This document shows positions 1-50,953 of a stretch of 50,953 nucleotides of DNA, piece after piece. Location: positions 124,001 to 174,953 of IMG/VR virus record IMGVR_UViG_2860317346_000001. The stretch is one strand, 5' to 3'. Position 1 is the first letter of the stretch. Each line of letters begins with the position of its first letter. Under the pieces are notes generated by a model. That model did no database searches. It saw nothing but the letters and a program-made list of their open reading frames with translations, and had not been told where the DNA came from. The translations under genes were made by a program, and so were the position numbers. This DNA comes from an uncultured virus (IMG/VR IMGVR_UViG_2860317346_000001). Its lineage: Duplodnaviria > Heunggongvirae > Uroviricota > Caudoviricetes.

Positions 1-30
1 ATTTTTTTCTAACCGTAATGGTTTGTAAAT

Positions 31-85
31 AAAAAAAAAGCATCATCACGTTATACGAATACAATTTGCAGATATTAGATACACT
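31..85 (+). promoter_or_regulatory. Conserved upstream motif, copy 1 (A-tract-CATCATCACGWTATMCGAATACA...ACACT)
   Basis: Near-identical to 375-430 and 765-820; each copy lies upstream of a gene and after a T-rich tract. Confidence 0.7.
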
Positions 86-117
86 GTAGTTAAGCGATAA
101 CCATGAGGTGATGTACA

Positions 118-336
118 ATGTTTGTACCAGTAAATAGAATGTTTAACACGACCGAAGAATCCGTTGATGCGGCTATGGAGGTGTTACACATACTATCTCA
201 CGACCTTGCCGACCTTGATAAACCTGAAAACAAATACTTGTTGGATGTGTTGTATAAAAGGTTTGGTGTGATGGTGTGTCCGAATTGTGGTGCTACCATC
301 CGTGAAATACACGGGTGTAAGACCTGTAGGGTCTAA
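118..336 (+). CDS. Small protein with C-terminal Zn-ribbon (CPNC...CKTC)
   Basis: GAGGTGA RBS, CxxC pairs, T-tract after stop. Confidence 0.75.
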   Translation: MFVPVNRMFNTTEESVDAAMEVLHILSHDLADLDKPENKYLLDVLYKRFGVMVCPNCGATIREIHGCKTCRV

Positions 337-374
337 CCCTAATTCTTTTTTTTATTTTTATAGATTTCATTTAT

Positions 375-430
375 AAAAAAAAATCATCATCACGATATAC
401 GAATACAATTTGCGATACATTCGTTACACT
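375..430 (+). promoter_or_regulatory. Conserved upstream motif, copy 2
   Basis: CATCATCACGATATACGAATACAATTTGC at 385-413; ACACT at 426. Confidence 0.7.
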
Positions 431-526
431 ATTTTAGAGTGGGTAAAAAAGTAGGTTATGGTTTGTCTGTTGCAGAGACAACTCCTGTAGCTTACCGCTT
501 TATACCAACGTATTCAGGTGGTCTGA

Positions 527-727
527 ATGGATTTGAATATTGCGAAAGCAAACATGAATAAGCACGGTAACGGTCAAGCTGCTGTGCGGATAGAAGGAAA
601 GTTGTATGTTGTCAATGTGACTTCATACAATGATTTGACTATCAAAATTAATCGTATTTTAACTAGCTTAGGTTTACCTAAGTTAGATGACGATTACACG
701 CGAGAAGGTGATATAATAATCGCCTAA
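527..727 (+). CDS. Hypothetical small protein
   Basis: AGGTGG RBS, T-tract after stop. Confidence 0.7.
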   Translation: MDLNIAKANMNKHGNGQAAVRIEGKLYVVNVTSYNDLTIKINRILTSLGLPKLDDDYTREGDIIIA

Positions 728-764
728 ATATCTTTTCTTTCTTTTATTTTATATAAATCTATAT

Positions 765-820
765 AAAAAAAATCATCATCACGATATCCGAATACAGCTC
801 GCCACGTAGCTCTCCACACT
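765..820 (+). promoter_or_regulatory. Conserved upstream motif, copy 3
   Basis: CATCATCACGATATCCGAATACA at 774-796; ACACT at 816. Confidence 0.7.
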
Positions 821-854
821 ATTATACGGTGAACAAAAAACAATTGGTGAAACT

Positions 855-1262
855 ATGGCATTCGGTATCGGTACAACGACAGAAAACGCAGCAACAGGAA
901 ACAACTTCGGGTGGGTAGAAACAAAATACCCACTTGCATTAACAATATTCATTAACAAACCGATGGGAGACAAAGAAAAAGTTGTCGTCAAAATCATAGG
1001 CGACAAAACGAAATTCGACGTCGGTGGAACGTTCGCGAAAGGATATTCGTCAGCAGCATTCAAAGCGAACATGGAACGTGTTAAAACATTCCTAAACAAC
1101 ATAGCTGGTCAGGAAGAACAAGCAGTAAACTATCTTCTTGAGAACCATTACATTAAACTCGTACAGCAAGGCCCTGGAAACAAAGCCTTCTGGTACGTGT
1201 ACAAGCCTACAGAGAAGTTACTTCTCGAAGGCAACCTCGGTGTAGACGAAGGTCTACACTAA
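855..1262 (+). CDS. Hypothetical protein, possible C-terminal winged helix
   Basis: GGTGA RBS; AVNYLLENHYIKLV...YVYKPTEK resembles a wHTH recognition helix and wing. Confidence 0.75.
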   Translation: MAFGIGTTTENAATGNNFGWVETKYPLALTIFINKPMGDKEKVVVKIIGDKTKFDVGGTFAKGYSSAAFKANMERVKTFLNNIAGQEEQAVNYLLENHYIKLVQQGPGNKAFWYVYKPTEKLLLEGNLGVDEGLH

Positions 1263-1362
1263 ACATTTTATTTTTTTACAAAACAACAACCAAACAAACA
1301 CATCATACGCACAATCATCATAAACGTATTTAACACGACGCGTTATGTACAAAGGTATACAC

Positions 1363-1387
1363 GGGAATGGGGCGAAGCCCCATTCCC
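1363..1387 (+). terminator. Perfect 11-bp hairpin with GAA triloop followed by T-rich tract
   Basis: GGGAATGGGGC-GAA-GCCCCATTCCC then TTTCTTATTTTT. Confidence 0.6.
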
Positions 1388-1652
1388 TTTCTTATTTTTA
1401 TAGGCTAATCACCCGCCATATTAGGAATATAATTTTCACCTGACACTATTTTATGATGGTAATAAATGTTATTTTATTACCTATTCTTTATCAATCAATC
1501 ACGACTGCTGCGCTGGTTTGGTGAACGTCATTTAAAGCTGCGCTTTAAATAGAAACGAAGCTGAAACAGTAGGGCACGTGTGCGGTTGAACGAGAATACG
1601 AATCAAAACAAACCACATTAAAACAAACAGTACAAACAAACAGGTGAACAAT

Positions 1653-2426
1653 ATGTTTTCAAACCTCTTCGGAATGGACAATACAGGTAAAGACAATGGA
1701 GCAGCAGTAGCTGCGGACAATAACGATAATATCAAACGTACCTATGACGCAATGGTACAAGCAACTGGAAACGTTGCTGTACACCATAAATATGCGGATT
1801 TCAGTGAGAAACCTCTCGGCTGGAACTTCGGTATCTCAATGGACGAATCAAAATTAGAACACCAAAGAGTCATCAAGTCATTCGACTGTATGGCACACAA
1901 AATAGTAGACAAAAGGTACACCTCGTGTGCCGTAATGCACGAAACAGGTCAGTGGATTGGCCGAGAAATCGCAAACGGTAACATAAAACCAGAAACGATG
2001 AAAGCAATCTATGGTGACGACGTTGTAAAAGCGTCAGAACACGAAGTGAAAGTACTCATGCGAAGTAGTGGCGTAGAACTAAATGACAGAAGATTGGAAG
2101 CAGCAATCGCAGCTTGGCCATTAACAGGATACGTACCAAACGGTGCGCCTATCATAAACGCTAACGCCATGATAGGCGTTATGAACGAAGGATTAATCGA
2201 ATTATACGACCAATACTGGGGTCAGGTGTATGAACTGGTCGCAAGGTCAAACAACAGACGACCGAGTGGAAAATCTATCCTTGTGTCGAAATGCAACTTA
2301 ATGACGTACGATGACCTCAATGTGGCAATGTCGGCAGCTCAAACAACTAAAACTAAAAAGAAAGACACTGGAAACGATATATTCGGTGGAATCATTGGAG
2401 GAACAAGTTCGTTGTTCGGATTGTAA
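1653..2426 (+). CDS. Hypothetical protein (upstream of RNAP genes)
   Basis: Long ORF; AGGTGA RBS puts the start at ATG 1653. Confidence 0.85.
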   Translation: MFSNLFGMDNTGKDNGAAVAADNNDNIKRTYDAMVQATGNVAVHHKYADFSEKPLGWNFGISMDESKLEHQRVIKSFDCMAHKIVDKRYTSCAVMHETGQWIGREIANGNIKPETMKAIYGDDVVKASEHEVKVLMRSSGVELNDRRLEAAIAAWPLTGYVPNGAPIINANAMIGVMNEGLIELYDQYWGQVYELVARSNNRRPSGKSILVSKCNLMTYDDLNVAMSAAQTTKTKKKDTGNDIFGGIIGGTSSLFGL

Positions 2427-2437
2427 AGGTGGTTCAA

Positions 2438-2830
2438 ATGCGTATCGAAACAATGAAAACACCAGGAATGTTTGATACTATGTCCGCAAGTGACATGGTA
2501 TCGCTGCTGTACGCAATACGTGCAGCAGTACATACCCAACTTAACTGGAAGTCATTCCAGACGCAAATACAACACGGGAATATCTTCGCTCGTGTAATAT
2601 TCGAAATGGACAATTTCGACGAAATCATAAAGAAGATAACGCTACCCGCAACGGAAGCTCTGCCGTATGAACAGATGAAATCATACCCACGAAACAGTCA
2701 GACGCCGGTCAGATTGGTAGTGGAACCAGAGTATTCTGGGCTCAAAGAAATCGTTGAGCTCATATACTTACGAGCAAGGAAGTTACAATTCAACGTGACA
2801 GACGCGGATAGCGTCTATGAATTCGCATAA
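2438..2830 (+). CDS. Hypothetical protein (candidate RNAP-associated)
   Basis: AGGTGG RBS before ATG 2438; adjacent to the RNAP genes. Confidence 0.8.
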   Translation: MRIETMKTPGMFDTMSASDMVSLLYAIRAAVHTQLNWKSFQTQIQHGNIFARVIFEMDNFDEIIKKITLPATEALPYEQMKSYPRNSQTPVRLVVEPEYSGLKEIVELIYLRARKLQFNVTDADSVYEFA

Positions 2831-2884
2831 CTAAATACAATCTAACACTTTTCTTTTTAAACAAAATCTAACACGAGGGAAATT

Positions 2885-4534
2885 ATGAACAGATTCAGCT
2901 CAATCGTAGCTGTGCGTGAAGACGCACTCCAATTATTTCAGATAGCTAAAAACGCTAAACACACTGGTGTCGTGCAGAAGCATGACAGGTTCGGAAAATA
3001 CAACAGGTTCCTTCCCGGAACCCACGATACGATGAAACGGTTCGTCATTGACGACCTCATCAAAAGACGGCTGCATAACTCGATTTATGCGAAGGCGAGT
3101 GTAAACAATGACCTCGCCGATGACGAAATGGGTGTACCAAAAACTTTATCGGAGACAATTCCGGTAAAAGTGTTAAACGTAGAAGACGCAACGGAAGTAG
3201 TCTTCAAAACCGGAGAGTTCGATTCCGGTAAATTCAAACACAAAAAGATACAGGACTACGTAGAAGGTAGACATTTCTACCCAGGTAACGTAGTTCGGGT
3301 GAACGATGCGTTGTTCATCGTAAGTAGTGACGGTACGTTTGAAGAAGAAATCGTACCAGTGGTACTCCTTAGACGGGGTGTGAAAGACGGTGACGAAGTT
3401 ATTATAATCCGCCACCCCGTAAAAGCACTGAATACCATTCTTCACAAGAAAGTGAAAATCGTGGACACCGGAGACGTTAAACAGTACGTATTACAGTTTA
3501 CGAACGTAACAATAAAATACATCGAAGGAGACTTCGATGGTGATGCGGTAAATGCACTATTCTTCGATTCACTTCACGCAGACGTAGATATAGATAAACC
3601 AGCTGAAAAAGCCGGTAAACCAACAATCAGGCTAGACAAGAAACTACCACCCGTAGCTGAAAGTACAATGAATAGACTGGATGTTTCGGCGATGTTAAAC
3701 ATCGAGGAACCAGTACCATTCATCCTAGCGATATCAAAGTCCATCATGGGTCACCAGTTGGATATCGATGATGTTAAGAAATACATATCCGATTGTCGAA
3801 TTTCGGTATTACTTAACCAAATAATACTATACCCGATAGCACGAAAAGCTATCGAGTTACAAGATGGAGCACGATTAAGGTACCTTGCACAGAAATACGA
3901 TATGAAAATGAACATCCCAGATGGGATGGACGCTGTAGTAGACTACGATTACGCAAATGAAGAACGCATGAGCGAGAACATGGAAATGTTCATCAGGTGC
4001 TACTTCAAGGGCTACGGCCCAAAGTTGAGTGGCTACGTACAGAAACTTCTACTCGATGTTAGTGGAAACTTCAGTATCGAGGACAATAAACTGTTATACA
4101 GAGGGGACACTGTATACACGGACAGAGAACTTAGAGGTAAACACCTTATCGAGGTCATCGAACTGATAAACGCCCTTCAACAGGACGTTATCGGACTGAA
4201 ACATATAGATGCGCCGTTGTCAAATTTGGACAGAGCATACGCATTACAGCGATTGTTCCAGTCTAAAACCAAAGTAAAAGCTATCGGTGCCGATGGTTGT
4301 ATACGAATATTCGAAAGCTTCGGGCTCAACAAGTGCGCTGCGAAGATGGCAACGATATGTCTGTACGCAATCACTGGAGCTGAACTTCCAGGTACACCAA
4401 TAGTAAACTGTCATGGAACAAAAGAAAACTTGACGTGGAGCTGGGGTGTAGCGGACAGATTTATCAAAGGCGACATCAGAGAAACACCGATAACGTACGG
4501 TGTGACGAATTTCATTAAACATAATCAAATTTAA
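2885..4534 (+). CDS. Divergent two-barrel RNA polymerase catalytic subunit (beta'/RpoA'-like)
   Basis: KRRLHNS..LADDEMGVP matches GKRVNFS..LSIDEVGVP; DGDEVIIIRHP matches DGDIVLFNRQP; YIEGDFDGDAVN matches YNADFDGDEMN; motifs in the correct order. Confidence 0.85.
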   Translation: MNRFSSIVAVREDALQLFQIAKNAKHTGVVQKHDRFGKYNRFLPGTHDTMKRFVIDDLIKRRLHNSIYAKASVNNDLADDEMGVPKTLSETIPVKVLNVEDATEVVFKTGEFDSGKFKHKKIQDYVEGRHFYPGNVVRVNDALFIVSSDGTFEEEIVPVVLLRRGVKDGDEVIIIRHPVKALNTILHKKVKIVDTGDVKQYVLQFTNVTIKYIEGDFDGDAVNALFFDSLHADVDIDKPAEKAGKPTIRLDKKLPPVAESTMNRLDVSAMLNIEEPVPFILAISKSIMGHQLDIDDVKKYISDCRISVLLNQIILYPIARKAIELQDGARLRYLAQKYDMKMNIPDGMDAVVDYDYANEERMSENMEMFIRCYFKGYGPKLSGYVQKLLLDVSGNFSIEDNKLLYRGDTVYTDRELRGKHLIEVIELINALQQDVIGLKHIDAPLSNLDRAYALQRLFQSKTKVKAIGADGCIRIFESFGLNKCAAKMATICLYAITGAELPGTPIVNCHGTKENLTWSWGVADRFIKGDIRETPITYGVTNFIKHNQI

Positions 4535-4556
4535 ACAAACAAACAGGTGTAAGAAC

Positions 4557-5645
4557 ATGTCAAAAATCCTATCCAACATACAAAACATAACTATCATAGA
4601 AAAGGAAACGAATCCAAATATTCGTAACCTTTTATGGAAAAGGGCACTGAACAGTGCCATCACGAATGTGCACTATAACGTCACAACAAGACGAGCATAC
4701 ATCCGAAATGGGAACTACGGAAAAGGACTCGTATCTGAAGAGATACGAGAACCATCATGTGTAGTCGTGCCAGTTGCACACTTAAACGTGTACGACTGCG
4801 CAGAAGATATCTTTATCGTGAATGACAGCACGATGAAGGAAGAAATCAAGGTCACGAAAGTACATGTGCTAGAGAAAGACACATGTACAGTAATGAGCGG
4901 TGACAAGGTCACAAAAGGTCAGACCATCGCTTACAGGGAAGAGCCGTACTACCAAGTCGGCTCGAAACTTGATGGTGTTGTCGAAGTCATCAGAACGGTG
5001 TTCGACGAAAGAGTGGTAATCACCCAGACATTCAGACTCGCTGATACAATCGGCGTAAAGATGATTGGGTACGATGCCCAGAAGGGAACAACGATTCTCG
5101 GTCACGACAGATTCGAAATCGTTGATAAACAACCAGACGCAGACATGAAAGCTTCATTCGAAGCAAATGGTATCGAAGTACTACCGATACCAGAAGACTT
5201 CAATCAGATATCAATCGTAGGTGACGCTGATTCGATATTGAAACGCGAATCGAGTGGGTATCTCGCAAACATATCCCTGGGGATGAAACACGATACCTAT
5301 CGTGAACCTGAATGGGACAGCTACAGGCACGTGTACGCTGGGAAGGTCTTGGACAAGAAGACAGGAACCGTACATGACGCGATAGTCGGTATCGCAACGT
5401 TCGTGGTCGGAGAACAAACTCCGAACTACGAACTAAAAGTACCTAAGTCCACACACGAATTGATTGGGCGAGCAAACGCCGCTCCATCAACGGATATCTT
5501 TAGCCAGTACTTCATGGCTGCGAAGTACCCAGAGGACATTAACAGAATTCTCGGAAACGAGATAATCGATTGTATCGATTGGGATGAGGTGTCGCGACAC
5601 GGTAAGATGATTACTGGACAGGAAATCGCGGTGTCATTCAAATGA
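4557..5645 (+). CDS. Divergent two-barrel RNA polymerase second subunit (beta/RpoB C-terminal-like)
   Basis: YDCAEDIFIVN matches GYNQEDAIIIN; GVKMIGYDAQKGT matches GDKFASRHGQKGV; IVGDADSILKRESSG matches IIINPHAIPSRMTIG; LDKKTG matches YDGRTG. Confidence 0.8.
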   Translation: MSKILSNIQNITIIEKETNPNIRNLLWKRALNSAITNVHYNVTTRRAYIRNGNYGKGLVSEEIREPSCVVVPVAHLNVYDCAEDIFIVNDSTMKEEIKVTKVHVLEKDTCTVMSGDKVTKGQTIAYREEPYYQVGSKLDGVVEVIRTVFDERVVITQTFRLADTIGVKMIGYDAQKGTTILGHDRFEIVDKQPDADMKASFEANGIEVLPIPEDFNQISIVGDADSILKRESSGYLANISLGMKHDTYREPEWDSYRHVYAGKVLDKKTGTVHDAIVGIATFVVGEQTPNYELKVPKSTHELIGRANAAPSTDIFSQYFMAAKYPEDINRILGNEIIDCIDWDEVSRHGKMITGQEIAVSFK

Positions 5646-6094
5646 TACACCTCATTCCATCTAACCATACACAATTTGCCAGAACAATGGAGCGTCTGGA
5701 AACGCTACCAGATATCGATATAATGCTACTCGAAATGAACTTCAAAACCGCAATCAAGGTTGCGTTATATACGAAGTTATTCGGTAAAACATTCTATCGT
5801 GACCAATACGCTGGTTATGTGTACGCAAAACGTCGTGGCGTACAGTGTCAACTGATGTTGGACGAAAATTGTTCAACACCAAGTTCATCATTCTTCCCGA
5901 ACGGAGTTGAAACTAACGACTTATCGTTTAACGAAGAACTCGTAAACCACAAACCCGCGTACAATAAGATGATTGAACGCGCAATCAAAGCCTACGGCGA
6001 TAGAAATGCGGCTGTCGTTGTAGGAAGTGCACATACAGCACACATCGTACGGATGTGTAAAGAAAACGGAATCGACTACACTGTAGTCGCTTAA
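5642..6094 (+). CDS. Hypothetical protein, TraB/ChaN/EreA-like motifs
   Basis: Overlaps the upstream stop (ATGA); LLEM and VVVGSAH motifs. Confidence 0.5.
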   Translation: MIHLIPSNHTQFARTMERLETLPDIDIMLLEMNFKTAIKVALYTKLFGKTFYRDQYAGYVYAKRRGVQCQLMLDENCSTPSSSFFPNGVETNDLSFNEELVNHKPAYNKMIERAIKAYGDRNAAVVVGSAHTAHIVRMCKENGIDYTVVA

Positions 6095-6110
6095 ACGTTT
6101 GAGGGGAAAC

Positions 6111-6770
6111 ATGATAGAAGTGGAACACAAGTATCGTGGACTAGTGGACGACGTTGACATAGTTACAGGTCGTACAGCTGAACTCATCACAGAAGATGAC
6201 AACAGAATGCTAATCTCTGGTTCGAAAAGGTTCGAGAGCGTGATGAACACGTTCATGGACCATAAACCGGTTACTATACGTAATCAAACACAGAAAGACG
6301 ACTTTATCAAAGCGGTATTCAATACCAAACTAGATAACATCGTCGCAAGAATCTTGTTCAGTAAATCAGAAAACGGTGAGGTCGGAGAATTCTCGACAAC
6401 CAGAATGTGTAACTGGTTTCGCAGCAATTACACGTGGAAAAAGCGTGATGACCACACCGTAGTAGACCCTATAACGTTCTTCAAAGAACGTACAGGCGTC
6501 TGTGCGGACGCAACAATGTTCATGTTAAAGACGATACCAAACAATTATCGGTATCTTCTACAGAGAACACCAAGAGGTGGAAAAGCAGGACACGTCGCAG
6601 CAGGTATACGATTTGACAAGAACATATTGGTGCTCGACCAAACCAGTAAATACATGCTACGTGACAGAATCGGTGATTTCGACGTCATGTACGGCATGAA
6701 CATGCAAGATAGAACAGTAGCAATGTTAAACTTGCATACGAACGAAATCATCAAAACAGTACAGATGTAA
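6111..6770 (+). CDS. Transglutaminase-like (Cys-His-Asp) cysteine protease domain protein
   Basis: GVCADAT...GHVAAG...VLDQT triad motifs. Confidence 0.7.
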   Translation: MIEVEHKYRGLVDDVDIVTGRTAELITEDDNRMLISGSKRFESVMNTFMDHKPVTIRNQTQKDDFIKAVFNTKLDNIVARILFSKSENGEVGEFSTTRMCNWFRSNYTWKKRDDHTVVDPITFFKERTGVCADATMFMLKTIPNNYRYLLQRTPRGGKAGHVAAGIRFDKNILVLDQTSKYMLRDRIGDFDVMYGMNMQDRTVAMLNLHTNEIIKTVQM

Positions 6771-7086
6771 ACGTGATTGGGCAAAAACGCTCAATCGTTT
6801 TATTTTTTTTTCGTAAATTTCCAAAAACAATGTACGTTTGAAAAATTTGAAACGTACACGATTGCTTGTTTGAATTTCTTCGCAAATACATGTATGTCTA
6901 AAACAGCTTTCGTGTATTCGCGAGTACAAAATGGAGAGAACCAGCATTTTCGCAAGATGTCAGTTCGTTTTTCGTTGTTAGGTGACTCACCTTGGGAGTA
7001 CATCTGCGGTAATTTGCTGGCTAAATGAACGCTGGACTAGCTCATATATAAACGCTTTCGTAAATTTTATTTTTTTTATAAAATAG

Positions 7087-7134
7087 TACACCACCTTACA
7101 CTAACTTACACTACCTTACACCACCCTACACCAC
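7087..7134. repeat. Five 10-bp tandem repeats (TACACYAMYY)
   Basis: tacaccacct tacactaact tacactacct tacaccaccc tacaccac. Confidence 0.85.
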
Positions 7135-7281
7135 AACGCGTGATAAATCACGCTTAGCCAATTTTTTCACTTCTCTCGCCTTGAAGCGCATTTTTATATC
7201 ACACTCACACGCACACGGCACCAAAAACCAAATCAAGGCGCATATAAGTGGTATACCGACAGGTATACAGTGAATAGACTA

Positions 7282-7452
7282 AGTGATATACATGGTACAG
7301 TGGTATAGTGATATACCTAGCCGTGTATACACGTATAACAGTGATACAATGATACATGTAGAACCGTATACTAGTGATATACCTACATTAGGTAGGTATG
7401 TACATACATAGAACTGTATATCAGTGATACAATGATACAATGAACCATATAC
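7282..7452. repeat. Cluster of short dispersed repeats (AGTGATATAC x3, CAGTGATACAATGATAC x2, GAACYRTATA x3)
   Basis: Read directly in a non-coding region. Confidence 0.75.
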
Positions 7453-7492
7453 TATATGAAATAGCTACGATGTGTAGCGATACGGTGAGAAA

Positions 7493-7876
7493 ATGAAAAC
7501 AATAATATTAGATTTTATAAAAACACATGACATCAACCTACCGATTAAAGACGAAGACATACACGACGTCTACGATAAGATGATGGATACACCTACTATC
7601 CAAGCAGGACTATTCGCGCTACTAGGTGATGTATCTAGTGAATATAAACGGTGTCCGCACTGCCAAAGCGTTATCAACACGCTTATACAGGAATATGGGG
7701 CAGGTGCACAATGTGAATGTAAACTGGGTGAAGACGGCGACATGGACTTTGGTGAAACGCTACCAGGTGATGCATCAACGGAATCATATAACTGTCCAGC
7801 GTGTGGTAGAGTGATATGTACCCACGATGACGACGCCGTGGCGTTTTTCAAAACGGGTATAGCTGAAGTAGAGTGA
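7493..7876 (+). CDS. Zn-ribbon protein
   Basis: CPHC...CPACG; GGTGA RBS. Confidence 0.75.
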   Translation: MKTIILDFIKTHDINLPIKDEDIHDVYDKMMDTPTIQAGLFALLGDVSSEYKRCPHCQSVINTLIQEYGAGAQCECKLGEDGDMDFGETLPGDASTESYNCPACGRVICTHDDDAVAFFKTGIAEVE

Positions 7877-7880
7877 TACA

Positions 7881-8573
7881 ATGGAGATAAAACGAACGAA
7901 AGTAGTAAATAGACGTCGTAGTCAATTCGACGTATACATAGGACGACCGAGCATATGGGGCAACCCACACGAATTAACGAACAAAGCCGATATAGATGAA
8001 AGACGAGCTGTCTGTGATAAGTTCGAACATGATTTACAAAACAACCCTGAACTATTAGCGAAGTTACCGGAGTTGATAGGAAAGCGTCTAGGGTGTTTCT
8101 GTCACCCTGAAGAGTGTCACGGTGACAGAATAATAAAAGTAATGAAAGAACGAGGATTGATCGGAATGGAAATATTAAATTGTACACCACATGAAATAGG
8201 ATTGATAAGCGGTACCATTAAACAGACGGTACCGACACAGGGGCTCATACGAGCACAACAAGAATCAGTACAGAATGATGTACTCACGTGGACCGTAGAT
8301 GGTCAGCAGATGACGATACCAGTAGTGAAAAATCAGTATAAAGCTCCCACGTTCGATGTAGACCTTGACCTCTTGAGAGATGCAGATATGGTGATTGTTT
8401 CCCTCCTAGCAGGGAAAGCTATCATGGACTACAAAGGTGAAGTAGAAGCGTACTTCGCTCAGAACGGATACAGATTCGACATAAGTAAATACTACATCAT
8501 CGGAAACGCCGTAAGGGGCGAAGGTGGTGTGATAATAGGTGCTGACGCACTCACAAGGATTACAGATTTATAA
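7881..8573 (+). CDS. DUF4326-like domain fused to a phage-type NxTPH domain
   Basis: DVYIGRPSIWGNP...GKRLGCFCHPEECHGD, then MEILNCTPHEI. Confidence 0.75.
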   Translation: MEIKRTKVVNRRRSQFDVYIGRPSIWGNPHELTNKADIDERRAVCDKFEHDLQNNPELLAKLPELIGKRLGCFCHPEECHGDRIIKVMKERGLIGMEILNCTPHEIGLISGTIKQTVPTQGLIRAQQESVQNDVLTWTVDGQQMTIPVVKNQYKAPTFDVDLDLLRDADMVIVSLLAGKAIMDYKGEVEAYFAQNGYRFDISKYYIIGNAVRGEGGVIIGADALTRITDL

Positions 8574-8578
8574 ATTTA

Positions 8579-9148
8579 ATGAACAAACAGGTGATACATA
8601 CGATACATATAGCAAACATCGGTGACGTCTTGTCGATAGACGTTGAATCTAATGGATTACGAGGGAAACCTTTCGCGGTTTCCCTAATCAGACAACATGC
8701 GGACGGTACAATCCAGAAGGTATCCTGTAGATGCCCGTGTGAAAACCCTAACCCGTGGGTTGCAGAAAATGTACTACCATACATGGCAGTGCCAGAAACA
8801 CACAAGACATACGAAGAAATGCTTGTGGCTGTAGGAAACGCATTCCACAATTTAAAGAACGGTGCTGTAGTGATAGCTCACTGCGGAGCACCAGTGGAAG
8901 CAACGCTATTTGATGAACTGTATAAAGCTAATGTGATGGGCGAGTTTGATGGACCATTCCCGTTACATGAACTTGCAACCGTGTTAGCGGTATTAGGTGA
9001 AAACCCACACAGTACAGATGAGTACTGTAAGAAGTACAACATCGTGATAGACGGCGTTGAAGGGTCTACACATGACCCCGAGTACGATGCGATGGTTGCA
9101 CTAAAAGTGTGGAACCACTGTATGAGTAGGATAACACCTACCGAATGA
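8579..9148 (+). CDS. DEDDh 3'-5' exonuclease
   Basis: SIDVESNGL (ExoI) and HDPEYDA (ExoIII). Confidence 0.75.
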   Translation: MNKQVIHTIHIANIGDVLSIDVESNGLRGKPFAVSLIRQHADGTIQKVSCRCPCENPNPWVAENVLPYMAVPETHKTYEEMLVAVGNAFHNLKNGAVVIAHCGAPVEATLFDELYKANVMGEFDGPFPLHELATVLAVLGENPHSTDEYCKKYNIVIDGVEGSTHDPEYDAMVALKVWNHCMSRITPTE

Positions 9149-9568
9149 ATGTAATTACAATGTTAGATGATGAATCGGTGATATCCGTTCATCACAGCTA
9201 TTCTCATTTTCGTGGAACATCACGAGCTTAACGTACACGTATCTATGGAGTACCATAACCCAATAGAGCTGTATATACACATGTTATGTACATATGTGGA
9301 TAACTGCACAAAGTGACCTTAGACGATATCCAGTGTTATATGATATGTCGGCGATGACGTGCATGCACAGAGCCAAATTAAGCCGTGATTAAACGATTTG
9401 ACATTCCCATTCTATGCGATGACGTACTAACAATCCGATCCCAAACATTGTTACTACTGAGCATTCCCATTCCCAAACCTGAATTGTGTTACTAAATGCA
9501 GGATACTAAACGAACCACGACTATAAATGATATAAAACAAATCAAAACGAATAAACAGGTGAATTGAT

Positions 9569-10138
9569 ATGAATGCAGAAAACGTAGTGTTAGGAGACTT
9601 ACCAACAGTGAGCGAAATGCTCTTCGGTGCAACAGCTACCGTGAAAGAAGACAGAGGTATCGTAGGACTCACTGAAGCGAACAGGAGATTCCAGTACGCC
9701 GTAAAAACAAGAATATTTACGAATGACAATTACTTCCAAGCAACAGCAGTAGGAGCGATTGAGAAACTCTTACCATTACCAGACGCAGCGCTCACACACA
9801 TGAAACACGTCGACTTAGTGACACTAGCATCGTACGCGGTGTTTGAAATCGCGAAAGCAAAAGCTACCGGAGCAGCGGAAATTGACATGGCGAACATCAA
9901 ATTACCGTTAGCTAACGTTGAAAAGGCTCAACCTATCATCTGTAAGTTAATGGAAATGGGAGTACAGCCAGCGGACATGATACCGGTGAACTTTATCAAT
10001 GCAATCAAGAACGCCGGATACAGTAACATGGTAACAGACCTCAAACTCGTGTTACCCGATGAAGGCGAACAACACAAACAGATTGCAGGTATGTTACAGG
10101 ATGCTTACAGAGCCTTGTTACCTAACGTAGTGTTCTAA
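9569..10138 (+). CDS. Hypothetical protein, paralogue of 27972-28499
   Basis: Shared EKLL/ML...MKHVD, GVxPxxMIP and C-terminal YxxxxPNxxF. Confidence 0.85.
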   Translation: MNAENVVLGDLPTVSEMLFGATATVKEDRGIVGLTEANRRFQYAVKTRIFTNDNYFQATAVGAIEKLLPLPDAALTHMKHVDLVTLASYAVFEIAKAKATGAAEIDMANIKLPLANVEKAQPIICKLMEMGVQPADMIPVNFINAIKNAGYSNMVTDLKLVLPDEGEQHKQIAGMLQDAYRALLPNVVF

Positions 10139-10333
10139 TACACTACGAATATTAACCTTTTTATACTATCCACGATTGTTTTCGTGGTATACAACGAAAC
10201 GACTTGAATAAATGATACGCAAATCAAATATGACCTCATATGTTAGATAACTAATAACATGACTATAATAAAGTGTAAAATTAAAAACAAAGCAAGTAAA
10301 ATCAAAATAATAATAATAATGTTAATTAGCGTA

Positions 10334-10746
10334 TCTACCGGTGCATAGCCGGTGTTCAAGGTAATGTACTCGCCGTTCCTCGCGGCATTCATTATCCCGG
10401 AACCTCTATCGCATCCCGCACATGCTATTTTAATCTTGAACACAACTGATTATAATACGTAGCGGTAGAGCAACATGTGGTTCCCAGCCACGTTCCGGGC
10501 CCTCATGACCCCGAACTGTACGTTTATGGATTATCAGATTATCAGATTATCAAACAAAATCCAAAATAAAATCGCAAAACAGTTTAGACCACTATTGAAT
10601 TACGACTTTAATCATTACAGGTACGTACGTGCTCGGTACCCAATCCGAGTTCGGGGACTTTGGTTATACTTATTTGGTCGGTGGGTAGCGTATAATCTCC
10701 AAACGCAAAGATTATCACCCCTCATGGTTAACACCGACACTTTTTT
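10334..10746 (+). ncRNA. Putative structured RNA region
   Basis: Long-range stems 10352-60/10435-43, 10509-17/10648-56, 10677-83/10732-38; GATTATCA x4; ends in a T-tract. Confidence 0.45.
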
Positions 10747-10783
10747 GTAACAAACTATACACGATAATACGAGATGATGAGAG

Positions 10784-11095
10784 ATGGATTTACAACGCGC
10801 TTTGGACTACCTCGCGGACATGGGCGAGGTAAGAATTCGTAAGGACCACTTAGGGCACCCGTACCATGTCAGGGTGCAGGACCCGAATGGTAACCTCGGT
10901 TATCACGACGGAGCAGATGATAACGTAGAAGACGCTATCAAAGATTGTCTCGGTAACATATACGAAGAATTAGACGACTACATCGAAGGGTACAAAGCCC
11001 AACAGGACGATGTTAACGCGGTACTTAACGCTAAAGGTGTACCTAAAACGAGAGTTATACCCTACAGCGTTAGGATACCACTGAAGAAAAAGTGA
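10784..11095 (+). CDS. Tandem paralogue 1 (HicB-N-like motif)
   Basis: YLADMGEVRI...GADDNVEDAI. Confidence 0.75.
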   Translation: MDLQRALDYLADMGEVRIRKDHLGHPYHVRVQDPNGNLGYHDGADDNVEDAIKDCLGNIYEELDDYIEGYKAQQDDVNAVLNAKGVPKTRVIPYSVRIPLKKK

Positions 11096-11099
11096 TATA

Positions 11100-11387
11100 A
11101 TGGAAGGAATGGAAGAACAACAAGAAATGGAGACGTTAGAGAAGATGATGACGTTCCTCGCGCAGTATGGTGGTATCGTAATCGATTACAACGCCAATAA
11201 GCTTGAAGCGTACAGGTACAAGATAACCACGACTGACCCGTTCGCTGCGAACAAGAAGCGAGTAGGTCAAGGTGCTACACTAAGAGAAGCATGTGAGCAC
11301 ATACTTACAGGGATACACAGTACGTATACATCCATTAGGGATAATACCTCTAACGTCGTGTCAAGAATAGAAGGTATGAAACAATGA
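11100..11387 (+). CDS. Tandem paralogue 2 (HicB-N-like motif)
   Basis: FLAQYGGIVI...GQGATLREA. Confidence 0.75.
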   Translation: MEGMEEQQEMETLEKMMTFLAQYGGIVIDYNANKLEAYRYKITTTDPFAANKKRVGQGATLREACEHILTGIHSTYTSIRDNTSNVVSRIEGMKQ

Positions 11388-11638
11388 ACGTAGAGAAGCT
11401 TATAGAACACCTTGCCCCTATCGGGCCTATCATCATCAAGCAAATGGGTGATGGTAACATACACGTAAACGTCGGCTCTGGTATAGAAAGTGTAGGCGGT
11501 GTAGGTAAGGGCCTTGTCTCGGCGTTACAAGATGTCAGTAGACGAGTAAGGAGAGAACACTTTGAAGCGGCTACCTCGCATAATGCTATGGTAAGCGGTA
11601 TAGACCAGTACGTTAACGAAGGTGAAGATGATGAATGA
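11384..11638 (+). CDS. Tandem paralogue 3
   Basis: HLAPIGPIII...GVGKGLVSA. Confidence 0.7.
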   Translation: MNVEKLIEHLAPIGPIIIKQMGDGNIHVNVGSGIESVGGVGKGLVSALQDVSRRVRREHFEAATSHNAMVSGIDQYVNEGEDDE

Positions 11639-11897
11639 AGACGAATATGTAAGTAAAGTGATGGGTTTCGCTGTAGGTAGCGGACAAGTCTCAGGTACCT
11701 GCGATAGTATATACGGTAAGTGGAAGTACACACTCACATGTAACGACGAAACACTTCACAAGGAACACATTGGTATTGCCGATACACTTGAGGGTGCCGC
11801 TGAGAAACTTACGGCTAACATAAAACAAGCATACGTGAACATTGAAAGTGTTTCACAAAAGCTTGTAGCAACGATTGATGACATAAATGCACAGTAA
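11631..11897 (+). CDS. Tandem paralogue 4
   Basis: GIADTLEGAA; GGTGA RBS. Confidence 0.7.
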   Translation: MNEDEYVSKVMGFAVGSGQVSGTCDSIYGKWKYTLTCNDETLHKEHIGIADTLEGAAEKLTANIKQAYVNIESVSQKLVATIDDINAQ

Positions 11898-12105
11898 ATC
11901 ACACTTGTCAGACGCTCTACAGTGAGGGTTGACATATGTGTACGTTCGTTTTAGAAGGTCTCACAACGATGACCACGACCAATATTATATTAACATGAAG
12001 ATGTATAATCATACGAAGTCTTACGACAAGGGGGTAGTGGTGTATATTCGTAATATCCGACACTATTACATCGTCGTTGTGACAGCGTAATGTAATGGTG
12101 ATGGG

Positions 12106-12333
12106 ATGTTCAACATAGTTTTCAGAAAAAAAGTATCATACGTACTCATGATACTTGCGATATGGTGTATCTGTATGTACTTACACCACGTTAATTTGAT
12201 AAATGGCGAGTACTATACGACACTATTAAACGGATACATTATAGTGATGGCTATGACCATGACATACAACGCGTATGAGTATGCTGTTGTTGTAGACGTT
12301 AACTCAAACTTGTCAAAACGGAAGAGGGATTAA
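12106..12333 (+). CDS. Small membrane protein
   Basis: Two hydrophobic segments, GGTGA RBS. Confidence 0.6.
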   Translation: MFNIVFRKKVSYVLMILAIWCICMYLHHVNLINGEYYTTLLNGYIIVMAMTMTYNAYEYAVVVDVNSNLSKRKRD

Positions 12334-12336
12334 TAT

Positions 12337-12537
12337 ATGGTTGAAGAACGAACGTGTGAAAACTGCAAACACTTTAGAGCGAAAAATAAGAAAGGTATGC
12401 CCGAAGGTATCAAATCCATAACGTTTTTACTCACAGCGTGGGTTATATCGGTTGCACAATACGGCTGGACCAGTTTGTGGGCTCTAACAATCCTCGCGTG
12501 TATAATTTTGGTGTTACACAAAGGTAATTTAGAATGA
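12337..12537 (+). CDS. Small membrane protein with CxxCxH
   Basis: CENCKHF plus two TM segments. Confidence 0.6.
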   Translation: MVEERTCENCKHFRAKNKKGMPEGIKSITFLLTAWVISVAQYGWTSLWALTILACIILVLHKGNLE

Positions 12538-12759
12538 ATTCGGCAGGTTTAACAATACTGTTAATACTTAGGGACATGATGTACCTATGTCTGTGGAATG
12601 TGGTGCTACATATGTCACTTAGGTACATACGTATGTGTCGACATGACTAGGGTAAGGTATATATACTCACCATTACCACCTCATACACAATTACAAAGTA
12701 CATCAAAACGTAGATGGACGTGCGAGACACGAGAATACGGTACTCTGTTCACCTAATTA

Positions 12760-13108
12760 AACGGAAAACCAGCTTGGCTATGCACCACGGGATGTCATAG
12801 TGTAGACGAGCAGCCTGTCGGGACCTCCCATCGGCTCGCAACATAGATTGCGTTGAGGATGACAACGGTCTAAGCCGGGGCTGTCGTAGATAGTTGAAAG
12901 CGGTAAACATACTTGAGGTTACGGTCGTTTCGAACTGTCGATTCGTAAGCTAGCACACTAGAAGTGTAGTGTTGTGTTAGTAACGCCGGGAATCAAGTGA
13001 TATCGATACAAACAAGCGAAATACCTGTTAACACTTTACCGAAACTCTAACAGGAAGCAAGCATCTAGTTTTATGTGATTAGCACATAAGATTAGAGTAT
13101 ATTTTTTT
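12760..13108 (+). ncRNA. Putative large structured RNA ending in a terminator hairpin
   Basis: No long ORF, GC-richer, several stems; 14-bp hairpin 13064-13096 followed by a T-tract. Confidence 0.5.
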
Positions 13109-13321
13109 TACGTTTTATATATAATTATAGCGCGAAGCGCCCAATGCGAGTGCAACGAGGTGTGAGTTGACGAACACCGAGTGGGCAACGCAACGAGTTA
13201 TTTAAAATATAATAATACAACGACAAACTTGGAGTAAAAAGAACTAAAGTTCCGTACGTATACCAACGAACACAACGTACGTCAAATTGCTCAGGAGTAT
13301 AAACTTTTTTCAGGTGTTTTT

Positions 13322-13762
13322 GTGAAGTGTCAAAAGTGCGGTAGCGATAGCTTTACTTACGGTTCGATGGAGCCGGAAGACGATTGTATCGTTCAATCGA
13401 TTGAATGTGACAATTGTAAAGAAGAATATACACTCGTAGCGTATCCTAATTGGCAGGTGGAAGGTCAAGAGAACTTTTTATTTAATGTATTCGCGAAAGC
13501 TGATATGGTTAGGGACGTACAACTAGCAACGTATTCACCGACGTGTCCTAATAATTGTGATACGTGTAAAAAGTATGTCTGTGAAAACTGGGTGGATATA
13601 CCGGATAATGATGTATTATTAGGTAAAGTCCGAGCGAAAAATGCGGACGAAGCGATTAAATTCTTCGTACAACAAGTCGGGATACACAACACCGACAACA
13701 TGTACGCTGAAATTGTAGATGAACAAGCTACAGAAATTTTTCAGAAACCGTCAGAACAATAA
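13322..13762 (+). CDS. Zn-ribbon / Cys-rich protein
   Basis: CQKC...CDNC; CPNNCDTCKKYVC. Confidence 0.75.
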   Translation: MKCQKCGSDSFTYGSMEPEDDCIVQSIECDNCKEEYTLVAYPNWQVEGQENFLFNVFAKADMVRDVQLATYSPTCPNNCDTCKKYVCENWVDIPDNDVLLGKVRAKNADEAIKFFVQQVGIHNTDNMYAEIVDEQATEIFQKPSEQ

Positions 13763-13815
13763 AATTTATTTACTATCTACAAAATGGAAAAAATAACAAC
13801 ACGTAAGGTGATTAG

Positions 13816-14445
13816 ATGGAACATATAGAAACTGTAAACTTAAGCGCTATGATGGGCGATGCTGAAGGTGAGACTGGTGATGTAAACGTACCTACAGCTG
13901 TACCTGAAGGTGAAAAAGCTGCGACAACTGGAACGGCTACACCAAGTATTTCACTTGAATCAACAAACGAAGCAACGAACTCGATTGATGAAAGTGTAGA
14001 GGAAAACGTAGAAGGCGAAATCGTTATTGAAGTTGTACCAGAAGATAAAGGTGAAGAAATCACCAACGGTGCCGAATACGGTGTAGTGGTTGGTGGTGAA
14101 GTGGTAGTTAAAGAAATTGACATCGACTGGCATGAATTCGGTATGCCGAACGCGGCTGTGAAAAGGATTATGAAGTCTGTATCTGACGATAAGAATATTT
14201 CAGCTGACGCGGTTGAAAAGATGAAATCGTTAGCAATCGAATACATTATGGGTGTTACAAAAGATGCGAACGCTAGGTGTGAAGCTAAGAAAAGAAAGAC
14301 CATTATGGACAGAGATATCGAAGATACAGCAAACGGTATGCTATCGGATAAACTCTTAAGTATGGCGAGTAAGTCCGTGAAAGTGGAACTACTAACTAAC
14401 GAATTCGTGAAAACGATAGCAACTGAAATTGCAAACGTACAATAA
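13816..14445 (+). CDS. Archaeal histone-fold protein with long acidic N-terminal extension
   Basis: MPNAAVKRIMK...ISADA...KRKTIMDRDIE aligns with HMf-type histones; fold starts near 14143. Confidence 0.85.
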   Translation: MEHIETVNLSAMMGDAEGETGDVNVPTAVPEGEKAATTGTATPSISLESTNEATNSIDESVEENVEGEIVIEVVPEDKGEEITNGAEYGVVVGGEVVVKEIDIDWHEFGMPNAAVKRIMKSVSDDKNISADAVEKMKSLAIEYIMGVTKDANARCEAKKRKTIMDRDIEDTANGMLSDKLLSMASKSVKVELLTNEFVKTIATEIANVQ

Positions 14446-14476
14446 TTAAAAGCTACACATTACGATTGGTGGTTTA

Positions 14477-14740
14477 ATGTCAAGATACAAATTCGATAAA
14501 CAACACGAAAAGTTTAATTTAACGATTCAAATTGTAGCACAAGCCATGGTAATCGTAATCGTAAACGTTATTTATTTTTACAACTTCATTTCGCTATTCC
14601 ACTTCATACTCGTTGTGAACGCTCTTATGGTAACGTGTGTTTTATCTGAAGTACTTAGTGCTAAAGCTATACTAAGGTTATACAATGCATGTGATATGGC
14701 AGTTGACCACATCGAAGAAATGAAGAGAAAAAGAACGTAA
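14477..14740 (+). CDS. Small membrane protein
   Basis: Two TM segments. Confidence 0.65.
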   Translation: MSRYKFDKQHEKFNLTIQIVAQAMVIVIVNVIYFYNFISLFHFILVVNALMVTCVLSEVLSAKAILRLYNACDMAVDHIEEMKRKRT

Positions 14741-14909
14741 ATGTAATAAAGTATATAAACTATCTACAACTTTTTTCACCTGTAAAACGTGTAAATGGGA
14801 AAATATGATTATAACAGCATTCATTGCCGATACGTTATGTATAATACCGTTCGTTGCATTTTTGCTGTTTATGTACATCCCATATTACGCGATGTATAGG
14901 TAAGGTAAT

Positions 14910-15401
14910 TTGGTAGCAATAAACTCGAAGTCTGTAGGCAATTTAGGTGAAGCTAAGGTGTTATGTAAGTTCGTTGAACTTCGTATACCCGTTTATGTAC
15001 CGTTTGGTGACAATGAAAAGGCTGACCTTGTCGCAGATTTCGGTGGTAAATTGCAGCGGATACAGGTTAAAACGTCTATCAAAGCCGAAGATGGTAAGAT
15101 GATATTTGACTTGACCTCAACGTTAACGAAGAATAAAAAGTATATAAGGCGTAAATACGAAGATGGTGAAATCGACTATTTCGCATTGTATAACGTTACA
15201 CGTGACAAAATTTACCTCGTACCATACAGTGAACCGAAAACTGTTATGTTTATTAGATACGAACAACCTAAGAACCGTCAATCAAAAAAGGTACACTTAG
15301 AAGAAGATTATCTGATAGATAACGTACTCGGAAAAATCGATGAAAATTACGTTACAATTAACGAATTCGTTAATTGTACAGTAGATGAGGTAGTTGCATG
15401 A
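14910..15401 (+). CDS. PD-(D/E)XK endonuclease (group I intron-associated / I-Ssp6803I-like), free-standing
   Basis: GNLGEAKV...PFGDNEKADLV...RIQVKT...Y..GEIDYFALY. Confidence 0.8.
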   Translation: MVAINSKSVGNLGEAKVLCKFVELRIPVYVPFGDNEKADLVADFGGKLQRIQVKTSIKAEDGKMIFDLTSTLTKNKKYIRRKYEDGEIDYFALYNVTRDKIYLVPYSEPKTVMFIRYEQPKNRQSKKVHLEEDYLIDNVLGKIDENYVTINEFVNCTVDEVVA

Positions 15402-15757
15402 ATTATTTTGCGTTGTTAAAAGGGATAAACGCTGCTTTAAAGAAAGGTACTGAGTTTTCGACGAAAATCGTGATGGTTATGATTTTCATGGCGGGTTTAA
15501 TTCTGTTTATGTTTAGTGGTAATATGCCACAAGCTATAATGCTCGTGCTAATGGAAATCGGTGACATTATATGTACTATTACCGTTACATTCATGATATT
15601 ATACTGTATCTGTGAAGGTGTCGAAATCGCTAAAGAAAGATACGACCAATACGTCGCTGAATTCAAAAAAGCAGATGAATGTACGTGTGATCGTGAATGT
15701 AAGTGTTTACCGGAACCAGAAGCAGTATCCGAAGAAATTAAAGCGCAGTCGGCGTGA
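15398..15757 (+). CDS. Membrane protein
   Basis: Two TM segments, Cys-rich tail. Confidence 0.7.
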   Translation: MNYFALLKGINAALKKGTEFSTKIVMVMIFMAGLILFMFSGNMPQAIMLVLMEIGDIICTITVTFMILYCICEGVEIAKERYDQYVAEFKKADECTCDRECKCLPEPEAVSEEIKAQSA

Positions 15758-15761
15758 TTAA

Positions 15762-16073
15762 ATGTATAAATGGTGTATACTAAGAGCGTTCAGTGACTTT
15801 ATTAACCGAGCGTATAACGCTACGGGTTTTTTAATAGTTATCTTTGGTTTGTGTATACTCATTGCGATATTTGCATTACCAAACGATAGCTCAACACTGA
15901 GTTTCATAATAAAAGCGGGTGAACGTCCAGCTGGTATATTGGGTTCAACGTTACTCGCATTAATGGGTATTAAAGTTTTGTTATTCGTATCAGGTTACCG
16001 AAAACGGATAGAATTAGCGTGTATGAATTGTTCACGAAACGCTAACTGTGACGATGACGTCTACTGTAAGTGA
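15762..16073 (+). CDS. Membrane protein
   Basis: Two TM segments, Cys-rich tail. Confidence 0.7.
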   Translation: MYKWCILRAFSDFINRAYNATGFLIVIFGLCILIAIFALPNDSSTLSFIIKAGERPAGILGSTLLALMGIKVLLFVSGYRKRIELACMNCSRNANCDDDVYCK

Positions 16074-16341
16074 TAACATGTTAACGATGTGGAACTGGCT
16101 AAATTTAGCAAGAAACGTACTGGGTTACATCCTCAGTATATTAACGGCTATAATCGTGTTTGTACTATGTATGATGCTGTTATACTTCAGTTTGACGTGG
16201 ACTCTAAATGACCCAGGTTACGAAATATGCTTCATGGCTATCAAAATGTGCTTACGTGCTATGATAGTGTTCGTGTGGCCGTACTTGATTTTACAATATT
16301 TCAGGAAACCTATCCTGAATAGATGTAAATCATCTATTTAA
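16048..16341 (+). CDS. Membrane protein
   Basis: Two TM segments. Confidence 0.65.
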   Translation: MTMTSTVSDNMLTMWNWLNLARNVLGYILSILTAIIVFVLCMMLLYFSLTWTLNDPGYEICFMAIKMCLRAMIVFVWPYLILQYFRKPILNRCKSSI

Positions 16342-16343
16342 TG

Positions 16344-16826
16344 TGACAACCAATATGCGTCAACGTAAGGTTTAGGTTAGATTTTCCTTACGGTGCTGCG
16401 GTTGTCAGGGATTTTTGATATGTTCGGTGTGAATAGGGTGAAGACGTTCCCAAACAACCCTATTCACACTTTTCGTGGCGACGCTTGGAGACGTCCAGTA
16501 TGTACAGTACATACAGTTGCCGCTACTTGGTCGTGTATTTACGACCCAGGTTGCCGGGTGTCCTGAAGTAAACACTCGTTATGGTAGGTTATGGTAAGTT
16601 CGGAACGTTCAAAGTCTTTGAGGACCTGTCCGGGGTTGGGTGGAGTAATTAACCACCCGTGACCTCGGCGACTTCCGGCACCTCATCATTAAATGCAGAG
16701 ACCTGTACCTCCGCTAAATAGTACAGGGTAATAGAGTGAACCCACGAGGATACGGTCAGAGATTGAATTGTATACTCGCTAGAGGAGTATTTTAGGGATT
16801 CATGATGCTCGATATAGCGTGGGTTC
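16344..16826 (+). ncRNA. Putative large structured RNA(s)
   Basis: Consecutive stems, e.g. 16344-51/16400-07, 16427-39/16457-69 (13 bp), 16738-46/16818-26. Confidence 0.55.
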
Positions 16827-16853
16827 GGCTATTTAACAATAGGTGTATAGTTA

Positions 16854-17000
16854 ATGACGTTTGGTATACTACCGAAAGATTACTCTGATGAAGAGAAAAA
16901 ACAAAAGTTAAAAAAGCAGAACGAAGAAGCTGCACACCGAAGACGACAGGCCATAGGTAACCCGTATGGTATGTTTGCATCAGTGATATGTACAGGATAA
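16854..17000 (+). CDS. 48-aa charged peptide ending SVICTG
   Basis: Translated by hand; AGGTG RBS. Confidence 0.7.
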   Translation: MTFGILPKDYSDEEKKQKLKKQNEEAAHRRRQAIGNPYGMFASVICTG

Positions 17001-17014
17001 ATTAGGTGATACAA

Positions 17015-17155
17015 ATGGGATATTCAGAAGAACACGACTACATCTCTAAACAGAGAGAAAAAATGAAAGCTAAAGAACAAGAACAGGAAGAATCAAGACA
17101 GCAAGCAGTACATAATGATTCAGCTGAATGTGCGTGTGTGATTTGTGTATGCTAG
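17015..17155 (+). CDS. 46-aa charged peptide ending CACVICVC
   Basis: Translated by hand; AGGTGAT RBS. Confidence 0.75.
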   Translation: MGYSEEHDYISKQREKMKAKEQEQEESRQQAVHNDSAECACVICVC

Positions 17156-17331
17156 ATGGAATCGTAAGTGACGCTGAAGTTCAAGCGGCAAAAGAAGCGG
17201 CTGAACAAAGACAACTCGAAGCTGAAGCTAGAGCTGCGAAAGAAGCAGCTAAACAAAGAGAGCAAGAAGCTAAACGAAAAAAAGATGCTGTAACGGATAC
17301 AGTACTAATGACTGTAATATGTGGTTGCTGA
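17149..17331 (+). CDS. ~60-aa helical peptide ending TVICGC
   Basis: EAAK-rich; overlaps the previous stop; its stop abuts tRNA-Asn. Confidence 0.7.
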   Translation: MLDGIVSDAEVQAAKEAAEQRQLEAEARAAKEAAKQREQEAKRKKDAVTDTVLMTVICGC

Positions 17332-17404
17332 GCTCCTGTGGCGCAGTAGGTAGCGCGTCGGACTGTTAATCCGAAGGTCGCAGGTTCGAGCCCTGCCGGG
17401 AGCG
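17332..17404 (+). tRNA. tRNA-Asn(GTT)
   Basis: Canonical cloverleaf; anticodon arm TCGGA-CTGTTAA-TCCGA. Confidence 0.95.
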
Positions 17405-17783
17405 CTTAAACACGGTCCGCAGTTAAGTTTGCGGAAATAGTAGGCATTTATCTCCAAAAAATGTTTTCTTAACTTCTTCTATAGGTAATATAACTCTAAA
17501 ATACTTTAATCTTGTTTCTCTCAAAATAACACATACAGCGGTACACACTGTAATGGGTGGGTGTACCGCCTATTAATTTAAGTCTGTTGACAAACATGTC
17601 ATATCATATCACTTCCAATCGTGTGGTTCTTTTTACCCGGTGAGACGGTTTTTGGACCACACATGAATATTTTTTATGGCGTTCGTAAAACGCACGGGTT
17701 TCTCTTTTTACCGTGCGTTTGCCGTCATGATACGATACTATTGAGAATGTATAAATACACCCGGTGTAACCCACCGGGGTTTT

Positions 17784-17854
17784 GATGACGTGGTCTAGTT
17801 AGGTTTGGGCTCCCGTGCGAACGGGGACAATGGGTTCGACTCCCATCGTTATCA
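17784..17854 (+). ncRNA. tRNA-like RNA with the anticodon loop replaced by a GCGA tetraloop
   Basis: Acceptor GATGACG/CGTTATC, T arm ATGGG-TTCGACT-CCCAT, stem CCCGT-GCGA-ACGGG. Confidence 0.75.
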
Positions 17855-18061
17855 CTGTTCTTTTCAGTTTATTGGGTCGGTTAATAAATTTAGACACCAA
17901 CGTGAGTCAAATCACGAGCCGACTGCGAAAACCACGACTTCGCAATACAAAATCGTGGCCGGAAATGGTGTTATTCACACTACCTTTCTGAAAGGTTTTG
18001 TTGTTTTGTCACGTTACAACTAAATGAAACGTGGTGGTGTCGAACATACCCTTTCCACCCT

Positions 18062-18325
18062 CGGCGTGTAGTTCAGAGGTAGAACAGTGGACTGTAGAGT
18101 GTATGGAATCACAATCTAATCAAAAGTATAAATCTAAATCTAAATATAACGAAAAATTAAAATTAAAAGTAAGAAGATAAATGTAGATATGAATCGAAGT
18201 AATGAATTGCTATTTATTATGTTCGTACAAACATAAAAATCATAGTTAAATTAAATAATGTTTCAAACAGTGATTCTATACATGCAGAAATCCACATGTC
18301 ACCGGTTCAAGTCCGGTCACGCCGA
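18062..18325 (+). tRNA. tRNA-Tyr(GTA) with 192-nt BHB intron (18098-18289)
   Basis: Exons form a full cloverleaf; helix CTGT/GCAG with AGA and AAA bulges; 14-bp intron stem. Confidence 0.9.
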
Positions 18326-18341
18326 CTTCTGTTATTACTTT

Positions 18342-18474
18342 TGACGTGTACCCTCAAAGGTAGAGGGGCTGATGCCGATATAATGTCCTAGACGCTAGAA
18401 CGTAGAACGTAACTAGTGCGCGTGGCATGAATCAAACCAGCAGGTTATAGGTTCAAGTCCTATCACGTCAACCA
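18342..18474 (+). tRNA. tRNA-like RNA with ~60-nt anticodon insertion and encoded CCA; isotype unclear
   Basis: TGACGTG/CACGTCA-ACCA; T arm ATAGG-TTCAAGT-CCTAT; no clean BHB. Confidence 0.65.
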
Positions 18475-18479
18475 TTTTC

Positions 18480-18613
18480 CGGCGCGTAGCTCAACAAGGT
18501 AGAGTAGCGGTGGGTTGTAATATACGTGTTTCCCGCGATTCGTAATCTACGGTTACGTGGGATAGCGTGTACGTAGATACCGCAGGTTGCAGGTTCAATT
18601 CCTGTCGCGTCGA
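18480..18613 (+). tRNA. tRNA-like RNA with long hairpin insertion in the anticodon loop; isotype unclear
   Basis: CGGCGCG/CGCGTCG; anticodon stem GCGGT/ACCGC; T arm GCAGG-TTCAATT-CCTGT. Confidence 0.7.
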
Positions 18614-18663
18614 CCTTTTCTTTAAATATTATGGTGTATTAGCGTTAGCTATGGTGGTTATAT

Positions 18664-19116
18664 ATGATTAGAATTAGTGAAATTGAGAAACACGCTACAC
18701 CTGTATCGGCTGATAAAGCTAGAGAGGTGTGGAATGCTATACATGACTCAGGTGTTCCCATCGAGATATCTAACGAACTAAAAACTAAATTAGTTGCGGC
18801 TATGCTCGATAAAGGGTTCAAACCGTGTGGTAAAAATGAATACTACATCGATGCGACTGAAACACTAAACAAAGAATTCTACGATATGGTGTGTAAAAAA
18901 TACAAACACCAAGACGTGGATATATCGGCTGTTTACAGTATGGTAGCATTCACTAACGATACGTTTGTATCAAATGACATTACGATTACCGAGGTTGGAA
19001 GAAACGGTGACCATACATTTCCAATGTTAACGAATAAATGCGGTATGAGTATCGTTTATGATTTCGTTAAAGTTGATGTATTCGCCGAAAAATTCGGTGA
19101 TAAATATGGAAACTAG
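18664..19116 (+). CDS. Hypothetical protein
   Basis: ORF with GGTGG RBS. Confidence 0.75.
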   Translation: MIRISEIEKHATPVSADKAREVWNAIHDSGVPIEISNELKTKLVAAMLDKGFKPCGKNEYYIDATETLNKEFYDMVCKKYKHQDVDISAVYSMVAFTNDTFVSNDITITEVGRNGDHTFPMLTNKCGMSIVYDFVKVDVFAEKFGDKYGN

Positions 19117-19696
19117 TATTAACGTAGCGTTCCCCTTTGATATCGAAATACGAGGGAAAATGTTCGTGGTTGACTGCATCGGTGGAACAATCACTTGTGA
19201 TGGTGAAAATGTCACACTTGCTCAGCTTCTATTCTGGTACCATAATAATCGAGACTGGGTTGTTGTAACCGAAGATAAACGATTGCGATTCAGCAAACGA
19301 AAATCGTTTAAAACTATGTCCGAAGCGGTATCTAAAATGGAGTATTTCGTTGCTATGTATGCTGATAACGATGGTGTGCATTTGTTTTCATATAAATCCG
19401 AACCTAAAGCGTTGAAAGCGTTAGAACAATTTCTTGATTACTGTATAGATAGTGGTATATCCACATCGAACAGAATATCCGATAACGTATTTCTCAACTG
19501 GTTAGATACGTATGCTAACACAGTTTCATTTAATTCATTTTCACTATCAGGTGTATTACTAACTATCGACTGCAGGTCCGATGATAGTCAGAAATACGTA
19601 TCCGTTAGACGAAACGTTTATAAGTATCTCGAAAAAATATCGGGTTACGTGGAAAATAGAGGTGTCGAACCTTTTGAATTACGACTGGTGGAATGA
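19106..19696 (+). CDS. Hypothetical protein
   Basis: GGTGA RBS before ATG 19106. Confidence 0.75.
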   Translation: METSINVAFPFDIEIRGKMFVVDCIGGTITCDGENVTLAQLLFWYHNNRDWVVVTEDKRLRFSKRKSFKTMSEAVSKMEYFVAMYADNDGVHLFSYKSEPKALKALEQFLDYCIDSGISTSNRISDNVFLNWLDTYANTVSFNSFSLSGVLLTIDCRSDDSQKYVSVRRNVYKYLEKISGYVENRGVEPFELRLVE

Positions 19697-20583
19697 TGGA
19701 AGCTTTCAGAGTTGGAACCAAGTGTGTGTTTGAGAATTGTATCGACGGTGAGATATTAACTACACCAGAAAAGTTTGGGTTCCTGAAAAGTGACATTAAC
19801 GTGAAAACACTCAATTTAAAACCGGAAGATGTTGTTAAAAGTTTATGGCTACGATATAACGGGTTACAATCAGACATTCACATCTTATCTGATGACATTG
19901 GTAACGCCCTTGAATGTTCACACGAACACTACATTGGAGCCGAACCGACGATACTGCATCTTACACGGTCATCACATAGTATCGTACGAATGGTTGAAAA
20001 ACCAGTGCGATATCACGTCGTTAAGATGTGTGGTGCTGATAAACCCGAATTTATAGCAACCGGTGTGTCATCACACGCTGATAAGACACCGGGTGACATG
20101 GACATTACAAACATCGGTTTGGTTGGGTGTATGCGTTTAAATCGTAACGTACATTACGGTGACATTGAATTAGTAACTAAATCGGGTAATTGTTATCTCG
20201 ATTTAACCGGTGTTGATGTCGCTAAACTTGAGGTTAGAACACAAACCGGTGACATTCATTTGAAGTTATCTAACTCGGAAAGTTTGTATTATATTAATTT
20301 ATATACAAAATCAGGTAATATATACGTTGAATTCGAAAACGACTCCGAGCAACGTGTATTTATGTCACTGTCGGCTGGAAGCGGTAACGTAACTTTCGTA
20401 ACGGGTAGCGAGTGTATATTATCCACTTCACCTACGACCGATATTACAAAACATTCCGGGTTTAAACGAACACGAGATTTAAAATTCGCGAATGGTAATC
20501 TGACTAAAGCGGAACGTAGATATGATGTTCAAATTAAAGTACACGCCCCGATTGGGGCACTAACGTGTATGAGTAAGATATAA
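19693..20583 (+). CDS. DUF4097-like beta-strand repeat protein
   Basis: Repeats TKSGNCYL, TQTGDIHL, TKSGNIYV, AGSGNVTF. Confidence 0.6.
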   Translation: MMEAFRVGTKCVFENCIDGEILTTPEKFGFLKSDINVKTLNLKPEDVVKSLWLRYNGLQSDIHILSDDIGNALECSHEHYIGAEPTILHLTRSSHSIVRMVEKPVRYHVVKMCGADKPEFIATGVSSHADKTPGDMDITNIGLVGCMRLNRNVHYGDIELVTKSGNCYLDLTGVDVAKLEVRTQTGDIHLKLSNSESLYYINLYTKSGNIYVEFENDSEQRVFMSLSAGSGNVTFVTGSECILSTSPTTDITKHSGFKRTRDLKFANGNLTKAERRYDVQIKVHAPIGALTCMSKI

Positions 20584-20594
20584 ATAGTGTATAC

Positions 20595-20683
20595 GATGGC
20601 GTTTATTTACGGGCACAGTTACTCCGAAATTACGCCATTCATGCAATCGGTTCGGTTCATTGCCGAACTGCCCGTCCTTTTTT
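20595..20683 (+). ncRNA. Intergenic pseudoknot-like element
   Basis: 20596-602/20632-38 crosses 20609-15/20669-75; inner hairpin 20650-68; T-tract. Confidence 0.4.
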
Positions 20684-20725
20684 AACGATTAACAAAATTT
20701 ACAACATATTTGATAGGTGGTCTAC

Positions 20726-21259
20726 ATGGAAAATGGTACTATAAACGATGTTACAGCGAAATTATTAGCAGGTTTCGATGAAAAATGTAAACAATTAAAC
20801 GAATTACACACAAATATAGCCGTACACAAGGAGATTCTCTTATCTACAGGTATAGCACCCGAAATCGTTAATAAAATAATGAAAGGTATATCGTTAGGGT
20901 TTGTACCGAGTTCGGAACCAACGGTACATACAGATTGTATCATTGACGTTAAAACCAACGAAGAAATTGAGCTTGACACTATAAAATACGATGATACTAT
21001 CGTACATGGTGTGTTTTCGTATAGAACGGATAATACCCTACCTTACGCTTTAAACTCACCCGGTTTATCTGCTGCGATGTTGAACAAAAATAGGAGTACG
21101 TACCTCAAAGTTAGTGAAGTTAGTGCTGTTTTAGGTGTATCACAACATAAAATCAGGAAGTGGTTACGAGAAAATAAAATGGCTGGCTTCAAAGCTAGAT
21201 TTTTGAATCTATGGTTCGTACCAAGAACCGAAGTTGAAAGAATTATCGGGATTATTTAA
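20726..21259 (+). CDS. Protein with C-terminal excisionase/MerR-type HTH
   Basis: YLKVSEVSAVLGVSQHKIRKWLRE...WFVPRTEVE. Confidence 0.75.
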   Translation: MENGTINDVTAKLLAGFDEKCKQLNELHTNIAVHKEILLSTGIAPEIVNKIMKGISLGFVPSSEPTVHTDCIIDVKTNEEIELDTIKYDDTIVHGVFSYRTDNTLPYALNSPGLSAAMLNKNRSTYLKVSEVSAVLGVSQHKIRKWLRENKMAGFKARFLNLWFVPRTEVERIIGII

Positions 21260-21267
21260 GTGAAATC

Positions 21268-22080
21268 ATGTACGTACACGGTGTATCTGATTTTGAAGTT
21301 GAACGCACTGAATTCACTTTAAATCAAACACGGAAAAGCTGTGATGTTATCATTGACACACTTGGTTCGGATATTACAGTTATGGTGGACCCGAATATCG
21401 ATAATCCGATTGAAGGTTACGCTGAATATATAAAATATCCAACACAGGCAACGTGTGGTGATAGAAGCTACGGTATACACGAGCTTACACCATGTCCTGT
21501 TGCTAAAATGGACTACTTCAATAATTTCGAGTACTACATGATGGCAAACGGTTACGCTTATGCTAATCAGGTGCGATATAATAGAGTCCCTGTTCGTGGT
21601 TTAGAAACGATTATACGAATTAACCCGAACGTTAAATTCGGATTCGTTAAAATACATACAGCCGGTGGTAACGTTAGAGCCGATTTAACCGATGTACATT
21701 ACCGTGAACTTAAAATCGAAGCCGACCACGGTAGTGTTGACGTTATTATGAATGACGCTAACTGTACAAGTGGTAAGTTTAAATCGTATATTGTAGGTAA
21801 TCGTGATGTTAAAGTCGTTGCGACCCATGATATGCCCGACTACCGAAACATGATAATTTCCGGGGGTTCAATCGATTATGATATCACCGGTAAATGCAGC
21901 ATGTGGGCTAGAGTATACCACATTTACGGTAAAATCATGTTCAACGATGAACAGGTAAATGATTCAATGCGAACTAATTTTGCTAACGTTGATTACGATG
22001 GCGTAGATATAACATACGATTACCGACAGGTAACGGAATTACAAGCCGAAGAACACGTTTACGTACATGGCAGGAGATGA
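21268..22080 (+). CDS. DUF4097-like beta-repeat protein, probable paralogue of 19693-20583
   Basis: RINPNVKFG..TAGGNVRADLT matches RLNRNVHYG..TKSGNCYLDLT. Confidence 0.6.
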   Translation: MYVHGVSDFEVERTEFTLNQTRKSCDVIIDTLGSDITVMVDPNIDNPIEGYAEYIKYPTQATCGDRSYGIHELTPCPVAKMDYFNNFEYYMMANGYAYANQVRYNRVPVRGLETIIRINPNVKFGFVKIHTAGGNVRADLTDVHYRELKIEADHGSVDVIMNDANCTSGKFKSYIVGNRDVKVVATHDMPDYRNMIISGGSIDYDITGKCSMWARVYHIYGKIMFNDEQVNDSMRTNFANVDYDGVDITYDYRQVTELQAEEHVYVHGRR

Positions 22081-22349
22081 TAACGATGAAATACATTATA
22101 ACTGAAGAAAACCTTAGAAACTTAGAAGACATATTAACGGACGAACAGTTTGACCAACTTGCGTGTGCTAACGCTAGACACGGTGCGGTATTGAAAATAA
22201 ACTGGCCAGATTCACAATTATGTACAGTTTGTCAGAATGCATGTTTTGGTTCAGATGACCAAACGTGTTACTGTGATGCGTCCATGACAGGACCTAACGG
22301 TATGGAATGTCCAGACTACATTGAAAAGGATAACGATAACGTACGATAA
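22077..22349 (+). CDS. Cys-rich small protein
   Basis: CTVCQNAC...C.C...CPDY. Confidence 0.7.
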   Translation: MITMKYIITEENLRNLEDILTDEQFDQLACANARHGAVLKINWPDSQLCTVCQNACFGSDDQTCYCDASMTGPNGMECPDYIEKDNDNVR

Positions 22350-22397
22350 TGTTCGTTAAACTATTTATATTATCTATTATTTTTTTACGGTGATACT

Positions 22398-22664
22398 ATG
22401 TTACTTGGTAAACGAATCACCGCTGGTTTCTTTCTCATCGATGACGATGACGTTGAAAAGGTTCACGACCAACTAAAGAAATACGATTTCGAAACTTATC
22501 TAGTTGGTATTTATCCGTATTTTACAACGGGTCGAAAAGTCTGGTTTTTGTGTAACGCAGACGTATCAATCGTTGAACAGGCGGTAAAAGAAATTGCGAC
22601 ACTATTTGGCAATATTAACTTTAAAATCAAAGATTACACCTCAACGACAGGTGCGATATACTGA
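22398..22664 (+). CDS. Hypothetical protein
   Basis: GGTGA RBS. Confidence 0.7.
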   Translation: MLLGKRITAGFFLIDDDDVEKVHDQLKKYDFETYLVGIYPYFTTGRKVWFLCNADVSIVEQAVKEIATLFGNINFKIKDYTSTTGAIY

Positions 22665-22674
22665 TGTGATTATC

Positions 22675-22935
22675 ATGGTTAAATTATGTCTGTTGAACAT
22701 CGAATGTAAACCCGACGGTGCTAACCCTCATTGTATCACGGCTCTTTTAAAGGCATACACGGGTGAATGTTGGTTTATATCGATGGTCGATAAAACGGTT
22801 CAACTTTTAGTTGCTGGCTACGAGGTTGATTCTGTTCCAACGGATATCATTGGAACATTATTAGGTGCTAAACGAATTACTATAAACGAATTTGTACCTG
22901 GACAACAAAAAACGGTAGAGATTTCTAATGAATAG
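22675..22935 (+). CDS. Hypothetical protein
   Basis: Fills the operon gap. Confidence 0.6.
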   Translation: MVKLCLLNIECKPDGANPHCITALLKAYTGECWFISMVDKTVQLLVAGYEVDSVPTDIIGTLLGAKRITINEFVPGQQKTVEISNE

Positions 22936-23368
22936 ATTTTACCGTGAGTTTGAAGGAAAATACATCAACATGAAAGTGAAATCTACATTTCCACGAATTG
23001 GTGGTTTAGAAATGCATATTATCGGATATTACGATGACGTATTCGATAATAACTGGCGACACGACAGATTTAGAACTAATATCGCTAGACGGTATGCATT
23101 GGATAAAGCTGTAGACAGAATACCCGAATTATCGGGTACGGGAATTTTAATTGACATCGCAAACGGCTATTATGACGTTGAAGTAGCTGATGATGATTGT
23201 GTTATAGTCGGATACACTAAACACGGATTCGTTGCGGTTAACTACGGTGACCTTCGAAATTTAGACGGAAGTGTACCCGATTTCTGTCATTTCATTAGAG
23301 CAACGGACTCCGATGAATTTTTCGATGTAGATTTAGTTAGAAAATTGAACATGTGTGTTACTGTATGA
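22928..23368 (+). CDS. Hypothetical protein
   Basis: Overlapping operon ORF. Confidence 0.7.
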   Translation: MNRFYREFEGKYINMKVKSTFPRIGGLEMHIIGYYDDVFDNNWRHDRFRTNIARRYALDKAVDRIPELSGTGILIDIANGYYDVEVADDDCVIVGYTKHGFVAVNYGDLRNLDGSVPDFCHFIRATDSDEFFDVDLVRKLNMCVTV

Positions 23369-23591
23369 AAGCGGTTGATAAATTTATAAGCCGGTTCAAA
23401 ACGGTTGATATGTTCAGTAAAGTAAATTTCTTTTATTTAGCGTACCTATTCGTCGGAATAGCTGCGTACGAATATTACATAGGAAATTATTTCGAATACG
23501 GCGGTTGTACGTTTATAGCTGGAACCTGCATGGCTTCAGCGGTGTCGTTGACCATTCTCGTACTTAAAGATGAATAAAATATGGTGAAAAC

Positions 23592-25100
23592 ATGGAAAGT
23601 TATAAAGTTAAAAACTTCATCAAGGCGATAGCCGAGAAGCTCTTACCGGGATTAGTCGACTCGTACAAGTTTACGCATTTTTTAGGTTATCCACCGGATA
23701 CCGAGTATGTATACCTGTACATGATGGCCCGACCTAACAGTGAAATGACCAAATCGGAACAAGTCGTGTTTTTCGGACTGCAGTACTACATCAAGGAATA
23801 CCTTGAAGGTGTAGTAGTAACGCACGAAATGATTGACGAGTTAGCTCCAATGATAAGAGCTTACGGATACCCACAATTTAACGAAGAAGGTTGGAGATAC
23901 ATTGTTGACAACCACGGTGGAAAGTTACCGGTTGAAATTAAAGCGGTACCGGAAGGAAGCTACGTTAATAGGGGTAACGTGTTGATGTCAATTGTCAATA
24001 CCGACCCGAAATGTTACTGGTTACCATCATACTTGGAAACGTTGTTGCTAGAGATGTGGTACACCTGTACAGTGGCAACCCACGCTAAAGAACTTAGAAG
24101 CTTAATCGAACCTTACGTGCAGGAATCATGTGACGATTTATTCGACATCAACTTCAAAGTGCACAATTTCGGTGCGAGGGCTGGACCAGCTCCTGAAGCC
24201 ACGAGACTTGCAGGTATGGCGCACTTAACGTCATTCGTTGGAACTGATACCTTCGATAGCGTTTATGCTGCGAAAAAGTATTACAACGAGGATAACGCCG
24301 GTATTTCAATCAGCGCGGCAGAACACAGTACCATCACATCATGGGGTACTGGTAAAGCTAACGAAACCGCAGCGTACGCTAACATGCTTGATAAATTCGG
24401 ACACGAGCCGTTGTTCGCTTGTGTTAGTGATTCATACGATTACGAGTATGCAGTTGAGCACATCTGACTCGGTGAGTTAAAAGAAAAATTGTTATCTGTA
24501 CCAGCAAAGCTTATCATAAGACCTGACAGTGGTGACCCTGTACAATCAACGATATTCGCCGTTGATATGATACTTGAAAAACTTGGGTACGAATACAACC
24601 AAAAAGGCTACAAAATAGCTAAAGGTGACAAAGCCGGTGTTATACTTGGTGATTCTGTAACACCTAGAGTTATTCAAGAAGTTATGTCGTACTTAATGGA
24701 AAACAAAATCAGTGCGTCGATGGTTAACTTCGGTATGGGTGGTGCACTAATGACTGGTGATAAAACCAGAGATACATACGGTTTCACAATGAAGTGTTCA
24801 GCTGTATGTAGGGATGGTAGCTGGTATGAGTGTTTCAAGATGCCTAAAGGTAGTGCATTCAAAACTTCACTTGGTGGTATGTTCCACGTTGTTAAAGACA
24901 TGGGATTCTATCACACTACGGTTAATCATACCGATGAAGAATGCGACGAATTACAAACTGTATTCAAAAATGGTGTTATTGTAAGAAACGAAACGTTAAC
25001 CAACATCAGAAACAGGTTAAGTAGTGAAATAATTCTCGGTATGAGTAGGACCGATAAAGAAGCTAGAGAAGTTCCAACCGAAGTGGCGCAACCGTGTTAA
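23592..25100 (+). CDS. nadV: Nicotinamide phosphoribosyltransferase interrupted by in-frame TGA at 24465-24467
   Basis: DSYK, FFGLQY, HNFGARA, AAEHS, VSDSYD, IRPDSGD, FGMGG; both ORFs are in the same frame. Confidence 0.85.
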
Positions 25101-25918
25101 TTACACGAGCCGAACCCGAAATCGTTAGAATCTACATGGAAGGTGAAGAACTTGACGGTGGTGTATATTATAGGACTAATTGCCCAGGTTCAGTAATACG
25201 GGCTGAATGTGAAAAAGCTGCCTACGACCACAGTGAACTTCTGAAAACCCTGAGAGCTAAAGGTTATGTATTCAACCACGTAGATATTGAAGAATACATG
25301 TGCGAATTAAAATGCGATTAACGTACCGTTCTTGTACGCAAATCATTTATTTAACTTTTTTAGGTGTTTAATTGTGAATTTCATAAAAGAATGCGTTATC
25401 GACGCTATGCTGAAACAGAATCCGACGTTAACCGAATCGGAAGCTACTATTTTATTCTACAAGAACGATGTACATAAATTAATTGAATTAAATGATAAAA
25501 CGCCGTTAGATTTACTTGTTGAAGCAGCACTGCAGAATTAAAACGTAACGGGTGGTTACAATGATAGAATGGGGATATAAACATACAGAAACATACACAC
25601 GATTACCAAATGGTGGATATGGAGATAGAGATTGCTATCCAGTTGAACCGAAAAAGAAAAGTAAACACATGATGAAATGTTTACGGGATGCGGGTTACAG
25701 GGACGAAAAAGTGATAAGATGAGTTTGATTGTATTACCAAACGATGTCACGTTAAAATTAAGAACCTTACAAAACCCCGAAGTAAAAAAGATGCATACCA
25801 TGTGTCGGCATTTACATTCGGATATGTATAAGGTTACAAACGAAGTGTCGCGACTTGTACTTGAACACGCTTTTGAAGAAACACGAACAGCATTAATCGA
25901 TATTGTGAGGAATATGTA

Positions 25919-26458
25919 ATGAAAACTGAAAATTATGATAAAAACCTTAATATACTTAACGTGATGAACGAATGGGTTAAAGCGAATTTTACTAAAGCTA
26001 GTATTGAAATAGCTTCAAATACCGTAGTGTATAATGTACCACAAGGTAAAATATGCGTAGCATTAGCTAATGGTGAAATTGGATTGGGTTGCGACTTTGG
26101 AACAATTGTATCACCACGAGCTGACGAACATACGCTTAAATTATTCAAGAAAATAATGGATTCTTGTGCTACCTTAGATGTATATGATAATTACATTATA
26201 GAGTTAAGCGAACTTAAGTTAAAACCTAGTACGTTGAGCCTCGAATTGTTTAACGATGTAAATGCGATTCAAAAACTTGATGAAGGTGACGGTAGATTAA
26301 TTACCGCACTTGACAGTGCTGATGTAGCTATTCAAACTTCATTAGAGAGATGTAGAAATTTACGAGACACTGCGTCACGAACACTCAGTGGTATTTTTAA
26401 TTCTATACCCGGTGATGGTTATAAAATAGCACCGGCTAAACATATAAAACGATCTTAA
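25919..26458 (+). CDS. Hypothetical protein
   Basis: Long ORF, GAGG RBS. Confidence 0.75.
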   Translation: MKTENYDKNLNILNVMNEWVKANFTKASIEIASNTVVYNVPQGKICVALANGEIGLGCDFGTIVSPRADEHTLKLFKKIMDSCATLDVYDNYIIELSELKLKPSTLSLELFNDVNAIQKLDEGDGRLITALDSADVAIQTSLERCRNLRDTASRTLSGIFNSIPGDGYKIAPAKHIKRS

Positions 26459-26472
26459 GTATAGGTGATGTA

Positions 26473-27414
26473 GTGAACCCACGTAACGCATGCATGGGTG
26501 GATTTGGTAAATGTCTCGATGTGTATTTTACACCTCATTGTAATGGTAGTTGTAAATTCTGCATCGAATCCAACGGTTATAAACCAGAACCACTACGTAC
26601 CAACGTAGATGCTATGATTAAAGCGACAAACGCATTACCATCGTATCACGATATATTGATACTTGGTGGTGAACCAACGACAAATATGTCAGAATTGATG
26701 TATTATCTTCGTGGTATCCATAGGCGTGGTAAGAATTTGTTTCTTACAACGAATGGAAGTCATCTTACGGTTGAAAATGCAGCTTTTTTGTCGATATACC
26801 TTAAAGCTATCAACATTTCGATACACCACCACGATATGGCGCAAAATAAAGACATTACCGGCGTTGAATTAAACGTGGAAAACTTACGTAAATGTGTAAA
26901 TATGTTTACGTCGCATAACGTTGATGTTAGGGTTAACTGCAATCTCATACCCGGTTATATTGACAATAAAGAAGATGTACACGCGATGGAAAAATTCGCG
27001 TATAACATCGGTGCGACAGCAATCAAATTCTCGGAACTGCAGCACTGTGATGAATACGCTGATGCTAAAAACTGTTTCGATTACCCGTTAAGCGATGACC
27101 CGTTCAAACAAGGTTGTCAAGTGACGTTTAATGGTAAACATATACCTATAACTGTACACCAGACCTGTGGGTTCGTAAATAAAAACAAACCCAGACCAAA
27201 TTACAAAGGTCCGTCGTATTCACGAACAAAAGTTCTATACTACAACGGTAAAGTGTATGATGGTTGGGTATCGTACAAAAAACAGGATTCGGATAACGAA
27301 TTGATGCATATAGTGGATGGTATTGCGAAGAAAACGCCGATACCCGCTAGTGATGAAAACGAATCACCGTATGAATGCCACAACCGTATAAGGGGCTGCT
27401 TCAGTTGCCACTAA
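26473..27414 (+). CDS. Radical SAM protein
   Basis: CNGSCKFC (CxxxCxxC), ILGGEPT, LTTNG, NISIH. Confidence 0.9.
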   Translation: MNPRNACMGGFGKCLDVYFTPHCNGSCKFCIESNGYKPEPLRTNVDAMIKATNALPSYHDILILGGEPTTNMSELMYYLRGIHRRGKNLFLTTNGSHLTVENAAFLSIYLKAINISIHHHDMAQNKDITGVELNVENLRKCVNMFTSHNVDVRVNCNLIPGYIDNKEDVHAMEKFAYNIGATAIKFSELQHCDEYADAKNCFDYPLSDDPFKQGCQVTFNGKHIPITVHQTCGFVNKNKPRPNYKGPSYSRTKVLYYNGKVYDGWVSYKKQDSDNELMHIVDGIAKKTPIPASDENESPYECHNRIRGCFSCH

Positions 27415-27664
27415 CGGTAATTTATATAAAATACCACAAAATACCAACATTTGGTGTTACACGTGATGTGGTATGAAATTATAATAATCTTTTTTGTGTT
27501 ACTTATTAGCGCGATACAAGGCGTTCGTCTGTATTGTGCGATTAAACGACATTCTAAATAATTCTATTTTGCGATGACACGTTTAACGGTTAGCGTTGAG
27601 CATAAACAACTTACGTATTTTCAACAAACCCAAAACAAACTTAACAAATAAACGGGGCGATACT

Positions 27665-27871
27665 ATGTATTCGACTACTGTAAAAGAAATGGAAGCTATG
27701 GTTTACCGTGAAATAGAGGTAACTATGGAAGCCTACGAGTTTACGCTCGACAGTACAACGATTGTAAATTCGTTGTATAACTTGTTAAACTCGTTAGATT
27801 CAATGGACGTTAACGCAGCGTTACAGAGATTGAATATGATTGTTAGTAAACGGTCGACGTTACTCGGATAA
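27665..27871 (+). CDS. Small hypothetical protein
   Basis: GGGGCGA RBS-like sequence before ATG 27665. Confidence 0.55.
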   Translation: MYSTTVKEMEAMVYREIEVTMEAYEFTLDSTTIVNSLYNLLNSLDSMDVNAALQRLNMIVSKRSTLLG

Positions 27872-27971
27872 TGGTTTACTCTGCGATGATGAAACGGACA
27901 CAAACGTATCGGAGCAGTTATCGACATTAAACAAAACCTAAAAAACTAAAATTGTAAAACTTGGTGAAACT

Positions 27972-28499
27972 ATGAACGGTGAACAACTCTTAGACGCAGT
28001 GTTTGGTAAAATGACTGACGATGAAAAAATGGACAAATCCGAAGTAGCTAAAATCGACGGCGGTAAAAGATACAAATTTGGTATACACGGTAGAATGTTA
28101 GAAGGCGACAAACACTTCAGTGCATCATGTATTGGGCATTTAGAGAAAATGTTATCATTAGATGAATCCGATTTAAGTACCATGAAACACGTTGACACGC
28201 TTATCGAAGGTGCAAAAATCATCAGAGTTATCGGAACAAAACTTGCAAGTGGCGAAACCGTAGATGCGCAAACCACAAAAGAAAAATCAATTGTAGGAAC
28301 CATTAACAGTTTACTGAAAGCTGGTGTAACTCCTGACGAAATGATACCATGCAGACACTTGAACATGGCTCAGAAAAGCGGATACAACAGTTTTGTAATT
28401 AACCTTACAATCAACGAAGGCGAAACACCTGAAGAAAAAGAAGTAGCTAAATACCTTGGTGACTTGTACAGCACCGTGTTCCCTAATTTGAAATTCTAA
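27972..28499 (+). CDS. Hypothetical protein, paralogue of 9569-10138
   Basis: Shared motifs as listed for 9569. Confidence 0.85.
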   Translation: MNGEQLLDAVFGKMTDDEKMDKSEVAKIDGGKRYKFGIHGRMLEGDKHFSASCIGHLEKMLSLDESDLSTMKHVDTLIEGAKIIRVIGTKLASGETVDAQTTKEKSIVGTINSLLKAGVTPDEMIPCRHLNMAQKSGYNSFVINLTINEGETPEEKEVAKYLGDLYSTVFPNLKF

Positions 28500-28599
28500 T
28501 TTCAAATTAACTTCTTTTACTTTATTTACAACACAAGTCGATCGTTATAGGGGGTTATTATATACAAAGCGATAGTATATTTAATGTACGAAACGTGAT

Positions 28600-28959
28600 G
28601 TGTGTAATGACGTGACCTGTGTTCAACCGGGGGACAATATGATATTTACTAGCGAAGAAATAACAGAAACCATCATCGATGCCATGCTACGGTATCTATA
28701 CGATTTAGGAAAGTGGGATACGAAGATAAGTTTGTGTAAAAGCTATACTGAATTAATCGTACTCCTGAAAACAGAAACATCAAGCTATAATATCGTAGAC
28801 GCAGGAACTGTACGGCCTGTCATTAACACCGTTGTTGGTAATTATATTGATTGGGACGCTATAGCTGACGTATTAATCAATAGATATCTTGAGAAACATG
28901 AATCCTTACCGTTCGAAGTGAACGGTAAAGTGGTTAAAGGAGAAAAAGCAAGTGGATAA
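28600..28959 (+). CDS. Hypothetical protein
   Basis: ORF with IDWDAIA motif. Confidence 0.6.
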   Translation: MCNDVTCVQPGDNMIFTSEEITETIIDAMLRYLYDLGKWDTKISLCKSYTELIVLLKTETSSYNIVDAGTVRPVINTVVGNYIDWDAIADVLINRYLEKHESLPFEVNGKVVKGEKASG

Positions 28960-29068
28960 TTATTTCATTTGCGCCACTTTCATGTATATATGTTGTTTTG
29001 TGGGGTCGCGTCACGATTCGAACAGTGCGACCCTAAACCTGGTTTGTTAAATTTGTTTTCAACCGTAT

Positions 29069-29162
29069 TTGCTGGCTTACGGGGGTAGTCGATTAAATCG
29101 AAAGTTTCCACTTTAAGGTTAAACCTTTTGATGTATGGGGCATACCAGCAACTTTTTTTTTT
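29069..29162 (+). ncRNA. Multibranch hairpin element followed by a T-tract
   Basis: TTGCTGG/CCAGCAA closes several short hairpins. Confidence 0.4.
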
Positions 29163-29232
29163 GATGTAAATGTTATATATTATAACCTATGTTAGTTTAT
29201 CGGGAATTAATAAGTTTAATACGGTGTTACAT

Positions 29233-29547
29233 ATGGTTAGAAAATATTTTTTGTTATTTACTCGTGAAACGTACGAGGATGTGTTTTTATACGTGTTAGA
29301 AAATCCGGAGCAGGATGTTGTGGAAATAGCTAAAGGTTCCGGTGTGTATATTTCAACCGTACGTGAAGCGCTTACAAAATTAACACAAAATGGATATTTA
29401 TCACGTAAACCACGTGATAGACGTAATACCGTTGGTGCCAGGGGTTATCTGTATTGGGTTGATGATATTGAGAGTATTATTGACGTTAGTACAAAGAAAC
29501 ACGATAAAAGTATGGATGAGTTGAGAGCATTAACCAAACGAACATAA
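29233..29547 (+). CDS. Archaeal TrmB-type winged-helix transcription regulator
   Basis: VVEIAKGSGVYISTVREALTKLTQNGYLSR...GYLY. Confidence 0.75.
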   Translation: MVRKYFLLFTRETYEDVFLYVLENPEQDVVEIAKGSGVYISTVREALTKLTQNGYLSRKPRDRRNTVGARGYLYWVDDIESIIDVSTKKHDKSMDELRALTKRT

Positions 29548-29870
29548 AACATGGCATATCCTGCGAAACTACAACTATAGGTTGTATGGAAAAACTTTCG
29601 GAATTAAACGGTTCCGTATGGGCCGAATTACGCGTTAAAGCTAAATTTAATGAGCTTAATAGCGAATTCAATTTACTCGTAAGGTCCAAAAGTACACGTG
29701 AAGATGTACTTTTTGATGCTGCTGTTAAACAACTTGCAAAATTACATTGGCATAGCGCATTTCAGAATCACGATATTTCAGTGGTGGAAGTAAACGTTGG
29801 TTCTGCGCGTGAATGTCTTACATTTAGATAATTTTTATCTTTTTATAAACAATTTACACAAGGTTTAGCT

Positions 29871-30641
29871 ATGACGATTACAACTAAGGTAGCTAAAGGT
29901 TTTCTTGATATTTATTTTCGCGGTAAATCACTTGAAGAATTACACGAAACTATGTCACGAGTATCTAAAATTGATGTACACGCCCCGAAACTTGCTAAAC
30001 TCGACGAAATTAACCAAATATTACACATAGAATTTGATGAGTCACAACCGTTTATGTTTAGACCAAGTGTTGGATACGCGTTAAAAACATTAGGTTACAC
30101 TACTAAAGGGTTATTACAAATACGTCGGGAACCGAGTAAAGCTCTAAAAGGGTATTTGTACGATGTTGAATACGTGTATCTCAACGCTGATGTGTGCGTT
30201 TATACGTATCCTCAAGGTGTCACGGAATCTGAATTTTATGGTGTATATAATCAGTTTTCTGGCCAATACGACGTTGAAGGCTCATTATTATTACATGGTG
30301 TATCTGAAGACGCAGTCGATAAATTTAGCCGAGCGTTTGCTGGTAGCGGTAGTACCTGTTTTATTGAAAATATACCATGGCACGGTTCATGCGATTTATA
30401 CCGGTCGATTAAATTTGGTAGCCGGTATGATACCAAAACAATTTCGCGGATTACACGAGCGTGCGTGCAGCTGTTAAAGGACAGTGATAATGATAAGGGT
30501 ACGATTAACATTCAAGCTAGTTCCCCGATAAATTTTAGCATATACACATCAAATACACCCGACGATACATCACTTACGATAAAACATGGTCTATACCTTA
30601 ATTTCGTATACATGCCGGGTATAACAGTTTTAGGTGAGTAA
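29871..30641 (+). CDS. Hypothetical protein
   Basis: 256-aa ORF. Confidence 0.75.
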   Translation: MTITTKVAKGFLDIYFRGKSLEELHETMSRVSKIDVHAPKLAKLDEINQILHIEFDESQPFMFRPSVGYALKTLGYTTKGLLQIRREPSKALKGYLYDVEYVYLNADVCVYTYPQGVTESEFYGVYNQFSGQYDVEGSLLLHGVSEDAVDKFSRAFAGSGSTCFIENIPWHGSCDLYRSIKFGSRYDTKTISRITRACVQLLKDSDNDKGTINIQASSPINFSIYTSNTPDDTSLTIKHGLYLNFVYMPGITVLGE

Positions 30642-31422
30642 AATGGGTACTTTGGTTTGTGATGTTGAGATTAAACTTAACGGTACAACATACGAAGAAT
30701 TATTTAAGTTATCGGAGTTACAACAGTTAGCTGTGATATTGAATGAAAAACCAAACCACGATGATTTATACTTTAAATTAATCGATGATACGGTGAGGTT
30801 GACGTGTAAATTCACATCGGTACCTAACGTTAGGTTATTACGACCAGCTTTATTTACACCGAATAAAACGAACATTTCGATTAACGGGTTTATACTGGTA
30901 GCTAATTACACGCATATGTCGATGCATTTGATTAAAAACAACTTTATATCTAATAAATACAACGAAGAACGTATATACGGGTTTTTAAACTTCAATAAAC
31001 GGTTGTTAAATAAAACCGATACGTTTGATACACATATCTTAATCGATGGTTGTACTGATAACTACAAACGGGACTTTATAGCAGATGCGTTAGAAAATTT
31101 AGATTTTGATACACATATGTTTTACGAGAGTGAATTTTTATCACAAATACCGTTTGAAATTGACGTTGTAAAACGATTAGACGATGACGAAATATGCGAT
31201 TTATACGCAGGTCTACGAAAATTGAGATTCACCAGCGGATTTAACGATATATGCTTACACGTTAAATCTAACGCTGGTTTCGGTATCATAGACGTTTTAC
31301 ATGAACATGCGAATATAACTAACGATTTAAGTAATCTTAGACGTAACGCGACCGCAGGATTTAGTGAAGCTGGTGGAACATATGAGCATTTATTATCATC
31401 ACCATGGGATACTATTTGTTGA
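30634..31422 (+). CDS. Hypothetical protein
   Basis: 262-aa ORF. Confidence 0.75.
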   Translation: MSKMGTLVCDVEIKLNGTTYEELFKLSELQQLAVILNEKPNHDDLYFKLIDDTVRLTCKFTSVPNVRLLRPALFTPNKTNISINGFILVANYTHMSMHLIKNNFISNKYNEERIYGFLNFNKRLLNKTDTFDTHILIDGCTDNYKRDFIADALENLDFDTHMFYESEFLSQIPFEIDVVKRLDDDEICDLYAGLRKLRFTSGFNDICLHVKSNAGFGIIDVLHEHANITNDLSNLRRNATAGFSEAGGTYEHLLSSPWDTIC

Positions 31423-32143
31423 CCACGCAGGTATATCGTACGAAGAACTACCAGAAAAATACACGTTTAACTTAATAATGGAAATACTCGAAGCGTTAAT
31501 AGATACAAGTGAAGGTAAGGGTATATCGGTAAAAACCACGAAAGATTCACATGTAATTGTTATCAGGTTGGATAACGTCGAGATAAGGAATTGTAATCTC
31601 GATGAGGAGTTATCACGATTACAACGTGATGGTATTAACGTGTCCGGTGAATTATCGGTTAGATACGATTACGATGGTGATGTAGCCGAAAATTATATTT
31701 ACGCGGGTGTCGAACGGGTTGTGAATTATCCGGTAAAATACGCTAAATTTAACGATGATATACTAAAAGAAATTCCAAAAATTTACAATAAGATGGGTAT
31801 CGGTAAAACCGGTCAACATAAAAATTACTGTGTAAAATTATTGTTCGAAGCAATGGTAGGTTCAACACAGATGGTCGACGACCTTGCTGAAACGTACGGG
31901 TTTTATGTGTACGAACACGAAATTGATGAAGAAGAAATACAACTTGAAGTGGTCGATACACTCGAATGTGATATACACAAACTACTGGAATTTTTACGGG
32001 CCCTCGATAATATTGAAATCCGAAATAATGATATCAGTGTGACGTCAGCTATACTCGTTTCAAACGAGCTGGAATACGTTAAAATTAATTATACCGATGG
32101 TGAGATTGAGCTTTTGGAGTGTGTAAATAATGATACTACCTAA
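31364..32143 (+). CDS. Hypothetical protein
   Basis: 259-aa ORF. Confidence 0.75.
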   Translation: MKLVEHMSIYYHHHGILFVDHAGISYEELPEKYTFNLIMEILEALIDTSEGKGISVKTTKDSHVIVIRLDNVEIRNCNLDEELSRLQRDGINVSGELSVRYDYDGDVAENYIYAGVERVVNYPVKYAKFNDDILKEIPKIYNKMGIGKTGQHKNYCVKLLFEAMVGSTQMVDDLAETYGFYVYEHEIDEEEIQLEVVDTLECDIHKLLEFLRALDNIEIRNNDISVTSAILVSNELEYVKINYTDGEIELLECVNNDTT

Positions 32144-32765
32144 AAACGTTAGCACCTTTGATAAAATTGTGAATATACGCAGCACGTTCACGTGTTTTGA
32201 CCACCACATTACAAGCGTGTTAACAAACGACGAGATTTACCATATCGTTACACACATGCCGTTAAAAATAAACCCCGATATCAACGATAACATACCTTAC
32301 GAAGTGTTACACCAGTATCTACTACATATGTTCGATGTTAAGCATGGTATGGGTATTTTTAGTGATATGGATGATGCTTATAACCACGCCAGTCATCTAC
32401 CTCCACACGCCAACTGTCAATTTAACGACGTTATGTCATTCAGAACAGATGAATCATCCAAAGTGTTTCACGTTGCAGGGTTACCTTACGTGTTAGACCG
32501 TGTATCTCTCGCAAAAAAATTGGTTAACATGGAAACCGGTTTAGTGATGTACAGTCATCGGGACACGTATATCGCTGACCGTAACATTGCGTGTCCGTTA
32601 TTTAGAGACTATATCATCGACAAAGGTGTCATTAAACGTATTGACGATGATATGATTACGAAACCGCTTAGGTACATTGATTTTGAAGAGTTATACATGT
32701 ATATGAGCTGTCCAGTTTGGATGGAGTATCCACTTTACCCAACCTTTTTACAAGGGATAAAGTGA
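32130..32765 (+). CDS. IDD-motif paralogue family member
   Basis: GLPYV...DYIIDKGVIKRIDDD. Confidence 0.75.
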   Translation: MILPKNVSTFDKIVNIRSTFTCFDHHITSVLTNDEIYHIVTHMPLKINPDINDNIPYEVLHQYLLHMFDVKHGMGIFSDMDDAYNHASHLPPHANCQFNDVMSFRTDESSKVFHVAGLPYVLDRVSLAKKLVNMETGLVMYSHRDTYIADRNIACPLFRDYIIDKGVIKRIDDDMITKPLRYIDFEELYMYMSCPVWMEYPLYPTFLQGIK

Positions 32766-33256
32766 TTGACATTAAGCTTATATCGTACAAGGGAAGTGGC
32801 CAGTTTGCAGACAACACGTATCATGTAACCGGTGGAGATTTAAGTTATACGTGTAAAACCAACTACACTTTACCGTCGAAAATGTCTATACCGGCATTTT
32901 ACCGGCTAGTTGTAGATGCGAAGATACATGATTTTATTACCGACGCTAATGCGCCAACCGATTTTCCATTCGGTATACCGGTCGGGTTTCATTATTTAGG
33001 TGTGTATAAGTTTAAAAATGCGTTATTGTTTGTACACGATGATAAACACTTATTTTACTGTACCGAATTATTCGAAATAAATCCTGAGTACGTTATAATT
33101 AATAATAGAATACATTACATCGACGATACGCTTACAGTAACCGTTAACCCGGTTGGAGCACGTAAATGTTTGCGTATATTACGTAAAATGGGACTTCGTG
33201 ATAAATACTTTTCACGGAACGATTACCTCGATTTAATCGAAAAGATGTTAAAATAA
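32762..33256 (+). CDS. IDD-motif paralogue family member
   Basis: DLSYTCK...FGIP...IHYIDD. Confidence 0.75.
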   Translation: MIDIKLISYKGSGQFADNTYHVTGGDLSYTCKTNYTLPSKMSIPAFYRLVVDAKIHDFITDANAPTDFPFGIPVGFHYLGVYKFKNALLFVHDDKHLFYCTELFEINPEYVIINNRIHYIDDTLTVTVNPVGARKCLRILRKMGLRDKYFSRNDYLDLIEKMLK

Positions 33257-33277
33257 TCACAATGTTACGGTGAAACC

Positions 33278-33874
33278 ATGTTTGGTTCGAGAACGAGAAA
33301 AGAAAATGCAGACTTAAAACAACAATTAGATGCTATGGCTGAGCAACTGAAAGCCGCAACGGAACAATTATCCGAAGCAAATACAAAACTTGAAACTTAC
33401 GAAAGTAATCCAGAAATTAGTAATCTACATCAAAAAATACATGACCTTGAGATTAAATTAGAAGAAGCTAACCTTAAACCATCTGCAGTTGAAAGAGAAT
33501 ACAGGAGGAAGATGGAAGAACTCGACAGTACGTATAAGCACGCCGAAACGTTACATGTGCTGGAGAAAGAAGCGTTACAGAAAAATATCGACGCGTTAAC
33601 TAAAATAATCGAAGGTAAAGAAGCTGAGTGTGAACAGAGAATTAAAGCCGCACTTACGACATGTGAAGCTAAAATTAAAGATAACGAAGAAATGTACAAC
33701 GCACAGAAAGAGAAAATAAAAGAAATGGCTAAACTTGAAGCCGCTTCCGAAATTAATACTTACCTGATAAAACACAACGAAGAATTAACGTCATTATCAA
33801 AAGACGTTATCGAGAAAATCTGCAACATTAAACCGACATCGGTTAACGTCGTTACCGGAAGTTCTACATGTTAA
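33278..33874 (+). CDS. Coiled-coil protein
   Basis: E/K/L-rich heptads. Confidence 0.8.
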   Translation: MFGSRTRKENADLKQQLDAMAEQLKAATEQLSEANTKLETYESNPEISNLHQKIHDLEIKLEEANLKPSAVEREYRRKMEELDSTYKHAETLHVLEKEALQKNIDALTKIIEGKEAECEQRIKAALTTCEAKIKDNEEMYNAQKEKIKEMAKLEAASEINTYLIKHNEELTSLSKDVIEKICNIKPTSVNVVTGSSTC

Positions 33875-34422
33875 AACAACCACAAGCGATGCTTAATGCT
33901 TTATACGATATCGTAAGTGGTAAAACACCAAAAACCATTTGTTTTGAAAATGACGAAGGGTCCGTATGTGTACCGTTAGATAACAAGCTTTGGCTTGATT
34001 ATTTTATACATAATGCTATGCAATTTCGTGATTCACCCTTGTTTTATCGTGCTCCGACGGTATTTTTACCACCATCGGATAATGGGTTTTCCGATGGCTC
34101 GGATGATATATGGACGAATAATCGTTATCGGTTTGGTGACATAGCTGTACCGGCAGAGTTATTTGCTCTCACACGGTTAACGGTGGGTATATGTAATTAC
34201 ACCAATGCGCAATTTGTATGTGGTAATACCAAAAAAGTGGACTATTACAAAACCGATACGTTAAAAATCGAAGATTTAGTTAAAAAGGATACAATCCCAA
34301 TAACTAATTGTGGTCCAGGGACCTTCACTTCGACAACCATACAGTTACGATTAACAAATCAAGCTACGTTTAAATCTCATTATGACCAACTGAAGAAAAA
34401 GTGTGGTATCTATGTACAATAA
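33868..34422 (+). CDS. Hypothetical protein
   Basis: Operon ORF. Confidence 0.7.
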   Translation: MLKQPQAMLNALYDIVSGKTPKTICFENDEGSVCVPLDNKLWLDYFIHNAMQFRDSPLFYRAPTVFLPPSDNGFSDGSDDIWTNNRYRFGDIAVPAELFALTRLTVGICNYTNAQFVCGNTKKVDYYKTDTLKIEDLVKKDTIPITNCGPGTFTSTTIQLRLTNQATFKSHYDQLKKKCGIYVQ

Positions 34423-34975
34423 CCGTGATAGTCGATTTAACGATGAATACGTACCGGAATCGGTGCGACGCATCGTATGGTTGCAGAAAATTTTATACGA
34501 CCGGTGGCATAGTTCGTATATTACGGCAGTAGTTCCGAATCGAGTTATGTCTATCCGCGCTGACGACTTCATAAAAGCAAACACAACTGTTGCCCGTTCA
34601 ATCGATTGTTGTGCCGGTAGCATTATATCTCATTCGGGTCGATACAAGCGAATAACATCCGATATCGTTAGTGTGAGTAAAAATATATTGAAAAGGGAAA
34701 TAACCGCGTATGTAATTAATAACATATTTCTACATGATAAATCGGAATACGATATCACTGAATACTACAAAGGTGTTATGAGTATCAATGACATTATTTG
34801 TTCCAAAGGTATCGTACTTGAACCGGTTGAACCTTTTGACTATGATGATGTAATTAGTACGGACGCATACGTCGTTTGTGGTCAAAATGTAATGGAAATC
34901 CAATCATACTATCATGATTTGAAACGAGCTAGACTTAACCCCGATTTACGAAAGTACGCTAAAAGTGTGTGGTAA
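34412..34975 (+). CDS. Hypothetical protein, paralogue of the next gene
   Basis: YVVCGQNVMEIQSYYHD matches YVLRGTNLLDIVSHYND. Confidence 0.7.
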   Translation: MYNNRDSRFNDEYVPESVRRIVWLQKILYDRWHSSYITAVVPNRVMSIRADDFIKANTTVARSIDCCAGSIISHSGRYKRITSDIVSVSKNILKREITAYVINNIFLHDKSEYDITEYYKGVMSINDIICSKGIVLEPVEPFDYDDVISTDAYVVCGQNVMEIQSYYHDLKRARLNPDLRKYAKSVW

Positions 34976-35546
34976 CGTGAAACTTCCGTGCGATAAAAGG
35001 TGGATTGAACGACGGTACATTTCAATCGTTAGTAGATTTGATTTACGTGAAGATGCTGAAATTTATCCACGTTTTATTAGGTTTAAAGGTGCTGAACGTA
35101 AAATCGCATTCGATATAACTAATCGCAATTTTGTAGATTTTATGTATTGGTACGTTTTACGTGATATATGCCCCGAGCATGTAGATGAATTGAAACGTGG
35201 ACGAATTTACTATGATGATACGTTCGGTATACTTACTTTATTAGCGACCAAACTTCGTTTAACTTTTATCAACACGATTAATATACATGGCGTTGACCAA
35301 ACAACTGAATGTTACGTCGCGGATATTAATTTCAACGATTTAGGTTCTACCGATGAAATACTCGAACTTAAACGTGTTGATGATTTCGATGGTGATTTAC
35401 GGTCTAGTAATAGAAGTTACGTGTTACGTGGAACTAATTTGTTAGATATCGTATCGCATTATAATGATGCCGCGGCTAAACGGTATAATTTATCCGATTG
35501 TAAAAACTTAGAGGATGTAATTAAATATCACAAAAATTCGTTTTAG
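34965..35546 (+). CDS. Hypothetical protein, paralogue of the previous gene
   Basis: Shared C-terminal motif. Confidence 0.7.
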   Translation: MCGNVKLPCDKRWIERRYISIVSRFDLREDAEIYPRFIRFKGAERKIAFDITNRNFVDFMYWYVLRDICPEHVDELKRGRIYYDDTFGILTLLATKLRLTFINTINIHGVDQTTECYVADINFNDLGSTDEILELKRVDDFDGDLRSSNRSYVLRGTNLLDIVSHYNDAAAKRYNLSDCKNLEDVIKYHKNSF

Positions 35547-35555
35547 GTGTACCAA

Positions 35556-36047
35556 ATGATTAACGTTGTGCTTTTAAATATCAATTCTCACACACGTACG
35601 TATCGGTTATTCGCAAACGATTTGAGTTATACATGTAAATCTAAAATACCAATTATGCCTAATTCGATAGAACATTCGATATTTCGTAACGCGTTAGGGT
35701 ATGGTAGTTTTACGGATATAATTGATGAAAAAACGGGCAAGCCAGCGGAATTGGTATTCGGTATACCTTTAAATTTTAACCAGTTCGCTGACGTTATAAT
35801 TTTCGATAAAGCTATTGTCTTTGTAAATTCCTTAGAACACCGGTTGTTTAAGACTAAACCGTTTGATGTGGGTATCGATTACAGTATATCCGACAACCAA
35901 ATACATTACATTGACGATGCGCTGCAGGTTGAGTTACTTAGACCAGATGAATGTCTGAGGTTATTACATGTACTCGATGAGCAAAAAAGAAGATACACTA
36001 AACTCGAATACTACAAAGTATTAAGTCGAAGATATCACGATTGGTGA
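35556..36047 (+). CDS. IDD-motif paralogue family member
   Basis: DLSYTCK...FGIP...IHYIDD, close to 32762. Confidence 0.75.
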   Translation: MINVVLLNINSHTRTYRLFANDLSYTCKSKIPIMPNSIEHSIFRNALGYGSFTDIIDEKTGKPAELVFGIPLNFNQFADVIIFDKAIVFVNSLEHRLFKTKPFDVGIDYSISDNQIHYIDDALQVELLRPDECLRLLHVLDEQKRRYTKLEYYKVLSRRYHDW

Positions 36048-36481
36048 TGATTATGAATGCTGATGATGTAATTGTATCATATAACGATAGTACCAACCGA
36101 ATAAACACAAAACAGTGGGTTAAACGTGTAACGAGTATAAACCAATCGTGTAAAAGCGGGTATTCGTTGCAGGGTGAGTTTATTAATAAACTCGAGCCAC
36201 TTAAACCCGGTATCCACGTTATGAAGTATACATACGGTAAGCAACATTCAAACGAAGGATACGTATTATTTACTATTAACCACAACGGCGAATATTCGGT
36301 TGTGAAAGTTCTCGACAAACCCAACCCTAAAGTATGGGCGGTCGAATTGTGGGTACCAATAATATCGTATTTAACTAAATCCACACCAACTCGAAGTGAT
36401 GCCATTATTCAAATCCGACAACTAATGTACGACCATAATATACGGTTATCCGACCTGTTAAACCCAGATGGTACACCATGA
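36041..36481 (+). CDS. Hypothetical protein
   Basis: WVKRV...GYSLQGEF. Confidence 0.7.
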   Translation: MVMIMNADDVIVSYNDSTNRINTKQWVKRVTSINQSCKSGYSLQGEFINKLEPLKPGIHVMKYTYGKQHSNEGYVLFTINHNGEYSVVKVLDKPNPKVWAVELWVPIISYLTKSTPTRSDAIIQIRQLMYDHNIRLSDLLNPDGTP

Positions 36482-37083
36482 AATCAATGAATTTTGTTGA
36501 CATCGATATAACCGTCGAACTTGATATATCACTTGAAGAATTTCAGCTTATAGTTGATAAATATCACGTAATTAGTTCTTTTCGTGGTCGTAGCGACGTG
36601 ATTATGACGTTTAGGGATGGTATATTTAATTTTAAACGTAAGCTGAAGCTAGGCGCTAAGGATTACATATCATCGTTTACGTATGGTAAATTGTACGGGT
36701 TTTTCGAAAAATTAGCAGAAATGAAACAACCTATCAACGGACACATTTTTGTTGGTACAGATTTAATTTTTGTTAATTATATTGGTAAAGTTTACAAACC
36801 GATGGGTTCGTTTATAACACCGTTAGAAATATACGATTATTTGAAGTGTGATAGGGTACTCCTGTTAATGCATGACAACATCAATTCGGTTACACTACGT
36901 AACGCGTTAAATGAAGATGATTTCAAAAACTTATCACGACAAACTGCAATCGCACGATTACAAGCTAATAATGACCTTGAGTTTTTAATTATAACCCCAA
37001 ATCACTTGATACACTCACAATTTACATCAGGTGGTGGTAGACAAATTCGGGTTGTACCTTTACCGGGTACCGGTGTATACTAA
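36478..37083 (+). CDS. Hypothetical protein
   Basis: 201-aa ORF. Confidence 0.7.
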   Translation: MKSMNFVDIDITVELDISLEEFQLIVDKYHVISSFRGRSDVIMTFRDGIFNFKRKLKLGAKDYISSFTYGKLYGFFEKLAEMKQPINGHIFVGTDLIFVNYIGKVYKPMGSFITPLEIYDYLKCDRVLLLMHDNINSVTLRNALNEDDFKNLSRQTAIARLQANNDLEFLIITPNHLIHSQFTSGGGRQIRVVPLPGTGVY

Positions 37084-37131
37084 AGTATTTATATCTTCCA
37101 ATATTACCCCTAGTACGTGGAAAAATAATGT

Positions 37132-37179
37132 GCACCCGTACGGATGCGTATCCTGCAGGTTCAAGTCCTGGCGGGTGCG
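37132..37179 (+). ncRNA. Miniature tRNA-like element (acceptor stem + T arm + one tetraloop hairpin)
   Basis: GCACCCG/CGGGTGC; CAGG-TTCAAGT-CCTG; GGAT-GCGT-ATCC; TTTATA box at ~37088. Confidence 0.65.
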
Positions 37180-37430
37180 GATAATCATACAGATACCTTG
37201 TTTGATCTTTTCTTGGTATCATCTTGTTTGATTAAAACTAAATCTCTTCCATGTTTCTCCAATATATCTCACTGACACATAATTTTGGTAACTTCAAATG
37301 TAATTAATGTTTTCTTCCCGTTAATTAACCATTAGATTAAGTTATCTATCTCCATTTACTGTTTATTACTTTGTTGCTCTTGGAATAAAACATATACTCC
37401 CATATATGCTATTCACACCTTTACACGTCC

Positions 37431-37868
37431 GTGGTGTGCGTGTGGAGACAATATCAACACCACATTTTTATTTTAATTGGTGTCGTTATGAACTTCGTAG
37501 AATACCGGTATATGATAATTTTGTTTATATTATACTCACAGCGTGTCCAGATGAAGTTCAAACGCATTTATTTGTTGGTATACATACTATCAGCGGCGAT
37601 TCACAACGTAAATATTGCTTTTGACTGTGACGAGTATTATACGAGTAATTCGAGCATAGACCTTGCGATATACGAACTTGTATCGAAGGGTTTAGTTAAA
37701 CCTGTTGGTATATCACATGGTGTGTATGATATAACGGCTGAGGGTAAACGTTTTATCGAAAAGAAACTCGGTGAATACCCAGATTTAAAAACAGTTGAAA
37801 CTTTACTTGATACGTATAAAAAACACAATGTTCGTTCACTATTACTTGTGGTAGGTGATATAAAATGA
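37431..37868 (+). CDS. Winged-helix-like protein (true start probably downstream)
   Basis: ELVSKGLV...YDITAEGK. Confidence 0.55.
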   Translation: MVCVWRQYQHHIFILIGVVMNFVEYRYMIILFILYSQRVQMKFKRIYLLVYILSAAIHNVNIAFDCDEYYTSNSSIDLAIYELVSKGLVKPVGISHGVYDITAEGKRFIEKKLGEYPDLKTVETLLDTYKKHNVRSLLLVVGDIK

Positions 37869-38192
37869 AAATCGTATGTGCTCACAGCGACATAGAATTG
37901 GTCGACGTTTGTGAAATATTTGACCTTACACATGTTTCGGTTTACAACGATGGTCGCATGCAGCAAAAATTTGTTGATAAAAACGGAAACGAATACATTT
38001 TTCCGTACGTTAATATCGGAATCGTTTCTGATAGTGTTTTTAGTAAACTTGGTATACCCGTTTTATAATCTTTTTTTTTTGATACATTCACGTTTTTCGA
38101 TGTTACTAACCTTTTTAAACTTTCAACGGACTAAACCACGTCTATACATCCGGTAGCTAATTCTCCGGGTTAACCTAGACTGAGGGATTAGT

Positions 38193-38894
38193 ATGGAAGC
38201 AATACCGTATACGTGGACAGCACAAATACCGAATAGTGACACGGATTGTGTCGTAATCGAAAAGATTGACGGTAGTTGTCTTCAAATTCTGTACAAACCT
38301 AGTGAGGGTGTGGTATTCGCCAATGATGTTGGTATTCTTGAAATATCCACGGAATCACAATTCGAAGTTATGTACAGGTACAAAAATAAAAACTACAAAT
38401 ACCTATACGATACACTTGGTGTTTTCGCAAGACGAACATATGATATGGACGTCGATTACATTTCATTCTTAGGCTACATCTACGGTGGTGTAGACCAGAC
38501 TATGTTGTATTCCCCTGCATCGGAGTATTTAGTGAAAGACATCGTTATCGTATTAGTAGATGGTACACGCGTTTTAATACCACACGGTGTGATGGATACC
38601 ATACTCGATGGTATGCTACCAACGTCGCCGGTTAAATTCACCGGAACGTACAGTGAGTGTTTCGATTACGTCGTGAATAATTATTCAAAAGCCCAATCTA
38701 AATTATACATCGACCATTACGGTGTGTATAAAGATATTATCGATTATGTTGACAATGTTGTTTATGGTCTCGAAATCAGAAGATTATCTTCCGATTCATT
38801 ATACGAGTCCGAGCTGATGTTTTCGGCTGAAGAGTCTATTGTGAAACCTGTAACTTCGGTTACTAAGTATCCAGTAGCTGAGGGATATCAATGA
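38193..38894 (+). CDS. RNA ligase (Rnl2-like) nucleotidyltransferase domain, possibly degenerate
   Basis: VVIEKIDGS (motif I KxDG); FLGYIYGG at motif III; GLEIR at motif IV. Confidence 0.55.
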   Translation: MEAIPYTWTAQIPNSDTDCVVIEKIDGSCLQILYKPSEGVVFANDVGILEISTESQFEVMYRYKNKNYKYLYDTLGVFARRTYDMDVDYISFLGYIYGGVDQTMLYSPASEYLVKDIVIVLVDGTRVLIPHGVMDTILDGMLPTSPVKFTGTYSECFDYVVNNYSKAQSKLYIDHYGVYKDIIDYVDNVVYGLEIRRLSSDSLYESELMFSAEESIVKPVTSVTKYPVAEGYQ

Positions 38895-39169
38895 ATCCCT
38901 CCATTACTTTAGCTTTGAATCGTTCAAAGTTAAGAAAACGAATTTTACAAGTGTTACACGACAACCAACAGGGTATGTATTTGTCACAAATAGCAAGAGC
39001 TTTAGAATGCCAAGAGTCTAGTATACTCGGTTGTTTGAAAGGCATGGGTAAACGTTATTCCGCTGATAGGGCTTTAGTGAATCTCGGTTTGGTCAATCTT
39101 AATGTAACACATGGTACTAAGATATATACACTGACACATGTCGGTAAAACTGCTTTAGCTACACTGTAG
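38891..39169 (+). CDS. earA: EarA-family archaellum transcription activator homologue
   Basis: LNRSKLRKRIL...YLSQIAR...SSILGCLKGMGKRY...LVNLGLV...YTLTHVGK. Confidence 0.8.
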   Translation: MNPSITLALNRSKLRKRILQVLHDNQQGMYLSQIARALECQESSILGCLKGMGKRYSADRALVNLGLVNLNVTHGTKIYTLTHVGKTALATL

Positions 39170-39221
39170 CTTTTTTATACTTTTATTGTGACCGCTTAAT
39201 CCAAGTGATGTCAAAGTCGCG

Positions 39222-39776
39222 GTGGTATTTATGGAAAATGACGTACACTACACGTTTGGTAACGAAACGTTCAAATTTAGCAGACGAGGGTATCAATATT
39301 TTTGGTTAAATGATAACCTTGAATGGGAGCCCATAAAAGAAACAGATATTGTAAAACGGTTCATTGGTTTAAATATGGATAATTCGTTTGTTTCCGTGTT
39401 ATTAACATCAAGAATGAAACACTGGATGCTTTTTGGTATAAAAAATGGTTTACTTTATGTTATACTAAGGGATACCGGACATGAGTTAATACAAACGGAT
39501 AACTACTTGGAATTATACCGCGCGGAATCGGACCTTAACGACATGGTACTTGAAGCACTACAACTTGCAGCTGAAGACGATGATTACAATAAATTATTTT
39601 CAATATACAATGGTATGGTTACACCTGTAAGTAACGTAAACAAACACCTCGTTGAAGCTCTCGTTAGTATGGGCGCTAAAATTAAATTAGCCCCAAATCA
39701 GATACGAAACGCTGTAAAGGATATATGTTTTGAGCACAATAGGGTACACAACACCAACATCAACGTGAAGTGGTAA
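39222..39776 (+). CDS. Hypothetical protein
   Basis: 184-aa ORF. Confidence 0.7.
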   Translation: MVFMENDVHYTFGNETFKFSRRGYQYFWLNDNLEWEPIKETDIVKRFIGLNMDNSFVSVLLTSRMKHWMLFGIKNGLLYVILRDTGHELIQTDNYLELYRAESDLNDMVLEALQLAAEDDDYNKLFSIYNGMVTPVSNVNKHLVEALVSMGAKIKLAPNQIRNAVKDICFEHNRVHNTNINVKW

Positions 39777-39777
39777 A

Positions 39778-40533
39778 ATGGAAAATGATTTACAATCAAG
39801 AACGATTATGCTTCCAAATAGCCCTGGTGAAGTGTTTGTAGTTTCTGCAAAACGACAGGTCATAGATGCGAAAAGAGGTATAATTCATCGAGAAACAGCG
39901 TTTGAAATTATTAACGATGCGCTTGAAACCGAAGAAGTCGATGGGTTGATTATAAACAATTTGTTACATCCCGACAATAAAGTGTACGGTGTACATTTTG
40001 AAGTTAGAAATATGTACGGTGCGAACAACACAATTCTATTTAATTTTGATTTCGAAGCTGGTGTTTTCAAAGGTAAATTGTTTGAAGGCTACCACGAAAT
40101 GGAATTTAGAAATAAGATATGTGATTTATTACACAATAATGTTTCCGACGAAAATCTAATCGGAACGATATCGGATTTCTACGATGTATCGAACGTTGAA
40201 GTACCATTCGCCACACTTATCAGTACATTACCACCAAAACGAAGTATCAGGTTAGATGGTATGGATATTTCAGCTATACAGTTTATACACGCATTAAGAC
40301 AGATATACATGCTTAAAGATGCTAAACCGGTTGGTGGAAATCTCGTTGTCGAAGACAATATATACGGTGATTTCACGATAAATGCACACCGACCACAAGT
40401 TATAAACGACATTTGGAAACGTATACAATCTAAAGCGTACGACGTTGATGATTGTCACGAACTCGTTAAACGATTTCTTAATTACGAAATAGATTTCGGT
40501 TTATTCTTCGATGACAATGGTGACCTCGTGTAA
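39778..40533 (+). CDS. Hypothetical protein
   Basis: 251-aa ORF. Confidence 0.75.
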   Translation: MENDLQSRTIMLPNSPGEVFVVSAKRQVIDAKRGIIHRETAFEIINDALETEEVDGLIINNLLHPDNKVYGVHFEVRNMYGANNTILFNFDFEAGVFKGKLFEGYHEMEFRNKICDLLHNNVSDENLIGTISDFYDVSNVEVPFATLISTLPPKRSIRLDGMDISAIQFIHALRQIYMLKDAKPVGGNLVVEDNIYGDFTINAHRPQVINDIWKRIQSKAYDVDDCHELVKRFLNYEIDFGLFFDDNGDLV

Positions 40534-40643
40534 TAAAGATTATATATAATCTGGAACTTCGATGTGGATGATACTGAAACAGTTGACACAAGATGTTTAT
40601 CGTGTTACATTTTATGGTTTCAGTTTCGTAAAGGCGATAGCTT

Positions 40644-40955
40644 ATGCACGAAACATTGGACCACATTAAACTTGCCGGGTTAAAAGACCTGGCTACTTCA
40701 GTAACGATGTTGTATATAATTTCGTTACACAAACATCCAGAAGAACTGGATAAACTTACGAAAATGATTATAAGTGGTTGTAGTCGTGATGATTTTGCGA
40801 TGGCAGCTGCAGCGGATTTTAACACCGTTATCACAGCGGATATGAATCCGGTTGTAGCTACGATGGTTTCAGAAATGTTTCAGTATCTTGACCTCGATAT
40901 TGTTTCCGCTGAACTAATGATACACCTTAGAGATAAGAGAGTATCACCACAATAA
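40644..40955 (+). CDS. Hypothetical protein
   Basis: 103-aa ORF. Confidence 0.65.
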   Translation: MHETLDHIKLAGLKDLATSVTMLYIISLHKHPEELDKLTKMIISGCSRDDFAMAAAADFNTVITADMNPVVATMVSEMFQYLDLDIVSAELMIHLRDKRVSPQ

Positions 40956-41053
40956 TTATTTTCATTTATTATTTGCCCCAATACAAACAACCAAAACTTA
41001 ACAAATGTGTTATTTTTTTTACAACGTGTTGGTGGGGCCCAACATATTAACGT

Positions 41054-41125
41054 GGACGTATGGTGTAATGGATAGCATACTAGCCTGCGGAGCTTGAGAT
41101 TCGGGTTCGATTCCCGGTATGTCCG
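41054..41125 (+). tRNA. tRNA-Arg(GCG)
   Basis: GGACGTA/TATGTCC acceptor; loop CTGCGGA; T arm TCGGG-TTCGATT-CCCGG. Confidence 0.85.
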
Positions 41126-41242
41126 TTTTATTTTTTTGTAATGTTACAACGTATATATGTAGGCCTGTACATATGTTGCGCTGTATCTATGTTTCACCGT
41201 GTGTAACTTAGTTATGGATTAACCTATTATACGTAGCACCCT

Positions 41243-41262
41243 TACATGTATATATACATGTA
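41243..41262. promoter_or_regulatory. Perfect 20-bp palindrome upstream of parA
   Basis: TACATGTATATATACATGTA. Confidence 0.6.
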
Positions 41263-41290
41263 CACGTATATACATAACATAGGTGAGAAC

Positions 41291-42055
41291 GTGGAAGTGA
41301 TTACATTTTCAAACCACAAAGGTGGCGTTGGGAAGACCACGATATGTTATAATGTCGCGGCGATGCTAGCTGAACGTGGTTGTGATGTATTATGTATCGA
41401 TATGGACCCACAACGAAATTTATCGTTAAGGTTCAACATCGACACGGATAAGTGTAATTGTATTGAAGACATTATTGATATCGATAAAATTACGATTAAT
41501 GACATAAATGATTGTGTGTTAAATGTAACCGACCATTTAGATATCATACCATCATCGGAGTTACTAGCGGTAGCTGATTATAAAATAAAAGCTAAAGCGT
41601 TTGGTTTCTTACAGTTCCGTGACATGGTAAATTTGTTAAGACCTTATTACGATTTTATACTGATTGATACACCGCCTATATTGAATGAGCTCACAAACTC
41701 GTCGATAGTAGCTTCGGATTCAGTCGTTATTATTGTAGAACCTAGCGAATCAGCATTACAGGGTATTAACTCTATTATCGATTTAGTTGACCGTATAAAT
41801 ACCAAAATCAACATCCCAGTTAAGGTGAAAGGTGTGGTATTCAACAAGTACGATGATAGGAGCAATAACCCAAAAATGGTTGTCAAATCGTTAAAAGAAA
41901 AATATAGTGACATCGAATTACTCGGTACGATACGAACATCTGCTGAATTGGGTAGATGTGATATGTTCAAACTACCTATAACGAAACTTGCCCCGAAAGC
42001 TAAGGTAATTAAGGATTTCAAATTTATTGAGAAATGGTGTGATAAAGATGAGTAA
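41291..42055 (+). CDS. parA: ParA/Soj family partition ATPase
   Basis: NHKGGVGKTT, IDMDPQRN, DFILIDTPP; AGGTGA RBS before GTG 41291. Confidence 0.95.
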   Translation: MEVITFSNHKGGVGKTTICYNVAAMLAERGCDVLCIDMDPQRNLSLRFNIDTDKCNCIEDIIDIDKITINDINDCVLNVTDHLDIIPSSELLAVADYKIKAKAFGFLQFRDMVNLLRPYYDFILIDTPPILNELTNSSIVASDSVVIIVEPSESALQGINSIIDLVDRINTKINIPVKVKGVVFNKYDDRSNNPKMVVKSLKEKYSDIELLGTIRTSAELGRCDMFKLPITKLAPKAKVIKDFKFIEKWCDKDE

Positions 42056-42404
42056 TAACGATAAAAAATCTAAATTAGCTGCAACTTTACTCGTTGGTGG
42101 TGGTAACTTACCAACAAAAAACAGTAGGAATCCATTAGCAAGGGTAGATGAATTAAAGTTACCAACCTACACCGGAACACGAGCACAAAGGACACTTACA
42201 TTCGAAGACCACCTGTGTGATTTCTGTAAAAGTAAATACAGACTTGGTCACCACGGTCTTATTATAAATTACGCAATCTACGTAATCATGATGTTTGATG
42301 AATTATTCAAAGGTGACAACGTTAACCTTCACGATTTATTACTCTCCGCTAAGGAGAAAGACGTTGAGAAATTTAAAGCGACACTAATGAAATGCTTAGA
42401 ATAA
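42048..42404 (+). CDS. Putative ParA partner (centromere-binding adaptor)
   Basis: Overlaps the parA stop; basic flexible N-terminus. Confidence 0.55.
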   Translation: MSNNDKKSKLAATLLVGGGNLPTKNSRNPLARVDELKLPTYTGTRAQRTLTFEDHLCDFCKSKYRLGHHGLIINYAIYVIMMFDELFKGDNVNLHDLLLSAKEKDVEKFKATLMKCLE

Positions 42405-42565
42405 ATTTTACTTTTTTATACATTTACACGTACATATGGTAGGTGGGTAGGTGTGTTGATACAGATATATGTATCAACGTTACACATTGACCTATGTAGA
42501 TACATAGTAACGTGTATACTTACCTATCAATAGTATCTTTTTTGCCGTTTTACAAAGGTGTAACA

Positions 42566-43357
42566 ATGAAAAACATGGAAACTCTATCGGATATATTCAA
42601 TTCCAACGATGCGGCAAATATTGTTAAGGCTTTACTGTTCAAACGACGAAAAGGTGTGAACCTGAGTTTATACGGTATATTACTCTACGGTAAATCGTTA
42701 TTTGAGATTATAACGATGTCGTCGACGTTGAAACCTAATAAGTACAACGATACTGAAATAAACCGACCTAAAATTATAATTTACGAACTCGAAGTGTTAT
42801 CGTTCATGCGGAAACATGAATGTGTAACCGTAAAAGAAGCTATACAATATATAGCGTTTGCTAAATTTTATTATGTATTACGAAAGCATTTAATGAATGG
42901 GAAAGAATTTCAGAAGTATTCAGATGAGTGTATGGATGATACTGTTTTTAGAACATTTTTAGCACAGATTGAACCCGAACTGGTTGAACGCGTAATGGTG
43001 GATAATACGGTTGAATATTATACCGATATTACCGTCGAAGATATCTGTAGAACGTTATCGTTTAGACACGGTTGTGTTGATTTCAAAGTAAACATCGCTT
43101 TACTTGATAAAGTTAAAGTTGTCCTCGATGACATCCACGACATTAACACCTTGGTATCGTTTGGATGTTACTACATTAATCGATTCGGACCTACGTTTGC
43201 TGCATCTAAAAATGCAATAGAATGCACAAAGTATATATTAAATCGATTATCTGGTGAAAACATACTTGATTTTTGTACATTTATATTATCACAACACATG
43301 CGATGTACAAAGGTTGCGTATGTTGATACATTTATGAAAACTTACAAAGGTGCTTAA
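42566..43357 (+). CDS. Hypothetical protein
   Basis: AGGTG RBS before ATG 42566. Confidence 0.75.
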   Translation: MKNMETLSDIFNSNDAANIVKALLFKRRKGVNLSLYGILLYGKSLFEIITMSSTLKPNKYNDTEINRPKIIIYELEVLSFMRKHECVTVKEAIQYIAFAKFYYVLRKHLMNGKEFQKYSDECMDDTVFRTFLAQIEPELVERVMVDNTVEYYTDITVEDICRTLSFRHGCVDFKVNIALLDKVKVVLDDIHDINTLVSFGCYYINRFGPTFAASKNAIECTKYILNRLSGENILDFCTFILSQHMRCTKVAYVDTFMKTYKGA

Positions 43358-43700
43358 CGTGAACGCAAACGAACCTAATAATACTGTTGATAAAACTTTT
43401 ACAGCCGAAAACTGGGTTGACCCAGATACTGTAGCTAACGATACACAAGTGAACGAGTTACCATCCGAATACGAGGAACCTGACAATTCATTTGAGATTG
43501 CTCTCGAATGTAACGTTGAAGATGATGGTACCCGAGTTGTTAGCGTTAAGATTAAAGATTTAAACGAAAGACCAGAAGGGTACGTTTACGAAGAAAACGA
43601 AATTTCACCGGATGAAATCGTACAACTCGTTACACAAGTAGTTGGTAACGCGTTAACGAATGTTATCGGTGATGAAACCGAGGTTGTGAAAATTGAATAG
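43350..43700 (+). CDS. Acidic hypothetical protein
   Basis: D/E-rich ORF. Confidence 0.7.
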   Translation: MLNVNANEPNNTVDKTFTAENWVDPDTVANDTQVNELPSEYEEPDNSFEIALECNVEDDGTRVVSVKIKDLNERPEGYVYEENEISPDEIVQLVTQVVGNALTNVIGDETEVVKIE

Positions 43701-44367
43701 CCCAACCCCCTTTAGCTTTTTGGTTGCCCACTGTAAATTTACGGGTTCTAATTGTTATCTTCTAAAACTGGTGTTGCGTAAGAAAAATAACCCTGGTGTT
43801 AAGGAGTCAACCCAACATATCAAAACACACATCGTGTGTAACAATGATGATATGATGGCTGCGTACAAAGACCTCGTCGATATAGCGGAAAGTAATCCAG
43901 AGAAAAAATACTACATTTATGTAACGTTAAACTCACGCGACTACAGTAAAGCGTGGAACACGTTTATACACACCGCGGTTGACATAGCGCATGTGCTTGA
44001 TAAGGATAAATTTGCGAAAAACCGACTTAAGGATGTAGGCGGTATATACGAATCTTGTTTATTACAGGAAGATTCGATTGGTACGGCAAATAAATTATAT
44101 TTTCTACTTGATGTTGATGCTAAGTCACAGTGGCTGCTGAACAAAGTAGTTGATGTTCTTGGTACCGCTATCGTTGTTGTTAGACCGACACCGAACGGAT
44201 ATCACGCTGTACTTGAGCGGTCAGCAGGATTTGAGCGAATTCAGGGATTATTACACAAATATATGAGTGATGATTTATTCTACAACCGAATCACACTTCA
44301 CAAAGATGGACTATTATTTGTCCGGTCCGTAAACATGGGTGATACACATGGAATTGAAATTCAGTGA
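43693..44367 (+). CDS. AEP (primase-polymerase)-like fold protein
   Basis: FLLDVD and TPNGYH motifs. Confidence 0.5.
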   Translation: MNSPTPFSFLVAHCKFTGSNCYLLKLVLRKKNNPGVKESTQHIKTHIVCNNDDMMAAYKDLVDIAESNPEKKYYIYVTLNSRDYSKAWNTFIHTAVDIAHVLDKDKFAKNRLKDVGGIYESCLLQEDSIGTANKLYFLLDVDAKSQWLLNKVVDVLGTAIVVVRPTPNGYHAVLERSAGFERIQGLLHKYMSDDLFYNRITLHKDGLLFVRSVNMGDTHGIEIQ

Positions 44368-44632
44368 TTATGCCAAAAGGCCCGTTGTAATAAAAGCGGT
44401 GGAAGTAACCGATGCGCTCATTGTTGATGTTGCATCCGAACCTAACGGGACCATAAAGTTAAACGGCTACAATATCGTAGCTTGTGATGAAGAAACATTA
44501 ATAATTGAAACACTGGAAGGTAATCACACGTGTAAAGTCGGTAGTTATATTATCGTGGGTGTGAAGGGTGAGATATACCCGGTTAGGCGAGATATCTTTG
44601 ATGAAACATACGTACCGGTTAAAAAACAGTAA
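44348..44632 (+). CDS. PGDYG-like phage protein
   Basis: KRPVVIKAV...TLEG...GSYIIVGVKGEIYP...IFDETY. Confidence 0.75.
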   Translation: MELKFSDYAKRPVVIKAVEVTDALIVDVASEPNGTIKLNGYNIVACDEETLIIETLEGNHTCKVGSYIIVGVKGEIYPVRRDIFDETYVPVKKQ

Positions 44633-44954
44633 AGGTGTAAACGTGGGGGGCGAAATTAAAGTACCTAAGAAATACGCAATTTCAGAAGAAGACATTCTTG
44701 AAATTATTTCGAAGTTACCAGATTCAGAAATTAAATTAAAGTTACTCGATTTAATTGATGGAGACGATGCAAGACTGATGTTGTACGAAACGTACGAAGA
44801 CGTATTCGGTTATCTTGGTGAACTAGGGTTCGAGGAAGAAATTACAGGTGAAGAATTACATAAAGCTTATCTCAGTATGGGTGATGACCCCATTTTCAAC
44901 ACCGAAGGGTTTGAAGTGGTTGCAAACGTCGCGCTCGCAAACGCTTCGCGATAA
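44568..44954 (+). CDS. Acidic hypothetical protein (start probably ~44643)
   Basis: Operon ORF. Confidence 0.6.
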   Translation: MRYTRLGEISLMKHTYRLKNSKGVNVGGEIKVPKKYAISEEDILEIISKLPDSEIKLKLLDLIDGDDARLMLYETYEDVFGYLGELGFEEEITGEELHKAYLSMGDDPIFNTEGFEVVANVALANASR

Positions 44955-45040
44955 TTACATCGTAGTAACGGCAACGTAATTCTTGCCACTCTATCATAGG
45001 GGTGGGGTGCCGGGGAGGGGATAATTATAGGAGAGAGAAT

Positions 45041-45820
45041 ATGGCCAATGTAGGAAAGAATATCAGTGCAGCTGAAAAGACAGAAATAATCGAAGAAATT
45101 GACCCTAAAGTTTACTTCGAAACGTTGAAAGGTCGTGTAAAAACGATGAACGATTCAACGTTAAAACAAGCATACGAGAACGCCTTGGTGTTATATGGTA
45201 AAGCTGACTTCTTTAATCAACACATAACGAAAAAAAAGTTATTATTTAACGTCGAGTGTATGGAATTGGAAAAGAAAGTACTTGCCGTTGGCGTAGATAA
45301 ATACGTACACAAGGATGATATCAAATACTACCTCGACAAAGTGTCTAGGAAAGTCGTAATGTGTGTTGAATTGAGTAACTACGAAAGGGAGATTCCCGAT
45401 GACGTTATGAAAGTTTACGACAAAGTTAAAGATATTTTTGATGATTTTTACGTTGTTTTTACTGATTACACCGAAAACCATAGGAAAACCGCTAAGATTG
45501 AACGTGACCCCATATTGTTTGGTTCGTTTAGGAACAAACAACATAGATTAACACATGATAGGTTTTACTTTATCGCCGACTGGGTGGATGAGTATTGTGA
45601 CCTTACACTCGATAGGATGCTCGTTGAGATGAAAGAAAAAACCGGAAACGATATCTTACACATGGTAACCATTCCGGCGAACATTGACGAGATGCGAAGT
45701 AAAATCGAAATGTTCGATGCAAAACAAATGAAAGAAGATTTAACCCGTAAGAAACCAAAAGGGTTCGGTAAGATTACCACGTTTATCTCAAATTTCTGTA
45801 AACGGGGAGCTACATGGTAA
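45041..45820 (+). CDS. Phage-type hypothetical protein
   Basis: DPILFG...FYFIADWVDEYCDLTLD. Confidence 0.8.
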   Translation: MANVGKNISAAEKTEIIEEIDPKVYFETLKGRVKTMNDSTLKQAYENALVLYGKADFFNQHITKKKLLFNVECMELEKKVLAVGVDKYVHKDDIKYYLDKVSRKVVMCVELSNYEREIPDDVMKVYDKVKDIFDDFYVVFTDYTENHRKTAKIERDPILFGSFRNKQHRLTHDRFYFIADWVDEYCDLTLDRMLVEMKEKTGNDILHMVTIPANIDEMRSKIEMFDAKQMKEDLTRKKPKGFGKITTFISNFCKRGATW

Positions 45821-46332
45821 GTGATGATGTTGATTTAACACGTGACCGTGTTCTTAAGGATACAACACCACAACAAGCTAACCTACGTGATGATTCCGAG
45901 GTTTTGTCAATATTCGATAGCATACAAAGGTTGTTATCCGAGCAGGTTCCCGGTTACGTGGTCAAACGTAGAATGCCGTGGGACGATTACGAAGCTCAGG
46001 ACATAGCGACACCCGAAGCTATGTCGTTTGGACGTGAAACCGAAGATGAATACGCGGACCGGGTTGGTCTAAATTTATGCTGTCGGTGGTTACAGACTGG
46101 TGATTACCAGGAGTATAAATCGAAATTGAACCTGTACGATGATGTTATGGGTAATAAATGTGAATGTTGTGGTCGTGACATGACGAACGATTTAGATTTT
46201 AACCACGGGCACTTATGCTCTGATTGTTCGAAAAATCTCGACATTATGTACGAACATAATATAATCATGGATAGGATAGAAGGTGTATTTAGAGATGAAA
46301 GCAGAGACACAAGATTTGATTACAACGTATGA
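45814..46332 (+). CDS. Zn-finger protein
   Basis: CECCG...LCSDC. Confidence 0.75.
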   Translation: MVSDDVDLTRDRVLKDTTPQQANLRDDSEVLSIFDSIQRLLSEQVPGYVVKRRMPWDDYEAQDIATPEAMSFGRETEDEYADRVGLNLCCRWLQTGDYQEYKSKLNLYDDVMGNKCECCGRDMTNDLDFNHGHLCSDCSKNLDIMYEHNIIMDRIEGVFRDESRDTRFDYNV

Positions 46333-46939
46333 TGAAAATGGTTATCCGGTGTTTAAAGGTTTAACCGACGAAGAAACTGAATTCATAAACAAATTCAAAA
46401 CAATATCGCTTGGTAGAGAAGGTTTGCTTACGAAAAGTATTCTCAAAAAAAGTGATATCGTTCAGGGTTTATACGATAAAGGTATCATCGTTGACCTTCC
46501 TGATAACGGTTCAGGTATGGCTACCATCGGTTTATATGGAGTTGTTTACCCCGAAACCATGGGAGATATCATGGTTATGAGAAGTCGGGAAAGTCCAGAT
46601 AAATACGATTTGGACAGCAACGACATGGATAGAATTTCATCATCGCTCGTTGGTTTAAACGATATGATAGATGTACCGATATCACTCTACGGATTCAAGA
46701 CATCAAGACCAAAAACAAACAAGATTAAATTCAACGTCGCTGAAAGAGTGTTTGGTCTCGATGAAATACAGTTTAACGACAACTTCGACATAGAAATACC
46801 AGAAGGTAGTAAATATGTAAACATCATGTTTGCGACCATGAGTAAAGTTCCTGGTTGTGTAACGTATTTCGAATTCATAGGTGAGAATGGTGTTACAATC
46901 ACGGGACGGAAAACCAAACGCTTTGACGAACAATGCTAA
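46283..46939 (+). CDS. Hypothetical protein
   Basis: 218-aa ORF. Confidence 0.7.
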   Translation: MYLEMKAETQDLITTYDENGYPVFKGLTDEETEFINKFKTISLGREGLLTKSILKKSDIVQGLYDKGIIVDLPDNGSGMATIGLYGVVYPETMGDIMVMRSRESPDKYDLDSNDMDRISSSLVGLNDMIDVPISLYGFKTSRPKTNKIKFNVAERVFGLDEIQFNDNFDIEIPEGSKYVNIMFATMSKVPGCVTYFEFIGENGVTITGRKTKRFDEQC

Positions 46940-47675
46940 GTGGGATAGATTATTTAATTTCGGTAATGGCATAATTTTTGATGTATTGGAGTATAGTCCA
47001 TCGGCCATAGATGTTGTTAGTTCAGAAAACATTACATCAACTAATCGCAATTTTCACGCAGCATTATTCTCGTACAACGGTATACATCTGGCGGTACCAT
47101 GTAGAATGAGTATGATAACGCATTTGTGGTTTACGTTATGTCCCGACGCATTCCTTACCGATAAACGTAAACGTGTAGGTAAATTACCTTATTGTGATTT
47201 CGTCCAAGCTTTACTCAAATTAAAGTCCAACGGTACACTAATTATCTTTAAATCGTCTAAACCTATTACAGCGGAAGAGATATCTAGTAAACGACACTGT
47301 TGTTACGAAGATTGGGTGAATCTCGTTGATTTAGATAACGATAAAACTGAGCGTATCCCCGAATTAACGTGGTTGCTTGCTGATTACAGGGAAGGAATCG
47401 AACGTTATATCGTGTTTGAACATGAAGGCTACACGTTCGATGTGTTATCTGGTAAATACTGCGCGATTTACACGAAAGGGAATGAACGGGTCAAATCGTA
47501 TTCTTATAACGATATCGTTATTAACGATAGTATCGTGTACAGAATCGAAGATGATTTATCACAACGTGAAATCGATGGTATAGATATACTGATTGAACTG
47601 GTTGATGATAATTGCGAGATTAAAGTAAAATACATTTCCGACCTCGGTGGTGTTTTATTTGGAGTGAAACAATGA
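46881..47675 (+). CDS. IDD-motif family member
   Basis: DIVINDSIVYRIEDD. Confidence 0.7.
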   Translation: MRMVLQSRDGKPNALTNNAKWDRLFNFGNGIIFDVLEYSPSAIDVVSSENITSTNRNFHAALFSYNGIHLAVPCRMSMITHLWFTLCPDAFLTDKRKRVGKLPYCDFVQALLKLKSNGTLIIFKSSKPITAEEISSKRHCCYEDWVNLVDLDNDKTERIPELTWLLADYREGIERYIVFEHEGYTFDVLSGKYCAIYTKGNERVKSYSYNDIVINDSIVYRIEDDLSQREIDGIDILIELVDDNCEIKVKYISDLGGVLFGVKQ

Positions 47676-48292
47676 AACCCGACATAAGGCCTATGCGTTA
47701 TTCAAATGACCGATTACGTGAGCCGGAAATCCTATTCTACGAAAGGCTTTATGGTTTTAGGTGTTTAGGTTTAAGTTACGGTACACATCCAGCCGCGTAT
47801 ATAGAGTTACCTGAAGAATACGTTGGTGTATTTGGTAATTATTCGTTTTACGATATGGTGGTAAGTGTTTATGGTGGTGTAACGTTTGCACAAAAAGGCG
47901 GAGACCTCGATTCCATGCTTAAAGGTTATTGGATTGGGTGGGATTACATGCACCTTGGTGACAAATTTGGTAAATTTGGAGCACTAGCCGAACACAGTAG
48001 TAAATCTTGGACTAGCGAAGATTTATACAAACACTGTAAAGCTGCAGCTAAACAGTTATTCGAGTTTATTGGTGAGAAGATGGAAGTTATTGAAATTAAA
48101 TCAGCCGACGGCGTACAACTTGTAAAAGTTAAAAAAAGTGATTTAGACCAGATAAAAACATTAGCGGTTGAATATTCACATGGTTACGCGATGGATGCAC
48201 CAAAATATCAATGTGCGTTCACTGAATTCTTACAGAAGGAAGGTATCGTTGTTATAACCGACGACGTTATAGCTGCTGTTATCCAGTTGTGA
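47672..48292 (+). CDS. Phage-type hypothetical protein
   Basis: HPAAYI...VYGGVTF...WIGWDYMH. Confidence 0.75.
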   Translation: MKPDIRPMRYSNDRLREPEILFYERLYGFRCLGLSYGTHPAAYIELPEEYVGVFGNYSFYDMVVSVYGGVTFAQKGGDLDSMLKGYWIGWDYMHLGDKFGKFGALAEHSSKSWTSEDLYKHCKAAAKQLFEFIGEKMEVIEIKSADGVQLVKVKKSDLDQIKTLAVEYSHGYAMDAPKYQCAFTEFLQKEGIVVITDDVIAAVIQL

Positions 48293-48296
48293 TTAC

Positions 48297-48842
48297 ATGA
48301 TTGAAACCTGTTTCATTGAACGAATAGGTTCACGTAGTCGTTTTTTTGGTAAAAGTACAGAATTTCGAACACACGTTAAAGAAGGTATCCTCGAATTTGA
48401 ATTAAGCGGAATCGTACCAGCTGACGTAGAAATACCAAAAACTAGATTGTATGAACTATTACTTAACGATGCGATTTGTTTCGGTAATGGTAACGATACG
48501 TTCTTCGAACCAGCGTTAATCGATGGGAAACCTTTCATCTGCAGTAGCGAGTTTGATACAATATTCAAATTAAATGATGAATACCTGTTTCTTAACCGAG
48601 AAGGTGTGCTTTACGGGTTAAAATATAGATTCGCTGCGTTCTTCGAAGATTATTGTGTACACAACGGTTATATCGCAAGGATACCGGATAATCTCGGTGA
48701 ACCCGAATTATTAACACAAGATGAAAACATCACATTAACGAAGCGATTACAATCTATGAACGTCGAAACTATACCCGTTAATGACGTAATGTCTGGAACT
48801 TACGTTCTTGACGTTGAAAATTATCATTATCCATTTCAGTAG
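48297..48842 (+). CDS. IDD-motif family member
   Basis: IDGKPFI...DYCVHNGYIARIPDN. Confidence 0.7.
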   Translation: MIETCFIERIGSRSRFFGKSTEFRTHVKEGILEFELSGIVPADVEIPKTRLYELLLNDAICFGNGNDTFFEPALIDGKPFICSSEFDTIFKLNDEYLFLNREGVLYGLKYRFAAFFEDYCVHNGYIARIPDNLGEPELLTQDENITLTKRLQSMNVETIPVNDVMSGTYVLDVENYHYPFQ

Positions 48843-48853
48843 GTGTGTAATAT

Positions 48854-50314
48854 ATGAATAAATTACATATGCGTGTATTAATTGAATACGTGCGATTTTA
48901 TGTTGATACGAACTATTACACACTTATAATTGGTGATGGTGAAGAGAAATATACGTTAAAATCGAAACGTGACTTGAAACACGGACAACAACCGTATAGT
49001 TATATACACAAAAAACTTCTTGATATGCAATCAGCTGGACTCGTTATCACAGACTACTGTGATTCACTGGAGCCACACGACCAGAAACTGTATTTGCAAA
49101 AACACGGGTGGTATGACCAACCAACTGGACAACACCCTAGAATGATTAAAGTTATAAACGGATTACCTTACATCGTCAACGGTACACCCAATATGGCGGT
49201 AGTATCAGAATTTAAAACCAAAAATGGTAGTTTATACGGTACATACCCAACCGGACTCATGTGTGTTCGTAGTGATAATTTTGTGATAAATGGTGATTAT
49301 TCCGTTGTAAATGGCGATTTGTATCGCATTAACGATGATTTTACAACAGATTGTGTTACGTGGAATCATGGTATTGAACAGGTGTTGGAAGATTTACCTG
49401 AAATACAAACTAAACGGTTTAAATACCCAGATTTTAACGAATTGGAAAAAACTACGGATGTGGAGTGTGTTGCGACGATGTTTAATTTGAAGAAACCTAT
49501 TACCATAACCGTTGGTGTTGAAGACGGTCAGTATGTAGCTAGCGAAGTTGAATACGCTAATAAATCTGGTTATGGTTCAACCGTTAGTGATGCCGTGTGT
49601 GATTTAATCGATACACAGATTGCCGCCGCGGTTGATGGTTATCTTGGATACCCAGAGAATATGTTATCCACCGATGGTTTAGCGTACAAAACTAAACTTG
49701 GTGAAGCTTATGCGATTGACACATCGACACCACCTCACTTCAGTACGATAACAATTGATTACGTTAGACGTGTTAACGGGTATAAGTATTACACGGTTAT
49801 CGTTGGTAACGAATTATACACCATTAAAACCAAATCTAAGGTTAAAACAGGTCGACAACCGTATAGGGTGTTGCATAGACTTATAACTTCGTCGTTGGTA
49901 CCTGAAAGTATCGTGATAACCGATTACATTAAATCGGAAAACATTGGTAATGACCCGATTTTAGAAGACCTTACACATGGATGGTACGATGGTACGGTTA
50001 AAAATAGCCCAGTTATCAAAATGATAAACGGGTTACCTTACATTTTCAATGGTACACGAAATTATATCACGGATAAAATAACAACGGAAAATGGTGTGTT
50101 GTACGATACATACATGGATGGTATATTAGCAGCTGATGATTGTGATTTTACAATAGGTGATGATTATTATATCAAAAGTGGGCGGTTGTATATCATAGAT
50201 GATAGTTGTAATGCGTCTCGCGTATACACTAGTTCGCGTGATGAACTATTTGAAATTGAAGGCGTTAAAATTGAAAAATTCACTTACCCATTTACGATAT
50301 GGTCGAAACAATGA
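48854..50314 (+). CDS. Two IDD-family domains flanking a HicB-N-like domain
   Basis: Internal duplication (YVR..YYT..HGWYD..INGLPYI); central SGYGSTVSDAV. Confidence 0.8.
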   Translation: MNKLHMRVLIEYVRFYVDTNYYTLIIGDGEEKYTLKSKRDLKHGQQPYSYIHKKLLDMQSAGLVITDYCDSLEPHDQKLYLQKHGWYDQPTGQHPRMIKVINGLPYIVNGTPNMAVVSEFKTKNGSLYGTYPTGLMCVRSDNFVINGDYSVVNGDLYRINDDFTTDCVTWNHGIEQVLEDLPEIQTKRFKYPDFNELEKTTDVECVATMFNLKKPITITVGVEDGQYVASEVEYANKSGYGSTVSDAVCDLIDTQIAAAVDGYLGYPENMLSTDGLAYKTKLGEAYAIDTSTPPHFSTITIDYVRRVNGYKYYTVIVGNELYTIKTKSKVKTGRQPYRVLHRLITSSLVPESIVITDYIKSENIGNDPILEDLTHGWYDGTVKNSPVIKMINGLPYIFNGTRNYITDKITTENGVLYDTYMDGILAADDCDFTIGDDYYIKSGRLYIIDDSCNASRVYTSSRDELFEIEGVKIEKFTYPFTIWSKQ

Positions 50315-50850
50315 AATTTGGTAAACCTGATGCGATGTTAACGATAATAAACCGAGTACGAGCACGCCATCGAAGAGTTATAGGATTTGACATTAAATCG
50401 GACCAAGGTTTGGTTAATATAAACATAGCGTGTGAAACTGAAATTAAATCACCGCATAAATATATAACCGTATCGCAGTTTTTAGCACTCGTATCACGAG
50501 AAGACGTGTCTATACGGATACACGAGTATGATAATCCTAACGGTAAACTATTCACGGCTGTTACGATTAAAGGGTATCCGATACATGAAAACCCGTTATC
50601 CGATATGTTTGTTGTTGGTGAAGGTATTTTTCTATTGGATGAACAACGGTACGAATTGCACATACCCGGTTCGTTAACGTTTAATTATAAAGATTGGGCT
50701 ATCATTAATGGTAAAATCTACACGATAGACGATAACACAATGGCACACCATACAAGGGTCGATGAATTACCTAGATTACTCGACTGTTTACGTAACGATA
50801 GCGAAGTGGAACATTATGTCGTATCCGAATTATACGAAAGCGCTAAATGA
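50311..50850 (+). CDS. IDD-motif family member
   Basis: IKGYPI...DWAIINGKIYTIDDN. Confidence 0.7.
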   Translation: MKFGKPDAMLTIINRVRARHRRVIGFDIKSDQGLVNINIACETEIKSPHKYITVSQFLALVSREDVSIRIHEYDNPNGKLFTAVTIKGYPIHENPLSDMFVVGEGIFLLDEQRYELHIPGSLTFNYKDWAIINGKIYTIDDNTMAHHTRVDELPRLLDCLRNDSEVEHYVVSELYESAK

Positions 50851-50953
50851 TTATGAAGTGGATGTGGCGTGGGTTGCAAACTGTAATTTAGCACATGACA
50901 TGATTTTTGATTATACATCAATTAATGGTACGGTCCGTCTTGAGGTATTGAAA

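Follow-up and report, generated by a model that had tools for sequence, protein, structure and literature searches.

The window analysed here is a 50,953-nt stretch of an IMG/VR virus record (IMGVR_UViG_2860317346_000001, positions 124,001 to 174,953). Near its beginning, a pair of terminator-like sites brackets six ORFs (Table 1). Two of them, designated ORF1 and ORF2, are the 549- and 362-aa frames in which the first-pass annotation had quoted beta'/A' and beta/B barrel motifs of multisubunit RNA polymerases (RNAPs), and all of the quoted motifs are present. A 22-nt gap separates ORF1 from ORF2, which is read in another frame, and the ribosome-binding site in front of the ORF2 start codon indicates that ORF2 is translated as a separate gene. 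The other four ORFs appear to belong to the same transcription unit. The 260- and 133-aa ORFs directly upstream have no match in Pfam, PHROGs or NCBIfam and are candidate accessory subunits or factors. Downstream, the start of the 150-aa ORF overlaps the stop codon of ORF2 (ATGA), and the 223-aa ORF contains a transglutaminase-like DUF553 domain (PF04473, E = 5.6e-6).

Just 5' of this unit lie tandem copies of a promoter-like 41-nt element (repeat family D2), each preceding a small ORF; a fourth copy is found 312 nt before the start of the window. When at most one mismatch was allowed in the 23-nt core, the whole genome contained these four copies, all on the plus strand (C1:123689, 124041, 124385 and 124774), and none elsewhere. 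The pair opens a rightward gene block directly 3' of these four tandem repeats, a location that suggests early expression. At the level of ribosome-binding sites such as that of ORF2, the motif AAACAAACAGGTG (repeat family D5) recurs 5' of four genes. A sample look-up for the locus listed one DNA sample, which may be the sample of origin, and no RNA samples.

Table 1. Coordinates of the ORF1/ORF2 locus, numbered from the first nucleotide of the window
Feature	Position	Strand	Description
Promoter-like 41-nt element (TATAAAAAAAA-CATCATCACGnTATACGAATACA)	29..802	+	three tandem copies, repeat family D2
Terminator-like hairpin and T-run	1363-1387		upstream of the six-ORF unit
260-aa and 133-aa ORFs	1644..2830	+	unannotated; directly upstream of ORF1, same apparent transcription unit
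ORF1	2885..4534	+	549 aa; beta'/A'-like catalytic subunit, DPBB-A
Ribosome-binding site AGGTGT	4544..4549	+	8 nt 5' of the ORF2 ATG
ORF2	4557..5645	+	362 aa; beta/B-like subunit
150-aa and 223-aa ORFs	5642..6770	+	downstream of ORF2, same apparent unit
Terminator-like hairpin and T-run	6773-6798		closes the six-ORF unit

Barrel motifs and remote homology of ORF1 and ORF2

The motifs of ORF1 are IKRRLHNS (KRRxxxS), DDEMGVP, KDGDEVIIIRHP (including DGDEVIIIRHP) and EGDFDGD, the last of which holds the putative Mg-binding residues D216, D218 and D220. ORF1 matches the Pfam model RNA_pol_Rpb1_2 (PF00623) with 28.6 bits (E = 2.1e-6; gathering cut-off 25.3), and a six-frame search of the genome gave 29.2 bits with this model at ORF1. 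PF00623 was the top Pfam match for all three members of the ORF1 family, the two relatives, P0004 and P0005, scoring under the gathering cut-off (E = 0.004-0.005). The three Asp residues are invariant in the three sequences, and the residue between the first two varies (F, M or A). In NCBIfam, the model for archaeal subunit A' (NF006336) comes first, with E = 3.5e-4 over residues 61-229 (169 residues). Searches of the PDB with the ORF1-family profile gave five matches, all of them RNAP largest subunits (E = 0.019-0.16), and the top alignment spans the region from the KR motif to DFDGD. The assignment of ORF1 as a beta'/A'-type catalytic barrel (DPBB-A) with a DxDGD metal-binding motif, already made in the first-pass annotation, is thus supported by a Pfam match above the cut-off together with the invariant triad.

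Beyond the barrel, the ORF1 family has a highly conserved block at residues 367-387 (EMFIRxYFKxYGPKLSGYVQK), within which GPKLSGYVQK is invariant. Judged by eye against the consensus, this block may represent a shortened bridge helix, and GPKLSGYVQK presumably resembles its C-terminal half. HMM searches for a bridge helix or trigger loop after the barrel gave no match. A protein-language-model look-up with residues 240-549 pointed to Rpb1_5, Rpb1_4 and Rpb1_3 clusters with scores of 0.79-0.84, which are below the level at which we count such hits, and we treat it as a lead only.

ORF2 searched alone against Pfam, PHROGs, NCBIfam and the PDB gave no RNAP match. Its motifs are AEDIF, VKMIGYDAQKG, LKRESSG and LDKKTGT, with the landmark residues placed at ED (83-84), GVKMIGYDAQKG (K168 and K176), DADSILKR (R230) and LDKKTGTVHDAIVG (D266). 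A barrel-sandwich-hybrid-like insert occupies approximately residues 95-150, and residues 90-147 show weak matches to RnfC_N, Peptidase_M23 and Biotin_lipoyl. The link to RNAPs is made through the family of ORF-B, a paralogue in the same genome: the ORF2 and ORF-B families align by hhalign with Prob 96.2 and E = 2.3e-9 over 248 columns (BLASTP between ORF2 and ORF-B, E = 6e-4), and ORF-B matches RNA_pol_Rpb2_6 (PF00562) with 25.1 bits, above the gathering cut-off of 23.4, over a stretch of 34 residues only. Eight of the nine PDB matches of the ORF-B family are RNAP beta/B chains. ORF-B carries GDKISNLHGQKG, and we take its HGQKGT to be the archaeal/eukaryotic form of the motif.

Residues K168, Q175, K176, R230, D266, T269 and G270 are invariant between ORF2 and its single relative, P0003, and five catalytic-type positions (D84, K168, K176, R230 and D266) are invariant in all five sequences when the paralogous ORF-B family is included. 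A language-model look-up placed ORF2 with Rpb2_6 clusters (0.89), again a lead only. Comparison by hhalign with RpoB and RpoC of E. coli, each as one sequence, gave nothing significant; the best alignment in this comparison (E = 0.0032, 25 columns) came from the ORF-B paralogue only. AlphaFold2 models were unusable for both proteins, with a mean pLDDT of 36.4 for ORF1 (alignment of three sequences) and 35.1 for ORF2 (five sequences). Together, the profile alignment and the conserved residues make ORF2 most likely the beta/B-type partner of ORF1, as the first-pass annotation had proposed.

Relatives, paralogues and the candidate enzyme

The searches support the view that the ORF1/ORF2 family is extremely rare and almost unsampled. 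Among 1.84 billion representative proteins, ORF1 has only two relatives (P0004, 37% identity; P0005, 35%). Two other candidates, P0006 and P0007, were spurious, being PG_binding and CARDB repeat proteins. For ORF2, one relative, P0003, was retrieved from 5.8 billion clusters by a word-index search, a method that can pick up only sequences with short exact words in common. Relatives of 563 aa (P0004, ORF1) and 361 aa (P0003, ORF2) come from one Logan contig listed at 6983 bp, and the two-gene split appears to be conserved. P0005 is on a contig of 4684 bp, and a further sequence, P0009, is on one of 12,547 bp. Searches of 50,697 phage records with ORF1 and ORF2 by tblastn gave no match. Scans of IMG/VR and of JGI metagenomes for relatives, and of one genome per GTDB species for the ORF1 family and for the viral NrdD, returned nothing; few peptide patterns were queried in each of them, and these blanks are weak.

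By sequence comparison, this genome has three two-barrel modules, of which the ORF1/ORF2 pair is one; the other two are absent from the first-pass annotation. A second, smaller beta'/beta pair (328 and 282 aa, 610 aa in total) is located in a nucleotide-metabolism/replication block; to our knowledge, this is below the size of every active two-barrel RNAP. The third module is part of a virion-type protein of 5748 aa, in which NADFDGD lies close to the N-terminus (residues 375-381), beta-type motifs follow near residues 1455 and 1587, and the C-terminus carries a peptidase. Its best match is archaeal Rpo1N, and it shares RHLIDGD...NADFDGD with the Sulfolobus protein. The small non-virion pairs appear to be paralogous to the module of this giant protein. 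Besides the beta' and beta types, no further RNAP subunits were recognised in the genome.

Three copies in one genome and extreme sequence divergence are what one might expect if ORF1 and ORF2 were decaying or inactive, non-catalytic paralogues of the RNAP module of the 5748-aa protein. We regard such decay as highly improbable: both frames are intact, the catalytic-type residues are retained in relatives from other samples at 35-38% overall identity, and these relatives keep both the split and the protein sizes.

Another role for the pair, as a replication primase, a QDE-1-like RNA-dependent RNA polymerase or a PolD-like DNA polymerase, is somewhat easier to entertain, although still improbable. 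PolD and QDE-1 are described as also using two-barrel cores (PMC10770324, PMC7708050 and PMC9508822), the second pair lies inside a replication block, and a scan of 83 ORFs in the window and 107 outside it revealed neither a primase nor a replicative helicase. However, every family-level match is to a subunit of DNA-dependent RNAP, the virus encodes a PolB, and a temporal transcription relay is a better fit for three paralogous modules.

We consider it probable, from the sequence evidence, that ORF1 and ORF2 constitute a real, very rare, split and miniaturised non-virion two-barrel (double-psi beta-barrel, DPBB) DNA-dependent RNAP of a large tailed virus. At 911 aa it would be far below the length of cellular large subunits, in line with the approximately 900 aa given in the first-pass annotation. 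From homology, the beta'/A'-type barrel of ORF1 would hold the catalytic Mg2+ through D216, D218 and D220 and would also provide a shortened bridge-helix-like element (LSGYVQKLLLD), and the incoming NTP and the RNA 3' end would be touched by K168, K176 and R230 in the beta/B-type barrel of ORF2. Assembly of the active site would take place in trans between the two chains, and the products of the four small neighbours may join them.

The neighbours might in fact be indispensable. It is quite possible, if somewhat doubtful, that ORF1 and ORF2 are the catalytic core only and that the 260-, 133-, 150- and 223-aa products or host factors are required. The enclosure of all six ORFs between two terminator-like sites, the overlap of the 150-aa ORF with the ORF2 stop codon, and the fact that a promoter-recognition module is unrecognisable in ORF1 and ORF2 are all consistent with such a larger complex. 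It also has a parallel in the split RNAPs of phiKZ and AR9, which have a fifth, non-homologous subunit (AR9 holoenzyme, PDB 7s01). On the other hand, no similarity could be detected between these neighbours and those of the second pair, they match no known family apart from the DUF553 domain of the 223-aa ORF, and single chains of similar total size, YonO (PMC5467207) and P23-45 gp64 (PMC10770324), are described as active alone.

Whatever its final composition, a split RNAP built on ORF1 and ORF2 could, once expressed early, read the later viral genes without needing the host RNAP. Because the genome also holds the RNAP-bearing virion-type protein and the second small pair, such a programme would resemble the relay from virion RNAP to non-virion RNAP of P23-45, phiKZ and N4.

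The virus and its probable host

Gene annotation shows the element to be a tailed virus, at least 175 kb long, that encodes a terminase, a scaffold protein, PolB, NrdD and a ligase. TerL matches phrog_2 (E = 8.7e-15, PHROGs), the scaffold matches phrog_673, and matches to a virion structural protein and tail proteins were also obtained; no major capsid protein or portal was recognised among the annotated ORFs. With its terminase and head/tail module, this is a Caudoviricetes-like tailed dsDNA virus. The record is classed as a provirus excised from a longer contig of 207 kb, roughly 32 kb of which lie outside the record. The virus also encodes a Tad2-like anti-Thoeris domain.

The first-pass annotation had spoken of an archaeal mobile element. 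The unspecified element gives way to a tailed virus, and its gene content and sequence signals make an archaeal host likely, probably a methanogen or another euryarchaeon. The viral ThyA matches the methanogen-type model TIGR03283 (thy_syn_methano) with 210 bits (cut-off 174.55), the next ThyA models reaching at most 59 bits. The virus encodes a histone fold and Hjc, and its EarA and archaea_histone matches were restricted to archaeal genomes in the controls (0 of 10 bacterial control genomes in each case). GGTGA is found upstream of 41 of 207 ORFs, versus 2% of random background positions, whereas GGAGG and AGGAG each precede only two of the 207. One viral tRNA has a 60-nt insert, a length insufficient for a group I intron. 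Haloarchaeal tailed viruses are among the matches of PolB, and ORF1 and the 5748-aa protein find their best cellular matches in archaeal/eukaryotic rather than bacterial proteins.

Most of these observations argue against a bacterial host, under which the enzyme reading would be correct, the virus would join the jumbo-type phages that have non-canonical RNAPs, and its archaeal-looking genes would have been acquired horizontally. We consider this unlikely, although several features point that way. TerL is nearest to proteins of Streptomyces, Microcystis and other bacterial phages in the phage collection (137 records, about 25% identity), and a protein encoded at 45002-45820 shares 38-43% identity with proteins from SPbeta-like phages of Bacillus and from phages of Clostridioides, Staphylococcus and Enterococcus. 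Terminator-like sites with a hairpin and T-run, of a kind typical of bacteria, are enriched (22 versus 8.1 expected), and the TATA-box pattern TTTAWATA is not (26 on the plus strand versus 31 expected per strand). The Tad2-like domain also counts on this side. Sigma-70-like promoters are below expectation (17 versus 26).

The distinction matters for the significance of the locus. Reviews and virome papers state that archaeal viruses encode no RNAPs (PMC5569661, 2017; bioRxiv 10.1101/2021.07.29.453957, 2021), and a full-text literature search found no later exception; the first-pass annotation had noted that such viruses generally rely on the host RNAP. If the host is archaeal, the ORF1/ORF2 enzyme would be the first RNAP reported for an archaeal virus. 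A bolder proposal, which we hold tentatively and see as nearly evenly balanced, is that this is the first archaeal virus with its own transcription machinery, comprising three two-barrel RNAPs, one fused to a giant ejected virion protein and two in the form of split mini-enzymes of 911 and 610 aa, with archaeal/eukaryotic-looking barrels that derive from an independently captured and drastically miniaturised archaeal RNAP core. If true, this would set a natural lower bound for the beta'/beta-type active site and reveal an archaeal transcription relay that does not depend on the host. The generalisation that archaeal viruses lack RNAPs would be overturned by a probable methanogen virus with three RNAP modules, which would also extend to archaea the virion-to-non-virion RNAP relay of bacterial phages. 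Whatever the host, the two split pairs are among the smallest candidate two-barrel RNAPs and offer natural material for asking which universal active-site elements are dispensable.

Comparison with known RNA polymerases

Archaeal Rpo1N (A') and Rpo2 (B) are among the cellular proteins closest to these modules, the best cellular matches being archaeal or eukaryotic, as seen in the match of ORF1 to the A' model and of the 5748-aa protein to Sulfolobus Rpo1N. The differences are nevertheless large: ORF1 and ORF2 retain nothing but the barrels and, perhaps, the remnant of a bridge helix, ORF1 has 549 aa versus 880 aa plus A'', ORF2 has 362 aa versus about 1120 aa, and the gene order is reversed, with the beta'-like gene first.

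Phages AR9/PBS2 and phiKZ likewise encode beta/beta'-type enzymes as separate polypeptides. The best single-sequence PDB match of ORF1 is the N-terminal piece of AR9 beta' (7s01_d), at GDYDGD, although this match is weak (phmmer E = 0.041). Jumbo-phage split RNAPs comprise four or five subunits with roughly 2500 aa altogether, in contrast to 911 aa here. The ORF1- and ORF2-family profiles matched none of four phage records (AR9, phiKZ, SPbeta and phi14:2) at E <= 10, and we found no phiKZ/AR9-type homology to four split pieces and a fifth subunit.

YonO, from the SPbeta prophage of Bacillus, is also a minimal phage-encoded enzyme; it is described as having about 100 kDa and homology to multisubunit RNAPs only around the active site (PMC5467207). 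Unlike the present pair it is a single chain, and no similarity to it was detected by tblastn or by the SPbeta profile search. The virion RNAP of phi14:2 (a crAss-like phage), gp66 (PDB 6VR4), is in concept like the 5748-aa protein, a giant virion-packaged two-barrel RNAP. It is placed in the QDE-1-like clade (PMC10770324), whereas the 5748-aa protein is closest to archaeal Rpo1N.

The nearest parallel is Thermus phage P23-45, discussed in the same study, where 23 two-barrel RNAP families are aligned (PMC10770324). P23-45 has a virion RNAP fused to the tape measure (gp96, 5002 aa) and the non-virion gp64. This precedent for a giant virion-protein-fused RNAP accompanied by small non-virion RNAPs makes the 'undescribed transcription system' of the first-pass annotation an overstatement. 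The two systems are by no means identical. The P23-45 enzymes are described as single chains with DPBB-B before DPBB-A, whereas here the barrels are divided between two genes, of which the one with DFDGD (ORF1) precedes the other, and the 5748-aa protein too has the A-then-B order. There is one small enzyme in P23-45 and two small pairs here. Sequence similarity is not significant (the 5748-aa protein matches P23-45 chains 8h2n_A and 8h2m_A weakly, E = 0.15-0.24), and the host here is probably archaeal rather than Thermus. The shared architecture is as follows: both viruses have a giant virion protein (5002 and 5748 aa) with an N-terminal DFDGD two-barrel RNAP and a peptidase further on, and both add small, highly divergent non-virion two-barrel RNAPs that are apparently paralogous to the giant.

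Candidate RNA polymerase subunits ORF1 and ORF2

The first-pass annotation described two adjacent genes of the window, ORF1 and ORF2, as a two-subunit RNA polymerase (RNAP), and all motifs quoted for them were found again in the sequence. ORF1 is a predicted beta'/A'-type catalytic barrel, as proposed: it matches the Pfam model PF00623 (RNA_pol_Rpb1_2) with 28.6 bits against a gathering cut-off of 25.3 (29.2 bits in a six-frame genome search), and the aspartate triad is invariant in its family. Among 1.84 billion representative proteins, searched exhaustively with phmmer, only two true relatives were identified, P0004 (563 aa, 37% identity) and P0005 (a 277-aa fragment, 35% identity), both with PF00623 as the best Pfam match (E 0.004-0.005, below the cut-off); two weaker matches were repeat proteins and were discarded as spurious. 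Invariant in the three-way alignment are D216, D218 and D220, with F, M or A between the first two of them, as well as RHPVK and the block EMFxRxYFxxxGPKLSGYVQK. When the family profile was searched against PDB, all five sequences obtained at E <= 10 were RNAP largest subunits (Pol IV, Pol I and Pol V; E 0.019-0.16), the best alignment spanning the KR motif to GDxDGD. ORF1 alone matched the AR9 beta' piece 7s01_d in PDB (E 0.041), and its best NCBIfam match was archaeal subunit A' (E 3.5e-4, residues 61-229). Compared by eye with the bridge-helix consensus, the GPKLSGYVQKLLLD block is read as a shortened form of this helix; a look-up by protein language model (residues 240-549) gave mainly clusters of Rpb1 domains 5, 4 and 3 (0.79-0.84), at lead level only.

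ORF2 is a separate gene, in a different frame from ORF1 and 22 nt away from it, with an AGGTG ribosome-binding site before its ATG. It is probably the beta/B-type partner, on indirect evidence: in Pfam, PHROGs, NCBIfam and PDB, ORF2 alone had no match to an RNAP model, and its sole relative found was P0003 (361 aa, 37% identity). The key link for ORF2 came via the virus's own genome, in which PF00562 (RNA_pol_Rpb2_6) was matched once (C1:61517-61618), within ORF-B, the beta-like member of a second small pair. Profile-to-profile comparison aligned the ORF2 and ORF-B families over 248 columns (Prob 96.2%, E 2.3e-9), and plain BLASTP also connected the two proteins (E 6e-4). In the five-sequence alignment of both families D84 (of ED), G166, K168, Q175, K176, R230 and D266 are invariant, and the spacing of eight residues from K168 to K176 is that of GDKxxxxHGxKG. 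We take D84/ED, K168/K176 and R230 to correspond to the E. coli beta active-site positions ED, K1065/K1073 and R1106. Between ED and the Lys motif, residues 90-147 of ORF2 and P0003 weakly match barrel-sandwich-hybrid families (RnfC_N, Peptidase_M23, Biotin_lipoyl); the equivalent position in cellular beta holds a flap-type insert. The language-model look-up of ORF2 gave Rpb2_6 clusters (0.89), likewise as a lead.

Alignments by hhalign of the shallow family profiles to single E. coli RpoB and RpoC sequences were not significant, and mean AlphaFold2 pLDDT was 36.4 for ORF1 (three-sequence alignment) and 35.1 for ORF2 (five-sequence alignment). Taken together, we consider it fairly likely, judging from sequence, that ORF1 and ORF2 form a real two-barrel RNAP.

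Further candidate polymerase modules and the apparent transcription unit

The first-pass annotation had a single RNAP pair, to which the whole-record search adds two more two-barrel modules (see table). The first is the pair ORF-A/ORF-B (610 aa in total), located in the nucleotide-metabolism and replication block. ORF-A lies directly upstream of ORF-B with an overlap of 80 nt, in the same order, beta' then beta, as ORF1 and ORF2, and it matches the ORF1 family (hhalign E 2.3e-5, BLASTP E 1e-4). The PF00562 match of ORF-B scored 25.1 bits against a cut-off of 23.4, across 34 residues only. ORF-B has two relatives in the protein collection, P0009 and P0010, and eight of the nine PDB matches of the three-sequence profile at E <= 1 were RNAP beta/B chains (E 0.14-0.26).

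The other module is a giant protein whose gene shares a minus-strand block with those for the terminase and the scaffold protein. Its motifs are RHLIDGD...NADFDGD (residues 323-381), TIEDSILV (near 1455) and PKLATLGGNKG (at 1587), and it passes PF00623 with 30.2 bits in the genome search and 25.8 bits as a 3000-aa piece. It also matches phrog_2987, 'RNA polymerase beta subunit' (E 6e-6), and, near its C-terminus, a peptidase PHROG (E 8.8e-14). In PDB, archaeal Rpo1N/A' chains took the top three places (E 0.009-0.045), and 'tape tail measure protein' chains of Thermus phage P23-45 were matched as well (E 0.15-0.24). By its sequence, the giant protein resembles a virion RNAP or one fused to a tape measure protein, like that of P23-45.

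Coordinates of the features discussed (window, positions in the window; C1, positions on the whole virus record)
Feature	Position	Strand	Details
ORF1	window 2885-4534	+	549 aa
ORF2	window 4557-5645	+	362 aa
ORF-A	C1:60253-61239	+	328 aa, RYP...DGDYDGD
ORF-B	C1:61160-62008	+	282 aa, GDKISNLHGQKG
Giant protein	C1:85470-102716	minus	5748 aa
41-nt element, TATAAAAAAAA-CATCATCACGnTATACGAATACA	window 29-69, 373-413, 762-802; C1:123689	+	four tandem copies
Terminator-like sites	window 1363-1387, 6773-6798		
Repeat-rich intergenic region	window 7028-7493		465 nt
Histone-fold protein	window 13816-14445		209 aa; archaeal-type fold, residues 110-169
tRNA-Asn(GTT)	window 17332-17405		66% GC vs ~38% genome GC
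Odd tRNA	window 17784-17855		shortened anticodon loop
Tandem tRNA-like units	window 18190-18615		three, ~145 nt apart
tRNA, Leu-like	window 18480-18613		60-nt insertion at anticodon arm; Rfam, ARAGORN intron mode
Nicotinamide phosphoribosyltransferase ORFs	window 23592-24467, 24489-25100		291 aa, 203 aa
Radical SAM protein	window 26473-27414		
tRNA-Arg(GCG)	window 41053-41126		
PHROG 10081 protein ('transposase')	window 45002-45820		272 aa
AAA ATPase (phrog_1297) then VWA/metallopeptidase-like protein (DUF2201, phrog_1314)	C1:5582-8290, 11038-14251, 53325-55386		three copies, outside window
Guanylate kinase-Tad2-like fusion	C1:30700-31599		outside window

ORF1 and ORF2 lie inside an apparent six-gene unit bounded by terminator-like sites. 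Directly upstream of this unit, at the switch from the leftward block (terminase, scaffold) to rightward genes, are four copies of a 41-nt element found nowhere else in the genome; it consists of an A-run/TATA-like part and CATCATCACGnTATACGAATACA, and each copy precedes a small ORF. We infer a scheme in which these elements would be candidate early promoters, read by the RNAP of the ejected giant protein or, via the TATA-like part, by host RNAP. ORF1 and ORF2 would then be made early in infection and may assemble in trans into a polymerase transcribing later gene classes. Short direct repeats (TACACCACCT in tandem, several units with GTGATACAATG) fill an intergenic region that may serve as an origin or in regulation.

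The virus and its probable host

The window covers the final 50,953 bases (C1:124001-174953) of one virus record. This record is of the provirus class in IMG/VR, with a CheckV completeness of 84%; a 207,348-bp contig is listed in the protein database for the same proteins as the 174,953-bp record. What had been called an archaeal mobile element does carry virus genes and is, more precisely, a tailed virus, encoding a large terminase (phrog_2, E 8.7e-15), a head scaffold protein, and virion and tail-type proteins; its archaeal host is probable only. Replication and nucleotide genes include family-B DNA polymerase, NrdD with its activase, ATP-dependent ligase, ThyA and a dCTP deaminase-RNase H fusion. 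PolB shares at most 27% identity with cyanophage and haloarchaeal-virus PolBs and TerL ~25% with Streptomyces phage terminases; the virus is far from any catalogued phage.

Several other genes were noted. Guanylate kinase is fused to a Tad2-like (anti-Thoeris) domain, and the ATPases of the three AAA/VWA pairs are paralogous (BLASTP E 4e-20). Two adjoining ORFs match the N- and C-terminal parts of one nicotinamide phosphoribosyltransferase model; the gene may be split or interrupted, or contain a frameshift. In NCBIfam, the radical SAM protein matches MoaA best and the prokaryotic viperin family second (E 1.2e-12), the former below and the latter far below its cut-off.

An archaeon is the likely host, probably a methanogen-like euryarchaeon, because of the ThyA type, EarA, the histone fold, an encoded Hjc-type resolvase, GGTGA sites, the tRNA insertion and the archaeal/eukaryotic RNAP matches. 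ThyA scores 210 bits on TIGR03283 (thy_syn_methano; cut-off 174.55, exceeded in two of 14 control genomes) and at most 59 bits on other ThyA models. An EarA-family protein is encoded (77.8 bits), and matches to this family among the 14 controls were confined to Methanocaldococcus and Sulfolobus. The archaea_histone family, which the histone-fold protein matches, had matches only in the three euryarchaeal controls; in this protein the histone fold is C-terminal and follows an extension of ~110 aa without a family match. The ribosome-binding signal of the whole record is GGTGA/GGTG: of 207 ORFs, 41 are preceded by GGTGA, 76 by GGTG and two by GGAGG, fractions that are probably underestimated since starts were those of the longest ORF. 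Among cellular proteins, both ORF1 and the giant protein are matched best by archaeal or eukaryotic sequences and not by bacterial ones. Only the third of the tandem tRNA-like units, which also show weak YrlA-like matches, was called as a tRNA (Rfam, ARAGORN).

Other observations speak against an archaeal host. The PHROG 10081 protein, which has no Pfam match, shares 38-43% identity with proteins of SPbeta-like Bacillus, phiCD211 and Staphylococcus/Enterococcus phages; this connection with Firmicutes phages is hard to square with the archaeal signals. Terminator-like sites of hairpin plus T-run are enriched (22 observed vs 8.1 expected). The archaeal TATA pattern is not enriched. Neither a spacer match nor a host flank was found, and no related provirus among one genome per GTDB species.

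Relation to known polymerases

The closest described system is that of Thermus phage P23-45. According to PMC10770324, its pre-early genes are transcribed by a virion RNAP, which forms the N-terminus of a tape measure protein of 5002 aa. A small non-virion RNAP, gp64, is among the products of these genes, and the two enzymes are ancient paralogues. The present virus would follow the same logic, a giant virion-type RNAP plus small RNAPs. In contrast to P23-45, each small enzyme is divided between two genes, there are two such pairs, the DxDGD barrel comes first (DPBB-B precedes DPBB-A in PMC10770324), and an archaeon is the probable host. The sequences show little or no similarity to P23-45, AR9, phiKZ, SPbeta and phi14:2. 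According to two reports (PMC5569661; bioRxiv 10.1101/2021.07.29.453957), no RNAP is encoded by archaeal viruses, and no counter-example turned up in the open-access literature searched. As virus-encoded two-barrel RNAPs, ORF1 and ORF2 would be of an already described kind; new here would be the miniature, split architecture, the reversal of the barrel order, the presence of three modules in one genome and the probable archaeal host.

Follow-up and report, generated by a model that had tools for sequence, protein, structure and literature searches.

The window analyzed here, a stretch of DNA of 50,953 nucleotides, forms the end of a 174,953-nt IMG/VR virus record that carries a terminase, a family B polymerase, a ligase, NrdD, and three tRNA calls and probably represents a large head-tail virus of methane-making archaea. 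On the plus strand of the window, an open reading frame at 13816..14445 encodes a putative histone of the MJ1647/HmvA type (Mc), 209 amino acids in length and furnished with an N-terminal acidic arm. A Shine-Dalgarno-like site with a GGTGA core (13806..13812, plus strand) lies 4 nt 5' of the ATG codon of Met1. The gene falls into three parts, all read on the plus strand: the acidic arm (residues 1-109; 13816..14142), a histone fold (residues 110-175; 14143..14340) delimited by the profile PF00808, a position-by-position alignment, and an AlphaFold2 superposition, and a C-terminal helical module (14341..14442) whose homology to the tetramerisation module (TM) of MJ1647 is indicated by sequence comparison and a tail-only HMM. 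An earlier, sequence-only reading of this locus had placed the start of a histone fold at residue 110, behind a Glu-rich, low-complexity arm and ahead of an extension of about 35 aa. PF00808 does match residues 110-169 (E 6e-14), and the extension is present and corresponds to an MJ1647-type tetramerisation module; the low complexity of the arm is real but mild (entropy of 3.62 bits vs. 3.81 bits for the core). A Logan contig with a depth of 573 spans positions 12500-16500 with 0 differences, an agreement that is not independent because this contig may be the source sample.

The AlphaFold2 model of the core (mean pLDDT 84) superposes on HMfB (1a7w; model residues 3-71 on chain residues 1-68) with a Z score of 9.1 and an rmsd of 1.2. 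The basic residues K116, R117, K120, the RKT motif, and R166 are retained; of the minor-groove anchors, R10 is kept as R117, and R19, the HMfB residue of the RT pair, is lost (N127), a change that had been overlooked before. On the DNA face, basic positions are lost at K4 (now N) and K55 (now M164, where K is nearly invariant), the latter of which we take to be a DNA contact, and the lysines K17 and K49 are gained. A candidate virus-specific loss at D165 was rejected, as the host Mc histone L061 has the same residue. Anchored on RKT (R160-K161-T162 = HMfB 52-54), the alignment equates HMfB positions 46, 49, 59, and 62 with R154, A157, D167, and D170. This register is supported by eight canonical histones, in which position 46 is L or F, 49 is H, 59 is D, and 62 is L, M, or A, and by the A3 numbering L47-H50-D60-L63 (PMC10516927). 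The previous observation that RKT and D59 are kept while L46, H49, and L62 read R, A, and D is borne out both by this alignment and by the HMfB superposition. L46, H49, D59, and L62 serve as criteria for the dimer-dimer interface (PMC6136690), and this combination of nucleosomal histones is not present in the viral protein (R154/A157/D167/D170). D59 is also the partner in the R52-D59 salt bridge of the fold (PMC6136690), a second role that the earlier reading had missed.

To place these substitutions, we compared the viral core with 25 distinct Mc histones, representing 26 of 30 Methanococci loci plus MJ1647; the loci L046, L052, L054, and L059 were left out of the alignment, and two of the 32 genome matches described below had no locus. 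Position 46 is N in all of these proteins, position 49 is K, R, A, or N, and position 62 is never L, so that L46, H49, or L62 is present in none of the 25. Since the same residues are lacking from every host Mc histone, the "broken interface" is an inherited and normal trait of this histone type and not a new one. At position 19, 22 of the 25 Mc histones have N, the other 3 have Y, and all eight canonical ones have R; the viral N127 carries the substitution that marks the Mc type. The canonical histone L025, outside the set of eight, has L/H/M at the three interface positions, together with R19.

Database searches point in the same direction. The best sequence match in the PDB is 8BDK (E 3.9e-9, residues 110-204), the next one reaching 1e-5 and covering the fold only. 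Among 1.84 billion representative proteins, 20 matches were found at E<=0.001, three of which, beyond the protein itself, span the C-terminal module: HmvA of M. voltae, the MJ1647 cluster, and an unnamed 122-aa protein. Of 40 Methanococci genomes, 32 yield exactly one match to the core; the best has an identity of 44% (E 1.5e-16), and these matches sit in open frames of 101-128 aa that correspond to the Mc histone. The named best loci are Methanothermococcus copies, with 42-44% identity. Identity amounts to 29-42% for the 25 Mc histones vs. 20-27% for seven canonical histones of Methanococci, and to 35% for one histone from Woesearchaeota. In the phylum of a Woesearchaeota record, said to include coiled-coil (CC) histones, the core matched 5 of 151 genomes (best E 7e-5), in no case beyond residue 80, and a PF00808 sweep of these 151 genomes found no identifiable CC histones. 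Features from the ESM Atlas matched other archaeal and bacterial histone clusters with scores of 0.87-0.88, below the Atlas bar, and a Foldseek search of BFVD returned eukaryotic-virus histones only.

In a quick tree built without the long unnamed rows, the viral protein and the Mc clade stand together against the canonical histones (SH-aLRT 99). A careful tree that includes the long rows places the viral copy outside the host clade, on a long branch with weak support (88/67), beside unrelated long rows. Leaving out Met1, 44 positions have the same residue in 24 or more of the 25 host Mc histones; the viral copy is identical at only 24 of these, and the NCBIfam model NF043032 scores it at 41 bits, below its cut-off of 50. 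By sequence searches, identity, and the quick tree, this divergent fold is nearer to MJ1647 than to canonical histones, and we consider it very likely, on these comparisons, that residues 110-209 are a diverged member of the Mc histone family known from Methanococcales. The unnamed 122-aa protein (P0009), encoded on a 1.3-kb contig, is itself a diverged Mc-like histone that has kept K80 and E95; it is without an N-terminal arm, its loop 1 contains an insertion, its C-terminus is extended, and it possibly stems from a mobile element.

Helices are predicted in the C-terminal extension, and its alignment to the Mc module is ungapped up to residue 205. An HMM built from the tails of host Mc histones gives the viral tail 15.5 bits, compared to 8.1 bits for the best of 1000 shuffles. 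The salt-bridge pair K80-E95, present in 25 of 25 host copies, is kept as K189 (codon at 14380-14382, plus strand) and E204 (14425-14427, plus strand); E87 is likewise found in all 25 Mc histones and kept, and the distal TM helix as a whole is well preserved (K80, L84, E87, I92, E95). The junction between alpha3 and TM is wholly changed (C62, D63, E65, R66, K/R68); in the model of MJ1647, K68 takes part in tetramer contacts (PMC10516927). In the monomer models, alpha3 and the first TM helix run together, with a fused helix of 21 residues. In the fold search, 8BDK ranks 9th and 14th, behind NF-YB, with an rmsd of 8-9, and it is absent from the 50 rows of a structure search that used model residues 1-79 alone. 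Judged by its sequence, the 35-aa extension is an MJ1647-type tetramerisation module.

The arm contains 21 E and 6 D residues, 3 K, and no R, which gives a net charge of -24, and it is the most acidic of 1665 windows of 109 aa (step 20; runner-up -17) taken from the 133 non-overlapping ORFs of at least 150 aa in the virus record. The complete protein has a net charge of -22 and its core one of +2, compared to -2 to +6 for host Mc histones. AlphaFold2 assigns pLDDT values below 50 to most of residues 1-100, with a possible beta-hairpin at residues 89-98, so the acidic disordered tail that characterizes CC histones is present in the viral protein. Of the 133 long ORFs of the record, 46 have the GGTGA motif ahead of an early in-frame start codon, and no Shine-Dalgarno-like site was found 5' of Met110. 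Synonymous-codon use in the arm scores +7.3 bits. This value falls into the top quarter of in-frame chunks of 109 codons, whose median is 3.6, and exceeds the 99th percentile of off-frame chunks (3.0), but the test is not clean because one reverse-strand frame of the region also scores +5.2. Because a ribosome-binding site lies at Met1 and none at Met110, and because codon use in the arm is coding-like, the long form with a translated arm is the likely product.

No relative of the arm was found in protein searches up to 366 aa. The full-length query recovered only itself among 243 candidates of 114-366 aa, and the core query matched none of five candidates of 57-182 aa; an alignment query against proteins of 52-366 aa yielded 22 matches out of 4700, namely the protein itself, 19 Mc-type histones (97-99 aa), and two proteins of 69 aa. 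Host Mc copies comprise 96-102 aa. Upstream of 26 genome loci there are 3-31 open codons with at most one acidic residue, and the upstream open frames of 17 metagenome loci of Mc-type histones comprise 1-22 codons; an arm is present at none of these loci. A search of viral contigs found no relatives of the histone core, and neither the virus record nor two host islands contain a second histone. The arm is known from one genome only, and no conservation therefore backs its function.

Mc histones have been called exclusive to Methanococcales (Schwab et al., PMC11390915). The classes of viral histones named by Liu et al. (bioRxiv 2024.12.06.627149) are VTTH, VHHH, VFFH, BBVH, MFVH, and VKH; the accessible main text contains no Mc class, no Mc profile in its list of methods, and no mention of "Methanococc", although the supplements may list the protein. 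Nothing on a viral Mc histone appears in the accessible part of PMC12934983, and we found no published report of one in a search that covered the subscription literature thinly. The Mc core itself is known; what is new is its viral location and the acidic arm.

The genomic context points to Methanococcales as the probable host. An EarA-like archaellum regulator is encoded at 38891-39169 on the plus strand (PF07381, E 3e-22); it is 41-48% identical to EarA of Methanococci (26 of 40 genomes), has a second copy in the island of genome G024, and could alter host motility or receptor display. Two genes upstream of the histone gene lies a non-coding element of ~600 nt (about 12650-13300, plus strand), which occurs in two copies each in two Methanococci islands (G022:C2:119352-121337 and G024:C1:317400-320216) with 75-85% identity. 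A TATA-like box lies at ~12654-12667, a hairpin followed by a T-run occupies 13064-13110, and five copies of its 3' ~230 nt display compensatory changes in 12 of 51 predicted pairs. Rfam gave no match at E<=1, and folding of the single strand is unremarkable (z -1.5); the element is a candidate for an undescribed structured RNA of archaeal mobile elements. Because the comparisons of the EarA-like gene and of the non-coding element, on which the host assignment is based, covered Methanococci only, this assignment is probable and not proven. No exact CRISPR spacer-like match was found in the two 20-kb portions searched of the 175 kb, a promoter scan of the virus stayed at chance level (12 vs. 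9.9), and viral contigs yielded no relatives of the RNA-polymerase-like protein, the terminase, the EarA-like protein, or the non-coding motif.

Three ORFs of the context carry an RNA-polymerase-type DxDGD motif; two further motif matches look like chance. One encodes a protein of 549 aa (window 2885-5645 including the downstream ORF, plus strand) with the motif DFDGD and a weak match to PF00623 (E 2e-6), and the next ORF encodes a 362-aa protein that has a weak sandwich-hybrid match, an arrangement that suggests a very diverged two-subunit polymerase. The identity of this gene as RNA-polymerase-like is weakly supported. A second protein of 328 aa is encoded on the plus strand elsewhere in the virus record (G000:C1:60253-61239); these two DxDGD proteins have no match in the 40 Methanococci genomes. 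The third is a 5748-aa ORF outside the window (G000:C1:85470-102716, minus strand) that adjoins the terminase and has NADFDGD near residue 374, a match to the RNA polymerase family phrog_2987 (E 1.7e-6), and, in its C-terminal part, a match to a peptidase (E 8e-14). By analogy with the Thermus phage P23-45, it is a possible virion-carried RNA polymerase in fusion with a tail protein or an ejection protein. The window further contains a NAMPT-like gene in two consecutive ORFs of 291 and 203 aa with a short gap (23592-25100, plus strand; PF18127, PF04095), which may reflect a split gene, read-through, or a frameshift, a tRNA call with an undetermined two-base anticodon (17784-17855, plus strand) beside a tRNA-Asn (17332-17405), and, apart from these, a tRNA-Arg (41053-41126). 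Elsewhere in the record, a guanylate-kinase domain is fused to a Tad2-like (anti-Thoeris) domain (G000:C1:30700-31599, plus strand).

MJ1647 forms a tetramer through its C-terminal module, binds and protects DNA in steps of 60 bp, gives rise to DNA-dependent higher oligomers or filaments, bridges duplexes, and blocks promoter access in vitro (PMC10516927). A mutant devoid of the module still displayed signs of contacts between neighbouring dimers; MJ1647 did not co-assemble with the canonical histone A3, its mRNA made up about 4% of the histone transcripts, and no MNase signature of it was seen in vivo (PMC10516927). With this protein as a guide, we propose that the viral protein is a self-tetramerising bridging histone of the Mc type that is damped by its acidic arm, and assign a probability of about 0.5 to this mechanism as a whole. 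The fold would mediate homodimerisation, two dimers would join back to back via their C-terminal helices, and the tetramer would bind and bridge DNA without canonical hypernucleosome stacking, as extrapolated from MJ1647. Less certainly, the four disordered arms (net -24 each, compared to +2 for the core) might fold back over the basic DNA face. Highly acidic disordered tails are common on CC bridging histones and have been considered possible intramolecular inhibitors (PMC11390915); with this precedent and the charge of the arm in mind, the arms may serve as a built-in brake or chaperone, and a role as internal DNA mimic or brake is plausible by analogy. As the arms would keep the protein soluble and its binding dynamic, viral DNA could be organised or shielded during infection without transcription being frozen. 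The gene sits with small non-structural genes and well away from the virion module, which points to a role within the infected cell.

Alternatively, the viral copy might act as a decoy that joins host MJ1647-type dimers via its module, its arm and weakened DNA face spoiling their bridging. Promoter blocking would likewise be spoiled and viral DNA derepressed, an archaeal counterpart to H-NST, T7 gp5.5, and T4 Arn. The kept distal TM helix (K80, L84, E87, I92, E95), the loss of K4 and K55, and the charge of -22 of the full protein vs. -2 to +6 for host Mc histones would fit this reading, as would the presence of one Mc histone in each probable host, the ability of MJ1647 to block promoter access in vitro, and the existence of phage- and island-encoded antagonists of the bridging protein H-NS (PMC8501957). 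We nevertheless consider it unlikely. MJ1647 would be a small target in view of its transcript share and lack of an in vivo MNase signature, we found no published report of Mc histones silencing foreign DNA, the basic residues K116, R117, K120, RKT, and R166 are retained, and a decoy should track its host partner, whereas the viral protein lies on its own long branch and not within the host clade. The corresponding origin, in which a host bridging histone was captured long ago and turned into an anti-silencer with its own acidic DNA mimic, is likewise doubtful. If true, the decoy would be a means by which a virus counters archaeal histone chromatin, and Mc histones would by implication be H-NS-like silencers of foreign DNA; poisoning of the host copy would reveal the purpose of these histones.

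A role in the virion has a low probability. The protein would be a DNA-condensing precursor whose Glu-rich arm is a propeptide cut by the head-maturation protease, and the internal proteins of phages offer an analogy for such propeptide removal. This would suit a head-tail virus (terminase phrog_2, E 9e-15), a long disordered Glu-rich leader, and a core that by itself is a complete Mc histone; yet the gene lies among small non-structural plus-strand genes, and the terminase is encoded some 30 kb away on the opposite strand.

The sequence-only reading had concluded from the loss of L46, H49, and L62 that the protein dimerises but cannot polymerise and had suggested that it could cap or disrupt host hypernucleosomes. 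Capstone variants are a published idea (PMC10516927), and a dimer-only protein that forms pairs with canonical host histones, or caps them, could use its acidic arm to bind basic histones and strip hypernucleosomes for the viral RNA polymerase. Loss of these residues does not mean dimers only, since MJ1647 has the same losses and forms TM tetramers and, on DNA, higher oligomers; here, too, the extension is the tetramerisation module, and its retained salt-bridge pair would be needless in a dimer-only protein. Capping of canonical hypernucleosomes is unlikely because MJ1647, which tetramerises and bridges DNA, did not pair with canonical A3, and we regard this scenario overall as very improbable.

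Internal translation from Met110, which had been named as an event that would overturn the earlier reading, would leave the arm as an untranslated open frame and yield a plain 100-aa Mc histone. Met110 does stand at the beginning of the fold, and the product would resemble the 96-102 aa of host Mc histones. Still, the ribosome-binding site precedes Met1 and not Met110, 109 codons without a stop have a chance of only about 0.001 by trinucleotide frequency and show coding-like synonymous use, Met110 aligns with the conserved L/I2 of host Mc histones (25 of 25) and not with their start Met, and the gene would lie behind a 380-nt gap; such a start is highly improbable. Equally improbable is membership in the CC class (long C-terminal helix plus acidic tails) with a partly convergent Mc likeness, to which the disordered acidic tail, a CC feature (PMC11390915), the 21-residue fused helix of the monomer model, and the top ESM Atlas feature clusters (Altarchaeota and Iainarchaeota, weak) could be taken to point.

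Compared with known systems, the bridging histone proposed here shares with HMfA/HMfB and A1-A3 the fold (Z 9.1-9.4, rmsd 1.0-1.2 over 65-68 residues), the R52-D59 pair, and RKT, but it has not kept R19, L46, H49, and L62 and possesses an additional arm and module. Like the histones of Caudoviricetes and Borgs, some of which are predicted bridgers, it is borne by an archaeal virus or element, but the classes named in the accessible text of these reports (bioRxiv 2024.12.06.627149; 2024.11.05.622173) include no Mc type. The H-NS antagonists H-NST, T7 gp5.5, and T4 Arn (PMC8501957) are functional analogs for the decoy reading only; they are not homologous and have a bacterial target. With the Mc histones (MJ1647/HmvA, 8BDK, arCOG02145; PMC10516927, PMC11390915), previously described as tail-less and restricted to Methanococcales cells, the viral protein has in common the loss of R19, the lack of L46/H49/L62, the two-helix C-terminal module with K80 and E95, and 29-44% identity over about 96 aa. 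It differs from them in being virus-encoded, in its 109-aa acidic arm, its changed alpha3-TM junction, and the loss of K4 and K55, and in standing outside the host clade on a long branch. CC histones such as HMfC (PMC11390915) resemble it in a C-terminal helix design for bridging and in highly acidic disordered tails at the N- or C-terminus, which have been proposed to cover the DNA face, whereas the C-terminal part of the viral protein matches the Mc module and has no sequence match to candidate CC histones. The viral copy joins the Mc tetramer module to the type of tail found on coiled-coil histones. This combination suggests that acidic tails evolved on two occasions as a means of tuning histones that bridge DNA, and it offers a bench test of the "intramolecular inhibitor" idea with MJ1647 as the tail-less control. 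By analogy, the viral protein is best understood as one that works like a tailed CC histone and is an Mc histone by descent.

What the first reader, a model, noticed from the sequence alone, without database searches (positions are those of the whole stretch)
17784..17854. tRNA with no anticodon: loop replaced by a GNRA tetraloop
Acceptor, D, T and 5-bp anticodon stems have tRNA geometry, but the loop is the 4-nt GCGA. A clean swap to a stable tetraloop looks selected rather than decayed. It cannot decode normally. It could be an RNase P/Z processing signal for neighbouring RNAs, or a decoy resistant to anticodon nucleases.
Basis: partly seen in the sequence, partly recalled or inferred. Interest (0 to 1): 0.7.

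Follow-up and report, generated by a model that had tools for sequence, protein, structure and literature searches.

The report
Sealed-anticodon tRNA look-alike in archaeal virus
A large virus, probably of a methane-producing archaeon, carries in its small tRNA gene row a well-formed tRNA-shaped gene whose codon-reading loop is closed into a four-base hairpin, so it cannot read codons; whether it is kept as a cutting signal or tRNA mimic or is a recently disabled tRNA gene could not be settled.

Summary
Window 17784-17854 (+) is a 71-nt tRNA-shaped gene. It scores 34.8 bits on Rfam tRNA (cut-off 29), and ARAGORN calls it 'tRNA-???'. All 21 stem pairs are intact and the loop is GCGA (17817-17820) where 7 nt belong. 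A separate assembly of the one public run that holds it, at depth 573, shows no indel.

The setting is a 175-kb virus record. Its tRNAs are of the archaeal type: tRNA-Tyr has C1-G72, a short variable arm and a strict bulge-helix-bulge intron of 192 nt, and tRNA-Arg has anticodon GCG. The virus also encodes a methanogen-type histone.

The row reads tRNA-Asn, this element, intron-bearing tRNA-Tyr, then two further tRNA-shaped genes. Each of those two holds a hairpin of about 60 nt in the anticodon loop and lacks a strict splice motif.

No relative of the element turned up in any collection, so selection is untested.

Best reading (0.45): a non-decoding tRNA-shaped RNA cut out by RNase P and tRNase Z, serving as a processing module or tRNA mimic. 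Main rival (0.38): a tRNA gene disabled by a 3-nt loop deletion.

Sealed-loop tRNA look-alikes recur in 6 of 83 other viral records I searched. Earlier notes of this scan report them in at least 8 other genomes.

The parts
17784..17854 (+). tRNA-shaped gene with a sealed anticodon arm (the finding)
   Evidence: ARAGORN 'tRNA-???'. Rfam RF00005 34.8 bits, above the 29-bit cut-off. The MFE fold is the cloverleaf.
17812..17825 (+). Anticodon-arm hairpin: stem CCCGU/ACGGG closing the 4-nt loop GCGA (17817-17820)
   Evidence: Read from the sequence. The Rfam alignment shows 4 nt where the model has 7.
17830..17854 (+). T arm (AUGGG UUCGACU CCCAU), 3' acceptor strand and discriminator A. This is the part that RNase P, tRNase Z and the CCA-adding enzyme are known to read.
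   Evidence: Sequence. T-arm scan of the whole record.
17750..17757 (+). TATAAATA, a TATA-box-like word about 30 nt upstream of the first base of the element. Weak evidence for an own promoter.
   Evidence: The word occurs 10 times in the 175-kb record, so it may be chance.
17760..17783 (+). G+C-rich hairpin CCCGGUG-UAACC-CACCGGG followed by GUUUU, ending at the base before the element
   Evidence: Listed first among the terminator-like sites of window 9001-29000. Part of the folded spacer.
17406..17783 (+). 378-nt non-coding spacer between tRNA-Asn and the element. Its 3' 264 nt form a row of stable hairpins.
   Evidence: Fold of 17520-17783: -82 kcal/mol, z -4.0, 0 of 200 shuffles as good. 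It holds only short ORFs.
17855..18061 (+). 207-nt spacer between the element and tRNA-Tyr. T-rich runs lie at 17861-17864 and about 17995-18010.
   Evidence: Fold z -1.7, not significant. Sequence.
17332..17404 (+). Ordinary tRNA-Asn(GUU). It starts at the base after the stop codon of the small ORF 17128-17331.
   Evidence: ARAGORN and Rfam 73.8 bits. ORF list.
18062..18326 (+). tRNA-Tyr(GUA) of archaeal type with a 192-nt intron (18098-18289) in a strict bulge-helix-bulge motif at position 37/38
   Evidence: ARAGORN with introns allowed. Fold. The BHB scan gives 5-bp stem | 4 bp CUGU/GCAG | 3-nt bulges AGA and AAA | 14-bp helix.
18342..18474 (+). X4: tRNA-shaped gene with an insert of about 60 nt in the anticodon loop and an encoded CCA. 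The motif is BHB-like (centre AUGC/GCAU, 5' bulge CGA) but has a 9-nt 3' bulge.
   Evidence: T-arm scan. Fold. The strict BHB scan found none. Its body is 66-71% identical to Tyr and X5.
18480..18613 (+). X5: tRNA-shaped gene (C1-G72, G3.U70, A73) with 67 nt where the anticodon loop belongs. The motif is BHB-like with two extra G on the 5' strand.
   Evidence: Rfam 44.2 bits with 67 nt in place of 7. Fold. BHB scan. Its body is 72% identical to tRNA-Tyr.

Best explanation
The element is a real gene for a tRNA-shaped RNA that cannot read codons and works as an RNA-processing module or tRNA mimic.

Proposed course:
1. It is transcribed on the + strand with the tRNA row, either as part of the long same-strand transcript or from the TATA-like word at 17750-17757 (inferred).
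2. It folds into the cloverleaf and L-shape (computed).
3. Host RNase P cuts at 17783/17784 and tRNase Z cuts after A17854, and CCA is added. These enzymes read the acceptor stem, T arm and elbow, which are intact, and do not read the anticodon loop. This step is inferred from established knowledge of these enzymes.
4. The arm is closed by a U-A pair and a GCGA (GNRA-type) tetraloop. There is therefore no anticodon and no loop for anticodon-loop enzymes to act on (shown by sequence).
5. The cuts split the transcript. They free the strongly folded 378-nt RNA upstream and the 207-nt piece downstream, and leave a stable 71-nt tRNA-shaped RNA (inferred).

It most likely arose from a tRNA gene whose anticodon loop lost three bases.
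For: - It is a good tRNA body. It scores 34.8 bits on RF00005 despite the missing loop. By direct reading, 21 of 21 stem pairs are intact, the T loop is UUCGACU with G53-C61, and the D loop has GG. The cloverleaf is the MFE fold.
- It is not an assembly slip as far as can be told.
- The locus looks built for tRNA-type punctuation. tRNA-Asn begins at the base after a stop codon. The spacer in front of the element folds with z -4.0. All genes run on one strand.
- Of the five tRNA-shaped genes in this row (a sixth, tRNA-Arg, lies 23 kb downstream), three cannot be read as standard tRNAs. In all three the oddity sits in the anticodon loop while acceptor, D and T stems stay fully paired. Random decay would be expected to strike the roughly 60-nt body more often than the 7-nt loop.
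- Sealed or missing anticodon loops recur elsewhere. They make up 6 of 379 RF00005 matches, in 6 of 83 other viral records. One 67-nt form is kept in three diverged records, with an invariant arm CCGCA-AUA-UGCGG, at a gene boundary outside the tRNA array. Another is the only tRNA match of a complete 62-kb record.
- As a lead only: earlier notes of this scan describe a row of the same make-up in a methanogen virus, with two mimics conserved in relatives.
Against: - No relative of this element was found, so nothing shows purifying selection or covariation for this copy.
- No RNA evidence was obtained.
- Real tRNAs flank it and could punctuate the transcript on their own.
- The downstream spacer is not significantly structured (z -1.7).
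- Several tertiary-interaction positions are off the tRNA norm: U at 21, A at the last variable position opposite G15, and two G.U pairs in the D stem. The Rfam score is low for a tRNA.
- The record shows some decay. NAMPT has an in-frame TGA at a conserved Trp, while TGA is otherwise a normal stop.
- The sealed loops seen in other viruses differ from one another (AUA, UGA, GAUC, whole arm missing). That looks more like recurrent deletion than one designed motif.
Confidence: 0.45

Rival explanations
1. It is a recently disabled tRNA gene, a pseudogene. A single 3-nt deletion in the anticodon loop sealed the arm, and the body has not yet had time to decay. Given a pyrimidine at position 32 and U33, the only natural single-deletion path to GCGA starts from a loop Y-U-N-G-C-G-A. 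Any cutting by RNase P/Z is a by-product.
For: - There is no evidence of conservation.
- The Rfam score is low, and the G.U pairs and off-norm tertiary positions fit relaxed constraint.
- NAMPT in the same record carries a nonsense codon at a conserved Trp.
- The two neighbours X4 and X5 also have indel-like flaws beside their splice motifs.
- Short-loop tRNA hits with unrelated loop sequences turn up sporadically in other viral tRNA arrays.
- One earlier scan note found such a case to be an ordinary disabled copy (e1-5840905; not checked by me).
Against: - All 21 stem pairs, the T loop and the elbow bases are intact.
- The loop left behind is of the stable GNRA type, a 1 in 32 chance for a random tetramer.
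- Three anticodon-region lesions with no stem lesion among five tRNA-shaped genes is unlikely under neutral decay.
- No parent tRNA could be named. The body is only 47-57% identical to the record's other tRNAs. Only T-arm words match phage tRNAs. The Ala-like loop path does not fit the acceptor stem, which has G4.U69 and not G3.U70.
Confidence: 0.38
2. It is a tRNA-shaped decoy. After processing, the stable RNA binds a host factor that reads tRNA shape, such as a tRNA-cutting defence nuclease or a modification or maturation enzyme. Having no anticodon loop, it is not cut or used, so it soaks the factor up.
For: - The L-shape elements are intact and the loop is sealed.
- The record carries other counter-defence-type genes: a Tad2-like domain, and NAMPT, though the latter has an in-frame stop.
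- Papers in the library describe defence nucleases that remove tRNA anticodon arms. I saw the abstract of PMC12445682 in the search listing and one passage of PMC13434031.
Against: - Anticodon nucleases known to me read bases of the anticodon loop (general knowledge), so an RNA without the loop should bind poorly.
- The nucleases in those papers are bacterial, and this host is probably archaeal.
- A single gene copy would have to compete with the whole tRNA pool.
- Nothing in the data points to a partner.
Confidence: 0.08
3. It is a chargeable but non-decoding aminoacyl carrier. A synthetase that ignores the anticodon loads it, and the aminoacyl group is used outside the ribosome, for instance on the small Cys-ended peptides encoded just upstream.
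For: The acceptor stem and A73 are intact. Three small ORFs with Cys-rich C-termini lie at 16854-17331, and a radical-SAM gene lies at 26473-27414.
Against: - The acceptor stem matches no anticodon-independent identity set that I know. G.U is at 4:69 and not 3:70, there is no long variable arm, and there is no C1-G72.
- No aminoacyl-tRNA-dependent transferase family was found among the 146 ORFs scanned against Pfam.
Confidence: 0.04
4. It is a sequencing or assembly artefact of a normal tRNA gene.
For: None beyond the prior that short indels occur in assemblies.
Against: A separate assembly (Logan contigs) of the holder run carries the same sequence at word depth 573, with no differences or gaps across 17300-18700.
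Confidence: 0.02

Closest known systems
t-elements of plant mitochondria (tRNA-like structures that guide RNase P and RNase Z to make mRNA ends; PMC1920247, abstract seen in the search listing)
   Same: They are non-decoding tRNA-like folds within longer transcripts. What matters in them is the acceptor/T-arm part, read by the tRNA end-processing enzymes.
   Different: t-elements are usually partial cloverleaves next to mRNAs in an organelle. This element is a complete four-arm cloverleaf with a sealed arm, it sits inside a viral tRNA row, and no cutting has been shown.
tRNA-like structure upstream of 5S rRNA in Haloferax volcanii, cut by tRNase Z
   Same: It is an archaeal precedent for a non-decoding tRNA-like element used as a processing signal.
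   Different: It is cellular, part of the rRNA operon and of a different sequence. Membership cannot be tested here.
Canonical tRNA (Rfam RF00005) and tRNA pseudogenes in viral tRNA arrays
   Same: It scores above the family's cut-off and has all four arms, the T loop and the elbow bases.
   Different: The defining 7-nt anticodon loop with U33 is absent; 4 nt stand in its place.
Archaeal intron-bearing tRNA genes (bulge-helix-bulge at 37/38), such as its neighbour tRNA-Tyr
   Same: Same row and same host machinery. The anticodon region is again the place of change.
   Different: The element has no insert and no BHB motif, so nothing could be spliced to restore a loop.
mascRNA / MEN-beta tRNA-like RNAs (Rfam RF01684)
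   Same: They are tRNA-like RNAs cut out of a longer transcript by RNase P and RNase Z, with a reduced anticodon arm.
   Different: The element scores 17.6 bits against a cut-off of 42.5. Those RNAs are eukaryotic nuclear RNAs, so this is not a member.
Engineered 'tRNA scaffolds', in which the anticodon arm is replaced by a cargo hairpin (recalled from memory, Ponchon and Dardel 2007; not read here)
   Same: X4, X5 and this element look like natural versions, this one being the scaffold without cargo. The tRNA body gives processing and stability.
   Different: The scaffolds are man-made. No evidence shows that the virus uses the body in this way.

Membership tests
tRNA (RF00005), functional decoder | Cloverleaf with acceptor, D, anticodon and T arms, scoring above the family cut-off | tested here: met
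   34.8 bits against 29, model positions 1-71. 21 of 21 stem pairs.
tRNA (RF00005), functional decoder | 7-nt anticodon loop with U33 and a three-base anticodon | tested here: not met
   The loop is GCGA, 4 nt. ARAGORN can name no amino acid.
tRNA (RF00005), functional decoder | Conserved tertiary-interaction bases (U8, A14, G18 G19, A21, R15-Y48, T loop UUCRANY) | tested here: inconclusive
   U8, A14, G18 G19 and UUCGACU are present. Position 21 is U, and the last variable base is A opposite G15 (read; numbering assigned by me).
tRNA-like processing signal (t-element type) | Intact acceptor-stem/T-arm domain able to be read by RNase P and tRNase Z | tested here: met
   7-bp acceptor stem, 5-bp T stem, canonical T loop, discriminator A.
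tRNA-like processing signal (t-element type) | Cutting at its 5' and 3' ends in vivo or in vitro, creating the ends of neighbouring RNAs | not testable with these tools
   No RNA run was available. This needs end mapping or enzyme assays.
tRNA-like processing signal (t-element type) | Kept by selection, shown by conservation of the fold in relatives | tested here: inconclusive
   No relative was found in viral, metagenome or genome collections.
tRNA pseudogene | Traceable to a functional parent tRNA by one disabling lesion | tested here: inconclusive
   The lesion is compatible with one 3-nt deletion. No parent was found: 47-57% identity to the record's own tRNAs, and only T-arm words match phage tRNAs.
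Archaeal BHB-intron tRNA | Bulge-helix-bulge motif (two 3-nt bulges 4 bp apart) at the interrupted site | tested here: not met
   The scan found a strict motif only in tRNA-Tyr (18092/18284). It found none that uses the element's arm.
mascRNA-menRNA (RF01684) | Score at or above the family's gathering cut-off | tested here: not met
   17.6 bits against 42.5.
   Not among the 13 matches listed at E up to 10 for 17200-18800.

The most novel reading that the evidence does not exclude
The element is one of three purpose-built, non-decoding RNAs on tRNA bodies in a methanogen-virus RNA row. The virus uses the host's tRNA machinery as a factory for stable small RNAs: RNase P, tRNase Z and the CCA-adding enzyme, plus the splicing endonuclease and ligase for the 192-nt tRNA-Tyr intron, which would come out as an RNA ring. 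X4 and X5 carry hairpin cargos of about 60 nt. The tetraloop form is the bare scaffold. It acts as a tRNA-shaped competitor or as the punctuation mark that frees the folded 378-nt RNA upstream.
Probability: 0.3. Interest if true: 0.8.

Novelty: new variant of a known kind. Interest (0 to 1): 0.5.

Why it matters
If the element is kept by selection, some viruses encode tRNA-shaped RNAs for jobs other than translation. Candidate jobs are cutting their own transcripts, stabilising small RNAs, or mimicking tRNA towards host enzymes.

Routine annotation would miss or mislabel such a class. ARAGORN prints '???', and the default Rfam scan of the window skipped this one.

The case sits in an unusual setting: a 175-kb virus with no close relative found in the collections searched. 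It combines archaeal-type tRNAs, a strict BHB intron and a methanogen-type histone with gene content typical of jumbo phages. A simple RNA-end-mapping experiment on one culture would decide between a working module and a dead gene.

If it is only a disabled tRNA gene, it is ordinary. The recurrence of sealed anticodon arms in viral tRNA arrays would then call for a mutational explanation.

Tried and rejected
**Searches for relatives of the element**
- Exact and degenerate DNA patterns found nothing real. The 28-mer had 0 hits in viral contigs. The 14-mer of the arm gave 121 matches in 120 loci, none a homologue; one, L124, is the variable arm of a class II tRNA. The arm plus T-arm pattern had 0 hits in metagenome contigs and 0 in genome contigs. 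The T-arm plus acceptor 21-mer gave 1 hit in metagenome contigs, a chance match with no tRNA.
- Patterns from tRNA-Tyr and from X5 had 0 hits in viral contigs.

**Searches for relatives of the virus**
- The neighbour proteins 18664-19116 and 19693-20583 have no relatives in viral contigs.
- PolB reaches at most 30% identity in viral contigs and 27% to isolates. Terminase reaches 25%.
- NrdD found nothing in genome contigs.

**Other checks**
- Sequencing runs: one DNA holder, and no RNA holder listed, so expression is untested.
- Homologues of the PD-(D/E)XK gene led to 14 loci with large tRNA arrays. These belong to bacteriophages, shown by a tmRNA and a group I intron. ARAGORN's '600-nt introns' there are probably two neighbouring tRNAs joined.
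- Brute-force deletion scanning of X4 and X5 with ARAGORN was too permissive to name an anticodon.
- I considered TGA-to-Trp recoding with X4 as an opal suppressor. I dropped it as a general code because TGA ends 53 of 191 ORFs and only 2 ORF pairs merge if TGA is read through.
- I looked for complementarity of the spacers, the inserts and the intron to the rest of the record. Only chance-level words turned up.
- Bacterial promoter and terminator consensus sites are not enriched.
- I looked for a box C/D reading of UGAUGA at the 5' end. No matching box D lies in place (by eye).
- Earlier-findings look-ups by place and by sequence found no look-alike.

Full report
**What is there**

Window 17784-17854 on the + strand reads GAUGACG-UG-GUCU-AGUUAGGUUU-GGGC-U-CCCGU-GCGA-ACGGG-GACA-AUGGG-UUCGACU-CCCAU-CGUUAUC-A. 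That is a full tRNA cloverleaf. The acceptor stem has 7 of 7 pairs (one is G4.U69). The D stem has 4 of 4 (two G.U), with GG in its loop. The anticodon stem has 5 of 5 and the T stem 5 of 5, with a canonical T loop and a discriminator A. Where the 7-nt anticodon loop belongs there are four bases, GCGA (17817-17820), closed by a U-A pair.

ARAGORN calls it 'tRNA-???' with a two-base 'anticodon'. The Rfam tRNA model gives 34.8 bits against a cut-off of 29, over all 71 model positions, with 4 nt in place of 7. The default whole-window scan did not list it, presumably because of the speed filters. The cloverleaf is the minimum-energy fold: -26.7 kcal/mol, 40% of the ensemble, z -2.1.

**Is it an assembly slip?**

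Only one public run holds the stretch, and it is probably the source of this DNA. Logan's own contigs of that run cover 17300-18700 in one 80-kb piece at word depth 573, with no differing letters and no gaps. This is a second assembly of the same data, not a second sample. Still, a 3-nt indel error at that depth is unlikely.

**Where it lies**

The window is the last 51 kb of a 174,953-bp virus record classed as a provirus. The whole record holds six T-arm-bearing elements, and five of them stand in one row:
- tRNA-Asn(GUU) at 17332-17404
- the element
- tRNA-Tyr(GUA) at 18062-18326
- 'X4' at 18342-18474
- 'X5' at 18480-18613

The sixth, tRNA-Arg(GCG), is at 41053.

tRNA-Tyr has C1-G72, A73 and a short variable region. 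Its 192-nt intron (18098-18289) lies in a textbook bulge-helix-bulge motif at position 37/38: the 5-bp anticodon stem, a 4-bp helix CUGU/GCAG, 3-nt bulges AGA and AAA, then a 14-bp helix. By established knowledge, C1-G72 with a short variable arm marks archaeal and eukaryal tRNA-Tyr, the BHB motif is the substrate of the archaeal splicing endonuclease, and anticodon GCG for Arg is the archaeal habit.

The histone-fold ORF 13816-14445 has as its best solved relative 8bdk, 'DNA-binding protein HmvA'. The match covers the fold and its C-terminal extension, at E 3.9e-9. That this is a methanogen histone is my recollection of the name. An Hjc-type resolvase and an anaerobic NrdD are also present. 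I therefore take the host to be an archaeon, probably a methanogen.

Three things point the other way or remain odd. The gene content otherwise looks like a jumbo phage: split multisubunit RNA polymerase pieces, a Tad2-like domain, NAMPT, and RCC1 and Kelch repeat proteins. The PD-(D/E)XK endonuclease at 14910-15401 is 65% identical to genes that sit in tRNA arrays of bacteriophages. Bacterial promoter and terminator consensus sites are not enriched.

**The neighbours X4 and X5**

Both keep fully paired acceptor, D and T stems, and both carry a folded insert of about 60 nt where the anticodon loop should be. Their bodies are 66-72% identical to tRNA-Tyr and to each other. The element is only 47-57% identical to any tRNA of the record.

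The strict BHB scan found a good motif only in tRNA-Tyr. By eye, X4 has a BHB-like centre (AUGC/GCAU with a CGA bulge) but 9 nt where the 3-nt 3' bulge should be. X5 has a BHB-like core with two extra G on the 5' strand, and cutting by the usual rule would leave a loop of 9-11 nt containing UUGUAAA.

Only some endonuclease types cut non-canonical motifs (abstract of PMC5829648, seen in the listing), and I do not know the host's type. X4 and X5 are therefore one of three things: tRNAs with relaxed introns, decayed copies, or tRNA-shaped carriers of other RNA. This leaves three of the five genes in the row unreadable as standard tRNAs, each with its oddity in the anticodon region and an intact body.

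**Conservation**

I could not test it. Every route to relatives came back empty:
- exact and degenerate patterns of the element in viral, metagenome and genome contigs
- patterns of tRNA-Tyr and X5
- flanking proteins
- hallmark proteins: PolB at most 30%, terminase 25%

**Is the phenomenon isolated?**

No. I searched 83 other viral records with RF00005: 5, 30 and 48, giving 379 listed matches. I inspected only matches of 69 nt or less that span the whole model. I found:
- a 67-nt form with arm CCGCA-AUA-UGCGG in three related records, conserved while the downstream gene differs
- a 61-nt form with the whole anticodon arm missing, upstream of a c-di-GMP riboswitch
- a 69-nt form, GUGGA-UGA-UCCAU, at 54.9 bits, the only tRNA match of a complete 62-kb record
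- a 66-nt form, CUUC-GAUC-GAAG, inside a 19-tRNA array

That is 6 of 379 matches, in 6 of 83 records, from four unrelated families. It is a lower bound, because I did not open longer matches. One other short match (G033) had a normal loop and a short D arm. One (G036) scored below the cut-off.

Earlier notes of this scan report sealed-anticodon tRNA look-alikes in at least eight other genomes. One describes a row of the same make-up in a methanogen virus: one normal tRNA, one with an ordinary intron and three non-decoders, two of them conserved in relatives. These are unchecked leads. No sequence look-alike to my window was on record.

In the papers searched (passages read) I found no description of virus-encoded sealed-anticodon tRNA genes. 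The nearest were plant mitochondrial t-elements (PMC1920247, abstract in the listing), tmRNA, and tRNAs that lose the anticodon arm through defence nucleases (PMC12445682, abstract in the listing; PMC13434031, one passage).

**How it most likely works**

The parts that RNase P, tRNase Z and the CCA-adding enzyme read are all intact, so the RNA should be cut out and finished like a tRNA. This is inferred from established knowledge and was not tested. The sealed arm rules out decoding, which the sequence shows.

The locus looks made for tRNA-type punctuation. All genes run on one strand. tRNA-Asn starts at the base after the stop codon of ORF 17128-17331. The 264 nt before the element fold far better than shuffles, z -4.0 with 0 of 200 as good, and end in a G+C-rich hairpin plus GUUUU at the base before the element. 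A TATAAATA word lies 30 nt upstream, but it occurs 10 times in the record and is weak evidence for an own promoter.

I therefore put first, at 0.45, that the element is a maintained non-decoding tRNA-shaped module. Its cutting frees the neighbouring RNAs and leaves a stable tRNA mimic.

**The main rival**

At 0.38, it is a tRNA gene disabled by one 3-nt deletion. Several observations favour this:
- the lack of any conservation evidence
- the low model score
- the off-norm bases (U21, and A opposite G15)
- the G.U-rich D stem
- the flawed neighbours X4 and X5
- decay elsewhere in the record: NAMPT (23592-25100) has one in-frame TGA exactly where a solved homologue has Trp, while TGA is an ordinary stop in 53 of 191 ORFs and only two ORF pairs merge if it is read through
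- the variety of loops in other viruses, which looks like recurrent deletion

Three observations count against it. There are three anticodon-region changes and no stem lesion among five genes. All 21 pairs are intact. No parent tRNA can be named; the one natural single-deletion path to GCGA implies an Ala-type loop, which the acceptor stem does not fit.

The other readings are a decoy for tRNA-binding defence or maturation factors (0.08), an aminoacyl carrier for non-ribosomal use (0.04) and an artefact (0.02). They are set out under the rival explanations.

**Verdict**

The element is a new variant of a known kind, namely tRNA-like non-decoding elements and disabled tRNA genes, set in a virus that is unusual in itself. 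It is moderately interesting on its own. It would be more so if the whole row proves to be a set of tRNA-bodied small RNAs. One RNA-end-mapping experiment would decide.

Noticed in passing
window 18062-18326: A virus-encoded tRNA-Tyr(GUA) of archaeal type (C1-G72, short variable arm) with a 192-nt, AT-rich intron in a strict bulge-helix-bulge motif at 37/38. Cutting by the usual rule gives the loop CUGUAGA (G37). The excised intron would be expected to form an RNA ring.
   Followed up: partly
window 18342-18474 and 18480-18613: Two tRNA-shaped genes, paralogous to tRNA-Tyr (66-72% body identity), each with a hairpin insert of about 60 nt in the anticodon loop and an imperfect BHB motif. X4 has an encoded CCA. 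X5 combines C1-G72, G3.U70 and A73.
   Followed up: partly
window 23592-25100: NAMPT is split by a single in-frame TGA (24465-24467) that aligns with a conserved Trp of solved homologue 7yqo. TGA is otherwise a normal stop in this record. This is either a TGG-to-TGA nonsense mutation or local read-through.
   Followed up: partly
G000:C1:118979-119950 (minus strand, upstream of the window): This is the second and only other pair of same-frame ORFs (142 and 178 aa) that would merge if TGA were read through.
   Followed up: no
window 16854-17331: Three tandem small ORFs (48, 49 and 67 aa) have charged helical middles and Cys-rich C-termini (…VICTG, …CACVICVC, …VICGC). The stop codon of the last abuts tRNA-Asn. 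They may be modified peptides or lipid-anchored proteins. A radical-SAM gene lies at 26473-27414.
   Followed up: no
window 13816-14445: A 209-aa protein whose C-terminal 100 residues are a histone fold plus extension. Its best solved relative is 8bdk 'HmvA' (E 3.9e-9).
   Followed up: partly
window 14910-15401: A PD-(D/E)XK endonuclease (PF11645) up to 65% identical to genes that sit among the tRNA genes of large bacteriophages. That is surprisingly close for a virus with archaeal-type tRNAs.
   Followed up: partly
window 2885-4534; G000:C1:61160-62008; G000:C1:85470-102716: Pieces of a multisubunit RNA polymerase (Rpb1 domain 2, Rpb2 domain 6) lie in separate ORFs, as in jumbo phages. One ORF of 5,748 codons is also present.
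   Followed up: no
G003:C1:85088-85154, G004:C1:16418-16484, G028:C1:81443-81509: A 67-nt tRNA look-alike with the arm CCGCA-AUA-UGCGG is conserved in three related phage records. It lies outside their tRNA arrays, just upstream of a variable gene slot that holds a GIY-YIG-like ORF in two of the three.
   Followed up: partly
G029:C1:206885-206945; G053:C1:7912-7980; G058:C1:7291-7356: Three more unrelated viral tRNA look-alikes without a usable anticodon loop. In the first the arm is missing altogether and a c-di-GMP-I riboswitch follows. The second has the 3-nt loop UGA and is the only tRNA match of a complete 62-kb record. The third has the 4-nt loop GAUC and lies inside a 19-tRNA array.
   Followed up: partly
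window 11734-13321 and G000:C1:21018-22649, 123048-124854: Three further stretches of 1.6-1.8 kb have no ORF of 80 codons or more. I did not examine them for RNA genes.
   Followed up: no
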